DNA of 64,000 nt from Spirochaetales bacterium. Lineage in GTDB: Bacteria > Spirochaetota > Spirochaetia > Sphaerochaetales > Sphaerochaetaceae. A model generated the notes under the pieces. It did no database searches and was not told the DNA's origin. It saw only the letters and a list, made by a program, of their open reading frames with translations. Shown piece by piece: positions 1 through 64,000 of the stretch (its first letter is position 1; every line of letters begins with the position of its first letter). The DNA lies in contig JALEVV010000018.1 in assembly GCA_022788185.1 (NCBI GenBank), positions 3,625-67,624 of the forward strand. The letters run 5' to 3'. A program made the position numbers and the translations under genes.

Positions 1-2290
1 TTCTGTGAAGATATATCCTTCCTGTGGGGGCGGGGAAGGTAAATGATACCTTCAGCGATGCAGAAACTCCGTCATCCTTCAGGTCCTGAAGCAGATCTTT
101 TTCATACAGGGACGATAGCTCAAGATCATAACAGTGATTGCCTTTAGGGGTTACTCCTGCACCCAGGACTCTTAGTGCAGAACTCACAAAGGACTCGGTA
201 TCCTTGTCAGAACCGAGAATTTCCTTTTCCTCGTTGAGGATTTCCATTACCTCTCCTGAGTGTATTTTGCCCTGTGCAAAAATGGTTCTGTTTCGTTTTG
301 CCTTTTCATAGGCATCCTGCCACGGCTTTTCAAGATTCGCTTCAATATCTTCAGCTTCACCGAAATCAAAGTAAAGCTGACCGGTTTTATCAGACTTCTC
401 CTTAAGCAGTGTTGCCTGCATCAGGGCATTTCTGATCGCCTTACCATCTTCGGGCACTGGGACAAGTACTCCAAGACTGTTTCTGATGTCCTGAGCTTTT
501 CTCAATATAACTTTGAAGATAAGTCCGTCTATCGGGTTATCGGAACCATAGAGCATTATGCATTTCACATATTTTGCGCTCTGTCCGAATCTGTCTATTC
601 TTCCTTCCCTCTGTTCATGTCTTGTCGGGTTCCAGGCAAGGTCATAGTGAATTACTGCGGTAAACTGGTTCTGGAGGTTTATTCCTTCTGAGAGACAGTC
701 TGTTGCAACCAGGATCGGATGATCCTTTTCAAGCATGGCATTGACTCTTTCTTCCCTTTCCTCGCTGCTCAGTTCTCCCGTGATCACTTCGACATAACGT
801 GAAGGAAATACTTCTCTCAGTTTGTCACCGACATAGTTGGCGGTTGCAATGTATTTGCAGAAGATGATCGGAGTATATCCTGTCTCACTGTACTGATCTT
901 TTTTAAATATCTGTTTTTTAAGTACATCAACGAGAAGATTGAACTTGGGATCCTCAAGCTCTCTGAGAATGTGTGCCCTTTCCAGAAGATCCCTTACTTC
1001 ATTTTTCATGGAAGATGAGAGGGAAATGTCCAGATCCTGCGGTGCATCGGATAAAGTATTGTCAAACAGTGAAGAGTATTCATCTTCCAGTGAATCATCC
1101 TCATCCCCGCTGATGTTTCTGAGTCTGGTTTCAAGCGCCTTTATTGCCGAGGCTGGGGATGAAGCGATGCTTCTGTACAGTGCAAGAATTGCATACCAGA
1201 TTGCTGTATTATGTTCAGCAGTCCTGAACTTTTTGCTCAGTGATTCGCAGTATTCTCTGACATCATCGAAGAACTCTTTCCATTCATTATTGAATCTGTA
1301 CGTGAATTCATTTGTCAGCCTGTGTGCAAAGTTCGGATTGTCTGAAAATGCATCAAGATCCTTCCGCTGACGCTGGACCATGTGCTTTGCAAGCTCCTTC
1401 CTGAGTTCGCTGTCCTTTACGTCATCATCTGCCAAAGCACTGAATCTGGGATCGATAAGGGCAAGCAGGTTTGCAAATGCCACCTGATCACCGGAGTGGG
1501 GCGTGGCAGTAAGGAATATCATGTGCCTTGTCTTTTTTTCAGCAAGAGTCTGTAGCAGTTCATATCTCAGATGTGTCGGAGCGCCAGACTTTTCAGTACA
1601 TGAGTGGGCTTCATCAACTATTATCAGATTGGGAGCCGTATGGGCAAAGTTATCGCGTCTCTTCTGGTTTTTGATGTAATCAAGAGAGATTACCGTGACC
1701 GGGTAGTACTCTGTAAGACTCATTCCCGCGGGAACTTTCTTTTCGAGAGAATAAACGGAAGAAGCCGTAATTGCAGTTGCATCAAGATTGAAGTGATCCC
1801 TCAGCTCACTTACCCACTGTGAGACAAGATGGGAAGGGCAGAGAACTGAGAATCTTTCGATTTCATAGCGGGCCATCATCTCTTTAGCGATGAGACATGC
1901 TTCGATTGTTTTACCCACACCGACATCATCTGCAATGAGTATTCTTACCGTATCCATTGCAAGAGCCATGAGAAGGGGAGTGAGCTGGAAAGAACGTGGC
2001 TCAACAGCAATGCTTCCTATTGATCTTATAGGTCCGGTACCGCTTTTCAGCCTCAGGATTGAAGCTGTCCTGAACATGGCACTGTCTGAAAAAGCTCCAT
2101 GGTTCTGAGGATCAGGGAGTGTAAATACCGTTTCCCGGACAGGCTCTTTTTCCAGTGAAGGAATAAGATAGACGACATCATCATCACTTCCGGTAAGGGG
2201 CCTCAGACAAAGCATATCCTCCGTTGAGCCTGACTGTATGATCCAATCCCTTCCTCTTGCATTAATCAGAAAACCCGGTGTGCAGTTCAT
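1..2290 (-). CDS. SNF2/RapA-like superfamily-2 helicase, first 763 codons only (gene continues beyond the left window edge)
   Basis: Absent from the supplied ORF track because it is open at the window edge. Hand translation from ATG 2290 gives an uninterrupted frame down to position 2: MNCTPGFLINARGRDWIIQSG... Frame checked at positions 1933, 1618, 649 and 4. Motifs in that frame: ADDVGVGKT (Walker A), IIVDEAHS (motif II), FLTATPHSGD (motif III), VATDCLSEGINLQ (motif V), HYDLAWNPTRHEQREGRIDRFGQ (motif VI). An AGGAG lies 7 nt upstream of the ATG. The start is 12 nt after the stop of the upstream helicase. Confidence 0.85.
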   Translation of the reverse strand, partial: MNCTPGFLINARGRDWIIQSGSTEDMLCLRPLTGSDDDVVYLIPSLEKEPVRETVFTLPDPQNHGAFSDSAMFRTASILRLKSGTGPIRSIGSIAVEPRSFQLTPLLMALAMDTVRILIADDVGVGKTIEACLIAKEMMARYEIERFSVLCPSHLVSQWVSELRDHFNLDATAITASSVYSLEKKVPAGMSLTEYYPVTVISLDYIKNQKRRDNFAHTAPNLIIVDEAHSCTEKSGAPTHLRYELLQTLAEKKTRHMIFLTATPHSGDQVAFANLLALIDPRFSALADDDVKDSELRKELAKHMVQRQRKDLDAFSDNPNFAHRLTNEFTYRFNNEWKEFFDDVREYCESLSKKFRTAEHNTAIWYAILALYRSIASSPASAIKALETRLRNISGDEDDSLEDEYSSLFDNTLSDAPQDLDISLSSSMKNEVRDLLERAHILRELEDPKFNLLVDVLKKQIFKKDQYSETGYTPIIFCKYIATANYVGDKLREVFPSRYVEVITGELSSEEREERVNAMLEKDHPILVATDCLSEGINLQNQFTAVIHYDLAWNPTRHEQREGRIDRFGQSAKYVKCIMLYGSDNPIDGLIFKVILRKAQDIRNSLGVLVPVPEDGKAIRNALMQATLLKEKSDKTGQLYFDFGEAEDIEANLEKPWQDAYEKAKRNRTIFAQGKIHSGEVMEILNEEKEILGSDKDTESFVSSALRVLGAGVTPKGNHCYDLELSSLYEKDLLQDLKDDGVSASLKVSFTFPAPTGRIYLHR

Positions 2291-2302
2291 TATCTATCTC
2301 CT

Positions 2303-5300
2303 TTACTGACTCAGTACCATGATGATTATACCTTTTGATTCAAGGTATGTCCTGACCTCCAGAGCGGGCTCGTCCCTGAAGAATGCAGTCTTGGCTCTGT
2401 TGCTGTATAGGGGAATTGTATATTTCCCATTCATGATCACTTTATCCTTTATAAGATCAGCAATGGATTCCGGTGATGAATCTGAAGCAAATATCATGAG
2501 ATCGTCGTCGTAGCGGTATAATGACTCAGCCCCAGTATTCGGTTTCGTTATTAAGGCATTTGAGAAGGCAACCAGCAGCTGAATTGCGCCTTCATCATGC
2601 CTGTCAATATACTTATGGTCCGTCTGGTTATAGTATGAAAGCAGACAGCTGTAACAAGCTGATATGCAATCCTGTTTGTCATCCACAAGTTCATCCCTCT
2701 CAAATACATGTCCTTCAGGAACTGTATAGTGCATTATCTCAAGTGCTTTTCTGCATACAGCCCTGAATGCTTCGGGATCTTCCTGAAGTCTTGAGAGTAC
2801 ACCGGCTCCCCCTTCGCTTGCTTCATAGAACATGATCGTTTTCCTGTCGTCAGGATTCGGAAGACTTTCTATTGCCAGTTCAGATTCCTCAATCTGGAAG
2901 ACGGACTCAATACCTCTTGCAAGAGCAGCCTGAAGGGTTGGGATAGTTTTGTCTGTCATATTATCCCCTACGGGGTGAAGCAGGAGTATGTTTTTGCATT
3001 CAGATACAAACGGGACAACCGTTGTTATGGCCTTAGGCTTTGGAAGTTTTTCATCTCCTTCTTCTGTTTCGTCTTCATCAGGTATGGAAGGTGTTGCTTT
3101 TCCCCATATCCCTGTCACGGCATCAATCATGAAGCCTGGGGATGCATCCGTATCCTGGATTCCCTTCCAGCCTTTGTTAAGCTTGAAGATATCAGCCGAT
3201 GGTATGTAGGTTAGATGACCTATTACACTTTTACCATTATCATGGATATCGCTTTTCTGTGTTGGCTTTGTGTAGTCATATGAGAATGAAGTATCTATCA
3301 CATATCCCTTTTTGACTCTTTCCTCTTCCTGACTCGATATCCTGTTCTTTATCCTTGTTTCAATATTCTCGATGCGGAATATATGGGATACTCTGTCCGA
3401 GGCTTCAATTTTTTCACCGCAGTTAGGACAGACATCAAATGGAAGATTATCGCTGTTGTTCTCAGCTATTGTCGCATAGCCACACGATCGGCACTTAATA
3501 AGTGCAGACGTAGAAAGACTTGGTCTGCCTTTGTCATCAATTGTTGCCGATGAAGTGTTGAGCTTCACTTTGTATACCTCAAATGCATTGCCTTCGTGGT
3601 ATATCAGGTTAAGCGGGCCGAACTCCGACAAGGCCAGGAATCTGGCACGGGAAATGGACATTCCCTTTTTCACTGATTCTTCTTCATTCAAGGCTTTGGT
3701 ACTGAAAGCAGGAATCCAGGCCCTGATCGGGAGACGTGGGAAGTTATAACCGGGGAAGAGCCCCTGGCCTGCCAGATATCTGAATATGTAGAAGTCCGAC
3801 ATAGGGGAATTCATGGATATGTCTTTGCTGGTAAGCAGATTGAGCTGGTTAACTGACTGCGTGTATACATTAAGGAAATAGTCTCTTTCCTTTTTGCTCA
3901 GTCTGGCGCTGTTGGTTTTACTGTGGGCATCATACTTTGCGGCCTGTACGTCAGCAACAAGTTTCTTCCAGCTGTCAAATGAATCCTGGAACCGCAGGAA
4001 GGCACTGCCCATAAATTCTTCTTCATATCCGTCATGGTACCATGGAGTTTTTTCCTCAGTAAGGATGCCAGCTCTTTTCAGTGCTGATGAATAGTACTTC
4101 ATTTCACTGACTGCCCTGTCTTGCAGCATTGGATCATTCAGAGCCTGAATGATTTCATCCTGAAGATGATAACTTCCGTCTTCACCCTCATCCATGATTT
4201 CGATGATCGAAGAACCCATGTGATAGCCTGAAAGACTGAACCACACAGCCATCATATGACTGTTGAACAGCTCCTGGTTCGAAAGGTCTATCTGCGGTGC
4301 GGATACAGCTCCGCTTACCATGTCGTTTCTGTTATTGAAATACCACTGATCATGTGGGCTATTCGCGGTAGCATATGAGACAATGAGTGCTGCGCTTCCG
4401 CTTCGTCCGGCACGTCCTGATCTCTGAGCATAGTTTGCCGGAGTAGGGGGAATATTTCTTAGGTAAACGGTATTCAGGCTGGAGATATCAATACCAAGTT
4501 CCATTGTGGGGGAACAGAAGAGTACTGGCAGTTTCTTGAATCCATCTTCTCCCCTGAATCTTTTTTCAAGGTACTGACGGTCGCTGGAGGGGACCTGTGC
4601 GGTATGTTCTTTTGCTTCATAGCTCAGCAGGTCAAGTCTTTTTTCGATCAGGCTGTCAGATGCCTTTTCATATAAACCTGAGTAATAGTCGTTTGCCCAC
4701 CTTTCAAAGTCTGGCTTTCTGCTTCTGCGCAGTGAAAATCTGATGATATCTGCTTTTAACTGATAGAATGTTTCATCCGGCTTGTGTGGAACAGTATTAC
4801 TTACAGCCATACCGCAGTTAGTGGCAAAATCCAGGGCTTCAATTAGAATTTCCCTTATACACTGATTCTTTTCCCCCGGTCTCATGCGCTGGAATCTTTC
4901 TGCCTGAAATATGGTTAGTTTCTTTATTTCCCTACCGATCTTTGATGCGGTGGAGAGCGTGAGATATCTGAAATCGTATGTCTTTTCTTCCTTTATCTGC
5001 TTTGCGGACATGGTAGTTATCCTGTTTCCGAGCATAGGAGTGGTTTCCGATAACTGATATCTTTCATTGAAGAAATCCTCGCAGGTTTTTTTTATCCTGT
5101 TGAGATTGTCCTGCCTGATTATATTGGAATATATGCATGTGTTTGCTGTCAGAGTATCAAACAGCCTGTTCATCAGAATCCTGAACTCTTTTTCCGTGAA
5201 TCTGCTTAGAAGCTGATATTTCTGTCTCGACTCTTCCTTTATCATCTCTTCAAACCCTTCATATGAGATATCTATGAATCCAAGATGATAAAGAGATGGA

Positions 5301-7435
5301 TTGGCGTAATACCATTTCCTGTTGAGGTCCATCAGGAAGCGGTATGAAAAAAGATCCTTTGCCGCCATAAGAGGTTTTGATTTTGCATAACTGGAAAGGT
5401 TTGGATTCTGAAACAGTTCTGTCTGAGCTTCATCATTCCGTATATCGGAAAAACCTATTATATCGAAAATGGAATCTGTCAGATCATCAGTACTTAGCGG
5501 TATGTCGGAATTCTTCAGTGCAGATAAGGCTGCAGAGCGGATTATTATCTTGCTCATGAAGTCATTGAAATGCCCAGCCTGCAATGCCGCATCCTGTCTG
5601 TTGTCAACAAATCCCAGTACTTTCCTGTCTTTTTCACTGCTGTCGGAAAACATCTGGTTAAGGATGTTTATGACTATCATAGTTGAGGAACTGCTACGCC
5701 CCTCTCCGGACAGACCGCTCAGTTTTGTTCTTTCGCTTGTAGTTGCTTCATGTTCTGAAAGGCACCCGGGGCAGAATTTGAACTTGCCCTTTATGAAGTA
5801 GAACTCTTCTCCTGAACCTTCAGTACCGTCAAGGTTTATACGTACTTTCTCCGGAAGCTTGTCCTGCTTCTTTATTGTGTAGTCCAGTTCATCACCTTCA
5901 ACGAATGATTCAGGGAGCCCTTCAAACTCTTCTGGGTTGTATCTGAGATCTCTGAGAGGAACCAGATATCCTGACTCTGTATCAGACTCTTTGGACATGA
6001 ATTCCATGAGTTCCCGCGGTTCAAATCCGCTGTCGGTGCGGTTGACCGGAATGATTTCCTGTCCGCAGTCGCGGCAGAAATAGGTTTTGAATAACCTTAT
6101 TGTTTTTTCGGGGTTTGCATAAAGCTGTTCATCAACAGTCACAACTCTGCTGCCCTCAGGACCGAGCGAAAGCATCAGACTTCCCGGACCGCTTATGAAC
6201 TGGTGAAGCTTGAAGGCAAAAAGGGGCTGGTTCACACTGTTCATGACACCTGAAGCATGAAGCAGGTAGTCGTTAATGTATTGCTCTGCTTTTAAAGAAT
6301 CCATTCCTGAATCCTTGCTGAAAGAAGAGTATATTTTATCCAGGGATTTAGGTGTCGCCCTGACATATTCCCCTGAGTCATCTTTGTTCATGCTCAGCTC
6401 GCTTTCTATCCATACTGACATTGGATCGCGGCAGAGTTCTGAATAATCAGAAGAGAAGGGGATGCCACTGTTGACGCGTTCACGCAGCCTTGTTTTCAGA
6501 TTTGAGTCAAACGAACTGTCTGTTACTCTTGAGAGGACTTCGCCGATAATGTCGTCTGATGAGAATTCAGTATCAAATATCTCAGAAGCTATTCTCGCAA
6601 CAGCTTTTTTCCTGTCTTCGGCAGTACCGATACTTGTCATTGTAGCTGACGTGCCGATACAGATCGCATTTTCGGCTTTCAGCCTTCTCTTGAGCCTGCG
6701 CATGAGCATTGCAACATCAGCGCCCTGCCTTCCCCTGTAGGTATGCAGCTCGTCCATGACTATGAAGCGTACATCTTCAGCATTATCCAGGAGTTTTTGC
6801 TCATGCGGATCATTCCTTGTCAGTATGAGTTCGAGCATCATGTAGTTCGTAATGAGGATGTCCGGCGGGGTTGATGATATCCTGCGTTTTTCAGAAAGGT
6901 CTTCCTGTCCCGTATATCTTTCAACGGTTATCCCCGCCTCTGGATAATTGCTCAGAAATTTATTGATCTCTTCAAACTGGCTGTTTGCCAGGGCGTTCAT
7001 CGGGTAAAGGATGATTGCGGTTGTCCTGCATTCAGTTGTTCTGTTTTTGAGAATGTAATCAACTATGGGTATGAAGAAAGACAGACTCTTTCCTGAACCA
7101 GTACCTGTTGTCAGTATGTAGCTCTTTCCCGCAAGTGCTTTCTGTATGGCGTTTTCCTGATGATTGAACAGTCGTAGGGACTGCCCGTTCCATGGATTTA
7201 GGAAGATCTTCGCACAGTCAGAATGAAGAATGCCGTTTTGAGAAAGTTTTTCCACAGTCTGTCCCGTTTTGTAGTGGGGATTGATCTGTAGGAGTGGATC
7301 AGGCCAGTACTTCTTTTTATAGAATTCCGCGTTAATGTAATCATGTATGTCTTTGGCCTTTGGGTCCACAAAGCTTTTAGAGAAATCAGTAAACTCTTTT
7401 ATGAGATTGTTTCTTACATCAAATACGTTCTTCAT
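2303..7435 (-). CDS. Giant DExH-box SF2 helicase fused to a C-terminal DUF1998/MZB zinc-binding domain (DrmA+DrmB-like or DruE-like)
   Basis: ORF track 2303..7453 (1716 aa). Numbering on that protein: GTGSGKS 117-123, DELH 234-237, SAT 269-271, FVDNRQDAALQ about 615-625, MELGIDIS about 984-991, QRSGRAGR 1010-1017. DUF1998-type features: PGYNFPR 1234-1240, CRSC 1321-1324 with CPNC 1342-1345, FYEASEGGAGV 1542-1552, CISACYSC 1596-1603. The likely true start is ATG 7435 (MKNVFDV...), which has GAGGG 7 nt upstream. ATG 7453 has no RBS. Confidence 0.9.
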   Translation of the reverse strand: MKNVFDVRNNLIKEFTDFSKSFVDPKAKDIHDYINAEFYKKKYWPDPLLQINPHYKTGQTVEKLSQNGILHSDCAKIFLNPWNGQSLRLFNHQENAIQKALAGKSYILTTGTGSGKSLSFFIPIVDYILKNRTTECRTTAIILYPMNALANSQFEEINKFLSNYPEAGITVERYTGQEDLSEKRRISSTPPDILITNYMMLELILTRNDPHEQKLLDNAEDVRFIVMDELHTYRGRQGADVAMLMRRLKRRLKAENAICIGTSATMTSIGTAEDRKKAVARIASEIFDTEFSSDDIIGEVLSRVTDSSFDSNLKTRLRERVNSGIPFSSDYSELCRDPMSVWIESELSMNKDDSGEYVRATPKSLDKIYSSFSKDSGMDSLKAEQYINDYLLHASGVMNSVNQPLFAFKLHQFISGPGSLMLSLGPEGSRVVTVDEQLYANPEKTIRLFKTYFCRDCGQEIIPVNRTDSGFEPRELMEFMSKESDTESGYLVPLRDLRYNPEEFEGLPESFVEGDELDYTIKKQDKLPEKVRINLDGTEGSGEEFYFIKGKFKFCPGCLSEHEATTSERTKLSGLSGEGRSSSSTMIVINILNQMFSDSSEKDRKVLGFVDNRQDAALQAGHFNDFMSKIIIRSAALSALKNSDIPLSTDDLTDSIFDIIGFSDIRNDEAQTELFQNPNLSSYAKSKPLMAAKDLFSYRFLMDLNRKWYYANPSLYHLGFIDISYEGFEEMIKEESRQKYQLLSRFTEKEFRILMNRLFDTLTANTCIYSNIIRQDNLNRIKKTCEDFFNERYQLSETTPMLGNRITTMSAKQIKEEKTYDFRYLTLSTASKIGREIKKLTIFQAERFQRMRPGEKNQCIREILIEALDFATNCGMAVSNTVPHKPDETFYQLKADIIRFSLRRSRKPDFERWANDYYSGLYEKASDSLIEKRLDLLSYEAKEHTAQVPSSDRQYLEKRFRGEDGFKKLPVLFCSPTMELGIDISSLNTVYLRNIPPTPANYAQRSGRAGRSGSAALIVSYATANSPHDQWYFNNRNDMVSGAVSAPQIDLSNQELFNSHMMAVWFSLSGYHMGSSIIEIMDEGEDGSYHLQDEIIQALNDPMLQDRAVSEMKYYSSALKRAGILTEEKTPWYHDGYEEEFMGSAFLRFQDSFDSWKKLVADVQAAKYDAHSKTNSARLSKKERDYFLNVYTQSVNQLNLLTSKDISMNSPMSDFYIFRYLAGQGLFPGYNFPRLPIRAWIPAFSTKALNEEESVKKGMSISRARFLALSEFGPLNLIYHEGNAFEVYKVKLNTSSATIDDKGRPSLSTSALIKCRSCGYATIAENNSDNLPFDVCPNCGEKIEASDRVSHIFRIENIETRIKNRISSQEEERVKKGYVIDTSFSYDYTKPTQKSDIHDNGKSVIGHLTYIPSADIFKLNKGWKGIQDTDASPGFMIDAVTGIWGKATPSIPDEDETEEGDEKLPKPKAITTVVPFVSECKNILLLHPVGDNMTDKTIPTLQAALARGIESVFQIEESELAIESLPNPDDRKTIMFYEASEGGAGVLSRLQEDPEAFRAVCRKALEIMHYTVPEGHVFERDELVDDKQDCISACYSCLLSYYNQTDHKYIDRHDEGAIQLLVAFSNALITKPNTGAESLYRYDDDLMIFASDSSPESIADLIKDKVIMNGKYTIPLYSNRAKTAFFRDEPALEVRTYLESKGIIIMVLSQ

Positions 7436-7471
7436 ACAGTATCCCTCTCCCATGCTGAATCAGATTTTAAA

Positions 7472-7480
7472 ATTATAACA
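7472..7480 (-). promoter_or_regulatory. Possible extended -10 promoter element (TGTTATAAT) for the helicase/SNF2 pair
   Basis: The minus strand reads TGTTATAAT, 37 nt upstream of ATG 7435. It follows a weak hairpin (about 7573..7598) located after the 256-aa gene. I found no convincing -35 box. Confidence 0.35.
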
Positions 7481-7610
7481 TTCATTGAATTCGGAATAAA
7501 CCTTTTGTAACATGGTTGAAACTGAAGATTCAGGTTTTTGTTTTCCGGTAAATCTATATGTAATTCTGATGAAAGAGGGACATATTACAGCCCCTCTTCG
7601 ATATAATGTT

Positions 7611-8381
7611 TCAGTCTTCATCGTAACACAGTACTTCAACACCGTCTGATTCATCAGAGGAGAACCTCTTCAGGGTTTTTGCAGTCTTAAGTTTTATGTA
7701 AGCCGCTTCAGTTACCATTTCGTAATAAATCGGACACATTTCATTGGCAGTTGCGCAGTGTATGCTTTCGCCGTACTTTTTTACGGCATTTGCCTCTGCC
7801 TCTTCTTTTGTCATCCCGACAGAAAGAACATTTGTGTGTACCATAGGAGGACAGACAGTGACTGAGTAGCATACCCATCCGTAGGGCTTACTGTTGTCGT
7901 GCTTTGCCAGAAATGCTTCCTTTGATGAGAGTTTCTTTTGAAGGAAAACTACAGGCTCGTTACCTGAAAACTCAACAACAACGACGTTTGAGCTTTTCCT
8001 CTTTGTTTCCGTACCTGTTTCTGGATCTCTGGTGTAAATATATGACTGAGTGATTTTTGTAACCTCTCCGCCATTGACGAATCCGCGGCATGAAGTTCCC
8101 AGTACTACTTTTCCTTTGAATACAACTTTATCTCCGAGGCTCACAGGCTGTCCAACTGCATCTGTGGCAGCATTCTTCGGTGCCTTTCTGTCTTCAATCT
8201 TTACGATCTTGTTAAAGCGGCCCTCCATTGCCAAAGTGGAAGTGCTGCTATTCTCAAAACATGCCCTTCTGTTTTCGATGGATCTAATCCTGTCTTTGAT
8301 GATGTTAATGTCGTATCCCTCAATACAGATGAATCCTACGCAATCGCCGACGCTAATTTCCAAACCTCTGAAGTCTTTCAT
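7611..8381 (-). CDS. Hypothetical protein, 256 aa: two SH3/KOW-like N-terminal repeats and a Cys-containing C-terminal half
   Basis: ORF track. Strong RBS (TAGGAGGAGAAGAA before the ATG). Internal repeat LEISVGDCVGF... / PVSLGDKVVFKG... I recognise no family. Confidence 0.8.
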   Translation of the reverse strand: MKDFRGLEISVGDCVGFICIEGYDINIIKDRIRSIENRRACFENSSTSTLAMEGRFNKIVKIEDRKAPKNAATDAVGQPVSLGDKVVFKGKVVLGTSCRGFVNGGEVTKITQSYIYTRDPETGTETKRKSSNVVVVEFSGNEPVVFLQKKLSSKEAFLAKHDNSKPYGWVCYSVTVCPPMVHTNVLSVGMTKEEAEANAVKKYGESIHCATANEMCPIYYEMVTEAAYIKLKTAKTLKRFSSDESDGVEVLCYDED

Positions 8382-8478
8382 TTCTTCTCCTCCTAACCAG
8401 AATTGGTTTCTTCTCGTTGTTTACACCCTCATGTTAGTCGGTTCAGTCTGATTATTTCATAGCCATAATCTTATATTT

Positions 8479-10284
8479 TCATTTCTTCAGTGACTGGTAT
8501 TCCGGAGTGTGAAGAACTTCTCTGAGATTCATGAATATATTTCGGTAAAAACACTCTTCCAGTTCCTCCTCTGATTCCACGTCAACGATGGCATCAATCT
8601 TTCCGTCAGGGATGAAAGATGTTTTACTGATTATGTAGTTCATGTCATCGTCTTCCCATTCAAACAGTACGGCATAAAGAGTTTCTCCCTTATTATCAGT
8701 ATTGGTTCTGACCATTGTGGCCTGAAGCCCAATGCCGGAAAACTCTCCGTTGTTACATGCAAAGCCCTGAACCCCGGTGATACCAAAAGTCTCTTCTTCC
8801 CGGGAATCAATTGGATCAGAACCCAAAAGCATTGAGGTCATATTATCAGATAAAGATCCCGTGTTTTCTATTTCCTGGGGCAGTACAAGCTGCATAAGCA
8901 TGATATGTGCCGTCAATAGTTCATTGTATCTCTCAGATATCCTGGCTGTCTCCAGAGAGGAATACTCTTCAATGATCCTTTCTTGCTGGTGCTGAAGGAT
9001 ACTGCTTCGGGTTATTAGTAATCTTTCCTTCCCATCAGGCATGGCTATAGCTATTGCATAGAAGAAGTTTCCTTCAGCTTCTGTGATCTTGACCTCGGAG
9101 ACAATGTCGCTCCCGTTTTTTCCTGCGTAGCCATCCATGGATCTTCCCTGATCGATTTTATCATTCAGTTTCTGCAGTGCCCGGCCCTGTTCAACAAGGT
9201 CACTGTCCTTTGCTGTTACCGCCCTGATTTCTTTTGGAAGATAGTATGCGGTTTTCCTGATTTCAACTTTCTCTATCTGCATATTGCCGTCATGATCAAG
9301 AGTTTCGGTTTCCCTGAATGAGAATTTGGGATCAACATGGAATCCTACATGCTCGGCAATTGAAGCGTTAAGATTCAGTTGTCCGAGATCCGCGATGGAG
9401 TAGGAGGGCAGACCTCCGAATTCACCGCTTAACTCAAAGCCCGATGTAGGCTCCATGTTAAGCCACATGATACATCCTTCATGATTGGTTTTCGCATAGT
9501 CTGTCATCATGCGGAAGATGCCGTTGCGTCTGCAGTCCTCCCTTACATAGGCAGACTCGATATAAAGGATATGCCTGTCCTCGCCGCTAGCCCTCAAAGC
9601 ATCCATCCTTTCAAACATTTTTTCGCAGAACAGGTCTTTAGCTGGACCATCAGCTGAGAAAGACCAAAGTGCCCAGTACGGATTCAGTGTTCTCCACACA
9701 TCAAAGACATCAATCACACTTGACGGAATCATGGTTTGCAGCACATCAAGTGAGGGCCTATGGACATGATTCATGAGTCCGGTAACGGAAAATACCATAC
9801 ATCCAATGCATTCCGTGCCTATGAAGACATAAAGATGAACCTTGGGCAGGACCGCTTGCAGCTCATTCTGCTTATGCTGGTGCTGGAATTCGGTAATGCC
9901 GTACAGCATATAAGGTCCGCACTCCCAGATATCGGCAGGGAGTTCTTCCTCGGTCCTGAAACCTGTTAAACGCTTCAGAATTTCCTGATGGCCTTTAAGC
10001 ATGTGTTTTTTTGATTTTGCAAGATGCATTTTATTACCATGATACTTGAGCATGTTCATGTCCTCTCTGCCGAAAATAAGTGTTTCAAGAGGAATGTTGA
10101 GGTATCCGGCTATGAGGTCCAGCTTCTGAAGATCTCCGATTCCGCTTCCTGGCTTAGCCTTTTCCAGGTTGCTTATATCAGCCTGGTACATGTTAAGGTT
10201 TTCAGCCATCTGCTCCTGTGAAATCTTAAGAAAATATTTGCGCTGTTCCTTTATCCTTCTTCCGATAATGTCGAGATCAATCAT
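8479..10284 (-). CDS. XRE-family HTH protein (601 aa) with a central GNAT-like fold and a duplicated C-terminal module
   Basis: N-terminus IGRRIKEQRKYFLKISQEQMAENLNMYQADISNLEKAK... is a typical HTH_3/XRE motif. ILYIESAYVREDCRRNGIFRMM resembles GNAT motif A. Two similar C-terminal segments: NFFYAIAIAMPDGKERLLITRSS and ETLYAVLFEWEDDDMNYIISKTS. GGAGG RBS at 10291..10295. Confidence 0.85.
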   Translation of the reverse strand: MIDLDIIGRRIKEQRKYFLKISQEQMAENLNMYQADISNLEKAKPGSGIGDLQKLDLIAGYLNIPLETLIFGREDMNMLKYHGNKMHLAKSKKHMLKGHQEILKRLTGFRTEEELPADIWECGPYMLYGITEFQHQHKQNELQAVLPKVHLYVFIGTECIGCMVFSVTGLMNHVHRPSLDVLQTMIPSSVIDVFDVWRTLNPYWALWSFSADGPAKDLFCEKMFERMDALRASGEDRHILYIESAYVREDCRRNGIFRMMTDYAKTNHEGCIMWLNMEPTSGFELSGEFGGLPSYSIADLGQLNLNASIAEHVGFHVDPKFSFRETETLDHDGNMQIEKVEIRKTAYYLPKEIRAVTAKDSDLVEQGRALQKLNDKIDQGRSMDGYAGKNGSDIVSEVKITEAEGNFFYAIAIAMPDGKERLLITRSSILQHQQERIIEEYSSLETARISERYNELLTAHIMLMQLVLPQEIENTGSLSDNMTSMLLGSDPIDSREEETFGITGVQGFACNNGEFSGIGLQATMVRTNTDNKGETLYAVLFEWEDDDMNYIISKTSFIPDGKIDAIVDVESEEELEECFYRNIFMNLREVLHTPEYQSLKK

Positions 10285-10299
10285 TCCATGCCTCCATCG

Positions 10300-10324
10300 T
10301 AATAAATCCCATCAGGATTTATTA
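10300..10324. promoter_or_regulatory. Perfect 10-bp inverted repeat TAATAAATCC-N5-GGATTTATTA, a candidate operator of the XRE protein
   Basis: Read directly from the sequence. It lies 5 nt upstream of the RBS of the 601-aa HTH gene. Its right arm overlaps a minus-strand TATAAT (10321..10326). Confidence 0.5.
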
Positions 10325-10351
10325 TAGCTCATTTCCCATATATTCCATATC

Positions 10352-13132
10352 TTGGCTGGCTGTAAGTCTTGCTTATACCCCACATTCATTATGTGTTATA
10401 GTGGGCTTATGGATTGGCGGAAATACTGCATAATAGATACTTCGGATTACAGGGATATAACGGAAGATGTCGTCAGTATATTCAGGGACAAAGCCATATC
10501 CAGATATCGAATAACGTTCGCAAAAGGGCCTAAAGAGTTTTCATATGGTTTTGGAAGAATAATCTTCTCTTCAGAGCCGACACCGCTGGAATTAAGTAAT
10601 AAGCTTGTTTTCATAAAAGGTAAATTTCAGCCGCAGATCAAAGAACTGATCCGTTTCAATGAGTGGTGCAAGGTCCTATTTAACGATGATAGGAAGAGAA
10701 CTGTCCGTTTCTCAGAAATACAGTTCATCTCAGACAGGCGCGGAGAAAAGAAAATATCTGATATCATGGATTATCTGGTTGAAGTGGCAGCTGCAGATGA
10801 GAGCGTATTCAATCAGGTTGAGGATTCTCCCGGATTCCTTGTTTCCCAGCTCAGGGGCCTGATGATACGGGAGGATTCTGTCTTATCGCTGATTTTGGAT
10901 AAAGAGGAGCTGTCTGTAAGGAGAAAAGATACTCCGGTCATTGCTCCTTTTTCATCAAACTCAGCTCAGCTTAAAGCAATAAGGAATGCATTGTCTTCAA
11001 GGATATCAGTAATTCAGGGACCTCCGGGAACAGGAAAAACACAGACAATCCTGAATATCATCTCCAACCTTCTTGCTGAAGGGAAAACCATTGCGGTTGT
11101 TTCCGGCAATAATGAAGCAACCAGGAATGTATATGAGAAGCTGGAGAAAGAAAATCTCGGGTCTCTGTGTGCTTCTTTAGGTAATAAGGCAAATATTGAG
11201 AAGTTTTTCTCTGATCAGCCGACAAAGGATTATTTCAGGAATTGCAAAGTTTCAAAGGATAAAAATGTATTGACAACATCTGTCAGTCATCTGAGTTCTA
11301 ATGTAATTGGTATTTACGATTCTGTCAGACGCAAGGCAGAGCTCAGGGCAATGATCCATGACCTTCGTATCGAGAAAGCGGAAAATGAGTCCAGGTATTC
11401 GGATCAACATTGTACGATTCCAGTGCAATTGCTCAGGGAAATATCTTCTGTAGATTATCTAAGGAATGCAGCCTATATTGAGACGCTGTATTCGTCTGTG
11501 AAAGGCCGACTCCGCAGAAAGCTGAAGATGTATTTCCATTTCGGTTTCTGGCCTCGGAAAGAATTCTCCCCCACAGTTGCCATTGACTACCTCCAGAGTC
11601 AGTACTACTCATCACGGATATCGGAGCTCCATTCCGAGATACTGAATCTTGAACTGAAATATCCTGAGTCAAAGAACAGCAATATCCTGAAAGAGTTCTC
11701 TGAAAAGTCAAGGGAGTATCTTCTCTCAGTACTTATTTCGAGGTATTCCGAGATTGAGGATAAAGAGTTCTATTTGGAAACCTATCGCTTTGATAATGCT
11801 TTCCTGCGATATTACCCCATTGTGCTCAGCACCACTCATTCGCTTCAGTACTGTGCCCCGAGAGGTATTCTATTTGATTACGTGATAATCGACGAGTCAA
11901 GCCAGGTTAACCTTACAAGCGCATTCCTGGCACTGGCATATGCGAGAAATGCGGTGATTGTCGGAGACTCAAAACAGCTATCGCATATTGTTCCCGGCAA
12001 GCTAAAGGAACCACTTGACAGTATCAGAAATAAGTATGACATACCCAAGTACATCGATTACAGAAAATACAGTATTCTTGATTGTGTCCTTCAGGCTTTT
12101 AAGGATTCAGTACCTTCCGTTCTTCTTAATGAACACTATCGCTGTGATCCTGAAATCATAGGTTTCTGTAATAAAAGATTTTATGACGGTAAGTTGGTAA
12201 TACAGACAAAGCATGATGTGAACGGTGGAATCAGGATCATTGAGACTCCTTCTCATACTGCATTCGGAAGGACAAATCCAAGACAGGCTGAGATCATTAC
12301 TTCAGAAATACTGACATCAGATCTTGGTGATGTCGGTATTGTTGCCCCATACAGGGACCAGGTATCACTGATCAGGAATATCCTTCAGCGTAATGATATC
12401 CTTGTTGATACCGTTCATAAGTTCCAGGGTAAGGAACGGTCCGTAATGATCCTTTCAACCACTGCTGACAGGACGGTTCTGTATGAAGATCCCGAGCACA
12501 TTGATTTTCTCAATAATCCGAACCTGATAAATGTTGCTGTTTCCAGAGCAAAGAAAGAGCTGATTGTCATTTCGTCTTCTGAAGCATTGAGTCAGGAAGG
12601 AACACTGCTGTGTGATCTTGCCAGATATGTAAGCTACTATTCGGGAAATGCATCAAGGTCCAGAACCAATACGATTTCAGTCTTTGATCTGATGTATGAT
12701 GAATATTCCCCGATTCTTGAACGTATGAGAAGAAGTATGCTGAAGATTTCTCAGTTTGCAAGTGAAAACATAGTTGCAACACTGATTGATGAAATCTGCA
12801 GATCCGGCGAGTATGGAGTGCTGGCATTCAAATTCAACTATCCTCTGAGGAAGATTATCGATCCTGATAGTGTGTCCGGAAGGGAGGATAGGAACTTCAT
12901 TCTTTCCCTTGGTACCCATTGTGATTTTGTTATCTTCAGTCTTCTGGATAAGAAAACTCAGCTCCTGGTGGAAGTTGATGGGAAACAGCATGAATCGAAG
13001 ATACAGAAGAAGAGGGATGCCATTAAGGACCGTCTCGCCAAAGGTGCCGGAATTACTCTGGTCAGAATAAAGACGACTGACGTCAATGTGAGGGAGACCT
13101 TATGCAATGCACTCAGGAACAGCATGAAATGA
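10352..13132 (+). CDS. SF1 (Upf1/DNA2-like, AAA_11/AAA_12) helicase with C-terminal Vsr/DUF559/DUF2726-like nuclease-fold domain
   Basis: Helicase motifs: VIQGPPGTGKTQ, YVIIDESSQV, VIVGDSKQLSHI, LNEHYRCDPEI, VHKFQGKERSVMI, INVAVSRAKKELIVI. C-terminus CDFVIFSLLDKKTQLLVEVDGKQHESKIQKKRDAIKDRLAKGAGITLVRIK matches the DUF559/Vsr-type pattern. The start is uncertain: the track gives TTG 10352, and ATG 10409 (MDWRKY...) is more likely. Confidence 0.88.
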   Translation: MAGCKSCLYPTFIMCYSGLMDWRKYCIIDTSDYRDITEDVVSIFRDKAISRYRITFAKGPKEFSYGFGRIIFSSEPTPLELSNKLVFIKGKFQPQIKELIRFNEWCKVLFNDDRKRTVRFSEIQFISDRRGEKKISDIMDYLVEVAAADESVFNQVEDSPGFLVSQLRGLMIREDSVLSLILDKEELSVRRKDTPVIAPFSSNSAQLKAIRNALSSRISVIQGPPGTGKTQTILNIISNLLAEGKTIAVVSGNNEATRNVYEKLEKENLGSLCASLGNKANIEKFFSDQPTKDYFRNCKVSKDKNVLTTSVSHLSSNVIGIYDSVRRKAELRAMIHDLRIEKAENESRYSDQHCTIPVQLLREISSVDYLRNAAYIETLYSSVKGRLRRKLKMYFHFGFWPRKEFSPTVAIDYLQSQYYSSRISELHSEILNLELKYPESKNSNILKEFSEKSREYLLSVLISRYSEIEDKEFYLETYRFDNAFLRYYPIVLSTTHSLQYCAPRGILFDYVIIDESSQVNLTSAFLALAYARNAVIVGDSKQLSHIVPGKLKEPLDSIRNKYDIPKYIDYRKYSILDCVLQAFKDSVPSVLLNEHYRCDPEIIGFCNKRFYDGKLVIQTKHDVNGGIRIIETPSHTAFGRTNPRQAEIITSEILTSDLGDVGIVAPYRDQVSLIRNILQRNDILVDTVHKFQGKERSVMILSTTADRTVLYEDPEHIDFLNNPNLINVAVSRAKKELIVISSSEALSQEGTLLCDLARYVSYYSGNASRSRTNTISVFDLMYDEYSPILERMRRSMLKISQFASENIVATLIDEICRSGEYGVLAFKFNYPLRKIIDPDSVSGREDRNFILSLGTHCDFVIFSLLDKKTQLLVEVDGKQHESKIQKKRDAIKDRLAKGAGITLVRIKTTDVNVRETLCNALRNSMK

Positions 13133-13145
13133 TTAATGTTACTGG

Positions 13146-15956
13146 TTATTTCCTGGATTTGGCTTTTGAGTAAATATCCTCTAATCTTGTACCGCAGTTA
13201 TGATCCCAGTCAGCTGAACACTGGAGTTTTCCGAATCTGTTTACTCTGAGTTTTGCTCCGCATTCATTACATGCAATTCCATTGTTCAGAAGATACTCCT
13301 CCACCAGCTGATATGGGACATAAGGAGAAAGGCATTTGCCGCATTTGGAACATGCTATGATGTACTTCCCACCGGAAGTTTTCTTAACGGTTGAACCTGC
13401 GCGGCATTCGCTGCAACTGAACTGTCTGGAGATGTAATCAGAGAAGTCTGAGGTTGTCGCGGATTTATTGTATCTGTATGTATTCCACTCCCTGCGGGCT
13501 TTATCATGGCCGCATAAGGATTCAAATACATACGTCGTATTCCTGCCTCTCAGAACAAAAGGTATCATTCTGCCATTATATCTATTAGTCACTTCCGGAA
13601 GTCCGAACCAGACAAATGTATTTTCACCAACCAGATAATCATTGGTTGGGTTGAATGAAGGAAAAACAATTCTGAAGAGCTTATCTGCATTAGGTGTGGC
13701 ACCGCTGCATAATGTTATGCTGCTCCACCGTTTTATGTTTTTTGCCTTTTTAAGAATTTCCGTGAACTCTGCGAATGTGAAGGTAGCATGGGCTAACAAT
13801 CTGTTGTTTTTGGAATGCCAGTATGTAAGTTTTTTATCATCAGTGCCGCACATAACATCGGAACCCAGCACTTCAGCGGCTTCCTTTACTGCTTTGAAAC
13901 AACTTGCTGTGTTCACGATATTATTTTTTGTGATGAAGTCAATCAGATAATCCTTTTCAAAGTGATTGCATGACTTTGCAAGATTTAGTAGCTTCAGCAT
14001 CTCAGGTGAGATTGAATCGCGATGGAGCATGAGATAGCTGTAATCAGAAATAACGATGAATTTGCCCCTGGTCCTGGTAATGGCAACGTTTACAAGGCGT
14101 GTAGCATCATCTATTGTTTCTCCGTCAGTGAAGATTATGCCTGTTTCCCGTTTGGGGGCCGATTCAACCGTGTCGAAAATGATGACGTCTTTTTCAAAGC
14201 CCTGGAACTGATGAACTGTAGAACAGAGTATATCAGGCTTGTCTCCTCTGATTCTTTCTGATGCATCCTTAAGCATCGCAGACAGCAGTTTTGCCTGCGC
14301 CTGATATGGCGTGATTATCCCTACCGACAAACCTTTTGTCTGAATGACGCACAGGGCAAGTTTCATTGCAATTACTGCTGAAAGCGGGTTGAATCTGGAT
14401 CCGGTTGATGTAGTATGGCAAAGTGTCTGAAGTTCAGAGTAATCGACAAGGGTAAGTTCTTTACCTGGAAATGGCTGAGCATTTGTGGCTTTCGATACCT
14501 TGGCCCTCATCCCAGGAGCAGAGACCAGCATCCCGTTATAAAGGCTTTCACTGATGTAAGAGGCAATATTTGGATGCATCCTGCGTTGCTCATTGAGCAT
14601 CGTCATCCATGGATGGTTCCTGACATTCCCAAAAGGATCATTTGCATGGAGGTATGTAAAAACATCATTTCTCAGGATTGATTTCGGACTGAACTGAGCA
14701 ATTGGGGCAAGCTGTCTGAAATCACCGAGAAGAACAAGTTTTTTAGCCATGGTTGCTGCTACCATCACCTGAGGTACATAAGCCATTGATACCTCGTCAA
14801 AGAAGATGATGTCCCAACTGATACTTCTGATTTTATCCATCAGAGTGGCTTTTGTTGCCGTTGTTGCGATGATATTTGCTTTGGATATAAATTCTTCTTC
14901 TCTTTTTACGAGAATTGAATGGCATATGGCACGTATAAACTGGGCAGTTTTTTTATACCATTTGTTCTCTTCACCGCAATTCTCGGTTATTGTTTTCATT
15001 TCTCTTAGCTGGTTCTTCTTTTCGGTTGGAACAGCTTTTATGGAGCATAAAATATTTATCGATGATACAATTAATTCCTTTATCTCTCCATCCGTTATAT
15101 TAACATTAAGTTCTGTTTTGAAAATGTTATCGGTCTTTTGAAGAACAGCCTTTATCTCCGGACATTGATTAGCTGCATAAAGGCGGGCACAGAAGTTTTC
15201 ATTTGAATAGAGGTTGGGTTCCCGTGCCATTCCATAACGAAAAACTTTCCCGATTATCCGCTCAAGATATCCTTTCTCTTTTGCGATATCGATTATTTTC
15301 AAAACCGCACCATCTACGGAAATATTGCTCTGAGAGATTATTAGAACCTTTTTCCCAGCGAGCATCTGTTCCAATGCCAGATTTGCAAGAGTGTATGTTT
15401 TTCCCGTCCCGGGAGGTCCCCATATCATGGTGATACTGCCATTCCTTACTTTCTCAGCTGCATCGGCAAATCCTCTGTCTGGCTGTCCATCCCGCTCCAG
15501 ATGTATCTGTGCAGCACCGACAAGCAACCGAAGCAGTTTATTGTTTAAGTCAAGACTCTCCACCTGCCTCGCAAGATTCTCTGTTAATTTGGATGTGTCG
15601 ACAATCATTGAAAGTGAATCGATAGGTTTGCTGTAGTTCTGAACGCAGACTTCTATGTATTCATGGGAACAGTAGCTGATGAACCCTTTGTAAGTAACGG
15701 AGTCTATCGTGAAAACGGCACAGGTTTCAGGTGCAAAGTTCAGGAATTGATGATTTGGGAAATGATAATATCCATCAAGTTGCTCAGAATAAATGAAGTA
15801 CCCATCAGAAAGGGCATAGCTTTTCCGTTTTGAACTGGAGCGTATGAACGTTACTTCAGAAAACAGCTCATCACGAAATTTTAGGAGTTCTTTTTTTACT
15901 GTTTGGGGTGATACCTGTATTGTTTCTTCCTGGTTGCCTTTTCCCTGAGTTATCAT
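13146..15956 (-). CDS. SF1 (Upf1/DNA2-like) helicase with an unknown N-terminal domain and two C-terminal zinc ribbons
   Basis: ORF track 13146..16058. Likely start is ATG 15956 (MITQGKG...), preceded by GAGGG. Helicase motifs: MIWGPPGTGKTY, IIFFDEVSMA, LLGDFRQLAPI, NEQRRMHPNIA, VHQFQGFEKDVIIFD, VNVAITRTRGKFIVI. C-terminus has CSECRAGS...CSKCGKC and CNECGAK...C...C, resembling topoisomerase-type C4 fingers. Confidence 0.88.
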   Translation of the reverse strand: MITQGKGNQEETIQVSPQTVKKELLKFRDELFSEVTFIRSSSKRKSYALSDGYFIYSEQLDGYYHFPNHQFLNFAPETCAVFTIDSVTYKGFISYCSHEYIEVCVQNYSKPIDSLSMIVDTSKLTENLARQVESLDLNNKLLRLLVGAAQIHLERDGQPDRGFADAAEKVRNGSITMIWGPPGTGKTYTLANLALEQMLAGKKVLIISQSNISVDGAVLKIIDIAKEKGYLERIIGKVFRYGMAREPNLYSNENFCARLYAANQCPEIKAVLQKTDNIFKTELNVNITDGEIKELIVSSINILCSIKAVPTEKKNQLREMKTITENCGEENKWYKKTAQFIRAICHSILVKREEEFISKANIIATTATKATLMDKIRSISWDIIFFDEVSMAYVPQVMVAATMAKKLVLLGDFRQLAPIAQFSPKSILRNDVFTYLHANDPFGNVRNHPWMTMLNEQRRMHPNIASYISESLYNGMLVSAPGMRAKVSKATNAQPFPGKELTLVDYSELQTLCHTTSTGSRFNPLSAVIAMKLALCVIQTKGLSVGIITPYQAQAKLLSAMLKDASERIRGDKPDILCSTVHQFQGFEKDVIIFDTVESAPKRETGIIFTDGETIDDATRLVNVAITRTRGKFIVISDYSYLMLHRDSISPEMLKLLNLAKSCNHFEKDYLIDFITKNNIVNTASCFKAVKEAAEVLGSDVMCGTDDKKLTYWHSKNNRLLAHATFTFAEFTEILKKAKNIKRWSSITLCSGATPNADKLFRIVFPSFNPTNDYLVGENTFVWFGLPEVTNRYNGRMIPFVLRGRNTTYVFESLCGHDKARREWNTYRYNKSATTSDFSDYISRQFSCSECRAGSTVKKTSGGKYIIACSKCGKCLSPYVPYQLVEEYLLNNGIACNECGAKLRVNRFGKLQCSADWDHNCGTRLEDIYSKAKSRK

Positions 15957-16084
15957 TGGTTTCCCTCGGGAAAAGTTTACCTGAAAAGAAGGTATTTTTA
16001 AATAATCAATTTCATTTTTGTCGTGAGCATGATTAGTTAAAAAACAACAGGCGACCACCCCTGGCAGTCGCCTTTAGCTTTTAC

Positions 16085-16456
16085 CTATACCAGTGTGTAG
16101 CCATCCAGGACGGTATGCCTGCTGATTCTTTCCTGTTTGACCTCATCTGATATGGTTTTGCAGAAATAGGTGTGAGGAACACCGTTGATGGTTGTTCCTT
16201 CGGTGAACTCAGAGATCGCAAAGCTTTTACCGTCAATCAATGCTTCCTGATGGGATCCTGTTAATACCAGATCATATCCCGTTTCAGGATCATGGTAGCT
16301 GGCGCCTTTGAGGGTAAGGAGCTTTTCATCATCGTTGTAATTCTCCGGAGCATTATGAAATAACCACTGAATTCCCCGATGAATGGCTCTGATGATAGTG
16401 ACATCTTCCTCTGTGACCTCACGCTTTTTTTCTTTGTCAGTCAGTTCCACAGACAA
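16085..16456 (-). CDS. Hypothetical small acidic protein (about 121-123 aa), first gene of the unit with the zinc-ribbon helicase
   Basis: ORF track (TTG start at 16456). GTG at 16450 has a better AGGAG spacing. The gene ends 26-28 nt before the helicase ORF. I recognise no family. Confidence 0.65.
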   Translation of the reverse strand: MSVELTDKEKKREVTEEDVTIIRAIHRGIQWLFHNAPENYNDDEKLLTLKGASYHDPETGYDLVLTGSHQEALIDGKSFAISEFTEGTTINGVPHTYFCKTISDEVKQERISRHTVLDGYTLV

Positions 16457-16532
16457 TCTCCTGTTTTTGTATTACGCCGCGCAGGCGGCAGGACCCCTTC
16501 AGAAGGTGCTCCTTCATCGGGGTGTTCCTTTT

Positions 16533-16561
16533 ATTATCACGGCATGAACGGAAGCTGTCAA
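16533..16561 (-). promoter_or_regulatory. Near-consensus sigma-70 type promoter TTGACA-17 nt-GATAAT
   Basis: The minus strand reads TTGACA (16561..16556), a 17-nt spacer, then GATAAT (16538..16533). It lies about 80 nt upstream of the 123-aa ORF and directly after the araD stop. Confidence 0.55.
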
Positions 16562-16580
16562 ACTTTTTCCTGAAAAGTCT

Positions 16581-17276
16581 TTATTGCTTCTCCTGTCCGT
16601 AGTAGGCGTTTTTGCCGTGCTTTCTGTAGTAGTGCTTATCAAGAAGGTGGGAGGGAACATCCTCTGTCTCACTCCTTATCATGAGTGTGTTGAAGGCCAT
16701 TGAGGCAACTTCCTCAATGACTGCTGCATTATGTACCGCATCGATAGGATTTTTGCCCCAGGCAAAGGGCCCATGGTTTTTCACAAGCACTCCCGGGATC
16801 GCATCGGGATCCTTATCCCTGAATGTCTCGATAATGACCTTACCGGTATTCTTCTCATATTCACCCATTATCTCTTCCTCGGTGAGACTTCTCGCACAGG
16901 GAATCTCACCGTAGAAGTAATCGGCATGGGTGGTTCCGAAGGGCCTTATACCCGTTCCGCTCTGGGCAAAGGACACAGCCATTCTGGAATGGGTGTGAAC
17001 AACCCCTCCGATGTTTGGAAATGCCTTGTAGAGCTCGATGTGCGTAGGGGTGTCTGAGGAGGGACGAAGGCTTCCTTCTACAGTTCTTCCCTCCAGATCG
17101 ACGACCACCATGTCATCTGATGTGAGACTCTCATATTCCACTCCGGATGGTTTTATGACCACCAGTCCAGATTCCCGGTCTATCCCTGATACGTTACCCC
17201 AGGTAAATGTCACGAGTCCGTATTTAGGAAGCAGCAGGTTTGCTTCGAGTACTTTTCTTTTCAGTTCTTCAAGCAT
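16581..17276 (-). CDS. araD: L-ribulose-5-phosphate 4-epimerase
   Basis: 231 aa. [20 protein letters not shown]...VVIKPSGV...[12 protein letters not shown]...GGVVHTHS is the typical class II aldolase/AraD pattern. Its start overlaps the upstream kinase stop (TGATG). Confidence 0.9.
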
Positions 17277-18865
17277 CAGAATACCTCCAGTGCCTTTCTC
17301 TCGACAGAGAGCATTTTCCGGTAAGAGGCGGAGTATGCATCCGCATCCCGCATTTCCTTTTCAGTTGCCATCACAGTCCTGACTTCTGCGGTGCTGAAGA
17401 TGGTCTCATCAAGCCAGGTCTCAAGGGCCTTATCCTTTCCTGACGCACCATAGAGTGCGAGAAGGGCCATGCCGTAGGCTCCGCCTTCGGCTGCCGTTTC
17501 CATAACGGATACAGGGGCTCCGATGGCTGCTGAGAGCATTCTGACTCCTGCATCTGAGGATTTGAAGTAACCTCCGTGTCCGAGCATTCTGTTTATCGTT
17601 ATGTTCTCAGTCTTAAGTATATCCATTCCTATTTTCAGCGTGGCCAGGGCTGAGTACATGTGGCACTTCATGAATGCCGCAAGGGAAGGGGTGGCTGATG
17701 GCATGTGGATGAACATGGGAACTCCCCTGTCAAAATCGGTAACTCCCTCACCCGAATGGTAGTTGCAGCTGAGATACTCAGCCGGATCATCATTGCTCTC
17801 AAGTGATACTGCGTATAGAAGGCTGTAAAGCGCTCCGTCATCAAGCTCAAGACCTGCCTTTGAGGCAAAATCCCTGAAGATCGAGGCCCACCAGTTTATC
17901 TCGGAAGTACAGTTGTTACAGTGAACCATGGCCACGGCCTCTCCTGATGGAGTCGTTACCATGTCCAGCTCCCTGTGACGCTTAGGCATATGGTCAACGA
18001 CGACCATGGCGAAGTCACTGGTGCCTGCACTGACGTTGCCGCCTCCGACTCTTACCGAGTTGGTTGCAACCATTCCGGTTCCGGCATCGCCCTCCGGCGG
18101 AACCAGGGGGATTCCTGCCTTAAGTTCCCCTGTGGGATCAAGGAGGAGGGCTCCTTCCTCCGTAAGGCATCCGGCAGTCTCACCGGCCGTGAGTACTTCG
18201 GGAAAGAGAGTGTCAATTGAAAGATCATAGCCTTTTGCTTCTGCCCATTTGGTGAAGGCAGCTTTTGCTTTTTCATCCCAGGTTTTTGTTAAGCTGTCTA
18301 TCGGGAACATTCCGGATGCATCCCCGATTCCGATCACTCTTTTTCCTGTCAGGAGGTAGTGGACGTAGGATGCGAGGGTGAACACCTTATCAAGTCTTTT
18401 CAGGTGCTCTTCACATCTCAGTATTGCCTGTCCCAGGTGTGCTATCGTCCAGCGCTGGGGAATGTTGAAGTCCATAAGATCGGATAAGACCTCCGATGCT
18501 TCCCCTGTCATCGTATTGCGCCAGGTCCTGAAGGGAACAAGGAGTGAGTCGCTTCCGTCCAGGGCGATGTAGCCGTGCATCATTGCGGATATCCCGATCG
18601 CATCGGTTCCCATAAGGGCTGATCCTGTTTTTGCCTTATAGTCTGCCTTGAGTGATGCAAAGCACTTCGCAAGTCCTTCTCTGACTTCATCCATCCCATA
18701 TGTCCAGACTCCATCCTTTAAGGAGTTCTCCCAGGAGGATGAACCTGAGGCGATTACCGTGCCGATGGAGTCGGTCATCACGGCCTTGATCCTGGTGGAT
18801 CCAAGCTCGATGCCGATGGCAGTGTACATATTATCCATTGCTGTATTGTCCCTTTTTAACGACAT
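17276..18865 (-). CDS. FGGY-family carbohydrate kinase, probably L-ribulokinase (AraK/AraB-like)
   Basis: 529 aa. N-terminus [14 protein letters not shown] and C-terminus [10 protein letters not shown] are FGGY hallmarks. Translationally coupled to araD. The start codon is uncertain (ATG 18865, 18838 or 18829). Confidence 0.8.
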
Positions 18866-18871
18866 TTTATC

Positions 18872-18973
18872 ATTTGTATGGTTAGATACAACATAGATGT
18901 ACTTACAATATCTTTGTTTATTTTAGGATTTGTATGGTTTTTGCCCAGCTGTTACTGGGAAATTTGTATGGTT
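18872..18973. promoter_or_regulatory. Cluster of AraR-like operator boxes in the divergent kinase/araR intergenic region
   Basis: Three identical 12-mers ATTTGTATGGTT at 18872..18883, 18928..18939 and 18962..18973. The first sits in TTGTAT-N6-ATACAA. An additional box ATGTACTTACAAT lies at 18897..18909. The half-site TTGTA resembles the B. subtilis AraR operator as I remember it. Confidence 0.55.
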
Positions 18974-19001
18974 TTCTCTATAATCGCTTAAAGAGGTGGC
19001 T

Positions 19002-20039
19002 ATGTCAAAGTATAAGGAAATATCAGGAGTTCTCAGGGAGGAGATACTATCCGGCAGATATGATGCTACAGGAAAGCTTCCCACCGAGTATGAGCTGGTA
19101 TCACGGTTTTCCGTCAGCAGACAGACTGTCAGACAGGCCATCAGCTGCCTCAGGAATGATGGTTATCTTTATCAGATTCAGGGTAGCGGGACCTATATTT
19201 CAAAGTCAGGCCCGAAGAGACAGGACAGGGCATCAAAACGTGTCATGGTGATAAGTACTTATATCAGTGACTACATATTTCCCTCCATCATACGCGGTAT
19301 CGAGAAGGAGCTTTCGGCTGCAGGTATTCAGGTAAGTATCGCCGCAACCGGTAACCGGATTGATCTGGAACGTAAGATCCTTCAGAACATCATCGATACC
19401 GGTGATGTGGACGGCATAATTGCCGAAGGCACCAAGACCGGATTTCCGAATCCTAACATCTCCCTTTACCGTCGCATTAAGGAAATGGGCATTCCCGTAA
19501 TCTTCCTTCACTGTTCGTACCCGGAACTCGACGATGCCGTAGTGGTGGGAATGAACGATATGGCAGGCGGGCGTTACATCGCCGATTACCTTATCGGAAA
19601 GGGGTACCGGAAGTTCGGTGCCATCTTCAAGTCCGATGACAGGCAGGGACTCTTAAGGTATGCGGGCTTCTGTGAAGGTATCATAAATGCAGGTCTCTCA
19701 CTGGACTGTGTGAGACCCAGGTGGTACACGACTGAGGATGTTTTTGCATCCAAGGAAGGCGGCCCGGATGAAGTTCCTGTTGATTATTTTACCGGTGACG
19801 CCCTGGTATGCTACAACGACATGGTCGCGACTGCTGCCATAACTGACTATGAGAAGCGAGGTATCCCTGTCCCACTGATATTAAGCTTTGACAGCAGTCA
19901 TCTCTGTCAGGCTTATCCCGGAAGGATCCTTTCCCTCGGGCACAGGAAGGATGAACTAGGTGAGACTGCTGCCGTCAAGATGATAAACATGCTCTCAGGC
20001 AAAACGGAAGAGAGTGTTCTGATGGATTGGATTTGCTGA
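19002..20039 (+). CDS. araR: AraR-type regulator (GntR-family HTH fused to a LacI/PBP-like sugar-binding domain)
   Basis: KLPTEYELVSRFSVSRQTVRQAISCLRNDGYLYQIQGSGTYI is a GntR-type wHTH. The remainder resembles a periplasmic-binding-protein (LacI-like) domain. The track starts at GTG 18996. ATG 19002 follows AAGAGGTGG. Confidence 0.85.
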   Translation: MSKYKEISGVLREEILSGRYDATGKLPTEYELVSRFSVSRQTVRQAISCLRNDGYLYQIQGSGTYISKSGPKRQDRASKRVMVISTYISDYIFPSIIRGIEKELSAAGIQVSIAATGNRIDLERKILQNIIDTGDVDGIIAEGTKTGFPNPNISLYRRIKEMGIPVIFLHCSYPELDDAVVVGMNDMAGGRYIADYLIGKGYRKFGAIFKSDDRQGLLRYAGFCEGIINAGLSLDCVRPRWYTTEDVFASKEGGPDEVPVDYFTGDALVCYNDMVATAAITDYEKRGIPVPLILSFDSSHLCQAYPGRILSLGHRKDELGETAAVKMINMLSGKTEESVLMDWIC

Positions 20040-20046
20040 GCGAACC

Positions 20047-21336
20047 TCAGTTCTTCAATGCCGTGATCGGGACGACAAAGACGCCGTCCTTCCTCTGATA
20101 AGCAGCATTGGACATACCGCAGATCACAGCCATCACAGAGGGGGCTTTTCCTCCTTTCATGACAATACTGTCCCTGATTGAGATCAGGTTTTCAGCAGCA
20201 CTGTCAATCTGTTTTGCTCCGAGTTTGATTTCAAAGGCACACCAACGGCCGTCCTTAAGTTCAACTACGGTATCAATCTCCCTGTTTGAATAGTCCTGGT
20301 AGTGGAATACTTCGGCTCCGAATGATTCAGCATAAATCCTGATATCCCGTTCACAAAGTGCTTCGAACATAAAGCCGAATGTTTCCAGATCATTGATAAG
20401 CTTCTCCGGGGTAAGATTCAGCAGTGCACATGCAAGTGATGGATCACAGAAATGGCGCTTTTCTGCTGTTTTCACCCTTGCTGAGGACCTGATATTTGAA
20501 GAGAATGGTTTCAGATTGTCCAAAAGAAACAGTCTCTGAAAAACGTCAAGATAGTTATTAACCGTATCATAATCAACGTTTCCATCATCAGTCTCCCTGA
20601 TATCTTTCTCAAGTGTCTTCTTTGATACAGTGGTGCTCTCATTCCTTGCAAGTGAACGCAGCAGCAGTTTCATTTTTCCGGTGTCATACTTGATGCCATC
20701 GATTTTCTGAGTATCTTCTGAAAGAATTGTATCGATATAGGAGTGAGAAATCATCATGGCATTCTCAATCGGCATATCAATAGCTCCGGGAAAACCTCCG
20801 CGCACAATTAAACAAGCCAGGTTTTGCAGAGATGTTTCCCCTGTCAGGGCTGGTGTCATTCTTCCTTCACAGAGATCTTCAAGCGAAATGCAGCCTGAAG
20901 AATCACCCGATTCAAAAAGGGACATGGTCCGCATCCTCAGCCTGCCTATGCGTCCTGCACCGCTATGTACTCTAAGCTCTTTTCTTTTGGGTGTTGATGA
21001 GCCAGTCAGTATGAACTGTCCCTTTTCACTTCTCCGGTCAACTTCGTAACGGACGGCATCCCAGATTTCTTCAACCTCCTGCCACTCATCTATCAGACGA
21101 GGTGTTTCACCTTCAAGAATCATGGCAGGCGCAAGCTCAGCCAGTCTCCTGTTCTGGAAATGATAGGTCGGATCAGCAATAAGGAATTCGCTGTTGGCAT
21201 GATAAGATGAGATCCATGTTTTACCACACCACTTGGGGCCTTCGATGCAAACAGCCCCGAAAGAAGCCAGGTATCTTTCAACCTGTTTATCCATTATCCT
21301 GGCTCGGTACTTTTTTATATCAGCAATTTTTGCCAT
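20047..21336 (-). CDS. AAA+ ATPase of the AAA_14/DUF4143 family
   Basis: 429 aa. EGPKWCGKTW (P-loop), RLIDEWQ (Walker B-like) and QFILTGSS are typical of this widespread ATP-binding protein family. Confidence 0.8.
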   Translation of the reverse strand: MAKIADIKKYRARIMDKQVERYLASFGAVCIEGPKWCGKTWISSYHANSEFLIADPTYHFQNRRLAELAPAMILEGETPRLIDEWQEVEEIWDAVRYEVDRRSEKGQFILTGSSTPKRKELRVHSGAGRIGRLRMRTMSLFESGDSSGCISLEDLCEGRMTPALTGETSLQNLACLIVRGGFPGAIDMPIENAMMISHSYIDTILSEDTQKIDGIKYDTGKMKLLLRSLARNESTTVSKKTLEKDIRETDDGNVDYDTVNNYLDVFQRLFLLDNLKPFSSNIRSSARVKTAEKRHFCDPSLACALLNLTPEKLINDLETFGFMFEALCERDIRIYAESFGAEVFHYQDYSNREIDTVVELKDGRWCAFEIKLGAKQIDSAAENLISIRDSIVMKGGKAPSVMAVICGMSNAAYQRKDGVFVVPITALKN

Positions 21337-21379
21337 CTATCACACCTCTTAATTCATGATATACATCCATATTACTGTA

Positions 21380-21494
21380 ATCGGTAAAATTTGTGAATTT
21401 CATTCGGCAATATTTTGAAAAACCGTTCGGCAATATTTTGAGAAATCATTCGGCAGAATTCTGAGAAATCATTCGGCAGAATTCTTGCAGGTCG
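21380..21494. repeat. Five tandem 23-bp repeats (consensus about TTCGGCARAATTYTGAGAAATCA)
   Basis: Units at 21380-21402 (degenerate), 21403-21425, 21426-21448, 21449-21471 and 21472-21494. Units 3 and 4 contain the 10-bp palindrome CAGAATTCTG. There are no spacers, so this is not a CRISPR array. Confidence 0.9.
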
Positions 21495-21565
21495 GTTCAG
21501 GATCACTTGTATGTAATTATTTTCAGTTGAGTTTCAAAGCAAGATAGATGTGAGTGAATGGGATT

Positions 21566-21638
21566 TGGAGCCGACGGGACTCGAACCCGCCACTTTCAGA
21601 TTGCGAACCTGACGCTCTACCAGATGAGCTACGGCCCC
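21566..21638 (-). tRNA. tRNA-Ala (anticodon CGC)
   Basis: The minus strand reads GGGGCCGTAGCTCATCTGGTAGAGCGTCAGGTTCGCAATCTGAAAGTGGCGGGTTCGAGTCCCGTCGGCTCCA. A cloverleaf folds by hand. It has the G3:U70 alanine identity pair and anticodon loop TTCGCAA. The CCA end is not encoded. Confidence 0.9.
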
Positions 21639-21716
21639 ATGTTTTTCCCTGATTATACTCCCTGACGGAAGATTTGTATACTTTTCCGCCACTATCTTTT
21701 TTCTTTTATTCGGGGT

Positions 21717-23096
21717 ATGTTGGCAGTTATGAGTCTTATCCGTGATACCTTCAGGGACAGGTCTTTCCTGTCCAAGCTGTTCCGCCTTGCCTTTCCGATC
21801 GCGCTGCAGGCAATGCTGCTTGCGACTGTTGCCGCATCCGATACGGTCATGCTCGGAAGTCTTGAGCAGAATGCGATGTCGGCAGTCTCCCTGGCATCCC
21901 AGATCCAGTTCGTCCAGAATATGATCGTCACAGGGGTGGTTTCCGCCTTCCAGATACTCGGCGCCCAGTATGCGGGTAAACGTGATAAAAACACTCTCAA
22001 CAGGCTTTTGTGCATGAGTCTCAGGATCTGTGTGCTCGTAAGTCTTGCATTTTCGCTATTATGCTTCCTCTGTCCCGCATCCCTCATGAGGATTTTCACA
22101 AATGAGGAAGCACTAATCGTAATCGGAGTCGGATATCTGAAAATTGCAGCGGTTTCATATCTCATTGCGGGCATCACGCAGTGCCTGCTTGCCCTCATCA
22201 AGCTCGGTGCCAACACTGCCGCAGTGGCACGCATCAGCGGTGTTGCCGTCGTCCTGAACATCGTCCTTAACGGAGTATTCATCTTCGGTCTCTTCGGCCT
22301 TCCCCAGATGGGAGTTGCCGGAGCAGCCCTTGCCACGGTTACGGCAAGGGTAGTGGAGCTTGTTCTTTCAGTGATATTTGCCTGGAAGGACAACTTCCTC
22401 CGTCCTGATTTAAAAAAGCTTTTTGCCTTTGATAAGGCGCTGTCCCTGGATTTCATCCGTCAGCTCCTGCCCCTTATGGGTGCATACCTGCTCTGGACTG
22501 TGGGCTTTACTTCCTACTCGGCCTTCATGGGCCACATGGGAATCGATGCGGCTGCGGCCAACTCGGTTGCTTCCGTGGTCAGGAGTCTGGTCAGCAGTTT
22601 CATGAAGGGCCTTGCTGGCGGTGCTGCCATCATGGTTGGATATGAGCTGGGACAGGGCCATCTTGATAGAGCACGCACTTACGGGGACAGACTTGTGTTT
22701 ATGTCCGTAATATGCGGTGTGCTTTCAGGGTTAATGATATTGGGTTCCATTCCGCTGGCACTGACAGTGGTGAAGCTCACTCCGGGAGCCGCCTCAGATT
22801 TCATAACGCTTTCAGTCATCCTGTCCATCTACATAGTGGGATGTTCAGTCAATTCCGTAGTGATAAACGGTCTCTTCGCTTCAGGCGGGGACACTCTCTT
22901 TGATGTCTATTCCCTGGCCGTTATGATGTGGGGCATAGCCGTTCCGCTGGCCGCGGCCGGAACGTTCCTTCTGTCCTGGCCGGTGGCAGTGGTCTATTTC
23001 TGTACCTGTCTTGATGAAGTGGGGAAGATCCCATGGACACTGCACCACTACAGAAAGTACAGGTGGGTCCGGGATCTTACCCGTGAGGTCAGTTGA
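21717..23096 (+). CDS. MATE-family efflux transporter
   Basis: 459 aa, polytopic. The N-terminus ...LFRLAFPIALQAMLL... and the overall 12-TM pattern are typical of MATE/NorM-like proteins. Confidence 0.85.
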   Translation: MLAVMSLIRDTFRDRSFLSKLFRLAFPIALQAMLLATVAASDTVMLGSLEQNAMSAVSLASQIQFVQNMIVTGVVSAFQILGAQYAGKRDKNTLNRLLCMSLRICVLVSLAFSLLCFLCPASLMRIFTNEEALIVIGVGYLKIAAVSYLIAGITQCLLALIKLGANTAAVARISGVAVVLNIVLNGVFIFGLFGLPQMGVAGAALATVTARVVELVLSVIFAWKDNFLRPDLKKLFAFDKALSLDFIRQLLPLMGAYLLWTVGFTSYSAFMGHMGIDAAAANSVASVVRSLVSSFMKGLAGGAAIMVGYELGQGHLDRARTYGDRLVFMSVICGVLSGLMILGSIPLALTVVKLTPGAASDFITLSVILSIYIVGCSVNSVVINGLFASGGDTLFDVYSLAVMMWGIAVPLAAAGTFLLSWPVAVVYFCTCLDEVGKIPWTLHHYRKYRWVRDLTREVS

Positions 23097-24858
23097 TGTC
23101 GTATTCCCTCAGGAAGGCCCGATAGTTGTCCTCGAAGTTATGTGTATGATGATCCTTGATGTCATTGGTGTATGTGTGGATGCCCAGCACACCCTGCTGC
23201 ATCTCGATCATGGTGGCGGCGATGTTCGAACAGTGGTCTGATACCCTTTCGAAGTCACCTATGAGGTCGTTGTATATATAGCCGTTCAGCAGCGTGCATT
23301 CACCTGCCGTGAGGCGGGCTATGTGGTTTGCCTTCATCTTGCCCGTTACCTCGTCGATTACCTCCTCCAGGGGTTCGACACGGTATGCCATTGAAATGTC
23401 ATCGCGGTTGAACGCCTCAACTATCATGCCGGTAATGCGGCAGAGCGCATTCGCCATGTTCCTGAGTTCCTGCTTAGCATCATCGGTGAAGGTTATGTTC
23501 TTTTCCTTTATCTCCCGTGCACTCTGGGCGATATTGAGGGCATGGTCACTTATTCTCTCATAGTCAGTAAGGGTATGCAGGTACTTTGTCACAGACCTGT
23601 TGAGGTCAGAGGGCAGTTCCTGTCCTGTTACCTTGGTAAGGTATGTTCCGATTCTGTCCTCATAGCGGTCTATCACGTTCTCTATACGCTCGACCTCTGC
23701 AAAACCTTCCTCGATGAACCCGATTGTAATGAGATCAAGGGCATCGGAAATGTTTTTGCGTGCAAGCTCGCCCATGCGGTTTATTGCTATCCTGCTGTTT
23801 TCAACAGCCAGGGGCGGGTAGGAGAGGAAGCGTTCCTCGAGACGCTCGATGTCATCGAGCTCACTGTCCTGCTTAAGCGGTACATCCCTGATTATTATCG
23901 AGACGAGCTGCTCTATTATGCTCATCAGCGGAAGCAGCATCACGATCACGGCGGCCCTGAAGACCGTGTTGAGAAGCGCGATGCTCACGCTTCTCATAGT
24001 AAAGTGCATGAACGGGATTTCGATGAAAGCGGCGACGGTGTAGAAGATTGCCGAGAAGATCGCAACTCCCAGGACGTCTACAACCAGATATGATACTGCA
24101 GTCCTCTTGCCGTCTACCGATGCTCCGAAGGCGGATAGCAGCACCGGAACGGCTGCGCCTATTGCAATTCCCATGACTATGGGAAGTGCTGTATCGAAGG
24201 TGATGGCCCCTGTGGATGAGAGTGCCTGCAGGATACCGATGGCGGCTGAGGCGCTCTGGATCACGGTGGTGAAGAGCATACCTATGAGGATTCCGAGGAT
24301 GGGATTGGAGAATCTGGTCAGTAGGTCGATGAAGATGGGTGAGTCCCTGAGACCTGACACGGAGCTGCTCATGCTCTTCATGCCGAACATCAGGATGGAA
24401 AATCCCATCAGGATGTCACCGATGTGTCTGTATACCCTCTTTTTCGATATCATCCTCATCAATATTCCGGTTATTGCCGCAATGGCACTTATGGACTCGG
24501 TGGAAAGCAGATCAAGGATACCGCCTCCGCCTCCTCCGAGATCGGAAAGTGAGATGATCCAGCCGGTCACGCTGGTTCCTATTATTGCTCCCATGATTAT
24601 CGAGATGGCCTGTTTCATCTTCATCATTCCGGAGTTGACGAAACCTACGACCATGACCGATGTGGCAGATGATGACTGGATTACGGCGGTTACACCGGTT
24701 CCCAGCAGTATGCCTTTTACCGGAGTTCCGGAGAGTCTGTAGAGTATGACTTCCAGTCTGTTTCCTGCAACGAGCTTAAGGGCATCGCCCATGAGGGCCA
24801 TGCCGAAAAGAAAGAGCGCAACACCTCCAAGCAGGGTGATGGCATCAACCAGATCCAT
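23089..24858 (-). CDS. Na+/phosphate cotransporter family protein with C-terminal PhoU-like repeats
   Basis: 589 aa. MDLVDAITLLGGVALFLFGM and QSSSATSVMVVGF (with a second QSASAAIGIL repeat) are NptA/YjbB-type motifs. The C-terminal ERISDHALNIA / ERVSDHCSNIA repeats are PhoU-like. Confidence 0.88.
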   Translation of the reverse strand: MDLVDAITLLGGVALFLFGMALMGDALKLVAGNRLEVILYRLSGTPVKGILLGTGVTAVIQSSSATSVMVVGFVNSGMMKMKQAISIIMGAIIGTSVTGWIISLSDLGGGGGGILDLLSTESISAIAAITGILMRMISKKRVYRHIGDILMGFSILMFGMKSMSSSVSGLRDSPIFIDLLTRFSNPILGILIGMLFTTVIQSASAAIGILQALSSTGAITFDTALPIVMGIAIGAAVPVLLSAFGASVDGKRTAVSYLVVDVLGVAIFSAIFYTVAAFIEIPFMHFTMRSVSIALLNTVFRAAVIVMLLPLMSIIEQLVSIIIRDVPLKQDSELDDIERLEERFLSYPPLAVENSRIAINRMGELARKNISDALDLITIGFIEEGFAEVERIENVIDRYEDRIGTYLTKVTGQELPSDLNRSVTKYLHTLTDYERISDHALNIAQSAREIKEKNITFTDDAKQELRNMANALCRITGMIVEAFNRDDISMAYRVEPLEEVIDEVTGKMKANHIARLTAGECTLLNGYIYNDLIGDFERVSDHCSNIAATMIEMQQGVLGIHTYTNDIKDHHTHNFEDNYRAFLREYDIN

Positions 24859-24955
24859 GTTTTCCTCGCTTTTAGTTATACTTCATGGTCCAGTGTAAAA
24901 GAAATGTAAGAAAATTGTAATATTTACATGAAATGCCTGAAGGAAAAAGTCATGT

Positions 24956-25786
24956 TTATGCAATGGAAAGGAGCATTTTTATCTCCTCAGCCCATCTGGT
25001 TTCATCAGGGGTTTCCAGAATAAGTGGAATTCCATGTACTTCCTTTCTCCTGACGATTGCCTTAAAGCACTCCTCCCCGATTAGTCCAAGGCCTATGCTG
25101 TCGTGCCTGTCCTTATTGGAAGCAAGGGGGACCTTAGAGTCATTGAGGTGCATGCCGTAAAGCTTTTCCGGTGAGAATCTTGAGAAGAACTCATCAAGCA
25201 CCTTATTCACGTCATCACGGACGTTGTAGCCTGAGCCGAAGAGGTGGGCGGTGTCCAGGGTGAAGCCGACCCTGTCCGATGCCTTCACTTCCGACAGAAT
25301 CATATCCAGTTCCTCAAAGGTGGAACCGAGGATCGTTCCTGCACCCGCAGTGTTCTCAACCGCGATCCTGACTGAGGGGTGGGCTGAGAGCACTTCGTCA
25401 AGGGCTGCGGCACATCGCCTTATTCCGTCAGTCCTGTCACCTTCCTTAAAGGCTCCGGGATGGATGTTTATCACATCAAGACCGAGTGCCTCCAGACGGG
25501 AAGCCTCCTCCTGGAAGAGCTCAATGGACTTTGCCCTGAGCTCGGGATCGGGAGAGGCGGGATTGATGAGATATCCTGCATGGGGCAGGATGGCTTTCTT
25601 TGTGTATCCGTACTCCTCCAGCTTTGCTTTAAAGGCGGTAATGTCTTCTTCCTTCAGCGCAGGACTCTTCCACTGCCTCTGATTTTTCGTGAAGATGGCA
25701 AAGCCTGTTGCCCCGAGTTCATGTGCCCTGTCAGCGGCAAAGGCCACTGAGCCTGATATTGATACGTGCGGTCCGATGTAAAGCAT
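24956..25786 (-). CDS. nfo: Endonuclease IV (deoxyribonuclease IV)
   Basis: MLYIGPHVSISGSVAFAADRAHELGATGFAIFTKNQRQWKSP aligns residue-for-residue with the N-terminus of Nfo as I recall it. The track extends to a TTG at 25822, which I consider unlikely. Confidence 0.88.
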   Translation of the reverse strand: MLYIGPHVSISGSVAFAADRAHELGATGFAIFTKNQRQWKSPALKEEDITAFKAKLEEYGYTKKAILPHAGYLINPASPDPELRAKSIELFQEEASRLEALGLDVINIHPGAFKEGDRTDGIRRCAAALDEVLSAHPSVRIAVENTAGAGTILGSTFEELDMILSEVKASDRVGFTLDTAHLFGSGYNVRDDVNKVLDEFFSRFSPEKLYGMHLNDSKVPLASNKDRHDSIGLGLIGEECFKAIVRRKEVHGIPLILETPDETRWAEEIKMLLSIA

Positions 25787-25938
25787 GGTGTAATGTTTGT
25801 GAGGAAAAGGATTTTTTGTCAACAGGAAACGGAATGGATTATGATATCCCAGATTTGCCGGAATGGAACAGAAAATGAATAAGGCTTTCCGTCATACCCT
25901 GATACTGTTCAGGCATTGGAATAGCCTGACGGATGATT

Positions 25939-25971
25939 AAAAGAAAACGGGACAACCTTTCGGTTATCCCG
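25939..25971 (-). terminator. Rho-independent terminator of pckA
   Basis: The minus-strand RNA reads CGGGAUAACC-GAAA-GGUUGUCCCG followed by UUUUCUUUU, about 65 nt after the pckA stop. Confidence 0.75.
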
Positions 25972-26036
25972 CTTTGCCATGGACCCGTCGGTTCTAAAGC
26001 CCCTTAATGAAGTGGCAGGAACCTCGCGGCTGATTA

Positions 26037-27641
26037 TCAGAGCTGAGGGCCTGCTGCAACAAGGGCCTTGCCCTTTTCGTTGCCTTCGTACTTGCTGAAG
26101 TTCTTGATGAACCTTCCGGCAAGATCCTTTGCTTTCTCTTCCCAGAGGGAAGGATCGGAATAGGTGTTCCTCGGATCGAGGATTGTGGGATCGACGCCAG
26201 GGAGGGAAGTCGGGACTTCGAAACCGAAGTACGGGATCTTCTTTGTTTCGGACTTCTGGATATCGCCTGAGAGAATTGCATCTATGATTCCCCTGGTGTC
26301 CTTAATGGAAATTCTCTTTCCGGTACCGTTCCAGCCTGTGTTTACAAGGTATGCCTTGGCACCGCTCTTTTCCATCTTCTTCACCAGCTCCTCCGCGTAC
26401 TTTGTGGGGTGGAGCTCAAGGAAGGCCTGGCCGAAGCATGCACTGAAGGTCGGTGTAGGCTCCGTGATTCCTCTTTCAGTTCCGGCAAGCTTTGCCGTGA
26501 AGCCTGAGAGGAAGTAGTACTGGGTCTGCTCCGGTGTCAGGATGGATACGGGAGGAAGGACTCCGAAGGCATCGGCGGAAAGGAAGATGACGTTCTTTGC
26601 AGCCGGTGCGGAGGAAACGGGACGCACGATGTTCTTAATGTGGTTGATCGGGTAGGATACTCTGGTATTCTCGGTCACGCTGCTGTCGGCAAAGTCGATC
26701 CTGCCATCCTCATCCAGGGTGACGTTCTCAAGCAGGGCATCCCTTCTGATGGCGTTGTAGATGTCCGGTTCGCTCTCCTTATCCAGGTTGATGACCTTTG
26801 CATAGCAGCCGCCTTCGAAGTTGAAGACACCGTTGTCATCCCAGCCGTGTTCATCATCACCGATGAGAAGTCTCTTCGGATCGGTGGAAAGGGTGGTTTT
26901 GCCCGTTCCGGAAAGGCCGAAGAAGATTGCGGTGTTCTTACCGTCCATATCGGTGTTGGCGGAGCAGTGCATGGAGGCGATTCCCTTAAGGGGCAGGTAG
27001 TAGTTCATCATTGAGAACATGCCCTTCTTCATCTCACCGCCGTACCAGGTATTGATGATTACCTGTTCACGGGACGTGATGTTGAATGCAACGGCAGTCT
27101 CACTGTTGAGACCCATTTCCTTATAGTTCTCAACCTTTGCCTTTGAAGCGTTGTAAACGATGAAGTCCGGTGTGAAGTTCTCCAGTTCCTCAGCCGTGGG
27201 GCGGATGAACATGTTGGTGACGAAGTGTGCCTGCCATGCGACCTCAACGATGAACCTGATGGCCATGCGGGTGTCCTTGTTTGCACCGCAGAAGGCATCG
27301 ACCACATAGAGCTTCTTGCCTGAAAGCTCCTTTACGGCGATTTCCTTAAGCTTTTTCCAGTTCTCCTCTGAAAGGGGATGGTTGTCGTTTTTGTACTCAG
27401 GAGTCGTCCACCATACCGTGTCTTTTGAGTTTTCATCCATTACGATGTACTTGTCCTTGGGTGAACGTCCTGTGTAGATGCCGGTCATTACGTTGACGGC
27501 TCCGAGTTCGCTGACCTGACCCTTGTCGTAACCTGTCAGTCTTCTGTCAGTCTCCTCCTTATAGAGAAAGTCATAGGAGGGGTTGTGAATGATCTCCGGT
27601 GTTCCGGTGATCCCGTAATCAGATAATACAATCTTTGCCAT
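26037..27641 (-). CDS. pckA: Phosphoenolpyruvate carboxykinase (ATP)
   Basis: [24 protein letters not shown] (kinase-1a) and IGDDEHGW are ATP-PEPCK signatures. ATG 27641 (MAKIVL...) follows GAGG. The track starts 4 codons earlier at a GTG. Confidence 0.95.
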
Positions 27642-27915
27642 ATCTAACCTCACTTGCCGCTAAATTTGATAACATATTCCGAAAGTGACAAGTGACTGAG
27701 GGGAAAAATACATCAGTTTTTCACAATTGCATCGAAGTGATAGGCGGGACCACCTGACTCTGTGTGCTCCGTTCTTCACACCATATGCTGTCACAGTCAG
27801 GTGCAATGCCATTTATCTTTTTCCTGAACTCATCGGATGAGAACTTTATCAAATAATGTTATGTCTCAATGTCGCTTGTTAATGATGATTCAGACAGCTT
27901 ATCGGTAATAATCAG

Positions 27916-28728
27916 TCAAAAGATGGCGTTCTTTCTGAAAACCCTTTCAAATGCATCGTAGTTTGATGTATCGCCTGGGCAGAAGACCGGAACCTCAATG
28001 GTGTCGAACCAGGTGCGGACAGTTTTCAGGACCTCGCAGGTGGCGGCGGCTACGATCATGGGATCATTTCCGAATACCCCGCAACCGAAGGCTCCTAGCA
28101 CGACGGTATCGGCACCGTTTTCGTATGCGGCTGCAAGGACCTTTCCGATCCTGATCCTGAAAATCCCGGCAGTATCCAGCGCTTCCGGGTTCCTGACCCT
28201 TCTCAGATTGGGGGCCGCCATCGTTATCACATCGGACTGAAAGCGGAGGGTTTCAGGAAGAATTTCCATGCACGCATCATCACGCCTGACGATCGTGACG
28301 CCGGGAGTGTATATCATGTCATCATTGTAGGTGCCGTCACATTTCATGTTCCTGTGGGGAAGGTAGAACCCTCTCATCATCCGCTCATCCCGGAGGCAGG
28401 GGTAGAGATTCGATATCATGCATAATGATTCTTCCTGGGCGGAAGCTCCCTTCTCAACACCGCCTCCCGGGTTAATCCATGATGCAAAGTTAAGCACGGC
28501 AGTATGATGTCCCGGATGTCGCATGGCAGCCTGAAAGGAGCGGTCCATGGAAAGCCTGACGGTCCCGCTTCTTCCCGGAGAAGGTTCATCTCGCTCCTGA
28601 AGCGGTGTCACTGCTCTGATGATGCACTGCCTTCTGACAGAGTCTTCAGTATTTTCAGAAAGATATGCATCCCTGCTGAACAGTTCCATGGTGGATTCGA
28701 AAACCTCTATCCTTTCTGCTCTTGTCAT
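27916..28728 (-). CDS. Macro-domain protein of the TIGR02452 (microbial PARG-like/DUF2263) type
   Basis: VLNFASWINPGGGVEKGASAQEESLCMISNLY and VVLGAFGCGVFGNDP are characteristic. I use the internal start ATG 28728 (MTRAERIE...). The track's N-terminal extension to 28896 overlaps the upstream gene by 158 nt and is compositionally odd. Confidence 0.8.
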   Translation of the reverse strand: MTRAERIEVFESTMELFSRDAYLSENTEDSVRRQCIIRAVTPLQERDEPSPGRSGTVRLSMDRSFQAAMRHPGHHTAVLNFASWINPGGGVEKGASAQEESLCMISNLYPCLRDERMMRGFYLPHRNMKCDGTYNDDMIYTPGVTIVRRDDACMEILPETLRFQSDVITMAAPNLRRVRNPEALDTAGIFRIRIGKVLAAAYENGADTVVLGAFGCGVFGNDPMIVAAATCEVLKTVRTWFDTIEVPVFCPGDTSNYDAFERVFRKNAIF

Positions 28729-28738
28729 GCTAAAGCCT

Positions 28739-29473
28739 CTAACCTGACTGCCAGACCTCACCGGTGTCGATGTCCATAACGGATATGAGGCCGTCACTCT
28801 TTGCGGATCCTGTGTCCATGTCGGTAAGTCGGTAGTACTTTGATGTGAATACCTTCCCGTCGGTCGGTGTGTGCCCGACGAAGAGCTTCCTGTCATCCCT
28901 GATGGGAGGAAGCATTTCCTGGGTCACGGTGGCGGTTTTCTCATACTTCACCGCGGACATCAGGTAGCCGCGGTCCCAGGTTACCTTCCTGTGCGGGCTG
29001 AACTGGGATGTGAGGATGAGATCATCGGCGGTTATCTCGGTAAGCTTTTCAATCGGAGTGTCGATGAGCTCTGCGGGAATTCCCCCGTGGACGATGATGA
29101 AATCATCCTCTGCAATGGCAAGACGTGCCTTTGACAGCATCGCTCTTATCCTGAGTTTATAGGAGTAGTCCCTGTCGGAGAGGGCCAGGACGGTTATGCT
29201 TCCGCCGTTGTACTTCACCCAGTTCCTGAAGCTGTCATCCCTGATCCCGAGTTTCAGGTATTCGTAGAGCCAGAGATCGTGGTTGCCGAGCACGGGATAA
29301 AAGCGGGGAAGGGAGAGCAGGTAGTCGAAGGTCTCACAGACCTCGCTGCCCCTGTCTGCCAGATCACCTGTCGAGTAAAGCACATCCTCATCCTTTCTGA
29401 AGCCTGCCCTGTCCAGGGCCTTCCTGAGCTTCGTGTACGATGAATGTATGTCTCCCGTGATCAGCCGTCTCAT
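28739..29473 (-). CDS. Calcineurin-like metallophosphoesterase (PrpA/ApaH/lambda-phosphatase-like)
   Basis: GDIHSSY, GDLADRGSE, GNHD and VHGG are the ordered metallophosphatase motifs. 244 aa. Confidence 0.85.
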   Translation of the reverse strand: MRRLITGDIHSSYTKLRKALDRAGFRKDEDVLYSTGDLADRGSEVCETFDYLLSLPRFYPVLGNHDLWLYEYLKLGIRDDSFRNWVKYNGGSITVLALSDRDYSYKLRIRAMLSKARLAIAEDDFIIVHGGIPAELIDTPIEKLTEITADDLILTSQFSPHRKVTWDRGYLMSAVKYEKTATVTQEMLPPIRDDRKLFVGHTPTDGKVFTSKYYRLTDMDTGSAKSDGLISVMDIDTGEVWQSG

Positions 29474-29530
29474 GGGTAAGTATTATACAGATATGCGATG
29501 CGGCGGTTAACCTGTTTTTGTTAAATTGAA

Positions 29531-29567
29531 TGGAAAAGTGATGCCTGTCGGAATTGACAGGCATCAT
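29531..29567 (-). terminator. Rho-independent terminator (minus strand)
   Basis: ATGATGCCTGTC-loop-GACAGGCATCAC followed by TTTTCC on the minus strand, 10 nt after the stop of the interrupted small ORF at 29577..29795. Confidence 0.65.
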
Positions 29568-29949
29568 GGGACAGGATCATTCTTCCTCAATCGTTATCGT
29601 TCCGACCGGATTGAAATCTTTGTAGGTCTCTGCCTTTCCGTTCACTGAAAGGGACTTTTCAGATCCGCATTCAAGAGTTCAGTAGCCAGGATTGGAGAAG
29701 CTCCAGTCAGTGCTGTTCAATACCGGCTCAGACGATTCGAATCTTGCTGCAAAGGCCTCAAGGGATCCTTCCTTATGAAGGGAGGAGCATCTCATCAGTC
29801 AGAGGCAGTTCCTGCCTTCACTGACGAGTTCCCTGTCGCTGTTGGGGCCTTCATCCGTATCCTGTGGAGGGCCAGATGTTCCTTCTTTTTACCAAGAAAC
29901 GGATAATTATATACGATTGCCATCCTGGTAGCATGAATAATGGATGCTG

Positions 29950-29975
29950 CCCATCCGCAGGATCCTGCGGATGGG
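29950..29975 (-). terminator. Perfect 26-nt palindromic hairpin just downstream of mgtE (terminator-like, no U-tract)
   Basis: CCCATCCGCAGGATCCTGCGGATGGG starts 8 nt after the mgtE stop. The lack of a following T-run lowers confidence. Confidence 0.45.
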
Positions 29976-29983
29976 GGCATTAC

Positions 29984-31345
29984 TCAGAGTCCCGCTGCCT
30001 TTATGAGGAGTGCCCAGGCAAGACCGTAATAAAGCACGATGGCAACCAGGTCATTGACAGTCGTGATGAGCGGTCCGGAGGCAACTGCGGGGTCGATGCC
30101 GAGCTTCCTGAACATCATGGGAACCGCAGAGCCGACCACTCCTGAAAGCGTTACCGCCGCAAAGAGGGCAAGGGAAGTGCACGTGGCAAAGAGTACGGCA
30201 TTGAGGAAGGGGTATGATTTTACCGTGAAGAGGAATGCAGTCACGAATAAAAGGGACAGGACGGCCAGTGCCAATCCGTTTGCAAATCCTATTCGTGCTT
30301 CCTTGAGCATGAATTTCAGCCGGTCCCTGACGCTGAGTTTTTCGTCCATCAGTACCCTGATGGTGACGGCAAGCGACTGGGTGCCCGCATTTCCCGCCAT
30401 GTCCAGTATCAAAGACTGGAAACTCACGATTACGGCCAGATGGGCTACCACCTGCTCAAATGCACCCACCACGGAGGAAACAACCATGCCAAGTCCAAGG
30501 AGTATGACAAGCCAGGGGAGACGCTTCCTGACGCTTACCCCCACGCTTTCCGTAAGCTCCTCCTCTTCGGACAGGCCTCCCAGTTTGGCGTAATCCTCTT
30601 CCAGTTCATCCCCGATAATCCCGGTGATGGCCTGAGAGGTTAGGACACCGCGGAGGTGTCCCTCTCTGTCCAGTACCGGAATTGTATCCTCATTGTACTC
30701 GGCGAGACTTTCAATATCGTCATCGGCATGGACGAATGGGTATCCCTTCATCGTTATGGATGAAAGCGGGGTATCCTCACGGGCCCTGATGAGGTCCTTG
30801 AGGGAGACTGCACCGGCGAAGAGGCCGCGGCTGTCCGTCACGTAGATGTCCATGATGTTGTCACACCCCGCGGCAGCGGAGATGACATGCTTCATTGCCG
30901 CCTTAATCGGGGTTCCTTCGGTGAGGGAGACGTAATCGGAGGTCATCCTGCTTCCGATGCGGTCGGAAGGAAAGGATGATGCATAGCTTACCTCGATTCT
31001 CAGCCTGTCATCCATCAGGGAGAGCAGGGTTTCCCTGTCCGCCTGAGATAGTCCCCTGAGGTATTCGGTCACTTCCGGAGTGTCCAGATGGTCGAGCAGG
31101 GCCAGCCTTGCATTTATTCCCAGCTCCCCGATGAATCTGTCCCGCTCTTCGGTATAGCTGAACACCTCGGCCAGCCTGTCCGGGGTAATCAGGACGTACA
31201 GCTTTGCCCTTTCTTCCTTTGTAAGGACTTCAAGAGCCTGGGCGATGTCGCTCTCATGACAGTTCATGAGACGATCCTGCACCGCTCTCGGTGAGAGGGT
31301 GCCCTTCAGGGTTTCCCTGAGTTCTGAGATGATGAGTTCCTTCAT
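29984..31345 (-). CDS. mgtE: Magnesium transporter MgtE
   Basis: Has an N-terminal MgtE_N-like region, tandem CBS-like segments and a C-terminal TM domain ending ...PLITTVNDLVAIVLYYGLA. ATG 31345 (MKELIIS...) is preceded by AGGAG. The track starts 15 codons earlier. Confidence 0.9.
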   Translation of the reverse strand: MKELIISELRETLKGTLSPRAVQDRLMNCHESDIAQALEVLTKEERAKLYVLITPDRLAEVFSYTEERDRFIGELGINARLALLDHLDTPEVTEYLRGLSQADRETLLSLMDDRLRIEVSYASSFPSDRIGSRMTSDYVSLTEGTPIKAAMKHVISAAAGCDNIMDIYVTDSRGLFAGAVSLKDLIRAREDTPLSSITMKGYPFVHADDDIESLAEYNEDTIPVLDREGHLRGVLTSQAITGIIGDELEEDYAKLGGLSEEEELTESVGVSVRKRLPWLVILLGLGMVVSSVVGAFEQVVAHLAVIVSFQSLILDMAGNAGTQSLAVTIRVLMDEKLSVRDRLKFMLKEARIGFANGLALAVLSLLFVTAFLFTVKSYPFLNAVLFATCTSLALFAAVTLSGVVGSAVPMMFRKLGIDPAVASGPLITTVNDLVAIVLYYGLAWALLIKAAGL

Positions 31346-31394
31346 CACGCTTTCTCCTTTGGCGCAGGAAAATGCGCCATGCAGAGACACATGG

Positions 31395-31562
31395 ATTGAA
31401 GTACGGATTGTGATGACAGGGTAAAGGAATTAAAGGACCGCAGAAGAAAACGCAGTCTTACATAAGTTTACCTTGTCCGATGTACTCCGACTGCTGTCTT
31501 CCATATATCTGCTCCTTTGCTTTTGGTAGTGCATCCGTCTGATGCACCTACCAGCCTATCAC
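31395..31562 (-). promoter_or_regulatory. Probable M-box (ykoK-type) Mg2+ riboswitch in the mgtE leader
   Basis: The minus strand reads ...GGUAGGUGCAUC...CUACCAAAAGCAAAGGAGCAG...UACAUCGGACAAGGUAAAC...GCGGUCCU... These segments parallel the B. subtilis mgtE leader (GUUAGGUGAGGC, CUGCCCAAAAAUGUCCAAAGACGC, AUCAUCGACAUAAGGUGAU, ...CUUGUCCU) as I recall it. The context upstream of mgtE is classic. Not verified with a covariance model. Confidence 0.6.
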
Positions 31563-31618
31563 ATAACTTCTCAGGTGAAAAGTAAAATAATGTGTAGTAT
31601 TGGTGTATAATCTTTTCC

Positions 31619-33547
31619 ATGAACAGACTTAAGACAGAGGATTTTGTGAGCTACACCTACTTATCAGGCGTCAGGCTCACTGAAGATGGCGTTTTCTTCA
31701 TTGCGGCAAAGGCCGATATGGAGAAGAACGGATATGAGAAGAACATTTATACGTTAAACGATAATGGTGTGAGAAAGCTTACTTCGGGCGGACTTGCCGG
31801 TGGTTATCAGGTGCGTGAGGGAAAGGTTTTCTTTGCGGCAAAGAGGAGTGATAAGGAAAAGAATGAAGCCGAAAAGACCTTCATTTACTCCCTTCCCCTT
31901 GACGGCGGGGAAGCAGATTGTGCATATACCCTCGACGGAGCTGTCGGTAAGTTTGATTTCGCCTCCGACGGGACCATCGTTGCCCTTAAGGGGGTGGACA
32001 CAAGGCTTGACGGACTGACAGGTGAGGAAAGGACAAAGCAGGCGAAGGAGCTCGAGGGATATGAGGACATTTCCGAGATGGGCTTTTACCTTAACGGGGA
32101 AGGATACACTGCGGGACGCCGTACCAGACTGTGCTTTTATAAGGACGAAGTACTTAAGGAAGTATTTTCAGATGGCTTCAATGCCTATGATTTCACCCTC
32201 TCTCCCGACAGGACGAAGCTGGTTGTTTCCGGCCAGGTAAGGACCGGAGTCAGGGAGCAGCTCTTTGCAGAGGTAAGGGAGGTGAACATATCCACAGGTG
32301 AATGGAAGACGGTTCTGGAGGACGGACACATATCAGTAGAGGCTGTTTATCACCTTGGGGATGGGATTGTTGCCGTCGGTTCTCCTTTTGATAAGTACGG
32401 TCTCAACCAGAATCCTGATTTCTTCAGAGTGGAAAGCGGAAAGCCGGTACTTCTCAGGAAGTGGGGAGAGGCAATAGGCAACAGCGTTGGTACCGATGTC
32501 CGCCTCGGAGGAGGACCTGCCGTACAGAGGGACGGCGGCTATCTGTACTTTATCTCAACAGAGGAGTACATGTCCAATATCTTCAGGATCGATGCTGAAG
32601 GCACTGTGGAAAGAGTCACCTCGCTGGACGGTAGTGTCGACTCCTTTGCAGTGAATAATGGAAGGGTTGTGTTTGCCGGTCTGCAGGGACAGCACCTTCA
32701 GGAGCTTTATGATGAGAAAGGTAACGCCCTAACACACATGAACGAAGAAGCCCTGAAGGATAAATATGTGGCACTTCCTGAGGAAGTTACCTTTGAAAAC
32801 GACGGTATCCCATTTAAGGGCTGGGTCTTAAAGCCGTATGGTTATGAAGAGGGCAGGAAATATCCTGCGATTCTCGACATTCACGGCGGACCCAAGACCG
32901 TATACGGGAAGGTCTTTATGCATGAGATGCAGCTCTGGGCCAGTAAAGGGTACTTCGTCTTCTGGACCAATCCGAGGGGTGCTGACGGAAGGGGTGATGA
33001 GTTTGCGGACATCAGGGGAAAGTACGGAACGATCGACTTTGATGATCTCATGGTTTTCACCGATAAGGTGCTGGAGCTCTATCCCGACATAGACAGGACG
33101 AGAGTAGGTGAGACGGGAGGCAGTTACGGCGGTTTCATGTCCAACTGGATTCTCGGCCACAGTGACCGTTTTGCGGCCATAGCGACTCAGCGCTCGATCG
33201 TGAACTGGGTGGCATTCTGGGGAACAAGCGATATCGGTCCTTACTTTGTCACGGACCTGTGTGCTGCCGGTATTGATGAGCCGGAAAAGCTCTGGGAAAG
33301 ATCTCCGATGAAGGCGATCATAACAAATGCGTCAACTCCTACTCTCATCATCCATTCCGATAAGGATTACCGGTGCCCTGTAAGTGAAGGCTATCAGCTG
33401 TTTAACCTCCTTGCCGATAAAGGGGTGGATACCAAACTCGTGCTCTTCCATGATGAGAATCATGATCTATCCAGAAGCGGGAAGCCTAAGAACAGGATTA
33501 AGCGTCTTTCTGAGATCACTAAGTGGTTTGAAAAGTATCTGAAGTAG
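31619..33547 (+). CDS. S9-family serine peptidase (prolyl oligopeptidase/acylaminoacyl-peptidase-like)
   Basis: 642 aa. N-terminal beta-propeller-like region. C-terminal alpha/beta hydrolase with GGSYGGFM (nucleophile elbow) and later ...HSDKDYRCP... and ...HDENHDL... Confidence 0.85.
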   Translation: MNRLKTEDFVSYTYLSGVRLTEDGVFFIAAKADMEKNGYEKNIYTLNDNGVRKLTSGGLAGGYQVREGKVFFAAKRSDKEKNEAEKTFIYSLPLDGGEADCAYTLDGAVGKFDFASDGTIVALKGVDTRLDGLTGEERTKQAKELEGYEDISEMGFYLNGEGYTAGRRTRLCFYKDEVLKEVFSDGFNAYDFTLSPDRTKLVVSGQVRTGVREQLFAEVREVNISTGEWKTVLEDGHISVEAVYHLGDGIVAVGSPFDKYGLNQNPDFFRVESGKPVLLRKWGEAIGNSVGTDVRLGGGPAVQRDGGYLYFISTEEYMSNIFRIDAEGTVERVTSLDGSVDSFAVNNGRVVFAGLQGQHLQELYDEKGNALTHMNEEALKDKYVALPEEVTFENDGIPFKGWVLKPYGYEEGRKYPAILDIHGGPKTVYGKVFMHEMQLWASKGYFVFWTNPRGADGRGDEFADIRGKYGTIDFDDLMVFTDKVLELYPDIDRTRVGETGGSYGGFMSNWILGHSDRFAAIATQRSIVNWVAFWGTSDIGPYFVTDLCAAGIDEPEKLWERSPMKAIITNASTPTLIIHSDKDYRCPVSEGYQLFNLLADKGVDTKLVLFHDENHDLSRSGKPKNRIKRLSEITKWFEKYLK

Positions 33548-33559
33548 TCCTGTATGCAT

Positions 33560-33584
33560 TGAGACCTCCAGTAAGGAGGTCTCA
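33560..33584. terminator. Bidirectional hairpin between the convergent peptidase and GH88 genes
   Basis: TGAGACCTCC-AGTAA-GGAGGTCTCA, a perfect 10-bp stem, between the stops at 33547 and 33620. Confidence 0.55.
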
Positions 33585-33619
33585 CATCAATATATGGAAT
33601 TATTGCATTCCTACGGAAT

Positions 33620-34768
33620 TTACCAGAACATCACATCCTTTCCCTCAAGCTTCATGAGTGCTTCGAGGTAGTAGTAATCGGCATAGACGAAGTTGACTTC
33701 CCTGTCATTCGGTCCGTTGTATGAGCCTGTGCAGCGCTGGATTATTCCGTCATGGGCGGGATCGAAATCCGCTCTCGCCTTCGTGAGTGTTTCAAGCAGC
33801 TTTTCGGCTGTTTTCCTGTAGCCTTTGCCGGGAACATGGCGGTCAAGCTCGATAAGGCCGCACGCAATGATCGCGGAGGCGGTGGAGTCCTCGAAGGAAA
33901 GGTTTTCATCCTGATCGAAATCGACGGGTATGAGGTATGACTTAGGGATTACTGAAATTACATGGTCCGCGATTTTTACCGCGGCATCGAGGAAATCCTT
34001 CCTCTTTGTGTGTGCATAGCTGTTTGCGAAGCCGTAGATGCCCCAGCTCTGGCCTCTTGTCCAGGATGAGCCCTGCTTCATGCCCTGGCCTCCGTAATCA
34101 CGGACAAAACCGCCCTTATCGGCATCGAATTCAACGATGTGCCTTACAGATCCGTCATCCCTGATGAAGGCATTCATGACTGTCGTTGCATGACGCTCTG
34201 CGATATGGGCGAATCTCGGGTCCCCCGTTACCTTGGTGGCCCAGTAGAGGATTGAGATATTCATCATGCTGTCGATGATGACCCAGCCCCTGTTTGAGCT
34301 TTCACCGGGGGTAATGTCGTTCCATGCCCTGATGAACTCACCTGCCGGATTGTATCTTCCGGCCAATAGCTGTGCGGCAAGAAGGCCCCTGCGCTTCGCT
34401 TCCTCATCACCTGTCATGATGAAGTCTGCAACTGCGGTGGGAAGCCACATGAAGCCCACGTCATGGTGAAGGCCTGTATAGTACTCTGAAAGGAAGCAGG
34501 TATCCATGAGGCGTCTTGAAGCCCTGGCCTCATCAAGATATTCCTTCTTCCCTGTCAGTGCGTAAAGCTGATTGTATATGCCGCCCCAGAAACCGTTAGT
34601 CCACCAGGCGGGACCATTGTCTATCGTCCAGCTGACGGAGAGATCGGCCCTGTTGTCATAAATCCCGTCCTTAGCGACCGCGGGAAGCTTGCCTGAGTGC
34701 TTTTCAAGGGCAGCTTTGAATTTTTCCTCTATGAGGGAGAGTGTTTCAGATATATCCTTTTTTTCCAT
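33620..34768 (-). CDS. Glycoside hydrolase family 88-like unsaturated glucuronyl/galacturonyl hydrolase
   Basis: 382 aa. WWTNGFWGG, HHDVGFMW and QSWGIYGF fit the GH88/GH105 (alpha/alpha)6 family pattern. Confidence 0.7.
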   Translation of the reverse strand: MEKKDISETLSLIEEKFKAALEKHSGKLPAVAKDGIYDNRADLSVSWTIDNGPAWWTNGFWGGIYNQLYALTGKKEYLDEARASRRLMDTCFLSEYYTGLHHDVGFMWLPTAVADFIMTGDEEAKRRGLLAAQLLAGRYNPAGEFIRAWNDITPGESSNRGWVIIDSMMNISILYWATKVTGDPRFAHIAERHATTVMNAFIRDDGSVRHIVEFDADKGGFVRDYGGQGMKQGSSWTRGQSWGIYGFANSYAHTKRKDFLDAAVKIADHVISVIPKSYLIPVDFDQDENLSFEDSTASAIIACGLIELDRHVPGKGYRKTAEKLLETLTKARADFDPAHDGIIQRCTGSYNGPNDREVNFVYADYYYLEALMKLEGKDVMFW

Positions 34769-34908
34769 ATCATCCTCCGGATAATATTTTCCCCATCCCC
34801 GGACTGTTCACGCAATCGTTTGTTTTTTAGCTTTGCTTCGGGTTTTTTAACAATTGATTGCACTTACCGGCGGCGGGATGGTTAAATCGTAGGAAACAAG
34901 GAGGAAGA

Positions 34909-36579
34909 ATGAGCAAGGCAATGAATCCGATCCTGAGGGGCTTCAATCCCGATCCCTCGATAATAAGGGTTGGTGAAGACTACTATATAGCGACCAGCAC
35001 CTTCGAGTGGTGGCCCGGGGTAAAGATATCCCACTCAAGGGACCTGGCTAACTGGAGTGACCACGGGTACATACTGACAGACCCTGAAAAGCTTGATTTA
35101 AGGGGTGTGGGAACGACACAGGGAATATGGGCACCCTGTCTCACCTATGATAAGGGTACGTTTTATCTCTGTTACACCGTAGTGAAATCCTATTACGTGA
35201 ACATGTACGACACGGAGAACTTCATCGTCACGTCAGATTCGATCGACGGCCCCTGGTCTGATCCCGTGAGGATCGACGGCTTCGGCTTCGATCCCTCGCT
35301 CTTCCACGACGATGACGGCAGGAAGTACATGATATCCATGGTAACTGATCACAGGGTTCCGAAAAAATATCAGGGCAGGCTGCTCGTCGAGGAGCTTGAT
35401 CCCGTTACCTTTCAGAGGATAGGTGCTGCCAGGGAGGTATATGCCTCTTCTGAAATCTTTCTTGAGGGGCCGCACATCATGAAAAAGGACGGGTGGTACT
35501 ATCTTTTTGCCGCCGATACCGGAACCGGTGAAGGCCATGGGGAGACGGTCCTCAGAAGCCGTGATGTCTTCGGTCCCTATGAGATGCACCATCCCTCTTA
35601 CATAAAGAGAAGTGAAGGGGAGGCCTGGTCCATCCTGACTTCCCGTCAGGACCCCTCCTATCCCCTTCAGAAGTCGGGACACGGGAGTATCGTATCCACT
35701 CCGGACGGGGAGTGGTACATGGTGCACATCACTGCTCGTCCATCTGACAGGTGCAATCCCGATGGGGAGAAAAGGGTGCTGAACCATCCCCGGTTTCCCG
35801 GAGCCCGCCGCTATCCCTTGGGACGGGAGACTGCAATCGTCCGCCTCATCTGGGATGAGGATGGCTGGCCCCGGGTTGACGGGGGAGTGCTCCCGCCCCT
35901 TGAGGTTCCTGTGGCAGCAGAGAAGGTGGAAAAGGGGGCGTACGTGGCGGATTTTTCCTCCCTCGATGCTTCCTGGCAGAGCCTGAGGATCCCGATGAGT
36001 GAACACTATATGAAGTACATCCCTGAGAAGAAGGTCCTTCGCATGTATGGCAGAAGCGGACTTTCGAGCTTCTTCTCCCAGACGCTTATCGCAAGGCGCA
36101 TCGAGGAGATGTCCTTCAGCGCGGAAGTTACGGTTGACTTCACCCCTGAGTGCTTCAAACAGATGTCAGGTCTTGCCGTAATGTATGACACGGACAACTA
36201 CCTCTACCTCCACGTCACACATGATGAGGAAGTGGGAAAGTGCATTACCCTGCTTAAGGCCGAGAACAGGGTTTACGAATATCTGACTCCATACATTCCC
36301 CTCAGCACGGATGAGCCCGTAAGTCTCATGGTAAGCGCGGATAACTTCTACCTTACCTTCTCCTACAGCGTGGGAAACGGAGATCCGGTTGTGATAAAGT
36401 CTTCTCTGGACGGAAGTTTCATGAGTGATGAGGCGTGTTTTGACGGCTGGTTCACGGGCAGCATGATCGCAATCTGCTGTCAGGATCTGACAGGAAGAGG
36501 GCTGCATTCAGATGTGTCGTCTTTCAGATATGAGAATCTAAAAAATGCCTACATCCATCAAAAAAAGGCGCTATTGTGA
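34909..36579 (+). CDS. GH43 beta-xylosidase/alpha-L-arabinofuranosidase (XynB-like)
   Basis: MSKAMNPILRGFNPDPSIIRVGEDYYIATSTFEWWPGV is the canonical GH43 XynB N-terminus. ATG 34909 follows AGGAGG. The track starts 17 codons upstream. Confidence 0.9.
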   Translation: MSKAMNPILRGFNPDPSIIRVGEDYYIATSTFEWWPGVKISHSRDLANWSDHGYILTDPEKLDLRGVGTTQGIWAPCLTYDKGTFYLCYTVVKSYYVNMYDTENFIVTSDSIDGPWSDPVRIDGFGFDPSLFHDDDGRKYMISMVTDHRVPKKYQGRLLVEELDPVTFQRIGAAREVYASSEIFLEGPHIMKKDGWYYLFAADTGTGEGHGETVLRSRDVFGPYEMHHPSYIKRSEGEAWSILTSRQDPSYPLQKSGHGSIVSTPDGEWYMVHITARPSDRCNPDGEKRVLNHPRFPGARRYPLGRETAIVRLIWDEDGWPRVDGGVLPPLEVPVAAEKVEKGAYVADFSSLDASWQSLRIPMSEHYMKYIPEKKVLRMYGRSGLSSFFSQTLIARRIEEMSFSAEVTVDFTPECFKQMSGLAVMYDTDNYLYLHVTHDEEVGKCITLLKAENRVYEYLTPYIPLSTDEPVSLMVSADNFYLTFSYSVGNGDPVVIKSSLDGSFMSDEACFDGWFTGSMIAICCQDLTGRGLHSDVSSFRYENLKNAYIHQKKALL

Positions 36580-36634
36580 AGTCACGGAAGCGGTGTGAGA
36601 ATTGAATCATCGATAACTCAAAAGGAGAAACAAC

Positions 36635-37948
36635 ATGAAAAAAGTACTGACATTAGTGCTGGTCGCACTCATCAGTCTTTCTCTCTTCGCTCAGGGCGGA
36701 AGTGAGAACGGAAGTGCCGTCAAGGCACAGGATAAGGGTACTGAGATCACACTGGTCTTCGCTGACGGTGATGAAGGTGCCAAGAGAAGTTTCAATGAAA
36801 TCGTTAACAAATTCAATGCATCACACCCCGGTATGACAGTTACCATCCAGCCCGGTAACGGCGGTAACTACTCCGAATTTGTCAAGACAAAGGACAGCGT
36901 CGGCGAGTTCCCAGACATCGTTGAGATGAGAGGTGAGGCTGCAATGTACGTAAGGGCAGGCAAGCTCGCTCCGCTCCCCGCAGAGCTCACTGACCTCTTC
37001 CTCTCCCCGATGGTTCTCGATGACGGTAACATCTACACCGTTGCCCTCGCAGGTGAGAACACAATGGGTGTCATCTACAATAAGGCATACTTCGACAAGC
37101 TCGGTATCGCTGAGCCCAAGACATATGATGAGTTCATCGCTGCCTGTGAGAAGATCAAGACTGCAGGCGAGATGTCTCCCCTCGTGGTAGGCGGTGGTGA
37201 CCTCTGGCACATGGGCTTCCTCTTCAACAAGGTATGGGATGACCAGGTCATCAGCAAAGACAAGGACTTCATCGCACACTGCTATGACGGTTCAAAGAAC
37301 TTTGCCGATGAGAGCGTCAAGGCTGTCTTCGCTGAGCTCTCCCAGATCATGAGCTATGCTCAGAAGGGCTGGGCAAGCACACCCGATGCACAGCTTACCA
37401 CCTTCCTTGTAAACGACATGGCAGCAATGATGTACTCCGGCACACACATGTTCAGCCAGGTAATCGCGGCTGATCCCAACTTCCAGATGGGATGGTTCCC
37501 GGTTCCCAGCCCGGACGGAAAGCTCAGAATGGTCGGCGGAAGCGGCATCTCCGGTCTCGCAGTCTCCACAGAGTGCCAGAAGGACAGTGCAAAGTGGGAA
37601 GTCGCAATCGAATTCCTGAAGTTCTTCTATCAGCCTGAGAACTACCTCATCTACTGCAAGGCCCTCTCCGCAACTCCCGTAACCAAGAACGCACCCGATC
37701 TCAGCGACAACGTTTACCTCGCAGAGGTCATCGAGGCCCTCGGTAAGGCAGACAGCCTCAGCCCGATGTGGAACAGCAAGGCAGGCGTCAACGAGCTTCC
37801 TCCTGATTTCAGGAACTTCACCTACAAGACAACTGTTGAAGTGCTGCTCGGACAGAGAAGTGTTGACAGTGCAGTTGCAGAGATGAACAAGAGCTGGAAG
37901 ACCGCAACAATGTCATTCAACCCCGTGACCGGTCAGGGCATCAACTGA
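36635..37948 (+). CDS. Sugar ABC transporter substrate-binding protein (family 1)
   Basis: 437 aa, with a signal peptide MKKVLTLVLVALISLSLFAQG and an SBP_bac_1-like sequence. Followed by two permease genes. Confidence 0.88.
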   Translation: MKKVLTLVLVALISLSLFAQGGSENGSAVKAQDKGTEITLVFADGDEGAKRSFNEIVNKFNASHPGMTVTIQPGNGGNYSEFVKTKDSVGEFPDIVEMRGEAAMYVRAGKLAPLPAELTDLFLSPMVLDDGNIYTVALAGENTMGVIYNKAYFDKLGIAEPKTYDEFIAACEKIKTAGEMSPLVVGGGDLWHMGFLFNKVWDDQVISKDKDFIAHCYDGSKNFADESVKAVFAELSQIMSYAQKGWASTPDAQLTTFLVNDMAAMMYSGTHMFSQVIAADPNFQMGWFPVPSPDGKLRMVGGSGISGLAVSTECQKDSAKWEVAIEFLKFFYQPENYLIYCKALSATPVTKNAPDLSDNVYLAEVIEALGKADSLSPMWNSKAGVNELPPDFRNFTYKTTVEVLLGQRSVDSAVAEMNKSWKTATMSFNPVTGQGIN

Positions 37949-37965
37949 TAGGTCCGAACGATGTA

Positions 37966-37997
37966 AAGAGCCTTCCTGAACGGAGGGCTCTTCTTTT
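37966..37997 (+). terminator. Intra-operon hairpin/attenuating terminator after the binding-protein gene
   Basis: AAGAGCCTTCC-loop-GGAGGGCTCTT followed by CTTTTGG, between the SBP gene and the first permease gene. Confidence 0.5.
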
Positions 37998-38006
37998 GGA
38001 GGGAAA

Positions 38007-38906
38007 ATGAGAGATAACACCCTGCGTGTGAAAAAGCCCAGAGACTGGTACTACTGGATCTTCATGGCTCCTGCCCTGGTCCTTTTCTCACTCTTCATAG
38101 TCGCACCCACAGTGGGCAGCGTATACTACAGCTTCACCAACTGGGACGGCATCAGCCCAAGGATGAATTTCATCGGGCTTCAGAACTACATCGAGATCTT
38201 CACCAGCGCAAGATTCGGCAATGCGCTGAAGAATACGATAGTCCTGACGATGTTCGTTTCCGTGCTTGAGAACGTCTTCGCCCTGGCACTGGCCCTGCTC
38301 GTCGACAAGGTCATCAAGGCAAAGAACTTCTTCAGAAGTATCTTCTACATCCCGGTTCTGGTTTCCGGTATCGTATCGGGCTTCATCTGGAAGGTTATGT
38401 ACAACTACAACTTCGGCGTCATCAACTCGATGCTGAGGGGAATTGGACTGGAAAACCTTACCCAGGACTGGCTCGGTGATACCCGCTTTACACTCATCGC
38501 GATCGGAACCGTTCTCGTCTGGAAGGGCGTCGGTTACTACATGATCATCTATCTTGCCTCCCTGCAGAGCATCTCCTCTGATGTTCTTGAGGCAGCCATG
38601 ATCGATGGTGCCGGTCCCTGGCAGAAGTTCACGAAGATCACAATGCCTCTTATCAGCGGAGCATTCACCGTCAACTTCACGCTCTCGCTCATCAACGGTC
38701 TCAAGATCTTCGATCAGATCAACGTCATGACGGACGGTGGCCCCGGATTCACCTCCGAGACCCTCGTATACCTGCTTTACAAGGTCGGCTTCAACGAAGG
38801 ACGCCAGGGCTTCGGTACCGCGGTCGGTATCGTGCTCCTCTTCCTGATCCTGATCCTGAACGGCGCACAGCAGAAGTTCCTGAAGTCAAGGGAGGTACAG
38901 CTCTGA
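38007..38906 (+). CDS. Sugar ABC transporter permease (MalF/UgpA-like)
   Basis: 299 aa, multi-TM. EAAMIDGAGPWQKFTKITMPL is the EAA loop. Confidence 0.9.
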   Translation: MRDNTLRVKKPRDWYYWIFMAPALVLFSLFIVAPTVGSVYYSFTNWDGISPRMNFIGLQNYIEIFTSARFGNALKNTIVLTMFVSVLENVFALALALLVDKVIKAKNFFRSIFYIPVLVSGIVSGFIWKVMYNYNFGVINSMLRGIGLENLTQDWLGDTRFTLIAIGTVLVWKGVGYYMIIYLASLQSISSDVLEAAMIDGAGPWQKFTKITMPLISGAFTVNFTLSLINGLKIFDQINVMTDGGPGFTSETLVYLLYKVGFNEGRQGFGTAVGIVLLFLILILNGAQQKFLKSREVQL

Positions 38907-39751
38907 TGAGTAACGAAAAGGTAAAACACAGCTACAAACCCTACGAATGGGCGCTCCTCGTCCTGACTGCGGTCATCGCCCTCATCATGATCTATCCGGT
39001 TCTCTTCGCGATCATGAGTGCATTCAAGAGTAACGGTGAGATCCTGAAAAATCCTGCAGCTCCTCCCACGAGCCTCTATTTCAGGAACTTCGTCGACCTC
39101 TTTCAGATGAGTGATTTCGGCGGTGCCATCATCAACACCGTCTTCCTGACAGTGTTGTCCGAGGCCCTGATCATCTGTGTCGTACCGATGGCCGCCTTCG
39201 CGATCACCCGTGACCACTCCAGAAAGTCATCGTTCTTCTACACGTTCTTCATCTCGGGCATGATGATCCCGTTCCACCTCTACATGTTCCCGCTCTTCAG
39301 GGAACTGAAGATGTTTGGAATGTTCGGAAACTTCGTGGGCCCGATAATGATCTACATCTCAGGCTCCATCGCCTTCGGAACACTGCTTTACTGCTCGTTC
39401 CTCAAGGGTGTACCCCTTGAGCTTGAGGAAGCCGCAATGCTTGACGGTTACAACAGGTTCCAGATCTTCTGGCGCGTCACGTTCCCTCTCCTGGGACCCT
39501 GTAACGCATCGATGATCATCCTGAACGGACTCAATATCTGGAACGACTACCTCATGCCTTACCTGGTCCTTCCCAGCGGAAAGGCCAAGACGATCACGGT
39601 TGAGATCGCAGGCTTCGTCGGTCAGTTCACTGCCAGATGGGATATCGTCTTTGCCGGAACTCTCATTTCGATGATTCCCGCAATCGCTATCTTCGTGGCT
39701 TTCCAGAAGTACTTCGTCAAGGGTATCACTGCAGGTGCCACAAAGGGCTGA
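38906..39751 (+). CDS. Carbohydrate ABC transporter permease (MalG/UgpE-like)
   Basis: 281 aa. EAAMLDGYNRFQIFWRVTFPL is the EAA loop. Its start overlaps the upstream stop. Confidence 0.9.
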   Translation: MSNEKVKHSYKPYEWALLVLTAVIALIMIYPVLFAIMSAFKSNGEILKNPAAPPTSLYFRNFVDLFQMSDFGGAIINTVFLTVLSEALIICVVPMAAFAITRDHSRKSSFFYTFFISGMMIPFHLYMFPLFRELKMFGMFGNFVGPIMIYISGSIAFGTLLYCSFLKGVPLELEEAAMLDGYNRFQIFWRVTFPLLGPCNASMIILNGLNIWNDYLMPYLVLPSGKAKTITVEIAGFVGQFTARWDIVFAGTLISMIPAIAIFVAFQKYFVKGITAGATKG

Positions 39752-39753
39752 TC

Positions 39754-40641
39754 ATGAGGGCAGTGCTTCCATATCCCGTACCGCGGGAAAAAGAAGTCAG
39801 GGTCATGATTCTCAGTGACGTTGCCAATGAGGCTGATGACCACGCAGCCATTGTCCAGACACTCCTCACACCGGTTTTCGATGTGAGGGCTCTGGTGGCC
39901 GTCCACTTTGATGCGGACCTTTCCATGGAAAGGAGCCTCGAGGAGGGAAGGAAGGTTCTTGAAGCCCTGAAGGCTCCCACCGGCATAGTGCTTCCCGGCG
40001 CAAAGGGGAAGGACGACACGTCGTCCCCCGGTGCCGATCTCATATGCCGTGAGGCCATGAGGGATGATGTGAGGCCTCTCTTCGTGCTTGCCCTCGGAGC
40101 CCTGACCGATGTCAGGATCGCACTGGAAATGGATCCTGCAGTCAGGGACCGCTTTACCCTCATCTGGATCGGCGGTGAAGGTTATCCGTCAGGTGGCTGG
40201 GAGTACAATCTCAGCCGGGACGCTGAAAGTGCCCGGAAGGTTTTTTCAGAGGTGAAGGAACTCTGGCAGATCCCGCGTCCTGTCTATTCAGCCATGGGGA
40301 TCACGCTGTCCGAGCTCTATGCAAGGCTCAGGGGGAAGGGGGCTGCCGCCGATCTCATCCTGGACCGGATTCTTTCCTGGAATATGCTGCCTGCGGGAGC
40401 CTACAGGAGCGGGGATGCCTGGACGCTCGGGGACAGTCCCGCTCCCGGTGTGCTGATATATCCACACCAGTACTGTTATGAAGTGACAGACAGAATGACC
40501 TTCAAAGAGGATCTTTCCTACATCCCGGCCGGCCTTCCGCTGAAGACCCGGATCTACCGGAAGGTATATTCCCGGCTTATTATCGAGGATCTTTTCTCGA
40601 AAACCGAACTTTTTTCACGGGGGCTTGTTTCTTTCGTATAA
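39754..40641 (+). CDS. Nucleoside-hydrolase-like (IU_nuc_hydro/DUF1593-like) protein; function uncertain
   Basis: ATG 39754 overlaps the permease stop (TGATCATG). MILSDVANEADDHAAIVQTLL resembles the N-terminal Asp-cluster motif of the nucleoside hydrolase fold. The longer version in the track (from 39637) overlaps the permease gene. Confidence 0.5.
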   Translation: MRAVLPYPVPREKEVRVMILSDVANEADDHAAIVQTLLTPVFDVRALVAVHFDADLSMERSLEEGRKVLEALKAPTGIVLPGAKGKDDTSSPGADLICREAMRDDVRPLFVLALGALTDVRIALEMDPAVRDRFTLIWIGGEGYPSGGWEYNLSRDAESARKVFSEVKELWQIPRPVYSAMGITLSELYARLRGKGAAADLILDRILSWNMLPAGAYRSGDAWTLGDSPAPGVLIYPHQYCYEVTDRMTFKEDLSYIPAGLPLKTRIYRKVYSRLIIEDLFSKTELFSRGLVSFV

Positions 40642-40665
40642 ACTTGAAGCAAAAGGAGGATTCTG

Positions 40666-42429
40666 ATGATAAAAACGAGAAAGAAAATATTCGTGAGGTT
40701 TACCATCATCGCGATCTTCCTGGGCCTTCTTCCTCTGGTGCTTGTCGTTATCGGTCTTTTTTCCGCAATGGAAAACCAGTTCACCCGTGTCATGAGCGAA
40801 AACTACCTCCAGATGGTATCGGCACTGGAGGACCGGTTCGAGAATTCGTTCAGGAGCTATGACTCACTGACAAAGCTTACCTACTACTACACGACACCCT
40901 CCGACAGTGTGTTCAGCATCAAGAACTTCTATTCCACGAGTTTCATGCATCTCCTTGAGGGGGGAAGCAGATCCGATGTTGAGGCCTTCCTCAACAACAT
41001 AATGAATATCGACTCTTCGATTAAGGGAACCCACTTCATCACCGATGAGAGTGAGTTCCATATGGACCGCATCAGTGCATACCTGGCTGATCCGGATTAC
41101 TACTCTGAAATTGTCATGAATGATACCTTCGATCCCACCTCCCGGTATCTCATGATTTATCCGCCCCACGATACATCGTATTTTGCGGGCAATACCGCAA
41201 CCACCTTTACCGTGGCCAGGAACTACTTTGACACAACCGGGAGCATTATCGATCCCAAACGCATAGGCACTCTCTTCATCGATGTGGACATCGAGGACCT
41301 GAGGAGCATAGCCGACTCATACAATGCCGCCCATGGGGAAACAATCGTCTTCATGGTGAACGGGGAGTGCTGGATAAGCAGCAACGAGGATCTGGAGGGA
41401 CTACGGTTCGATCCCGCTTCCCTGATGAAAAAGGGTGACATGATGTTCTATGACACCGATGACAGGTATCAGATGGGAACCTATATCATAGTCACCCACT
41501 CGGCACTCTTTTCCTCGGTCAGCTTCCTGTACTCCCTCTCCTGGTTCCTGCTGGCGCTTTCCGCAGTGCTGTTCGTAGGAGGAATGGTTGTCCTCTCCCG
41601 AAGACTTTCCAAGCCCCTTGACGGCATGATGAAGGAGATGAAGCGCCTGGAGCACGGTGACTTCGACATCTCGCTTCCCGTTGAAAGCGAGGATGAGATA
41701 GGGGAGCTGTCGAGAAGGTTCAATGAGATGAGCCGCGCCCTCAATGAATATGTGGACAAGGTTTACCGCTCCCAGCTGAGTCAGCGGGAAGCTGAGTGCA
41801 CTGCGCTCAAGAGCCAGATATATCCTCACTTCCTGTACAACACCCTGGAAGTCATAAGGATGACTGCCATAAGCGCCGATGATGAGAAGGTAGCCCTCAT
41901 GATCGAATCGCTTTCCGAGCAGATCCACTACCTCATCGGCCCCGTTGAGGATTTCGTGCCCCTTTCCAAGGAGACGGACATCGTGGAGAAGTACGTATTC
42001 CTCCTCAATGCCAGGATCAGCGGACACATCGACCTCTCCCTTCCGTCCTCAGCCATCAATCCGATGGTTCCAAAGCTCATCCTCCAGCCGATAGTGGAGA
42101 ATGCTTACATCCACGGCATCAAGCCCGGAAGCGGCTCCGGCAGAATTGCCATCGAGGCTGAACGGAAAAACAGAAAGGTGTACATCAGGATAATGAACAA
42201 CGGAGTAGGTATGACTCCTGCGGAGCTGGAAGCCATCTGGAAGCGGCTCAGAAGCGACGAGCCCGGAGTCAGGGATGAGTACAACTGGAAGAGCATAGGA
42301 CTTAAGAATGTATATGACAGACTGCGCCTTATCTACGGGGAGGGCTTCGGTCTTGAAATAGAGAGCCTTGTCGACGTGGGTACCGTGGTGACCATAACGG
42401 TGCCTGACAAAGAATATGAGGAGAAGTGA
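40666..42429 (+). CDS. Sensor histidine kinase, YesM-like (two TM segments, HAMP, His_kinase, HATPase_c)
   Basis: 587 aa. HAMP (LSKPLDGMMKEMKRLEHGDFD), QIYPHFLYNTLE (His_kinase box) and LQPIVENAYIHG (N box). Confidence 0.9.
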   Translation: MIKTRKKIFVRFTIIAIFLGLLPLVLVVIGLFSAMENQFTRVMSENYLQMVSALEDRFENSFRSYDSLTKLTYYYTTPSDSVFSIKNFYSTSFMHLLEGGSRSDVEAFLNNIMNIDSSIKGTHFITDESEFHMDRISAYLADPDYYSEIVMNDTFDPTSRYLMIYPPHDTSYFAGNTATTFTVARNYFDTTGSIIDPKRIGTLFIDVDIEDLRSIADSYNAAHGETIVFMVNGECWISSNEDLEGLRFDPASLMKKGDMMFYDTDDRYQMGTYIIVTHSALFSSVSFLYSLSWFLLALSAVLFVGGMVVLSRRLSKPLDGMMKEMKRLEHGDFDISLPVESEDEIGELSRRFNEMSRALNEYVDKVYRSQLSQREAECTALKSQIYPHFLYNTLEVIRMTAISADDEKVALMIESLSEQIHYLIGPVEDFVPLSKETDIVEKYVFLLNARISGHIDLSLPSSAINPMVPKLILQPIVENAYIHGIKPGSGSGRIAIEAERKNRKVYIRIMNNGVGMTPAELEAIWKRLRSDEPGVRDEYNWKSIGLKNVYDRLRLIYGEGFGLEIESLVDVGTVVTITVPDKEYEEK

Positions 42430-42431
42430 AA

Positions 42432-43913
42432 ATGATAAGACTCATTATGGCGGATGATGAACCCTTCATCCTTTCCGGCCTTGAGCATCTCATGGACTGG
42501 AAGAGTCTGGGAATCGAAATAGTCGGCTCCTATCCCGACGGGAAAAGCGCGCTTGAGGGGATCCTGACCCTCGAGCCCGATATCGCGCTGCTGGATATTT
42601 CGATGCCGGGCTTCAGCGGGCTGGAGCTTCTGGAAAGAATAGAAGCGGACGGCCTCAGGACCGAGGTTATTTTCATCAGCGGCTTTCAGGAGTTCGACTA
42701 TGTACGCTCGGCACTGCTCCACGGTGCCCTCGATTACCTCGTGAAGCCCGTCGTCAGGTCCGAACTGCTGAAGTCCCTCTCCCGGGCCGAGTGCTTCTGT
42801 GAAAACGTGGGCAGCGAGGAGAAGGAGAGCAGGACTCCGGTCTATGCACCCTTCTTCCGTGACCATAAGGCACCCTATGTGCTGGTGCGTTCAGGCGTTC
42901 CCGAGTCCTCTGCTTCCTCCCTGGACAGGCTCAGATCCTTCTCCTTTCTGGAGCGGCTCCGTTCAAAAATCGAGCAGTCCGGACATGGCTTTGTCTTCAG
43001 GAACGGGGATGATGACTTCATCCTTCTGTCTGGCATGTCCAGAACCTCCGCCCTCATATACATGAAGGAGTGCGGGGATGAGATATACAGGAAGAACGGG
43101 GTGAGAATCTGTTCAGTAATAAGTGAGGAGTTTTCATCGGTGGTGGACATGGAGGCCATGATAATAAAGTGCAGGGAGGCTTATTCCTGTTCCTACTATG
43201 CCTCATTCTTCTCCACCTATGAGTACCTGATCCCGGAAAAGGAAGCTGTCGCTGCCAGCGTGGAGGTCATGAAGTGGCGTGAGATGCTGACTGCCGCCAT
43301 ACTCTCCCTGGATGAGGACAGAATCGACGACTGCTGGTCGTCCTTCGTGACCGAGGTTGCGGGACTCCGGGAGAGCAGGAGGGATGAGGTAAGCTTCTGC
43401 TTCTGCAACTGTCTGCGTCTCATACTGGACAAGCTTGCCGACACCAGACTGAAGATCAGTGAGCCTGATCTCAACGTCCTGATGGAAAAGGGCAGGGAGA
43501 CGGGAAGCTACCTTGAGCTCACCAACATATTCAGACAGGAACTTTCCGGAATTCACCGCCAGCTCCTGGAACAGGCAGGGCAGAAGAAGACCAAGGAGTA
43601 TCTTGTTGCCCTTGAGTATATAGAGGCCCACTACCAGGAGCAGATCGGTCTCAAGCAGATCGCGGATCTGGTGGGCATGAACACATACTACTTCTCGGCA
43701 TACTTCAAGAAGAACACGGGTGAGAACTTCAAGGATTACCTGAGAAAGGTCCGTCTCGAACATGCCGTGTCACTCATGATAAGTACCGACAAGAGCGTCA
43801 CTGAGGTAGCACAGGCCGTCGGATATCCCGATGTCAGGACCTTTTCGGACGTGTTTCAGAGAGTCTATGACGAAAAGCCGAGTTCATATATAAGGCGGGT
43901 GAGGGGGAAATGA
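42432..43913 (+). CDS. Response regulator with AraC-type HTH output (YesN-like)
   Basis: REC domain (IRLIMADDEPFI...DIALLDISMPG...LVKP). C-terminal AraC HTH (IADLVGMNTYYFSAYFKKNTGENFKDYL...). ATG 42432 is 9 nt after GAGGAG. Confidence 0.9.
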   Translation: MIRLIMADDEPFILSGLEHLMDWKSLGIEIVGSYPDGKSALEGILTLEPDIALLDISMPGFSGLELLERIEADGLRTEVIFISGFQEFDYVRSALLHGALDYLVKPVVRSELLKSLSRAECFCENVGSEEKESRTPVYAPFFRDHKAPYVLVRSGVPESSASSLDRLRSFSFLERLRSKIEQSGHGFVFRNGDDDFILLSGMSRTSALIYMKECGDEIYRKNGVRICSVISEEFSSVVDMEAMIIKCREAYSCSYYASFFSTYEYLIPEKEAVAASVEVMKWREMLTAAILSLDEDRIDDCWSSFVTEVAGLRESRRDEVSFCFCNCLRLILDKLADTRLKISEPDLNVLMEKGRETGSYLELTNIFRQELSGIHRQLLEQAGQKKTKEYLVALEYIEAHYQEQIGLKQIADLVGMNTYYFSAYFKKNTGENFKDYLRKVRLEHAVSLMISTDKSVTEVAQAVGYPDVRTFSDVFQRVYDEKPSSYIRRVRGK

Positions 43914-45970
43914 TAAAGGCAGGAGATAAGGTCTTCAAAAGCATCTGGTTCGGCAATTTCTACCGTCCGGCCTTCGATGATGAGAATTTCGTGAAAAACA
44001 CCATCGCCCTTCTTAAGGACACCGGTTTTACCTCAGTGCTTCTTGACAGCAAGGCGTGGGAGGATTTCCGCATCCGCTTTGAGGGCGGAAAAGCCAGCGA
44101 CTACGTCAGGATGCAGGAATACATGGAAAAGACGTGCCTCATGACCGGGATGAGTTATGAGTTTCTGTCCCTCTACCTCAACGGGGACAATCTCTATCCG
44201 AACATAAGATTCTCGCCGCCCATCAGGGGAGAAAGCATCATAAACCGGGACGGTGCGGATGGAAAATGGTACCGGTACTGGTCCGTTAAGGCGAAGGACG
44301 CGATGACGGAACATGTCAGAGGCCTTGTCTCGCTCTATGGGGACGGAATGACCGAAGTTAAGGGGGAGGCCGTCAGCGGGAAACCGATGGTATCGATGTG
44401 GGACCCTGTCGTCGCACCCTCCTTTGATGAGGATGGAAGGGAAAGATATGTTTCATATCTGAAGGGAATATACGACTCCATAGATGACCTCAATGAGGCA
44501 TATGGAACATCATACTCATCCTTTGATGAGCCCTCGATGTCTGAGCTCTGGGCAGAGGGGACTCCCTCATGCAAAACAGAGATGAGAAAGCGCTATGATA
44601 ACAGAAGATGGCAGCGCGATGAGCTGGTTCTCTATTTCAGGGAGATGAAAGAGCGTCTTCACGGTATAGATCCATCCCTCCTCCTTGTTCCCGATCTCAC
44701 CCAGTGGGGATATTTCCTGACCCTGGACGGGGTATCCGTTGCCGGTGCGATGCTCTCCGATCTCTGGGACACTGCAAACAGGGGAATTGACCTTTACCGC
44801 CTTTCGGGTGAAGTGGACATAACCCACTTCATCTCCGTTCCGGTAACGCCAAAGGCAGATGCGGAAGCATATGTGACAGGCTATCATCACAGCATGATGA
44901 GGGTGATGAACAGGGGAAGGGATTTCCTTGGTGGAATCTACTTCGGACGATATCTTTACAACGACATATACCGCACCCTCACTCCCTCCGAGATCATAGG
45001 AACCATCGCTGCCTCAGGCGCGGGCGGGTATTACGCCTACGGAGTATGCGGGCTCGATGACGGAGGCCTTCTGCACCGGATGGATGAACCCTTCCTGGAA
45101 GATCTGAAGGCGGCAAACAGCTGGCTAGACAGGGTACTCCCGATAACAGGCAGGCGGATGAAGAGTGAAGCCACCCTGATGTTCCCCTCAGCCATGGCAT
45201 TGGCCGAGGATTACTCCATATCAGGTGAACCGAGACGCCTTGATTCACTTGGCTGGTACAGATTTCTTTCCGATTACGGAATAAATACCGATGTTACCGA
45301 TCTGAAGGATTTTACTGCCCACAGGAGTGATTACTCCCTTCTCATCCTGCCTGAGGACAGCATGTATGCATTCGAGCGCGATGAAGAGGGGGAAGAGGCG
45401 CTCAGGGCTTTTGTCAGGGATGGCGGCACACTCATCCACTCCCCGGGAAGCTGCCTGGCAGGGCTGGCCTTCGGAATTGCTTCAGAGGAAGAAAAACCCT
45501 CTCCCGTGTGTTTTTCAGAGAAGGCACTGATAACGACGACGATGTACAGGAGTTATCCCGACGGTGATGTGATCGCCCCATACTCCCTTTCAGGACGTCC
45601 TGCACTGGTGAGCAGGAATTATGGGAGGGGAACCATCATCTCAGTCGGTTTCGACTGGGGACTTTCCTATGGAACAAAGACGATACCCCACGTCCCCCTC
45701 GAAGAAAAAAACAATGAGCTTTATCCGCTATCCCTCCTCAGGGAGTGTCCGCTGGCGCCTTACATTGAAAGGGCCCTGGGACGGAATATCGGACAGGAAC
45801 GCGATATTGAGGTTTCATTCTTCGAGAACGGATATATAATTGTAAATCACAGGTCATATCCATATACGGTTTCCCGTGAAGGGAAGGTCTATGGCATATA
45901 TAATGATTCATATACCGTACCGCCCCATGGCTGTGCGTTTGTTGAGAAAATAACAGGAGGAACGATATGA
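43910..45970 (+). CDS. Hypothetical 686-aa protein, possibly a GH42-like TIM-barrel glycosidase with a GATase-like trimerisation domain
   Basis: Translationally coupled on both sides. TGFTSVLLDSKAWEDF and a later LLILPEDSMYA...FVRDGGTLIHSPG segment recall beta-galactosidase (GH42) architecture. The family assignment is not secure. Confidence 0.4.
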   Translation: MIKAGDKVFKSIWFGNFYRPAFDDENFVKNTIALLKDTGFTSVLLDSKAWEDFRIRFEGGKASDYVRMQEYMEKTCLMTGMSYEFLSLYLNGDNLYPNIRFSPPIRGESIINRDGADGKWYRYWSVKAKDAMTEHVRGLVSLYGDGMTEVKGEAVSGKPMVSMWDPVVAPSFDEDGRERYVSYLKGIYDSIDDLNEAYGTSYSSFDEPSMSELWAEGTPSCKTEMRKRYDNRRWQRDELVLYFREMKERLHGIDPSLLLVPDLTQWGYFLTLDGVSVAGAMLSDLWDTANRGIDLYRLSGEVDITHFISVPVTPKADAEAYVTGYHHSMMRVMNRGRDFLGGIYFGRYLYNDIYRTLTPSEIIGTIAASGAGGYYAYGVCGLDDGGLLHRMDEPFLEDLKAANSWLDRVLPITGRRMKSEATLMFPSAMALAEDYSISGEPRRLDSLGWYRFLSDYGINTDVTDLKDFTAHRSDYSLLILPEDSMYAFERDEEGEEALRAFVRDGGTLIHSPGSCLAGLAFGIASEEEKPSPVCFSEKALITTTMYRSYPDGDVIAPYSLSGRPALVSRNYGRGTIISVGFDWGLSYGTKTIPHVPLEEKNNELYPLSLLRECPLAPYIERALGRNIGQERDIEVSFFENGYIIVNHRSYPYTVSREGKVYGIYNDSYTVPPHGCAFVEKITGGTI

Positions 45971-47454
45971 AAAACATTCCAGAGGTGAAGCTGGGTCTTG
46001 TCGCAGTCAGCAGGGACTGCTTCATAGTTTCGCTTTCAAGGGACAGAAGAAGTGCCTTTGCCGCCGAGGTCAGGGCAAAGGGCACTGAGATTTACGAATC
46101 CCAGATTGTCGTGGAAAACGAGAAGGATGCGCTTGCCGCGGTTTCAGACGTGAAGGCTGCAGGTTGCAATGCACTCATCGTATTTCTCGGAAACTTCGGT
46201 CCGGAAACACCCGAGACCCTCATTGCAAAGTACTTTGACGGTCCTGTCATGTATGTTGCTGCCGCCGAGGAGTCCGGTGACAACCTGATCAACGGCAGGG
46301 GTGATGCATACTGCGGCATGCTGAACTGTTCATATAACCTGGGACTCAGAAAGCTTAAGGCTTACATCCCCGAGTATCCCGTGGGTACCGCTTCGGAGCT
46401 TGCGGCCATGGCCCTTGATTTCGTCCCGCTTGCCAGGGCGATCATAGGACTTAAGGGACTTAAGATAATCACATTCGGACCGCGCCCTCAGGACTTCTTC
46501 GCATGCAATGCCCCGATCAAGGCACTTTATGACATCGGAGTCGAGGTTGAGGAAAACAGTGAGCTCGATCTCCTTGTCTCCTACCGGGAGCATGAGGGCG
46601 ATGCGAGGATCGAAGACATAGTTAAGGACATGGCTGCTGAGCTCGGCATCAAGGGAAACACCTATCCGGAGCTTCTTCCCCGTATGGCTCAGTTCGAGCT
46701 TACACTGCTTGACTGGGCTGAGAACCACAGGGGTGCAAGGGAATATGTCGCCTTTGCCGACAAGTGCTGGCCCGCTTTCCCGTCCCAGTTCGGCTTTGAG
46801 CCGTGCTACGTAAACAGCCGCCTGGCTTCCCGCGGCATTCCCGTTGCCTGTGAGGTCGATATCTACGGTGCCCTTTCCGAGTTCATCGGGGCATGCATCA
46901 CCGGTTATCCCGTGACGCTGCTCGACATCAACAACACGGTGCCCAGGGACATTTACGAGGAGGGCATCCAGGGTAAGTTCCCCTATAAGCTCACCGACAC
47001 CTTCATGGGCTTCCACTGCGGAAACACTCCTTTCTGCTGTCTCTGCGACGGTGCGCTGAACTACCAGATCATCCAGAACAGACTGCTTGAGAACGGCGGG
47101 GAACCCGACATCACGAGAGGAACCCTTGAGGGCGACATCAGGCCGGGTGACATCACCTTCTTCCGTCTCCAGACCACACCTGACACAAAGCTTCAGGCAT
47201 ATATCGCTGAGGGTGAGGTCCTCCCCGTAAGCACGAAGAGCTTCGGAGGAATCGGAATTTTCGCGATTGAGGAGATGGGCAGGTTCTACCGCCACGTCCT
47301 CATCAGGAAGCGCTATCCGCACCACGGTGCAGTTGCATTCAGCCACTGTGCATCAACACTCTGGGCTCTCTTTGACTACCTCGGAATAGAGGATGTTTCA
47401 TACAACAGGAAGGCAGGAAATCTCTATCCCGGAGAAAATCCCTTCGTAAGGTGA
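45967..47454 (+). CDS. FucI/AraA-superfamily sugar isomerase (L-fucose isomerase-like family)
   Basis: 495 aa. LGLVAVSRDCF...ALIVFLGNFGPE...ITFGPRPQDFFACN...PVACEVDIYGALSE fit the family pattern. Substrate unknown. Confidence 0.7.
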   Translation: MKNIPEVKLGLVAVSRDCFIVSLSRDRRSAFAAEVRAKGTEIYESQIVVENEKDALAAVSDVKAAGCNALIVFLGNFGPETPETLIAKYFDGPVMYVAAAEESGDNLINGRGDAYCGMLNCSYNLGLRKLKAYIPEYPVGTASELAAMALDFVPLARAIIGLKGLKIITFGPRPQDFFACNAPIKALYDIGVEVEENSELDLLVSYREHEGDARIEDIVKDMAAELGIKGNTYPELLPRMAQFELTLLDWAENHRGAREYVAFADKCWPAFPSQFGFEPCYVNSRLASRGIPVACEVDIYGALSEFIGACITGYPVTLLDINNTVPRDIYEEGIQGKFPYKLTDTFMGFHCGNTPFCCLCDGALNYQIIQNRLLENGGEPDITRGTLEGDIRPGDITFFRLQTTPDTKLQAYIAEGEVLPVSTKSFGGIGIFAIEEMGRFYRHVLIRKRYPHHGAVAFSHCASTLWALFDYLGIEDVSYNRKAGNLYPGENPFVR

Positions 47455-47458
47455 AGCC

Positions 47459-48910
47459 ATGTATGTAATGGGTATAGATGCCGGAACCCAGAGCATAAAG
47501 GTTCTGGTCTACGACAGTGTGAGTCATGATAAGGCGGCCCTTTCAAAGGCCCCTCTCGACCTCATTTCCTCTCCCGACGGCACAAGGGAGCAGAGAGCCT
47601 CCGACTGGCTCTCTGCCTTGGAACGTGCCCTCCATGAAATACCTAAGGATGTAAGGGAAAATGTGGAGGCTGTTTCCATATCAGGCCAGCAGCATGGTTT
47701 CGTGCCGCTCTCAGAGGACGGTGAGGTTCTTTACAACGTGAAGCTCTGGTGTGATACGTCAACGGCACCTGAGTGCCATGAGATCACAGAGAGGGTGGGA
47801 AGAAAAGTACTGGAAGAGTGCGGAAATCCCATTCTCCCCGGGTACACCGCATCAAAGATCCTCTGGCTCAGGAAGAACCATCCCGATCTCTATGACCGGG
47901 TATGGCGGGTGCTCCTCCCCCATGACTATCTCAACTACGTCCTGACGGGTGAGGCTGTCATGGAAAAGGGCGATGCTTCGGGAACGGGCCTCATGGACAT
48001 TACGAAGGGCGTCTGGGACTTAAGGATAGTATCGGCCATCAGTGAGGATCTCGTGACGAAGCTTCCCGAGATCAGGGATCCCGGGATCATCGGATACGTG
48101 ACCCATGAGGCTTCCACCCGTTTCGGGCTCAGGGAGGGGACTGCAGTCGTTTCCGGCGGCGGTGACAACATGATGTCTGCCATCGGAACCGGTGCGGTCT
48201 CAGACGGACAGATCACTATAAGTCTCGGAACTAGCGGCACGATGTTTTCATCCTCATCCGTTCCCGTCATCGACCGGGAGTGCAGGCTGGCTGCGTTCCG
48301 TTCAAGTCACGGAACCTGGCTTCCGCTTTTATGCACGATGAACTGCACAGTGGCAACCGAAGCCTTCAGAAAGGCCAGGGGACTCAGTGTGGATGAACTC
48401 TCATCCCTTGCCGCCTCAGCTCCGGAAGGAAGCCAGGGCGTTGTCTTCCTTCCGTTCCTGAACGGTGAAAGAATTCCTGATCTTCCCCAGGGGGAAGGCG
48501 TGTTCGGAGGTCTCAATGCCTCGAACATGAGTGATGCGAATATGGCAAGAAGCGTATTTGAAGGCGTCACTTTTGAGTTCCTTCTCGGTCTTGAGGCATT
48601 CGGTTCCGCATCAGAGGTAATCGTGACCGGAGGCGGGGCAAGATCTCCTTTCTGGAGGAAGCTCATTGCCGACATCCTGGGTCTTCCCGTGCGTGCGGCC
48701 AGTGAGGATGAGTCGGCAGCCTTCGGTGCCGCCCTTCAGGCGCTCTGGATCATGGATGGAAAGAAGACCATCAGGGAGATCACTGATGAGCATCTGAAAT
48801 CGGGCGACAGTGAAATCATAGTTCCTGACAAAGCCCTTCATGCTGTCTATATGAAGCACTATGAGAAGTGGAAGGCGTACACTGAGGCGCTCACACCGCT
48901 TTTCAGGTAA
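47459..48910 (+). CDS. xylB: Xylulokinase-like FGGY carbohydrate kinase
   Basis: MYVMGIDAGTQSIKVLVYD, ISGQQHG and VTGGGARSPFWRKLIADILG match the XylB pattern. Confidence 0.8.
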   Translation: MYVMGIDAGTQSIKVLVYDSVSHDKAALSKAPLDLISSPDGTREQRASDWLSALERALHEIPKDVRENVEAVSISGQQHGFVPLSEDGEVLYNVKLWCDTSTAPECHEITERVGRKVLEECGNPILPGYTASKILWLRKNHPDLYDRVWRVLLPHDYLNYVLTGEAVMEKGDASGTGLMDITKGVWDLRIVSAISEDLVTKLPEIRDPGIIGYVTHEASTRFGLREGTAVVSGGGDNMMSAIGTGAVSDGQITISLGTSGTMFSSSSVPVIDRECRLAAFRSSHGTWLPLLCTMNCTVATEAFRKARGLSVDELSSLAASAPEGSQGVVFLPFLNGERIPDLPQGEGVFGGLNASNMSDANMARSVFEGVTFEFLLGLEAFGSASEVIVTGGGARSPFWRKLIADILGLPVRAASEDESAAFGAALQALWIMDGKKTIREITDEHLKSGDSEIIVPDKALHAVYMKHYEKWKAYTEALTPLFR

Positions 48911-48914
48911 TCAT

Positions 48915-48952
48915 ATGCCTGCATTCCAAAGAGGAGTGCAGGCATTTCTTTT
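48915..48952 (+). terminator. Rho-independent terminator of the sugar operon
   Basis: ATGCCTGCA-loop-TGCAGGCAT followed by TTCTTTTG, 5 nt after the xylB stop. Confidence 0.75.
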
Positions 48953-49174
48953 GACACCTTTGCAGATCCAAATAGTGAAATATCGAAAACGGGCATAATC
49001 CATCTTTAATCTGCTCTATATATGCGTGCGCGGGATGGATATCTCTCATGTCCGGACCGGGATATTTGCCGTGTACGGGAAATACTGAAAGGGAAGGCCG
49101 CATCACGTACCTTCCCATATATCTGACATACCTCATTGCAGAGGAAAGGAAGCCGGAACTTCCATCCGTCTCTC

Positions 49175-50965
49175 TCAGATAAGCCCTGATTCCTTCAGAA
49201 GCGTCTCAACGTCAGTTCCCTTCACCTCCTTCAGGACTTTCTTCAGGAGCATCTTTTCCTTCAGGTCGAGGGGAAGCTCATCGACTTTCTTTTTGTCAAC
49301 TGAGTAGTAGCATGCCCTCAGGAGCTCCCTGACATCGTACTTTGAACCCCAGACCTCGGGAACACCCCTATCAACGTTCAGCAGGGTGTAAACTGCTTCC
49401 ATGCCTGTCCTTATTGAGTACTCAGTCGTGAAGATCGTATCCCTCGGAGTCTCGGCAAACTGTCCGATGAAGGCAAAGTTCACCGCTCCTTCAGGCACCA
49501 CCTTCGGTCTGTCGCTTTCGCGCCTTGGCTGGAAGAAGGCGTTGATGTAGGGCATGAAGCAGGTAGTCGTATTGCATGCGTTACGGGCCTTGTCCTGAAT
49601 CTTTGATTTATCAACACCGATGTGGTAGAGCCACTCCTCACAGACTTCCTCTCCGGTGCACTTTCTCATCGGCTTCTTCATCCAGTTGCCTTCCTTTGAC
49701 GTGTTGAGGGCATAGAGCCAGATGAGGACCTTGTTTTTGTCCTGGCTCCTGAACTGGGGCTGTCTGTTTATCGTCCAGGAGAGGTACCAGTTCTCGGTAC
49801 TGTCCTTTACGGTTACGATACCGCCAGTCGTGACCTTTCCATCGCGGGGATCCCTTTTGCATATCGAGATTATCCGGTCGATGATTTCCTCATCTCCCGT
49901 CTCCACGGTCGCACTCATCCAGTTAGTTGCTTCCGTGTCACTGCAGAAGGCAGATGGATTTCCGTATTCGCCGTTTTCCGCCTGGCATGCAATACGCTTC
50001 CACATGTCCCAGGACTCGCCAGAGCCGTCCGTAACGGCCGAAAGGTCGGGTGCATGGGTCTGGTCACCGTAGCACGATGTGTCGGTGCAGCAGCCGTTGG
50101 TTATGAAGACAAGGTCATCCTCTGTCAGATCAATTGATTCCTCTTTACCGTTTCTGACGAAATCGATCCGTTTTGCAACCCTCCTTGAGCCCTGCTTTTC
50201 GATAACGACGTTCTTCACGTCGATTCCGAACTCGACGGTGACACCGCCTGCTTCCAGATACTTCTGAAGCGGAAGTATCATCGATTCATACTGGTTGTAT
50301 TTGGTAAAGCGCAGTGCAGTGAAGTCGGGAAGTCCGTCAATATGGTGGACGTAACGGCAGAGGTAGCGCTTCATCTCCAGTGCCGAAGCCCACTTCTGGA
50401 AGGCGAACATGGTCTGCCAGTAGAGCCAGAAGTTGGTCTCAAAGAAAGAGGCAGGAAGGACCTCAGATATCTTCTTACCCTCAAGATCCGCTTCCGGTGT
50501 GATGAAGAGCTTTGAAAGGGCCAGCGCCGAAGGCCTGTCCAGTGTGAAGAGCTTATCTGTATGGGCATCCTCCCCGCAGTTGACAGTTGCCCTGCAGAGC
50601 GAGTAGTTGGGATCTTTCTTGTTAAGCCAGTAGTACTCATCAAGGACGCTCTGTCCGGGATTCTCGATGGAAGGCACCGAGCGGTACATGTCCCACATGC
50701 ACTCGAAGTGGTTGTCCATTTCGCGTCCGCCCCTCATGTAATAGCCCCTGGTAACATCCTTCATGCCATCACAGCTGCCGCCCGCAAGCTCAAGCTTCTC
50801 CAGAAGGTGGATGTTCTCACCCTTAAGCTGACCGTCTCTGAGAAGGTAGAAGGCGGCTGAGAGCCCCGCAAGACCCGTTCCGATGATGTAGGCTGACTTT
50901 CTGTCAGCACCTTCCGGTTTTTCAGGCCTTGCAAAGGCCTCATAGTTTCCTGCTGAATAATACAT
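49175..50965 (-). CDS. ohyA: Oleate hydratase (MCRA family, FAD-dependent)
   Basis: MYYSAGNYEAFARPEKPEG...AYIIGTGLAGLSAAFYLLRDG...GGREM is the canonical MCRA/oleate hydratase N-terminus. 596 aa. Confidence 0.92.
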   Translation of the reverse strand: MYYSAGNYEAFARPEKPEGADRKSAYIIGTGLAGLSAAFYLLRDGQLKGENIHLLEKLELAGGSCDGMKDVTRGYYMRGGREMDNHFECMWDMYRSVPSIENPGQSVLDEYYWLNKKDPNYSLCRATVNCGEDAHTDKLFTLDRPSALALSKLFITPEADLEGKKISEVLPASFFETNFWLYWQTMFAFQKWASALEMKRYLCRYVHHIDGLPDFTALRFTKYNQYESMILPLQKYLEAGGVTVEFGIDVKNVVIEKQGSRRVAKRIDFVRNGKEESIDLTEDDLVFITNGCCTDTSCYGDQTHAPDLSAVTDGSGESWDMWKRIACQAENGEYGNPSAFCSDTEATNWMSATVETGDEEIIDRIISICKRDPRDGKVTTGGIVTVKDSTENWYLSWTINRQPQFRSQDKNKVLIWLYALNTSKEGNWMKKPMRKCTGEEVCEEWLYHIGVDKSKIQDKARNACNTTTCFMPYINAFFQPRRESDRPKVVPEGAVNFAFIGQFAETPRDTIFTTEYSIRTGMEAVYTLLNVDRGVPEVWGSKYDVRELLRACYYSVDKKKVDELPLDLKEKMLLKKVLKEVKGTDVETLLKESGLI

Positions 50966-51087
50966 ATCTTTTCCTCCGTGAATTTATCGATGGGAAAAAG
51001 ATAGAAATGGTAGGCAGCGGAATAAATGAGCAAATTCCGTCACATGTCGTGTTTTCAGACAGATGAGGTCATCTGTAGTGAAAAAAC

Positions 51088-51660
51088 TCAGAAACGCTTC
51101 TTCGCGGCATTCGAAAGGGCCTTCTCGATCGTACCGTGAATGATTGAGTCCAGCCTGGAAACGATTTTTCCCGCATCCTCCTCCATGTCATGGTCTATCC
51201 AGTCAAGGACTATGCCTACGAGTGAGTACTTGAAGAAGTTTGCAATGAAGTCGATGTCTTCCTCCCTGACCCGGACCCCGAGGTCCCGGGTTTTCTCCCT
51301 GACAACGTCGAGAAGGAGATTCATGGTCACGCTGTAGAGGTAATCCATCAGGTACTGTCTTGGAATGTGGTGGTAAATGTTAAGAATGAACTGCCGGTCA
51401 CTTTCAATTGTCCTGAATACCGCCAGATATCCCTTCTGCCACGTATCGTAGGTCCTGTTACCCTCAATCTGGCGTCCGGCTTCGGTGGAGAGCATCCACC
51501 GGACCAGATCAATAATGTCCTGAAAGTGGTAGTAGAAGGTCTGACGGTTTATGGAGGCCCTGTCCGCGATTTCCCCAATTGTAATCCTGTTAAGCGGTTT
51601 CTCCTTCACAAGCTCCCTGAGAGCCATGGAGATCGCGTTTTTGGTTGTGTTGCTGCTCAT
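51088..51660 (-). CDS. TetR-family transcriptional regulator (DhaS-like)
   Basis: ATG 51660: MSSNTTKNAISMALRELVKEKPLNRITIGEIADRASINRQTFYYHFQD is a TetR HTH. A 12-bp palindrome ACAGGATCCTGT lies just upstream (about 51672..51683). Confidence 0.88.
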   Translation of the reverse strand: MSSNTTKNAISMALRELVKEKPLNRITIGEIADRASINRQTFYYHFQDIIDLVRWMLSTEAGRQIEGNRTYDTWQKGYLAVFRTIESDRQFILNIYHHIPRQYLMDYLYSVTMNLLLDVVREKTRDLGVRVREEDIDFIANFFKYSLVGIVLDWIDHDMEEDAGKIVSRLDSIIHGTIEKALSNAAKKRF

Positions 51661-51859
51661 GAATAATAAGTTACAGGATCCTGTCCCGATCGTCATGCTT
51701 TTTTTTACATGAGGGCACAAGTGAAAATTTAAATGATCAGTACTCTGTCTTTATGTCATAAGCTTTGCGCCATGTAAAGGCTGAATACGGTATATTTAAT
51801 TTTTATGATTGCATCACTTGTGACTTATGATACATACTTATTAGGAGGGGGGGATTATT

Positions 51860-54800
51860 GTGAGTTCAACAGACATTTCAGACAGTAAGCAGGAAAGTTC
51901 GATAAGATACTATCTGCGCGATCTTCTGGACAGGACCAAGGATGAGAAAAGCGTTGATCTCGTGCTGGAGGACATCGGCAGGCATTACGATGCCGACAGG
52001 GCATACCTGTTTGAGCTGGACAGCATAGGATCGTGCTGGAACAACACATATGAGTGGTGCCGTAAAGGTGTGAATCCTGAGAAGGACAATCTTCAGAACA
52101 TCCCGGTCGAAGGTCTTGAGTGCTGGTTTGAAGCGTTTGAAAACGAAGGGGAATTCTTCATTTCGTCGCTCAGTGAGGATTATACCCCTGATTCCCGTAC
52201 CTATCAGATACTGGAGCCGCAGGGCATAGAGTCCCTGATGGCTGCTCCCTTCATAGTCGGAGGAAAGATAGCCGGATTTCTCGGTGTCGACAATCCGAGG
52301 AGAAATACCGATGAGCTTCTGATGCTGCAGGTCGTGGCCTCCTCGCTCTACGGAGAGGTGCTTACCAGGCATCAGATGGATACACGCCTTCAGGAAAGGA
52401 TGCACATCATCCAGTCGATGAGTGAGATATACACTTCTGTATATCACATAGATATGTCCACGGGACGCTTCACGGAGATCTCCTCGGTGGATGCCGTGAA
52501 TGAGAGAATAGGGGCGGTGGGGGACGCACAGGAGCGCCTGAACTACTTCTGTCACTTCATGATGACAGCTGAATTCACGGAGGAAATGCTTTCCTTCGTG
52601 GATCTTTCAACCCTTGATGAGCGCCTTCGCGGGGAGAAGATCATAACAAAGGATTATCTCAGCACTGTCAGGCTTGCTCCGGGCATGAACCCTCCTGAGT
52701 GGACGCAGTGCTGCTTCATCGACGGCGGAAGAAAGAGTGACGGAAAGCTTTCATCAGTAATCTTCGCAACGAAGTCAATTCACAGTGAGAAGAAGAAGGA
52801 GCTTGACTACCAGTCAGAGCTGGAGGAGAAGAACAGGAAGCTTGCAGGACTGCTTGAGACCGAAAAGCACAATACTGACATCATCGGTGCCTTAAGCAAC
52901 ATTTTCTACAGGCTATATTACATCGATCTTGAACGGATGCGGTGTCAGGAGATCATATCCGTAGGCACGACCCACCATCTCTATACCGATATGGATGATG
53001 TGAATTTTACGGTGGAAAGAATCGTTGCTGAGCTTCCCTCTGACGAGAGCAGGGCAGGGCTGTCCTTCTTCACTGATCCCGGGACCATGAACGTGCGTCT
53101 CGGCTCGGAGAGGTCGAAGATCTTTGAGTTTGAGGATGCCAGAGGAGGCTGGACCCGATGCACGCTGCTTCCCATAGAACGCACCGATGAAGGTGATAAC
53201 AGAAGACTTCTGATGGGCTTCCGGGACATATCCCTGGAAAAGTCCACCGTGCTGAAGCAGGATGCACTGATAAGGGCACTTGCCCGCTCATTCCAGAATG
53301 TCTATGTGATAGACGGCGTTACCGGAAAAGCGATCTCATACAGGATGGATCAGGTGATGATCGACAGGTACGGCGAGCAGTTCGCCGCCGGTGATTACGC
53401 ATGCAACATCCGCGCTTATGTCAGTCATGACGTCCACCCCGATGACAGGTACCTCTTTGAGCCGATCATGAATGCCGATCTGGTAAACAGGGTCCTCCGG
53501 GACAATCTCCAGTACTCCTTCAGCTACCGTGTGCTGCGCTATGGAAAAGTCAGGTACTTCCAGTGCCAGATCGTCAGGACATCCGACAATAACGCAGACT
53601 TCATAGTCGCGTTCAGGGACATAGACAGGGAACGCCGCAATGAGATGGAGCAGCAGGAAAAGCTTGAAAGGATCAACGGGGAACTCAAGACTGAAATGAG
53701 CGTTGCAACCGTACTGAGCAATGAGTATCACAGTCTTTTCAAGATTGATGCCGACACCGGTGAACTTTCACTGTACAGGACTGACGGAATAGGACTCAGC
53801 CGAAGGATGCTTGATGCAATGATAAGCTCAGGGGACTATTCCGTCATAATCAATAAATACATTGATGCGCTGGTCATCCCTGAGGACAGGGAGAGGATCA
53901 GGAGCACGAGTACTCTTGAGGCCCTCAGAAGGGAAGTTCCTGAGGTCGGGCTCTTCAAACAGGGCTACCGGAGACTCTATGAAGGTCAGGTTGAGTACTA
54001 TGAGATGAATGTGGCGAAGAGCATCGATGATGACGGTAAGGTCACGTTCATTATGGGTATCAGGGACGTTGATGAGGAAACGAGGCGTCAGCTTGCGGTA
54101 TCGGAGGAGATGGAAACCCAGCGTGAGATCTCGCAGGGACTTGCCAGCGAGTACTACTCCGTCCTGCTAGTCGACCCTGTTCGTGACAGCGTTTCCGTTT
54201 ACCGTGCGGAAGAGGAGCATGGCCGCTCTATTGACAGGCTCTTCAGGTCAGTGCGTCACCGCTGGAGTGCGGGGCTTAAGGAGTATGTTAAGGACCTCAC
54301 GCCTGAAAGCGGTGCAGAGTTGTTGGAAAAGCTTTCTCCCGGCTATCTGCTGACTCATGATGAGGACTACTCCTTCACATATGAGATAGTGACCCCGGAG
54401 GGAAGCGTCTTCATCCAGGCCAGGGTAGCGTTCGTCACCAGAATGAGCGGTGAACACGTTGTAGTGGTGGGAACCAGGAATGTCGATGACATAGTGAAGA
54501 AGGAGCGGGAACAGGAAGCCGCGCTCAGGGCTGCATATGATGTGGCTGAGGCCGCTAATAAGGCAAAGACGGATTTTCTTTCGAACATGAGTCACGATAT
54601 AAGGACCCCAATGAACGGAATCATTGGCATGACCGCCATTGCGGCCGCACACATCGATGACAGGGACAGGGTTTATGATGCGCTTGGAAAAATCACGCAG
54701 GCAAGCAGGCACCTCTTAAGCCTCATCAACGAAGTGCTTGACATGAGCAAGATCGAATCGGGTAAGGTCGACCTGGCTGAGGAGGAATTCAACATCTCCG

Positions 54801-56101
54801 ATCTGATCGACAACCTGATCGCAATGAATGCTTCCCTTTTGAGTCAGCACAACCATAAGCTTAGGGTCAACATCAGCGAGGTCATCCATGAGGATGTCAT
54901 CGGCGACAGCTTCCGTCTTCAGAAGGTGTTTTCCAATCTCATGAGCAATGCGGTGAAGTTCACGCCTGACGGTGGAACAATCTCCATAACGATAGCGGAA
55001 CGTCCCTCCGGTCAGTTCAATGCAGGGTGCTATGAGTTTGTCTTTGAGGACACGGGAATCGGTATGACTCCTGAGTTCATCTCCCGTATCTTCGATCCGT
55101 TTGCGCGGGCTGAGGACGGAAGGGTTTCCAGAATTCAGGGAACGGGACTTGGCATGACGATAAGCCGGAATATCGTGAGGATGATGGGAGGGGATATCAG
55201 GGTAGAAAGCGAGCTCAACAGGGGCTCTAGATTCGCCGTGACCGTTTACCTCAGGCTTCAGGACAGGGACGTATTTGATTCATCACGTTTTGCCGACCTC
55301 AGCGTACTGGCGGTCGACGATGATGAGTCATCCCTTGAGTCATGCATTGCAACGCTCAATGACATAGGAATGAAGGCTGAGGGTGCCTCATCAGGCAGGA
55401 CGGCCGTTGAAATGGTCAGAAAGCGCCATGAGGTCCTTGATGATTACTTTGCATGCATAATCGACTGGAAGATGCCTGAAATGAATGGGATTGAGACGAC
55501 GCGTGAGATCAGGAGGATGGTGGGAGAAGACGTCCCGATCATAATCCTTTCCGCATATGACTGGTCAGAAATCGAGCAGGAAGCAAGGGAGGCCGGTGCG
55601 AATGCCTTCATCAGCAAGCCGCTCTTCCGTTCCCGACTCATACGCACCTTCAGCCACCTTACAGGGGAGGCGGAAGACTCCGCACCCGAGTGTGACATGA
55701 ATGCGCTGAAGGAGCTTGATCTTAAGGGGAAGCGTGCACTGCTTGTCGAGGACAATGACCTCAACTTCGAGATCGCGAAGGAACTGCTGGAAATGACCGG
55801 ACTTGAAGTCGAAAGGGCGGCTGACGGAATTGAGGCTGTTGATGCGGTTACTGAAGGAGAAGATGGCTTATACGATATCATCTTCATGGATATCCAGATG
55901 CCGAGAATGAACGGCTATGACGCAACAAGGGCCATAAGGTCTCTTAAGCGTCCATATGCAGGGAGTGTTCCCATCATCGCGATCACGGCCAATGCCTTTG
56001 CGGAGGACATTCACGCGGCAAAGACCGTCGGCATGAACGAACATATTGCGAAGCCTTTCGATTTCGAAACCCTTGTCAGGGTACTTTCAAGGTGGCTTTA
56101 G
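51860..56101 (+). CDS. Hybrid sensor histidine kinase/response regulator (GAF, five tandem PAS-like sensor modules, HisKA, HATPase_c, two REC domains)
   Basis: 1413 aa. H-box FLSNMSHDIRTPMNGIIGM, N/G boxes (LMSNAVKFTP, GTGLGMTISRNIV), and two receiver domains (LAVDDDE... and LLVEDNDLN...IFMDIQMPRMNG). GTG start after AGGAGGGGGGG. Confidence 0.92.
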   Translation: MSSTDISDSKQESSIRYYLRDLLDRTKDEKSVDLVLEDIGRHYDADRAYLFELDSIGSCWNNTYEWCRKGVNPEKDNLQNIPVEGLECWFEAFENEGEFFISSLSEDYTPDSRTYQILEPQGIESLMAAPFIVGGKIAGFLGVDNPRRNTDELLMLQVVASSLYGEVLTRHQMDTRLQERMHIIQSMSEIYTSVYHIDMSTGRFTEISSVDAVNERIGAVGDAQERLNYFCHFMMTAEFTEEMLSFVDLSTLDERLRGEKIITKDYLSTVRLAPGMNPPEWTQCCFIDGGRKSDGKLSSVIFATKSIHSEKKKELDYQSELEEKNRKLAGLLETEKHNTDIIGALSNIFYRLYYIDLERMRCQEIISVGTTHHLYTDMDDVNFTVERIVAELPSDESRAGLSFFTDPGTMNVRLGSERSKIFEFEDARGGWTRCTLLPIERTDEGDNRRLLMGFRDISLEKSTVLKQDALIRALARSFQNVYVIDGVTGKAISYRMDQVMIDRYGEQFAAGDYACNIRAYVSHDVHPDDRYLFEPIMNADLVNRVLRDNLQYSFSYRVLRYGKVRYFQCQIVRTSDNNADFIVAFRDIDRERRNEMEQQEKLERINGELKTEMSVATVLSNEYHSLFKIDADTGELSLYRTDGIGLSRRMLDAMISSGDYSVIINKYIDALVIPEDRERIRSTSTLEALRREVPEVGLFKQGYRRLYEGQVEYYEMNVAKSIDDDGKVTFIMGIRDVDEETRRQLAVSEEMETQREISQGLASEYYSVLLVDPVRDSVSVYRAEEEHGRSIDRLFRSVRHRWSAGLKEYVKDLTPESGAELLEKLSPGYLLTHDEDYSFTYEIVTPEGSVFIQARVAFVTRMSGEHVVVVGTRNVDDIVKKEREQEAALRAAYDVAEAANKAKTDFLSNMSHDIRTPMNGIIGMTAIAAAHIDDRDRVYDALGKITQASRHLLSLINEVLDMSKIESGKVDLAEEEFNISDLIDNLIAMNASLLSQHNHKLRVNISEVIHEDVIGDSFRLQKVFSNLMSNAVKFTPDGGTISITIAERPSGQFNAGCYEFVFEDTGIGMTPEFISRIFDPFARAEDGRVSRIQGTGLGMTISRNIVRMMGGDIRVESELNRGSRFAVTVYLRLQDRDVFDSSRFADLSVLAVDDDESSLESCIATLNDIGMKAEGASSGRTAVEMVRKRHEVLDDYFACIIDWKMPEMNGIETTREIRRMVGEDVPIIILSAYDWSEIEQEAREAGANAFISKPLFRSRLIRTFSHLTGEAEDSAPECDMNALKELDLKGKRALLVEDNDLNFEIAKELLEMTGLEVERAADGIEAVDAVTEGEDGLYDIIFMDIQMPRMNGYDATRAIRSLKRPYAGSVPIIAITANAFAEDIHAAKTVGMNEHIAKPFDFETLVRVLSRWL

Positions 56102-56391
56102 AGCCTGCCCAGAAGATCCCTTATCTCTTCCTTGATATCTTCCCTGCCTTTCGATTCCTTCGGGCTCTCGATATCGTTCAGCAGATCCGAGAGCCTGATA
56201 TTCAGGGCATTGCATATCTTCATGACAGTACGAAGGGCAGGATTCCTGTCTCCGCGCTCTATATATGCTATCATGTTCTGTGAAACGCCTGCCCGCATGG
56301 AGAGTTCAAGCTGTGTGAGTCCTGCCTTCCTGCGTTCTTCCTTCAGCCTCTTTGCGACCAGGCTCATTGCTTCATCAATTTTGTCTGACAT
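56098..56391 (-). CDS. XRE-family HTH transcriptional regulator (97 aa)
   Basis: LKEERRKAGLTQLELSMRAGVSQNMIAYIERGDRNPALRTVMKICNAL is a typical HTH_3 motif. Its stop codon overlaps the kinase stop (TTAG). Confidence 0.88.
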   Translation of the reverse strand: MSDKIDEAMSLVAKRLKEERRKAGLTQLELSMRAGVSQNMIAYIERGDRNPALRTVMKICNALNIRLSDLLNDIESPKESKGREDIKEEIRDLLGRL

Positions 56392-56585
56392 CTTGGCTTA
56401 AAAATAAGTTAAATACCCCCGAACTGCAAATAAATGGAGTGATTGACCCCCGTTTTTTCAGCAAAAATAGTGATAATAATAAAAAATTGGGGGGTAAATT
56501 TTTGCACATGGTCTTTTCATTGTCTCATGGCAATATTTCTTGCTGTTCCGCTCCGGTGGAATTATCCTTAAAACGGAGGTCTGAA

Positions 56586-57542
56586 ATGGAAAAATACATC
56601 AGCGCTGAAGGTTATGAACGGAAGATGAAGGAAGAAATCCTTCCATATCTATCCTCTATATCCGTAAGAAGGGACATCACTTCCCCCAGGGACGGTCACC
56701 GGACGGTATGCGAGCACTTTCCTTTAAAAGACAGCAGGGGAACGGTGGTGGTGCTTCACGGTTTCACGGAGGGGATCATGAAGTACGGTGAGGCCATATA
56801 CACATTCCTTTCCCATGGATATGAGGTTTACATGATTGAGCACTACGGCCATGGAAGAAGCGACAGGGATAAAGGTGTCATGGATGATCCCTCAAAGGTC
56901 AGTGTAAGGGACTTTGACATCTACGTGGAGGACGTGCTTGAGCTGGTCAGGAGCATTAATGCAAAGCCTCTCTATCTTTTCGGACATTCCATGGGCGGTG
57001 GAATCGCAGTGCGCTTTCTCGAGGAGTACCCTGGATATTTTGACAGGGCGGTGCTGTCCGCTCCGATGACCGGAATCAGCATGGGAGGACTTCCTGTTGG
57101 ATTTGCAAAGTTCCTTTCCTCATTGATGTGTGCCCTGAAAAAGGGTAATTCCTACGTGCCGGGACATCATGCGTTCACGGATGACGGGGACTTTGAGCAC
57201 TCTCCGGACACAAGCCGTGAGCGCTGGGCATTCTTTGAGAAGATAAAGAGGGAGAATGAGTGCTACCGCTCCAACGGAGCGACCTGGAACTGGGTGCGCT
57301 CATCCCTTAAGGCAGTTTCACTCATGAGCGATCCTAAGGAAGCCGGGAAGATCGACTGTCCGGTTCTTCTTCTGCAGGCTGAGACCGACCACAGCGTGGA
57401 TAAGCCGTCCCAGGTTAGGTTTGCTTCCCTCAATGACAGGATTACGGTAAAGGAAATCAAAGGCAGTAAGCATGAGATCATGTTCAGCAGCGATGAAGTG
57501 AACCGGGTGTTCTGGTGTGAGGTGTTTTCCTTCCTGAATTGA
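56586..57542 (+). CDS. Alpha/beta hydrolase (lysophospholipase/monoacylglycerol-lipase-like)
   Basis: ATG 56586 follows GGAGG. VVLHGFTEG, GHSMGGG (nucleophile elbow) and a late ...GSKHEI... (His). The upstream 78 codons in the track ORF look non-coding. Confidence 0.85.
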   Translation: MEKYISAEGYERKMKEEILPYLSSISVRRDITSPRDGHRTVCEHFPLKDSRGTVVVLHGFTEGIMKYGEAIYTFLSHGYEVYMIEHYGHGRSDRDKGVMDDPSKVSVRDFDIYVEDVLELVRSINAKPLYLFGHSMGGGIAVRFLEEYPGYFDRAVLSAPMTGISMGGLPVGFAKFLSSLMCALKKGNSYVPGHHAFTDDGDFEHSPDTSRERWAFFEKIKRENECYRSNGATWNWVRSSLKAVSLMSDPKEAGKIDCPVLLLQAETDHSVDKPSQVRFASLNDRITVKEIKGSKHEIMFSSDEVNRVFWCEVFSFLN

Positions 57543-57610
57543 TACTATCCCAAGGGTTTGCACCGTCATTATGTTGATTAGGAAATCCCAATGACGATAT
57601 TCTTTCTCTT

Positions 57611-58519
57611 ATGAAAAAGATGATTGTGACATGTCTTTCCCTTATCCTTCTTTTCTCATGCTCCCTTGACAATGTGTGGCAGAAGACGGGCCTGGCGGAA
57701 AAAAAGCCCCTTGAGCTTAATGCATATGTGTATGAGCATGAGGGGGAGTCGGACAGCGTGGATGCAGTGCGTGCCATCCTCGGCGATGACCATGCGATAA
57801 GTTACAGCGTGACGGTGGAAGACAGCTTCACCGGTAAGGTCCTGAGGAGTCTTGATGATAAGGAGCTGGAAGCGCTCACGGCAACAGTAAAGGCAAAGTG
57901 CTACAGTGATGATGAGATCAGGGCATTTCTCAATGCACCCCTTACCGATGAGACGATAATCTATGCGATGAAGGGCACCGCCGAGCTCTTTGAAAAACTT
58001 AAAGAAGATATAACGGAGGCAGTCACTTCATGTCTCCCCGCAATGGATATCTCTCCTGATGCATCTGATGCGGAGAAAGAATTCGGACAATTCTGGAATG
58101 ATCTGGTGTTTGAGGTGAAAAAGTATGTTAAGAGTCAGATACAAGACTTTTTCAATCCCGTAATTTCTTTCCTTTCCGCAGATACACTGACAAATGCTGA
58201 TTACATAACATGTCAGCTTACGGTTAACCTCGTGGATGGACTTCTTTCAAGCATCGAGGATGTCTTTACCGCTGCTTCCGCTGAACTGAGTAATTCCAGG
58301 TCAATCGATCTGAAGACCGTGGAGGGAAGGACTGAAATAGGAAATACGATACAGAAAGCAGGTGCTTCGGTTGCCATGGATGCGGTTTCCTCTGTGTGTC
58401 ATAACCTGCTGACGACGGTGGCATGCATGGATCAGATCACGAATATTTATGGACATGAGGTCAGGCTTCCGAGCATATCGACGCTGCTTGAGGCGATCAC
58501 GGGAGGAAAGGTGAAATGA
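57611..58519 (+). CDS. Putative lipoprotein, unknown function
   Basis: MKKMIVTCLSLILLFSC has a lipobox (LFSC). 302 aa, no family recognised. Confidence 0.7.
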   Translation: MKKMIVTCLSLILLFSCSLDNVWQKTGLAEKKPLELNAYVYEHEGESDSVDAVRAILGDDHAISYSVTVEDSFTGKVLRSLDDKELEALTATVKAKCYSDDEIRAFLNAPLTDETIIYAMKGTAELFEKLKEDITEAVTSCLPAMDISPDASDAEKEFGQFWNDLVFEVKKYVKSQIQDFFNPVISFLSADTLTNADYITCQLTVNLVDGLLSSIEDVFTAASAELSNSRSIDLKTVEGRTEIGNTIQKAGASVAMDAVSSVCHNLLTTVACMDQITNIYGHEVRLPSISTLLEAITGGKVK

Positions 58520-59607
58520 AAAAGATCCTATTGATTTTATCCCTCATCATCCTTTCATCCAGTCTCGTTTTTGCCTCTGATTTCTTTCACAATCTTCATG
58601 ATGCTTCCTACAGGCCGCTTTCACTCCGTCATGCTGCCATGGGGGAGAGCGGGATCGCGCTTTCACGCGATGAGGATTCCCTTTTCGTCAATGCGGGAGC
58701 AGTGAAGACAAAGGGCTTCAGGCTGGTAATCCCATCCATTTCCGTCGACCTTCTCAACGTTGCCCACATTAAGGATGTGGATTACCCGAAGATAATGAAA
58801 GGTAATGTTGCGGCTATCTCGGAGGCGGTATCATTTCTCTCGGGGGAAGCCCCGATTGCGAGGGTTTCCCTCGGCACTGCGATGCAGATAAATGGCTTTG
58901 TGCTTGGAGTGAACGGTACAGCAGGACTGTTCAGCAGGGGAGAGAGCATTTCAGCCGTATTCACCGGATACGCTGACACGGCGCTTTCTTTAGGCTACTC
59001 CCACCGCTTTCAGCTCTCTGAAGGTATGGCATTGACGTTAGGCGGGACGGGACACGTAAATCTGCGTTTTTCCACCACTGCAGTGGATGTGAACACCTTT
59101 GTCGATTACACCATGGATAACAGCAGGAAGCTTATCGGGGGCATCGTGAACGGGTATGCCCTTTCACTGGACCTCGGTACTACGCTTGAGCTGCCCTATG
59201 GCTTTTCTGCCGCAGTAACAGTGAATGACATTTCAAGCCCATACATCTACTCGGACGGAAGCAGCATCAATATTCCATGCAACGTCACACTGGGTTTGGG
59301 CTGGCAGATGAAAGTCCTCGGTTTCATTAACCTTCAGGCCGCTGCAGACATCACTGATGCGGCAGGCCTTGTACGTAATCTCTCCCGTTCCAATCTGCTG
59401 TACCATCTCAATCTGGGAGCCGGTGCCGGACTCTGGAACATCGTGACCGTGTATGGCGGACTCAGGGGTGGGTATCCCTCCTTCGGTGCGGTGGTAAAGC
59501 TCCTTTTTGCCGAGCTCTCAGCCGCATACACTGTCAGAGAATACTCTCAGTACATGGGATACAATCCCAAGGACATGCTGACTGTCAGCCTGAGACTTGT
59601 GTTCTGA
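58516..59607 (+). CDS. Putative outer-membrane beta-barrel protein, unknown family
   Basis: Signal peptide MKKILLILSLIILSSSLVFA. Alternating Gly/aromatic-rich strands. C-terminal ...LTVSLRLVF ends in Phe, as in many OMPs. Start overlaps the stop of the lipoprotein gene. Confidence 0.6.
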   Translation: MKKILLILSLIILSSSLVFASDFFHNLHDASYRPLSLRHAAMGESGIALSRDEDSLFVNAGAVKTKGFRLVIPSISVDLLNVAHIKDVDYPKIMKGNVAAISEAVSFLSGEAPIARVSLGTAMQINGFVLGVNGTAGLFSRGESISAVFTGYADTALSLGYSHRFQLSEGMALTLGGTGHVNLRFSTTAVDVNTFVDYTMDNSRKLIGGIVNGYALSLDLGTTLELPYGFSAAVTVNDISSPYIYSDGSSINIPCNVTLGLGWQMKVLGFINLQAAADITDAAGLVRNLSRSNLLYHLNLGAGAGLWNIVTVYGGLRGGYPSFGAVVKLLFAELSAAYTVREYSQYMGYNPKDMLTVSLRLVF

Positions 59608-59643
59608 GAACTGAAGCTCCCTTTCCGGGAGCTTCACTGTCAC

Positions 59644-60984
59644 TCAGGCATTTGTCTCCCTTTCAGGGATGATGAGTGACATTACCATTGCCACAACGAA
59701 CACTCCGGATACGGGGTTTCCGGCAAAGATATCACCCACCACGGACGGTAAGTAGGCAAAAAATCCATCCACCTGCGTCACGCCGATACCGACGCAGAGG
59801 GAAGTTGCGACGACAAGTGTGGTCTTCTCATTCCAGACAATGGAGTTGAGCATCGTGATGCCGCTTACTATGATCGCACCGAACATGATGACGGTACAGC
59901 CTCCGAGCACACATGATGGAAGGGTTGAGAAGAATGCGCCGATAGGCGGGAACAGTCCTGATATGATGAGGGTGATGGCGCCGAACATGATGGTGAATCT
60001 GTTCACGACCTTCGTCATGGCAACAAGACCCACGTTCTGTGAAAACGATGTGATCGGTGAGCAGCCGAAGACTCCCGCAGAGACTGCTGACATGAAGCCG
60101 TCACAGCAGAGTGAGCCCGAAACCTCCCTTTCCGTTATGTCACGGCCAAGTCCGCCCTGACAGATTGCCGTGGTGTCTCCGATCGTCTCAGCGGCCGAGA
60201 CAAGGAAAACCAGTGTCACCGACACGATTGCCCCCAGGTCGAATCTGGGGAGGGTGACGAAGAGGCGCGGGAAGGAAACAAAGCCAAGCTCACCGACAGT
60301 CTGTACCATGGATGAAAAGTCAACCATGCCGAAGAAGATGGAGATGACATAGCCTACGGCAAGACCCATGAGGACGTACAGGTTCCTGATGAAGCCCTTG
60401 GTGAAGGAATGGAACAGGAGACATGCAAGCAGCGTGATGCCTCCCACCGTCAGATTCTGCCAGGAACCCATGGGATATGCCCCTGAGGATGCCAGGGTGG
60501 AGATTCCTGTCGAGAGCAGGGAAAATCCGATCGTGATCACGACGCACGCTGAGACCACAGGGGTTATGAAGCGCCTCCAGTATTTCGCCGTGAGTCCCAG
60601 AATACCCTCAATGCACCCTCCGACGATTACCGCCCCTATCATGACTGAGTAATCCCGGGAGGCCAGGATCATCATCGGGGAAAGGAAGGTGAAGCTCAGG
60701 CCCATGACGACCGGAAGCTTTGCCCCGACCTTCCAGATGGGGTAGAGCTGGATCAGTGTGCCAAGTCCGGCAACGAGCATCGCAGCCTGAATCAGGCGTG
60801 CCGTGTCGGCCGTGGAGAATGGCTGTCCGTCGAGGAGGGCAACACCCGATATCAGTATGATGGGCGTGACGTTGGAAACAAACATGGCCAGCACGTGCTG
60901 AAGGCCGAAGGGTATGGCTTTCAGGACCGGGACCCTGCCGTCCAGGGAGTGGATGTTTGCGACATCCGGATTGGAGTGATTCAT
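59644..60984 (-). CDS. NCS2-family nucleobase (xanthine/uracil) permease
   Basis: ATG 60984: MNHSNPDV...AIPFGLQHVLAMFVSNVTPIIL, and later ...ETIGDTTA..., are typical NCS2 motifs. The 47 extra N-terminal codons in the track look spurious. Confidence 0.85.
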   Translation of the reverse strand: MNHSNPDVANIHSLDGRVPVLKAIPFGLQHVLAMFVSNVTPIILISGVALLDGQPFSTADTARLIQAAMLVAGLGTLIQLYPIWKVGAKLPVVMGLSFTFLSPMMILASRDYSVMIGAVIVGGCIEGILGLTAKYWRRFITPVVSACVVITIGFSLLSTGISTLASSGAYPMGSWQNLTVGGITLLACLLFHSFTKGFIRNLYVLMGLAVGYVISIFFGMVDFSSMVQTVGELGFVSFPRLFVTLPRFDLGAIVSVTLVFLVSAAETIGDTTAICQGGLGRDITEREVSGSLCCDGFMSAVSAGVFGCSPITSFSQNVGLVAMTKVVNRFTIMFGAITLIISGLFPPIGAFFSTLPSCVLGGCTVIMFGAIIVSGITMLNSIVWNEKTTLVVATSLCVGIGVTQVDGFFAYLPSVVGDIFAGNPVSGVFVVAMVMSLIIPERETNA

Positions 60985-61292
60985 TGATTTACCTGTTTTG
61001 CAACATATTGCAACAATTATTGAACCATGAAATCCTCTCCGGCGCAAATGAATTTTTAAGGATTTTTGGATTATAGCGTCATTTTCAAAAGTTGCCGGAA
61101 AAAGTATTGACCAATACCCCCTCATAATTTATAAGGGTGTTGTTCAAGAATTTTGTACTGGTGAGGTAACCTGAAACCATGAAAAAAGTCGACAGAGGAA
61201 AGTGCGGGTACAACTAGTAAGCTGAGCTTACCGGTCGGTCCGTCGTGTTTTCCTCTCCGCTGTTTCAGTTCAGGGTATCCGTGTGGAGTGAG

Positions 61293-62405
61293 ATGATAGA
61301 GATTAAACACTTAAGGAAAGAATTTGATGATGAGACAATCCCGCTGAAGGACATCAACGTCACCATCAACAAGGGAGACATCATTTCGATAATCGGACCG
61401 TCAGGCACCGGTAAATCAACACTGCTGAGATGTATCAATATGCTTACTGAACCTACGTCAGGAAGTATCATAGTCGACGGTCAGGACATAACCGAGAAGG
61501 GCTGTAACCTCAATGAGGTAAGAAAGAAGATGGGAATGGTATTCCAGTCCTTCAATCTCTTCGGTCACCTTACAGTCATCGAAAACATCATGAATCCCCA
61601 GATCACGCTTTTGGGCAGGAGCCGCCAGGAGGCCTATGACAAGGCCATGTACCTGCTTGACTCCGTTGGTCTGTCCTCAAAGGTATTTTCATACCCTGAC
61701 GAGCTTTCCGGAGGTCAGCAGCAGCGTATCGCCATCGCAAGGACCCTTGCAATGGATCCTGACATCATCCTCTTTGACGAGCCCACGAGTGCGCTCGATC
61801 CCAGCATGATCGGTGAGGTTCAGTCAGTAATCAAGCTGCTGGCAAAGACGGGAAGGACCATGATGATCGTAACCCACGAGATGGACTTCGCCAGGAAGAT
61901 AAGCAACCGCATCCTCTTCATGTATGACGGTGAAATCTACGAGGAGGGCACTCCCCGTGAGATCTTCGAGCATCCGAAGAAGGAGATGACAAGGAAGTTC
62001 ATCCAGAGACTCTCATCCCTCACATACCACATCGATTCAACGGAATTCGATCTCGAGGCAATGAGTGAGGAACTCCACGGCTACGGCGAGAAGCTCCTCA
62101 TCGAGGCGGAGCGTCTTTCCAAGCTCCTGCTTGCGCTTGAGGAAATCTGTATCAACAACCTTGCCGATTACGCCGAGGGCACACCCGACATCCTGGTAAA
62201 GATCGAGTACTCCGAGAAATCAGATATCCTTACCATGACCATAAAGTACAACGGCAACCGTCTCGATGTCAGTTCCATCGAAAGTAAGCTCTTCCGCCTC
62301 CTTCTGCAGGAGCCGACCACTTCCGTCAGCGATAAGGAACTTGAGAACGATGAGCTAGGTTATCATCATCAGATCACGATGAGCTTCAGATGGATTGAGG
62401 AGTGA
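61293..62405 (+). CDS. Amino-acid ABC transporter ATP-binding protein (GlnQ-like) with a C-terminal extension of about 130 aa
   Basis: GPSGTGKST (Walker A), LSGGQQQRIAIARTLA (signature), ILFDEPTSALD (Walker B). ATG 61293 follows GGAG. The region after about residue 245 has no family I recognise. Confidence 0.92.
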   Translation: MIEIKHLRKEFDDETIPLKDINVTINKGDIISIIGPSGTGKSTLLRCINMLTEPTSGSIIVDGQDITEKGCNLNEVRKKMGMVFQSFNLFGHLTVIENIMNPQITLLGRSRQEAYDKAMYLLDSVGLSSKVFSYPDELSGGQQQRIAIARTLAMDPDIILFDEPTSALDPSMIGEVQSVIKLLAKTGRTMMIVTHEMDFARKISNRILFMYDGEIYEEGTPREIFEHPKKEMTRKFIQRLSSLTYHIDSTEFDLEAMSEELHGYGEKLLIEAERLSKLLLALEEICINNLADYAEGTPDILVKIEYSEKSDILTMTIKYNGNRLDVSSIESKLFRLLLQEPTTSVSDKELENDELGYHHQITMSFRWIEE

Positions 62406-63913
62406 ACAGGATGAAAAGATTATTCTCCGTACTTGTGGTACTGCTGACTCTTCTTTCAGCAGTCGGTGCTTCGGACATTAAGACCCTTGCAGATCTGGAC
62501 GGAAAGAACATCGGTGTCCAGACCGCCGTCCTCTATGAGGAACTCATCATGGATAAGGTGCCCCATGCCACCTTCCAGTACTATACAATGCCCAATGACA
62601 TGATCCTTGCCCTGACGAGCGGCAAGGTGGATGCATATCTCATTGAGGCAGTCTCCTTCGGCGTCCAGCATAAGAATCACCCCGAGCTGGCTGTCCTTGA
62701 CGAGCCCGCAGGTTACATCAACGCAACGTGCATCATCGGAAACAACAGCAAGAAGGACCGCCTCCTCAGGGAGATCAACGAGTTCATTAAGACAAGCAAT
62801 GAAAACGGAATGCTCTCAGAGATCTATGACTACTGGATTGCCGATTTCGATCCCGACACGGATACCTGTGACGTGGGAGGCTTCACCGGCGAAAACGGCA
62901 CCATCTCCGTTGCCGTAGAGGGCGGATACGAACCCTTCTCCTTCATCAGCCACGGTCAGATCTCCGGCTTTGACGTCGACTTCATATGCCGCTTCGCCCG
63001 CGCCTACGGCTATACACCTGAATTCTTTGAAGTTCCCTTCGAGGCCATTGCACCGGGTGTCGAGACCGGAAAGTACGACATCGGCATGAACATCGTCGTC
63101 AGTGAGGAAAGAAACGAGACCGGAACCCTTTCAGACGTGTACTACACGACCCCGATCGAGCTTGTGGTTCTCGGTGAGGATGACTCCTCCGCCGGCTTCT
63201 TCGAGAAGCTTCAGAACAGCTTCTACAAGACCTTCATAAAGGAAAACAGATGGAAGCTCTTCGTTCAGGGCGCCGTTGAGACCATCGTGATCACGATCTC
63301 ATCCATCATCGCAGGTACCGTCATCGGCTTTGCCATCTACATGCTCTGCCGCCATGGAAATAAGGTTGCCAACGGAGCAACCAACTTCCTCCTCTGGCTC
63401 ATTCACGGAATGCCGACGGTCCTGCTGCTGATGATCCTCTACTACATCGTCTTCGGTTCATCCCGTCTCAGCGGTACCTGGGTATCGGTAGTGGGCTTCT
63501 CACTGATGTTTGCCTGCTCCATGATCGACATGCTCCGTGTCGGTTACAATGCGATCGGACGCGGACAGCTGGAGGCATCGACAGCCCTGGGCTACTCAGA
63601 CCATCAGAGCTTCTTCCGCATCCTCCTGCCCCAGGCAGCCCAGCACTTCCTGCCCATCTACAGGAACGAGGTCGTCACCCTGATCAAGGAAACTTCGGTC
63701 GTCGGTTACATCGCCGTCCTTGACCTTACCAAGATAAGCGATCTGGTAAGAAGTCGTACCTACGAAGCCTTCTTCCCGCTGATCCTCACCGCGGTTATGT
63801 ACTTCGTCATAGCCGCCCTGATGACCAAGGCAGTGGGCTGGATTCAGAACAGGATTGACCCAAGACGCAGAAGCCATGAGAAGATTCTCAAGGGCATCAA
63901 GGAATGGGAATGA
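62402..63913 (+). CDS. Fused amino-acid ABC substrate-binding domain plus permease (HisM/GlnP-like TMD)
   Basis: Has a signal peptide, SBP_bac_3-like segments, then a permease with EASTALGYSDHQSFFRILLPQA (EAA loop). The probable start is ATG 62411 (MKRLFS...), 10 nt after GAGGAG. Confidence 0.88.
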   Translation: MNRMKRLFSVLVVLLTLLSAVGASDIKTLADLDGKNIGVQTAVLYEELIMDKVPHATFQYYTMPNDMILALTSGKVDAYLIEAVSFGVQHKNHPELAVLDEPAGYINATCIIGNNSKKDRLLREINEFIKTSNENGMLSEIYDYWIADFDPDTDTCDVGGFTGENGTISVAVEGGYEPFSFISHGQISGFDVDFICRFARAYGYTPEFFEVPFEAIAPGVETGKYDIGMNIVVSEERNETGTLSDVYYTTPIELVVLGEDDSSAGFFEKLQNSFYKTFIKENRWKLFVQGAVETIVITISSIIAGTVIGFAIYMLCRHGNKVANGATNFLLWLIHGMPTVLLLMILYYIVFGSSRLSGTWVSVVGFSLMFACSMIDMLRVGYNAIGRGQLEASTALGYSDHQSFFRILLPQAAQHFLPIYRNEVVTLIKETSVVGYIAVLDLTKISDLVRSRTYEAFFPLILTAVMYFVIAALMTKAVGWIQNRIDPRRRSHEKILKGIKEWE

Positions 63914-63918
63914 CATCA

Positions 63919-63948
63919 GGAGGGCTCCTTCGGGAGCTCTCTTTTTTA
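63919..63948 (+). terminator. Rho-independent terminator after the ABC operon
   Basis: GGGCTCC-TTCG-GGAGCTC hairpin followed by TCTCTTTTTTAC, immediately after the stop at 63913. Confidence 0.65.
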
Positions 63949-64000
63949 CTTTGCTGAAATAATTGGTGAAAACAGACAGGACCAGGTGCTAAACTGTTCC

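Follow-up and report, generated by a model that had tools for sequence, protein, structure and literature searches.

Positions 1-7435 of the window (the whole stretch of 64,000 nucleotides that was analysed, from the genome of a Bullifex sp., Spirochaetota) very probably contain the first two genes of an anti-phage operon of the ARMADA Type I kind. From its sequence, the operon is predicted to consist of genes for a YprA-like DExH helicase (1710 aa), a BrxHII/RapA-like SNF2 translocase (936 aa), a PglX/DrmMI-like N6-adenine methyltransferase (1352 aa) and, in this lineage, an HNH_2 protein (236 aa). ARMADA was described in September 2025 (Bell et al., PMC12458937), with Type I defined by a YprA homologue followed by a BrxHII-like helicase and then by a PglX-like methyltransferase (Bell et al. 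2025, bioRxiv, PMC12458937); Type I is a predicted system, and the experiments cover Type II alone (Bell et al. 2025, PMC12458937). The locus adds a member to this known, recently described system and is not a new kind of system. Chance can be discounted as the origin of ORFs this long (1710 and 936 aa) with E-values as low as 1e-150. The features discussed here, with the evidence for each, are as follows:

1..2290, running off the left edge, minus strand: ArmA-like BrxHII/RapA-type SNF2 helicase, visible for its N-terminal 763 aa out of 936 (Pfam, PADLOC, overlapping contig L091)
2303..7435 (ORF to 7453), minus strand: ArmC-like YprA-family helicase, 1710 aa (Pfam, homologues, motifs, AF2)
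7436..7610, minus strand: intergenic gap of 175 nt separating the 256-aa and helicase genes (sequence, RNA fold)
7611..8381, minus strand: 256-aa protein with small beta-rich N-terminal domains (BLASTP, phrog)
8479..10284, minus strand: 601-aa protein with an XRE/C-protein-like HTH, a GNAT-like fold and beta-rich C-terminal domains (PADLOC, phrog, AF2/Foldseek)

The operon and its genomic island

The original prediction described four co-oriented minus-strand genes running to the left edge, and the four ORFs in window 1-10284 (SNF2, large helicase, 256-aa and 601-aa) were confirmed in position, in motifs and in the 12-nt AGGAG spacer: the ATG of the SNF2 gene lies exactly 12 nt past the stop codon of the helicase gene, with AGGAG within the spacer. 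The methyltransferase and HNH_2 genes lie outside the window and are inferred from a public contig (L091) that is 100% identical to window 1-17435 (17,435 nt) and continues 7.7 kb further left. Leftward in this contig come the rest of the SNF2 gene (936 aa; full length at 15146-17956 of L091), the methyltransferase gene (1352 aa) and the HNH_2 gene (236 aa), then MatE and cytidylate kinase genes. The methylase that had been anticipated past the left edge is present as a 1352-aa N6-adenine methyltransferase, and the PLD nuclease that was to be looked for alongside it was not found in these 7.7 kb. The methyltransferase has N6_Mtase/Eco57I/MmeI domains and an NPPW motif at residue 773. The HNH_2 gene overlaps the methyltransferase gene by 13 nt, an arrangement from which translational coupling of the endonuclease gene to the methyltransferase gene is predicted; the junctions within the operon (helicase/SNF2, SNF2/methyltransferase, methyltransferase/HNH_2) are +12, 0 and -13 nt. 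The same gene order is found in a 90%-identical relative (L001). With ATPase and methyltransferase motifs intact, the proteins of the operon look functional.

The GC content is 0.42-0.45 over window 1-16000 versus approximately 0.52 elsewhere, and the operon is harboured by a low-GC island of approximately 22.5 kb between housekeeping genes, on which there are also two SF1 helicase genes and the HTH/GNAT-like/small-protein pair, which is unrelated to the operon. Low GC content, the defence-like neighbours of the operon (PADLOC, nine island proteins) and the location of other ARMADA Type I loci beside GAPS4 or Septu genes or an IS110 element indicate that the island was acquired. None of the complete E. 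coli genomes matched window 1-16100 by megablast, and a search for an island-free Bullifex allele by way of the flanking aldolase returned the same contig only.

Assignment to ARMADA Type I and competing classifications

The full helicase ORF (2303..7453) encodes 1716 aa, and initiation at M7 (position 7435) gives 1710 aa. On comparison of sequences M7 is most likely the start: it is the invariant start among homologues, and in an exact look-up the M7-trimmed 1710-aa product was on record in a public assembly and the product of the 1716-aa ORF was not. Pfam finds DEAD, Helicase_C and MZB/DUF1998 domains in this single protein, which bears out the predicted fusion of helicase and DUF1998 parts; the motifs PGYNFPR, CRSC...CPNC, FYEASEGGAGV and CISACYSC are present, and the Walker A motif GTGSGKS and the DELH box are intact. 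An OB-CON-DUF1998 canopy is fused within the 1710 aa, and an AF2 model covering residues 1060-1710 matched MrfA (6znp; E 1.4e-5, probability 1.00) and DrmB (7s9v_B) in Foldseek. Pfam finds nothing between residues 280 and 930; the published features of Type I include BrxA-like and MarR-like inserts after RecA1/within RecA2 and a Vsr nuclease predicted to be active (PMC12458937). The CxxC zinc modules (CRDC 454, CPGC 555, CRSC 1315, CPNC 1336) have family-invariant cysteines; by sequence alone, at least two CxxC motifs (454, 555) are placed at RecA2, where Type I has a beta-barrel zinc module, and one zinc module, a single Cys4 module, in the OB region (1315/1336), as in Type I. The truncated SNF2 protein has SNF2-rel_dom and Helicase_C domains (Pfam) with GVGKT and DEAH intact.

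PADLOC 2.0 and NCBIfam 20.0 are without ARMADA models, and the best names that they offer (DruE, DpdE, DrmD) are below curated cutoffs or fragmented; membership in Type I therefore rests on gene order, on homology to loci in the preprint's table and on a crude neighbour-joining tree. A search gave more than 8000 full-length homologues of the helicase, and a species-level genome scan at least 599 relatives, which are distributed patchily across phyla with different flanking genes at every site. Among the best 80 of these at least 599 helicase loci, counting only those with enough sequence, a co-oriented SNF2 gene is downstream of the helicase gene in all 71 and a methyltransferase gene is downstream in all 59. 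The contigs of loci L007, L015, L016 and L063, which are among those with full-length homologues at 33-49% identity, are entered as 'ARMADA Type I helicase' in Table S1 of the preprint (PMC12458937). In the neighbour-joining tree, built without the published reference alignment, the window helicase nests among the Type I loci of Table S1, and E. coli ArmC (Type II) and DruE (Druantia III) branch separately. The suggestion of a distinct, undescribed SNF2 plus DruE-like system is not sustained, the trio and its order being those of ARMADA Type I (PMC12458937).

With other Type I loci this one shares a fused YprA-like helicase followed by a BrxHII/RapA-like SNF2 protein and a PglX-like methyltransferase, the lack of ArmD and the single Cys4 module of the OB region; it differs in a shorter Vsr-like domain without the canonical PDF...DGxxH, in its extra HNH_2 endonuclease gene and in its gut spirochaete host (Bullifex). 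With Type II (ArmABCD; E. coli NCTC 12900, ATCC 8739, EDL933 OI-172) it shares a homologous SNF2 protein (ArmA), methyltransferase (ArmB, NPPW) and YprA-like helicase (ArmC), including the Walker and NPPW motif classes that are essential in Type II (PMC12458937), but the gene order of Type II (ArmA-ArmB-ArmC-ArmD) is the reverse, the RelE-GajB-like helicase ArmD that Type II needs is absent here, ArmC of Type II, at 2113 aa, carries Vsr and EEP domains in addition, and identity is approximately 22-35% in local segments. With E. coli ATCC 8739 as the reference, the SNF2 protein has 25% identity to ArmA over 631 aa (146 bits) and the methyltransferase scores 115 bits with ArmB; no island protein matches ArmD at E<1e-3, and the gene after the helicase gene is SNF2, not a UvrD-like gene.

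Searches with PADLOC, NCBIfam and Pfam confirmed the domains and called no canonical class 1 DISARM or Druantia subtype, and the locus is indeed, as had been predicted, canonical for neither, with no separate DrmA/DrmB, no PLD and no Dru partners. Class 1 DISARM (DrmD, DrmMI, DrmA, DrmB, DrmC) likewise combines an SNF2 protein, a large N6-adenine methyltransferase and a YprA-family helicase with a DUF1998 canopy, and is presumably likewise a DNA-targeting, non-abortive defence. The proposal of a rearranged class 1 DISARM in which one protein combines DrmA and DrmB draws on the DrmD matches of the SNF2 protein (PADLOC 297 bits, NCBIfam NF038317 327 bits at full length), on DrmMI as the best PADLOC name of the methyltransferase (197 bits) and on the structural resemblance of the canopy to DrmB. 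It is very unlikely: 327 bits falls below the curated DrmD equivalog cutoff of 610, the DrmA models reach at most 54 bits versus 320 for DruE in PADLOC, no gene of the island encodes a PLD protein (DrmC), and the helicase and DUF1998 genes, whose separation defines the DISARM branch, are here fused, an architecture that the published phylogeny places in the ARMADA/Druantia clade (PMC12458937). Very little probability is likewise left to a Druantia variant in which a DruE-like effector works with non-canonical partners. In PADLOC the helicase is best matched by DruE1, DruE3 and DruE2 (320-234 bits), the helicases of ARMADA form a sister lineage to those of Druantia (PMC12458937), and a similar helicase-nuclease logic on ssDNA-containing intermediates is likely (2026 preprints); yet the DruE matches break up into 2-5 pieces (5 for DruE1), the helicase scores higher with E. 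coli ArmC (185 bits) than with the E. coli DruE-III protein (130 bits) and has no PLD tail, PADLOC finds no DruA-D, DruF/G/M or DruH gene among the nine island proteins or the downstream genes (Druantia type III being DruH plus DruE), and the SNF2 protein and methyltransferase, which are invariant, obligatory partners here, are absent from Druantia.

Membership in a Dpd cluster (7-deazaguanine DNA modification/restriction) or a BRIGADE-like cluster is extremely unlikely. The SNF2 protein is covered end to end by the PADLOC 'DpdE' model (PDLC02853; 524 bits) and there are weak DpdJ matches to the helicase, but the NCBIfam models give 183 bits for DpdE (cutoff 500) and 91 bits for DpdJ (cutoff 800), the island has no tgt/DpdA, DpdB/C or queuosine-precursor/preQ0 genes, and BRIGADE is reported only in haloarchaea (PMC12458937). 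Nor is it credible that the genes encode a housekeeping DNA-repair pair (MrfA/YprA-like plus RapA-like), even with MrfA as the top structural match of the helicase and weak RapA matches of the SNF2 protein: the genes are in an island of low GC content that has unrelated housekeeping genes on its flanks, they are strictly linked to a 1350-aa methyltransferase, the homologues are scattered patchily over phyla with different flanking genes at every site, and the related Type II protects against phages experimentally (PMC12458937). BREX membership was also considered, the SNF2 protein being like BrxHI and BrxHII (PADLOC, 206 and 188 bits, above its weaker RapA matches) and the methyltransferase PglX-like, and was rejected: there is no BrxA, BrxB, BrxC, BrxL or PglZ, and the methyltransferase is below every NCBIfam PglX cutoff.

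ARMADA Type I is the proper name for a locus of which PADLOC 2.0 and NCBIfam 20.0 would mislabel parts as DruE, DpdE and DrmD. As an intact, compact operon from a gut spirochaete, it is a candidate for experiments on the widespread and so far only predicted Type I.

The Vsr-like tail, the HNH_2 gene and a proposed mechanism

In the AF2 model the tail of the helicase (residues 1645-1707) keeps an alpha-beta-beta-beta-alpha-beta topology. The canonical PDF...DGxxH residues are absent from it and present in 40 of 83 relatives, and in this branch the Vsr-like domain is probably not an active nuclease. In Foldseek, MrfA and DrmB dominated the matches of the multidomain model, and a profile of 24 C-terminal tails compared with PDB sequences gave no Vsr match, only noise (BurrH repeats). 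An HNH_2 gene occurs in half of the loci without the canonical Vsr residues (15/30) and in none of the 21 loci with them. Its confinement to loci with a degenerate Vsr domain is possibly a new point; the main text and Table S2 of the preprint contain no mention of the HNH_2 gene (PMC12458937). Because HNH_2 occurs only where the fused Vsr-like domain is degenerate, an exchangeable nuclease module in helicase-centred systems is suggested, and the question is raised of which protein cuts DNA in ARMADA.

Genetics of ARMADA Type II, together with work on DISARM, MrfA and Druantia, allows a mechanism to be proposed, with defence activity, the recognition of targets and the part played by HNH_2 assigned by analogy. 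The methyltransferase would mark host DNA or share in discrimination of self from non-self; the YprA-like helicase would load on phage DNA, probably at ssDNA-containing ends or replication intermediates, and translocate with the SNF2 motor assisting; and a nuclease would destroy the invader, sparing the host cell. The HNH_2 protein would be the likeliest cutter, because the fused Vsr-like domain is without the canonical catalytic residues. It is proposed tentatively, as a possibility somewhat short of an even chance, that the locus represents a distinct Type I sub-branch in which the fused nuclease has lost its catalytic residues and cleavage has passed to an HNH_2 protein coupled to the methyltransferase, a four-gene 'ARMADA-HNH' variant that is absent from the defining paper.

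The upstream gene pair

The original prediction allowed for the two upstream genes being new accessory genes and asked whether the four-gene block is conserved as a unit. A reading in which the 601-aa and 256-aa proteins, the helicase and the SNF2 protein make up one new multi-gene defence system, with the HTH/GNAT-like and 256-aa proteins as accessory or regulatory subunits, has in its favour the common orientation of the four genes and the same four-gene order in L001; HTH regulators are often found upstream of defence operons. It is quite unlikely, since both upstream genes are absent from all 80 other ARMADA Type I loci surveyed (the best 80 of at least 599) and the block is kept, with ARMADA, only in the one close relative, L001, to which the upstream proteins have 74-77% identity and the helicase 90%. 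Homologues of the 601-aa protein are found beside type IIG restriction-modification genes, WYL/TIR genes, Cas12a or housekeeping genes where ARMADA is absent. In addition, the 175-nt gap before the helicase gene, compared with spacings of 12, 0 and -13 nt between the ARMADA genes, contains a 10-bp GC-rich hairpin directly 3' of the stop codon of the 256-aa gene (free energy -16.5 kcal/mol, z-score -3.3, RNA fold). No canonical T-tract terminator and no promoter were called in the gap (7436..7610), and in a scan of 7300-10500 promoter and terminator sites were no more numerous than in shuffled controls; the gap is, from its sequence features, probably the boundary of two transcription units. 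The 601-aa and 256-aa genes are a separate neighbouring module and not parts of ARMADA, and they may, separately from the HNH_2 variant and no less tentatively, constitute a new defence-island module. As the pair is co-oriented with the operon and accompanies it in L001, the two may conceivably be linked in function within this lineage.

The 601-aa protein matches HTH_VI of PADLOC (E 3.6e-8) and the regulators phrog_8 and phrog_4, and its AF2 model (pLDDT 81) matches GNAT acetyltransferases with probability 0.95-0.99 and, in the HTH, that of the C.Esp1396I controller with probability 0.99 (Foldseek). Its description as GNAT-like accordingly holds at the level of the fold, in which R252, G255, Y241 and Y246 are invariant, and found no HMM support in profile searches. 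A word-index search gave 168 homologues, and among 1.84 billion representatives the family has only 45 clusters at E<=1e-30, by which count it is rare; there was no match to the 601-aa protein in the phage or plasmid collections. The 256-aa protein has no Pfam, PADLOC or NCBIfam family, and a precomputed weak match to DUF7205 was rejected when hmmscan at E<=10 did not reproduce it. It is nevertheless not the orphan that it had been called: its N-terminal 136 aa match small proteins of approximately 145 aa encoded near homologues of the 601-aa protein (BLASTP; L090_149, E 1e-14; L086_145, E 2e-8), and its residues 73-137 match phrog_2251 (E 1.5e-8).

An island operon and its extension past the left edge

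Four co-oriented genes, each present as originally predicted, occupy the left end of the window:

1..2290, minus strand, SNF2 gene that leaves the window (763 aa visible; Pfam SNF2-rel_dom and Helicase_C)
2303..7453, minus strand, large helicase ORF (Pfam DEAD, Helicase_C and MZB/DUF1998)
7611..8381, minus strand, 256-aa ORF
8479..10284, minus strand, 601-aa ORF

The helicase motifs quoted in that prediction and the 12-nt spacer with AGGAG before the SNF2 gene both match exactly. The true start of the helicase is probably M7 (position 7435, 1710 aa), because the 1710-aa product is recorded in a public assembly, unlike the product of the longer ORF. The GC content is 0.42-0.45 over window positions 1-16000 versus about 0.52 in the remaining window, and thus the low-GC region is an acquired island. 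With the window and L091 (an overlapping Logan contig) taken together, the island is about 22.5 kb long and bounded at both ends by housekeeping genes; the host is a Bullifex sp. (a gut spirochaete), as clusters of housekeeping proteins show. L091 has 100% identity to window positions 1-17435 and reaches 7.7 kb beyond the left edge, and the methylase that had been suggested, as one of two options, to lie there is found in this extension, where the genes continue as follows:

SNF2 gene, complete in L091 (936 aa)
Methyltransferase gene (1352 aa), N6_Mtase/Eco57I/MmeI-type with an NPPW motif, no gap after the SNF2 gene
L091 22003-22713, HNH_2 endonuclease gene (236 aa), overlapping the methyltransferase end by 13 nt, about 4.6-5.3 kb past the left edge of the window
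79-aa ORF, next after the HNH_2 gene
MatE and cytidylate kinase genes, after the 79-aa ORF

The gene order of L001, a contig carrying a relative at 90% identity, is identical to that of L091 as far as L001 extends.

Assignment to ARMADA Type I

ARMADA (the 'disARM-related Antiviral Defense Array' of Bell et al. 2025, PMC12458937) exists in a Type I, in which a YprA homologue is followed by a BrxHII/RapA-like helicase and then a PglX-like methyltransferase, and a Type II (ArmA-ArmB-ArmC-ArmD), in which that order is reversed and a RelE-GajB helicase is added (PMC12458937). The locus in the window agrees with ARMADA Type I in composition and order. Four of the survey loci lie on contigs listed under 'ARMADA Type I helicase' in Table S1 of PMC12458937 (L063, FNJR01000008.1; L015, CABPSP010000013.1; L016, DVLZ01000012.1; L007, JACSRU010000095.1), and a neighbor-joining tree groups all 83 survey helicases, that of the window among them, to the exclusion of ArmC-II and DruE-III. 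In comparison with E. coli ATCC 8739, the reference locus with experimentally validated ARMADA II, Druantia III and Zorya II, the helicase scored 185 bits against ArmC versus 130 bits against DruE-III, the SNF2 protein matched ArmA and the methyltransferase matched ArmB; no island protein matched ArmD.

The large helicase has more than 8000 homologues, mostly full length at about 1750 aa, and at least 599 relatives, spread over many phyla, came up when one genome per species was scanned. Of the best 80 loci, all those with at least 1.5 kb downstream (71/71) have a co-oriented SNF2 gene after the helicase, and all those with at least 5 kb downstream (59/59) then have a co-oriented large methyltransferase. 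The flanking genes vary between loci and include defense or mobile genes (GAPS4, Septu, IS110). L004 is one of three metagenome contigs that are nearly identical (the others being L002 and L003); in it, an IS110-family transposase (L004 18005-22320) truncates the ARMADA methyltransferase to 1042 aa beside intact helicase and SNF2 genes; therefore, ARMADA without its methyltransferase may be tolerated.

PADLOC 2.0 and NCBIfam 20.0 contain no ARMADA models, and the best names that they offer are misleading: DruE1 for the helicase (320 bits, in five pieces), 'DpdE' PDLC02853 (524 bits, end to end) and also DrmD for SNF2, and DrmMI for the methyltransferase (197 bits). DefenseFinder already calls ARMADA, according to the EDL933 study. 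DISARM class 1 would require DrmA and DrmB as separate genes, with a PLD nuclease in most cases; neither was found here, and the SNF2 protein scored 327 bits against DrmD, for which the cutoff is 610. Druantia would require Dru partner genes, none of which was found at the locus; Dpd would require dpdA-C with equivalog DpdE and DpdJ, a set that the locus does not present; and every other component of BREX is absent at the locus. The original reading held in placing the locus outside canonical DISARM and Druantia with a methylase off the edge, and fell short in that the system had already been named ARMADA Type I. The locus is a further example of this recently described system, with one modestly novel feature, an HNH_2-bearing branch with a degenerate Vsr domain.

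PDLC02853 also spans the ARMADA Type I SNF2 genes of other loci end to end (504-524 bits across window 1-2290, L001 11194-14004 and L002 15190-18003), and curated NCBIfam DpdE scores only about 183 bits on ARMADA Type I SNF2 versus its cutoff of 500; PDLC02853 probably mislabels ARMADA SNF2 genes as Dpd.

Degenerate Vsr-like tail and a proposed HNH_2 partner

The helicase has intact Walker A (GTGSGKS) and DELH motifs, two CxxC pairs (residues 454, 555) and a single Cys4 module (1315, 1336), a layout that agrees with the zinc modules described for ARMADA Type I. An AF2 model of residues 1060-1710 (pLDDT 79.8) consists of long helices followed by an OB-CON-DUF1998 canopy, with MrfA and DrmB as the best structural matches. 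The final ~65 residues form an alpha-beta-beta-beta-alpha-beta unit in this model, which is how the core of PD-(D/E)xK and Vsr-like nucleases is arranged. Across loci, this tail exists in two states: 40/83 tails carry the canonical Vsr/DUF559-like signature rPDF...vDGPxH...RD...G..viRF, and the others, including that of the window (TIPLYSNRAKTAFFRDEP), are without the signature residues. The degenerate tail corresponds to one large branch of the tree, which holds the window and two Table S1 loci, and the fused Vsr-like domain at the locus looks inactive.

HNH_2 homologues lie co-oriented 3' of the methyltransferase in 15/30 loci with a degenerate tail (L091, L002, L006, L025, L031-L037, L039, L049, L051, L053) versus 0/21 where the tail is canonical (Fisher p about 8e-5, phylogeny ignored), and the positive loci span at least four sublineages of the degenerate-tail branch in the neighbor-joining tree. 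In these loci HNH_2 occurs only with degenerate tails, and no HNH partner is mentioned in the main text or Table S2 of Bell et al. (PMC12458937); it is therefore proposed as the putative nuclease of this branch. At L033, the methyltransferase and HNH_2 genes are separated by an inserted Septu pair (22010-23999; PtuA, 308 bits; PtuB, 86 bits), one defense system nested within the operon of another.

What is established for the locus is which genes it has and in what order, that their ATPase and methyltransferase motifs are intact, that they lie in an island, and that the trio is broadly conserved. According to published work on ARMADA Type II, every gene is required there, along with its Walker and NPPW motifs, and protection is direct and non-abortive. 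By analogy, the methyltransferase of the locus would provide a self mark or discrimination, and the YprA-like helicase and SNF2 motor would engage invading DNA and translocate along it, as suggested by MrfA, DrmAB and Druantia DruE, the last of which is reported to act on ssDNA-containing intermediates. DNA would then be cut by HNH_2, a role suggested because the fused Vsr-like domain looks inactive.

The upstream pair and neighboring genes

The 601-aa and 256-aa genes 5' of the helicase had been predicted to be accessory to it, which the following results contradict. Neither gene occurs in any of the 80 survey loci, and both were found only in L001; the 175-nt gap between the pair and the helicase holds a stable hairpin (free energy -16.5 kcal/mol, z-score -3.3); and ARMADA is absent at the sites of 601-aa homologues in L086, L088, L090, L094 and L096. 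These homologues adjoin type IIG or Eco57I restriction-modification genes (L086, L090), WYL, TIR and Mob genes (L094), Cas12a (L096) or plain housekeeping genes (L088). It is concluded that the upstream pair is an independent module, tending to variable or defense regions. The 601-aa family is rare (168 word-index matches; 45 clusters at E<=1e-30 among 1.84 billion representatives), with nothing in phage or plasmid collections. In the AF2 model of the 601-aa protein (pLDDT 81), an N-terminal HTH resembling C.Esp1396I, a restriction-modification controller protein, is accompanied by a GNAT-like fold and by C-terminal domains rich in beta structure. Small proteins of two recurring families come after the homologues; one family has matches to phrog_2251 and to the first 136 aa of the 256-aa protein. 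As a best guess, the pair would be an acyltransferase that binds DNA, together with small partner proteins. The recurrence of the 601-aa gene with small beta-domain proteins in gut-metagenome contigs (L086, L090, L094, L096) may represent an uncharacterized module of defense islands.

An inverted repeat with perfect 10-bp arms (TAATAAATCC, 5 nt, GGATTTATTA) lies at window positions 10300-10324, 16-40 nt 5' of the 601-aa start codon, and the HTH protein could use it as an operator. The repeat is within the divergent region common to the 601-aa and SF1-DUF2726 genes and is absent from the corresponding region of L001. Other features of the window are:

10409-13132 (ORF from 10352), plus strand, 907/926-aa SF1 helicase (AAA_11/AAA_12) with a fused C-terminal DUF2726/DUF559-like nuclease domain
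13146-15956 (ORF to 16058), minus strand, 936/970-aa Upf1-like SF1 helicase (MkoA, 185 bits)
43300-43378, plus strand, tRNA-Ser(GCT) called by ARAGORN within a long ORF (42426..43913, plus strand)

The SF1-DUF2726 protein resembles Mokosh MkoA/MkoC (173 bits), ProA and Hhe, far below curated cutoffs; because its gene is missing from the otherwise syntenic L001, it looks like a separately inserted single-gene defense candidate. The Upf1-like gene, placed tail to tail with it at a distance of 13 nt, encodes a protein to which no family was assigned over about 200 aa at the N terminus and about 290 aa at the C terminus, and is kept in L001 at 80% identity, directly upstream of the 602-aa gene of that contig. 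Either the ORF at 42426..43913 or the tRNA-Ser(GCT) call within it may be spurious.
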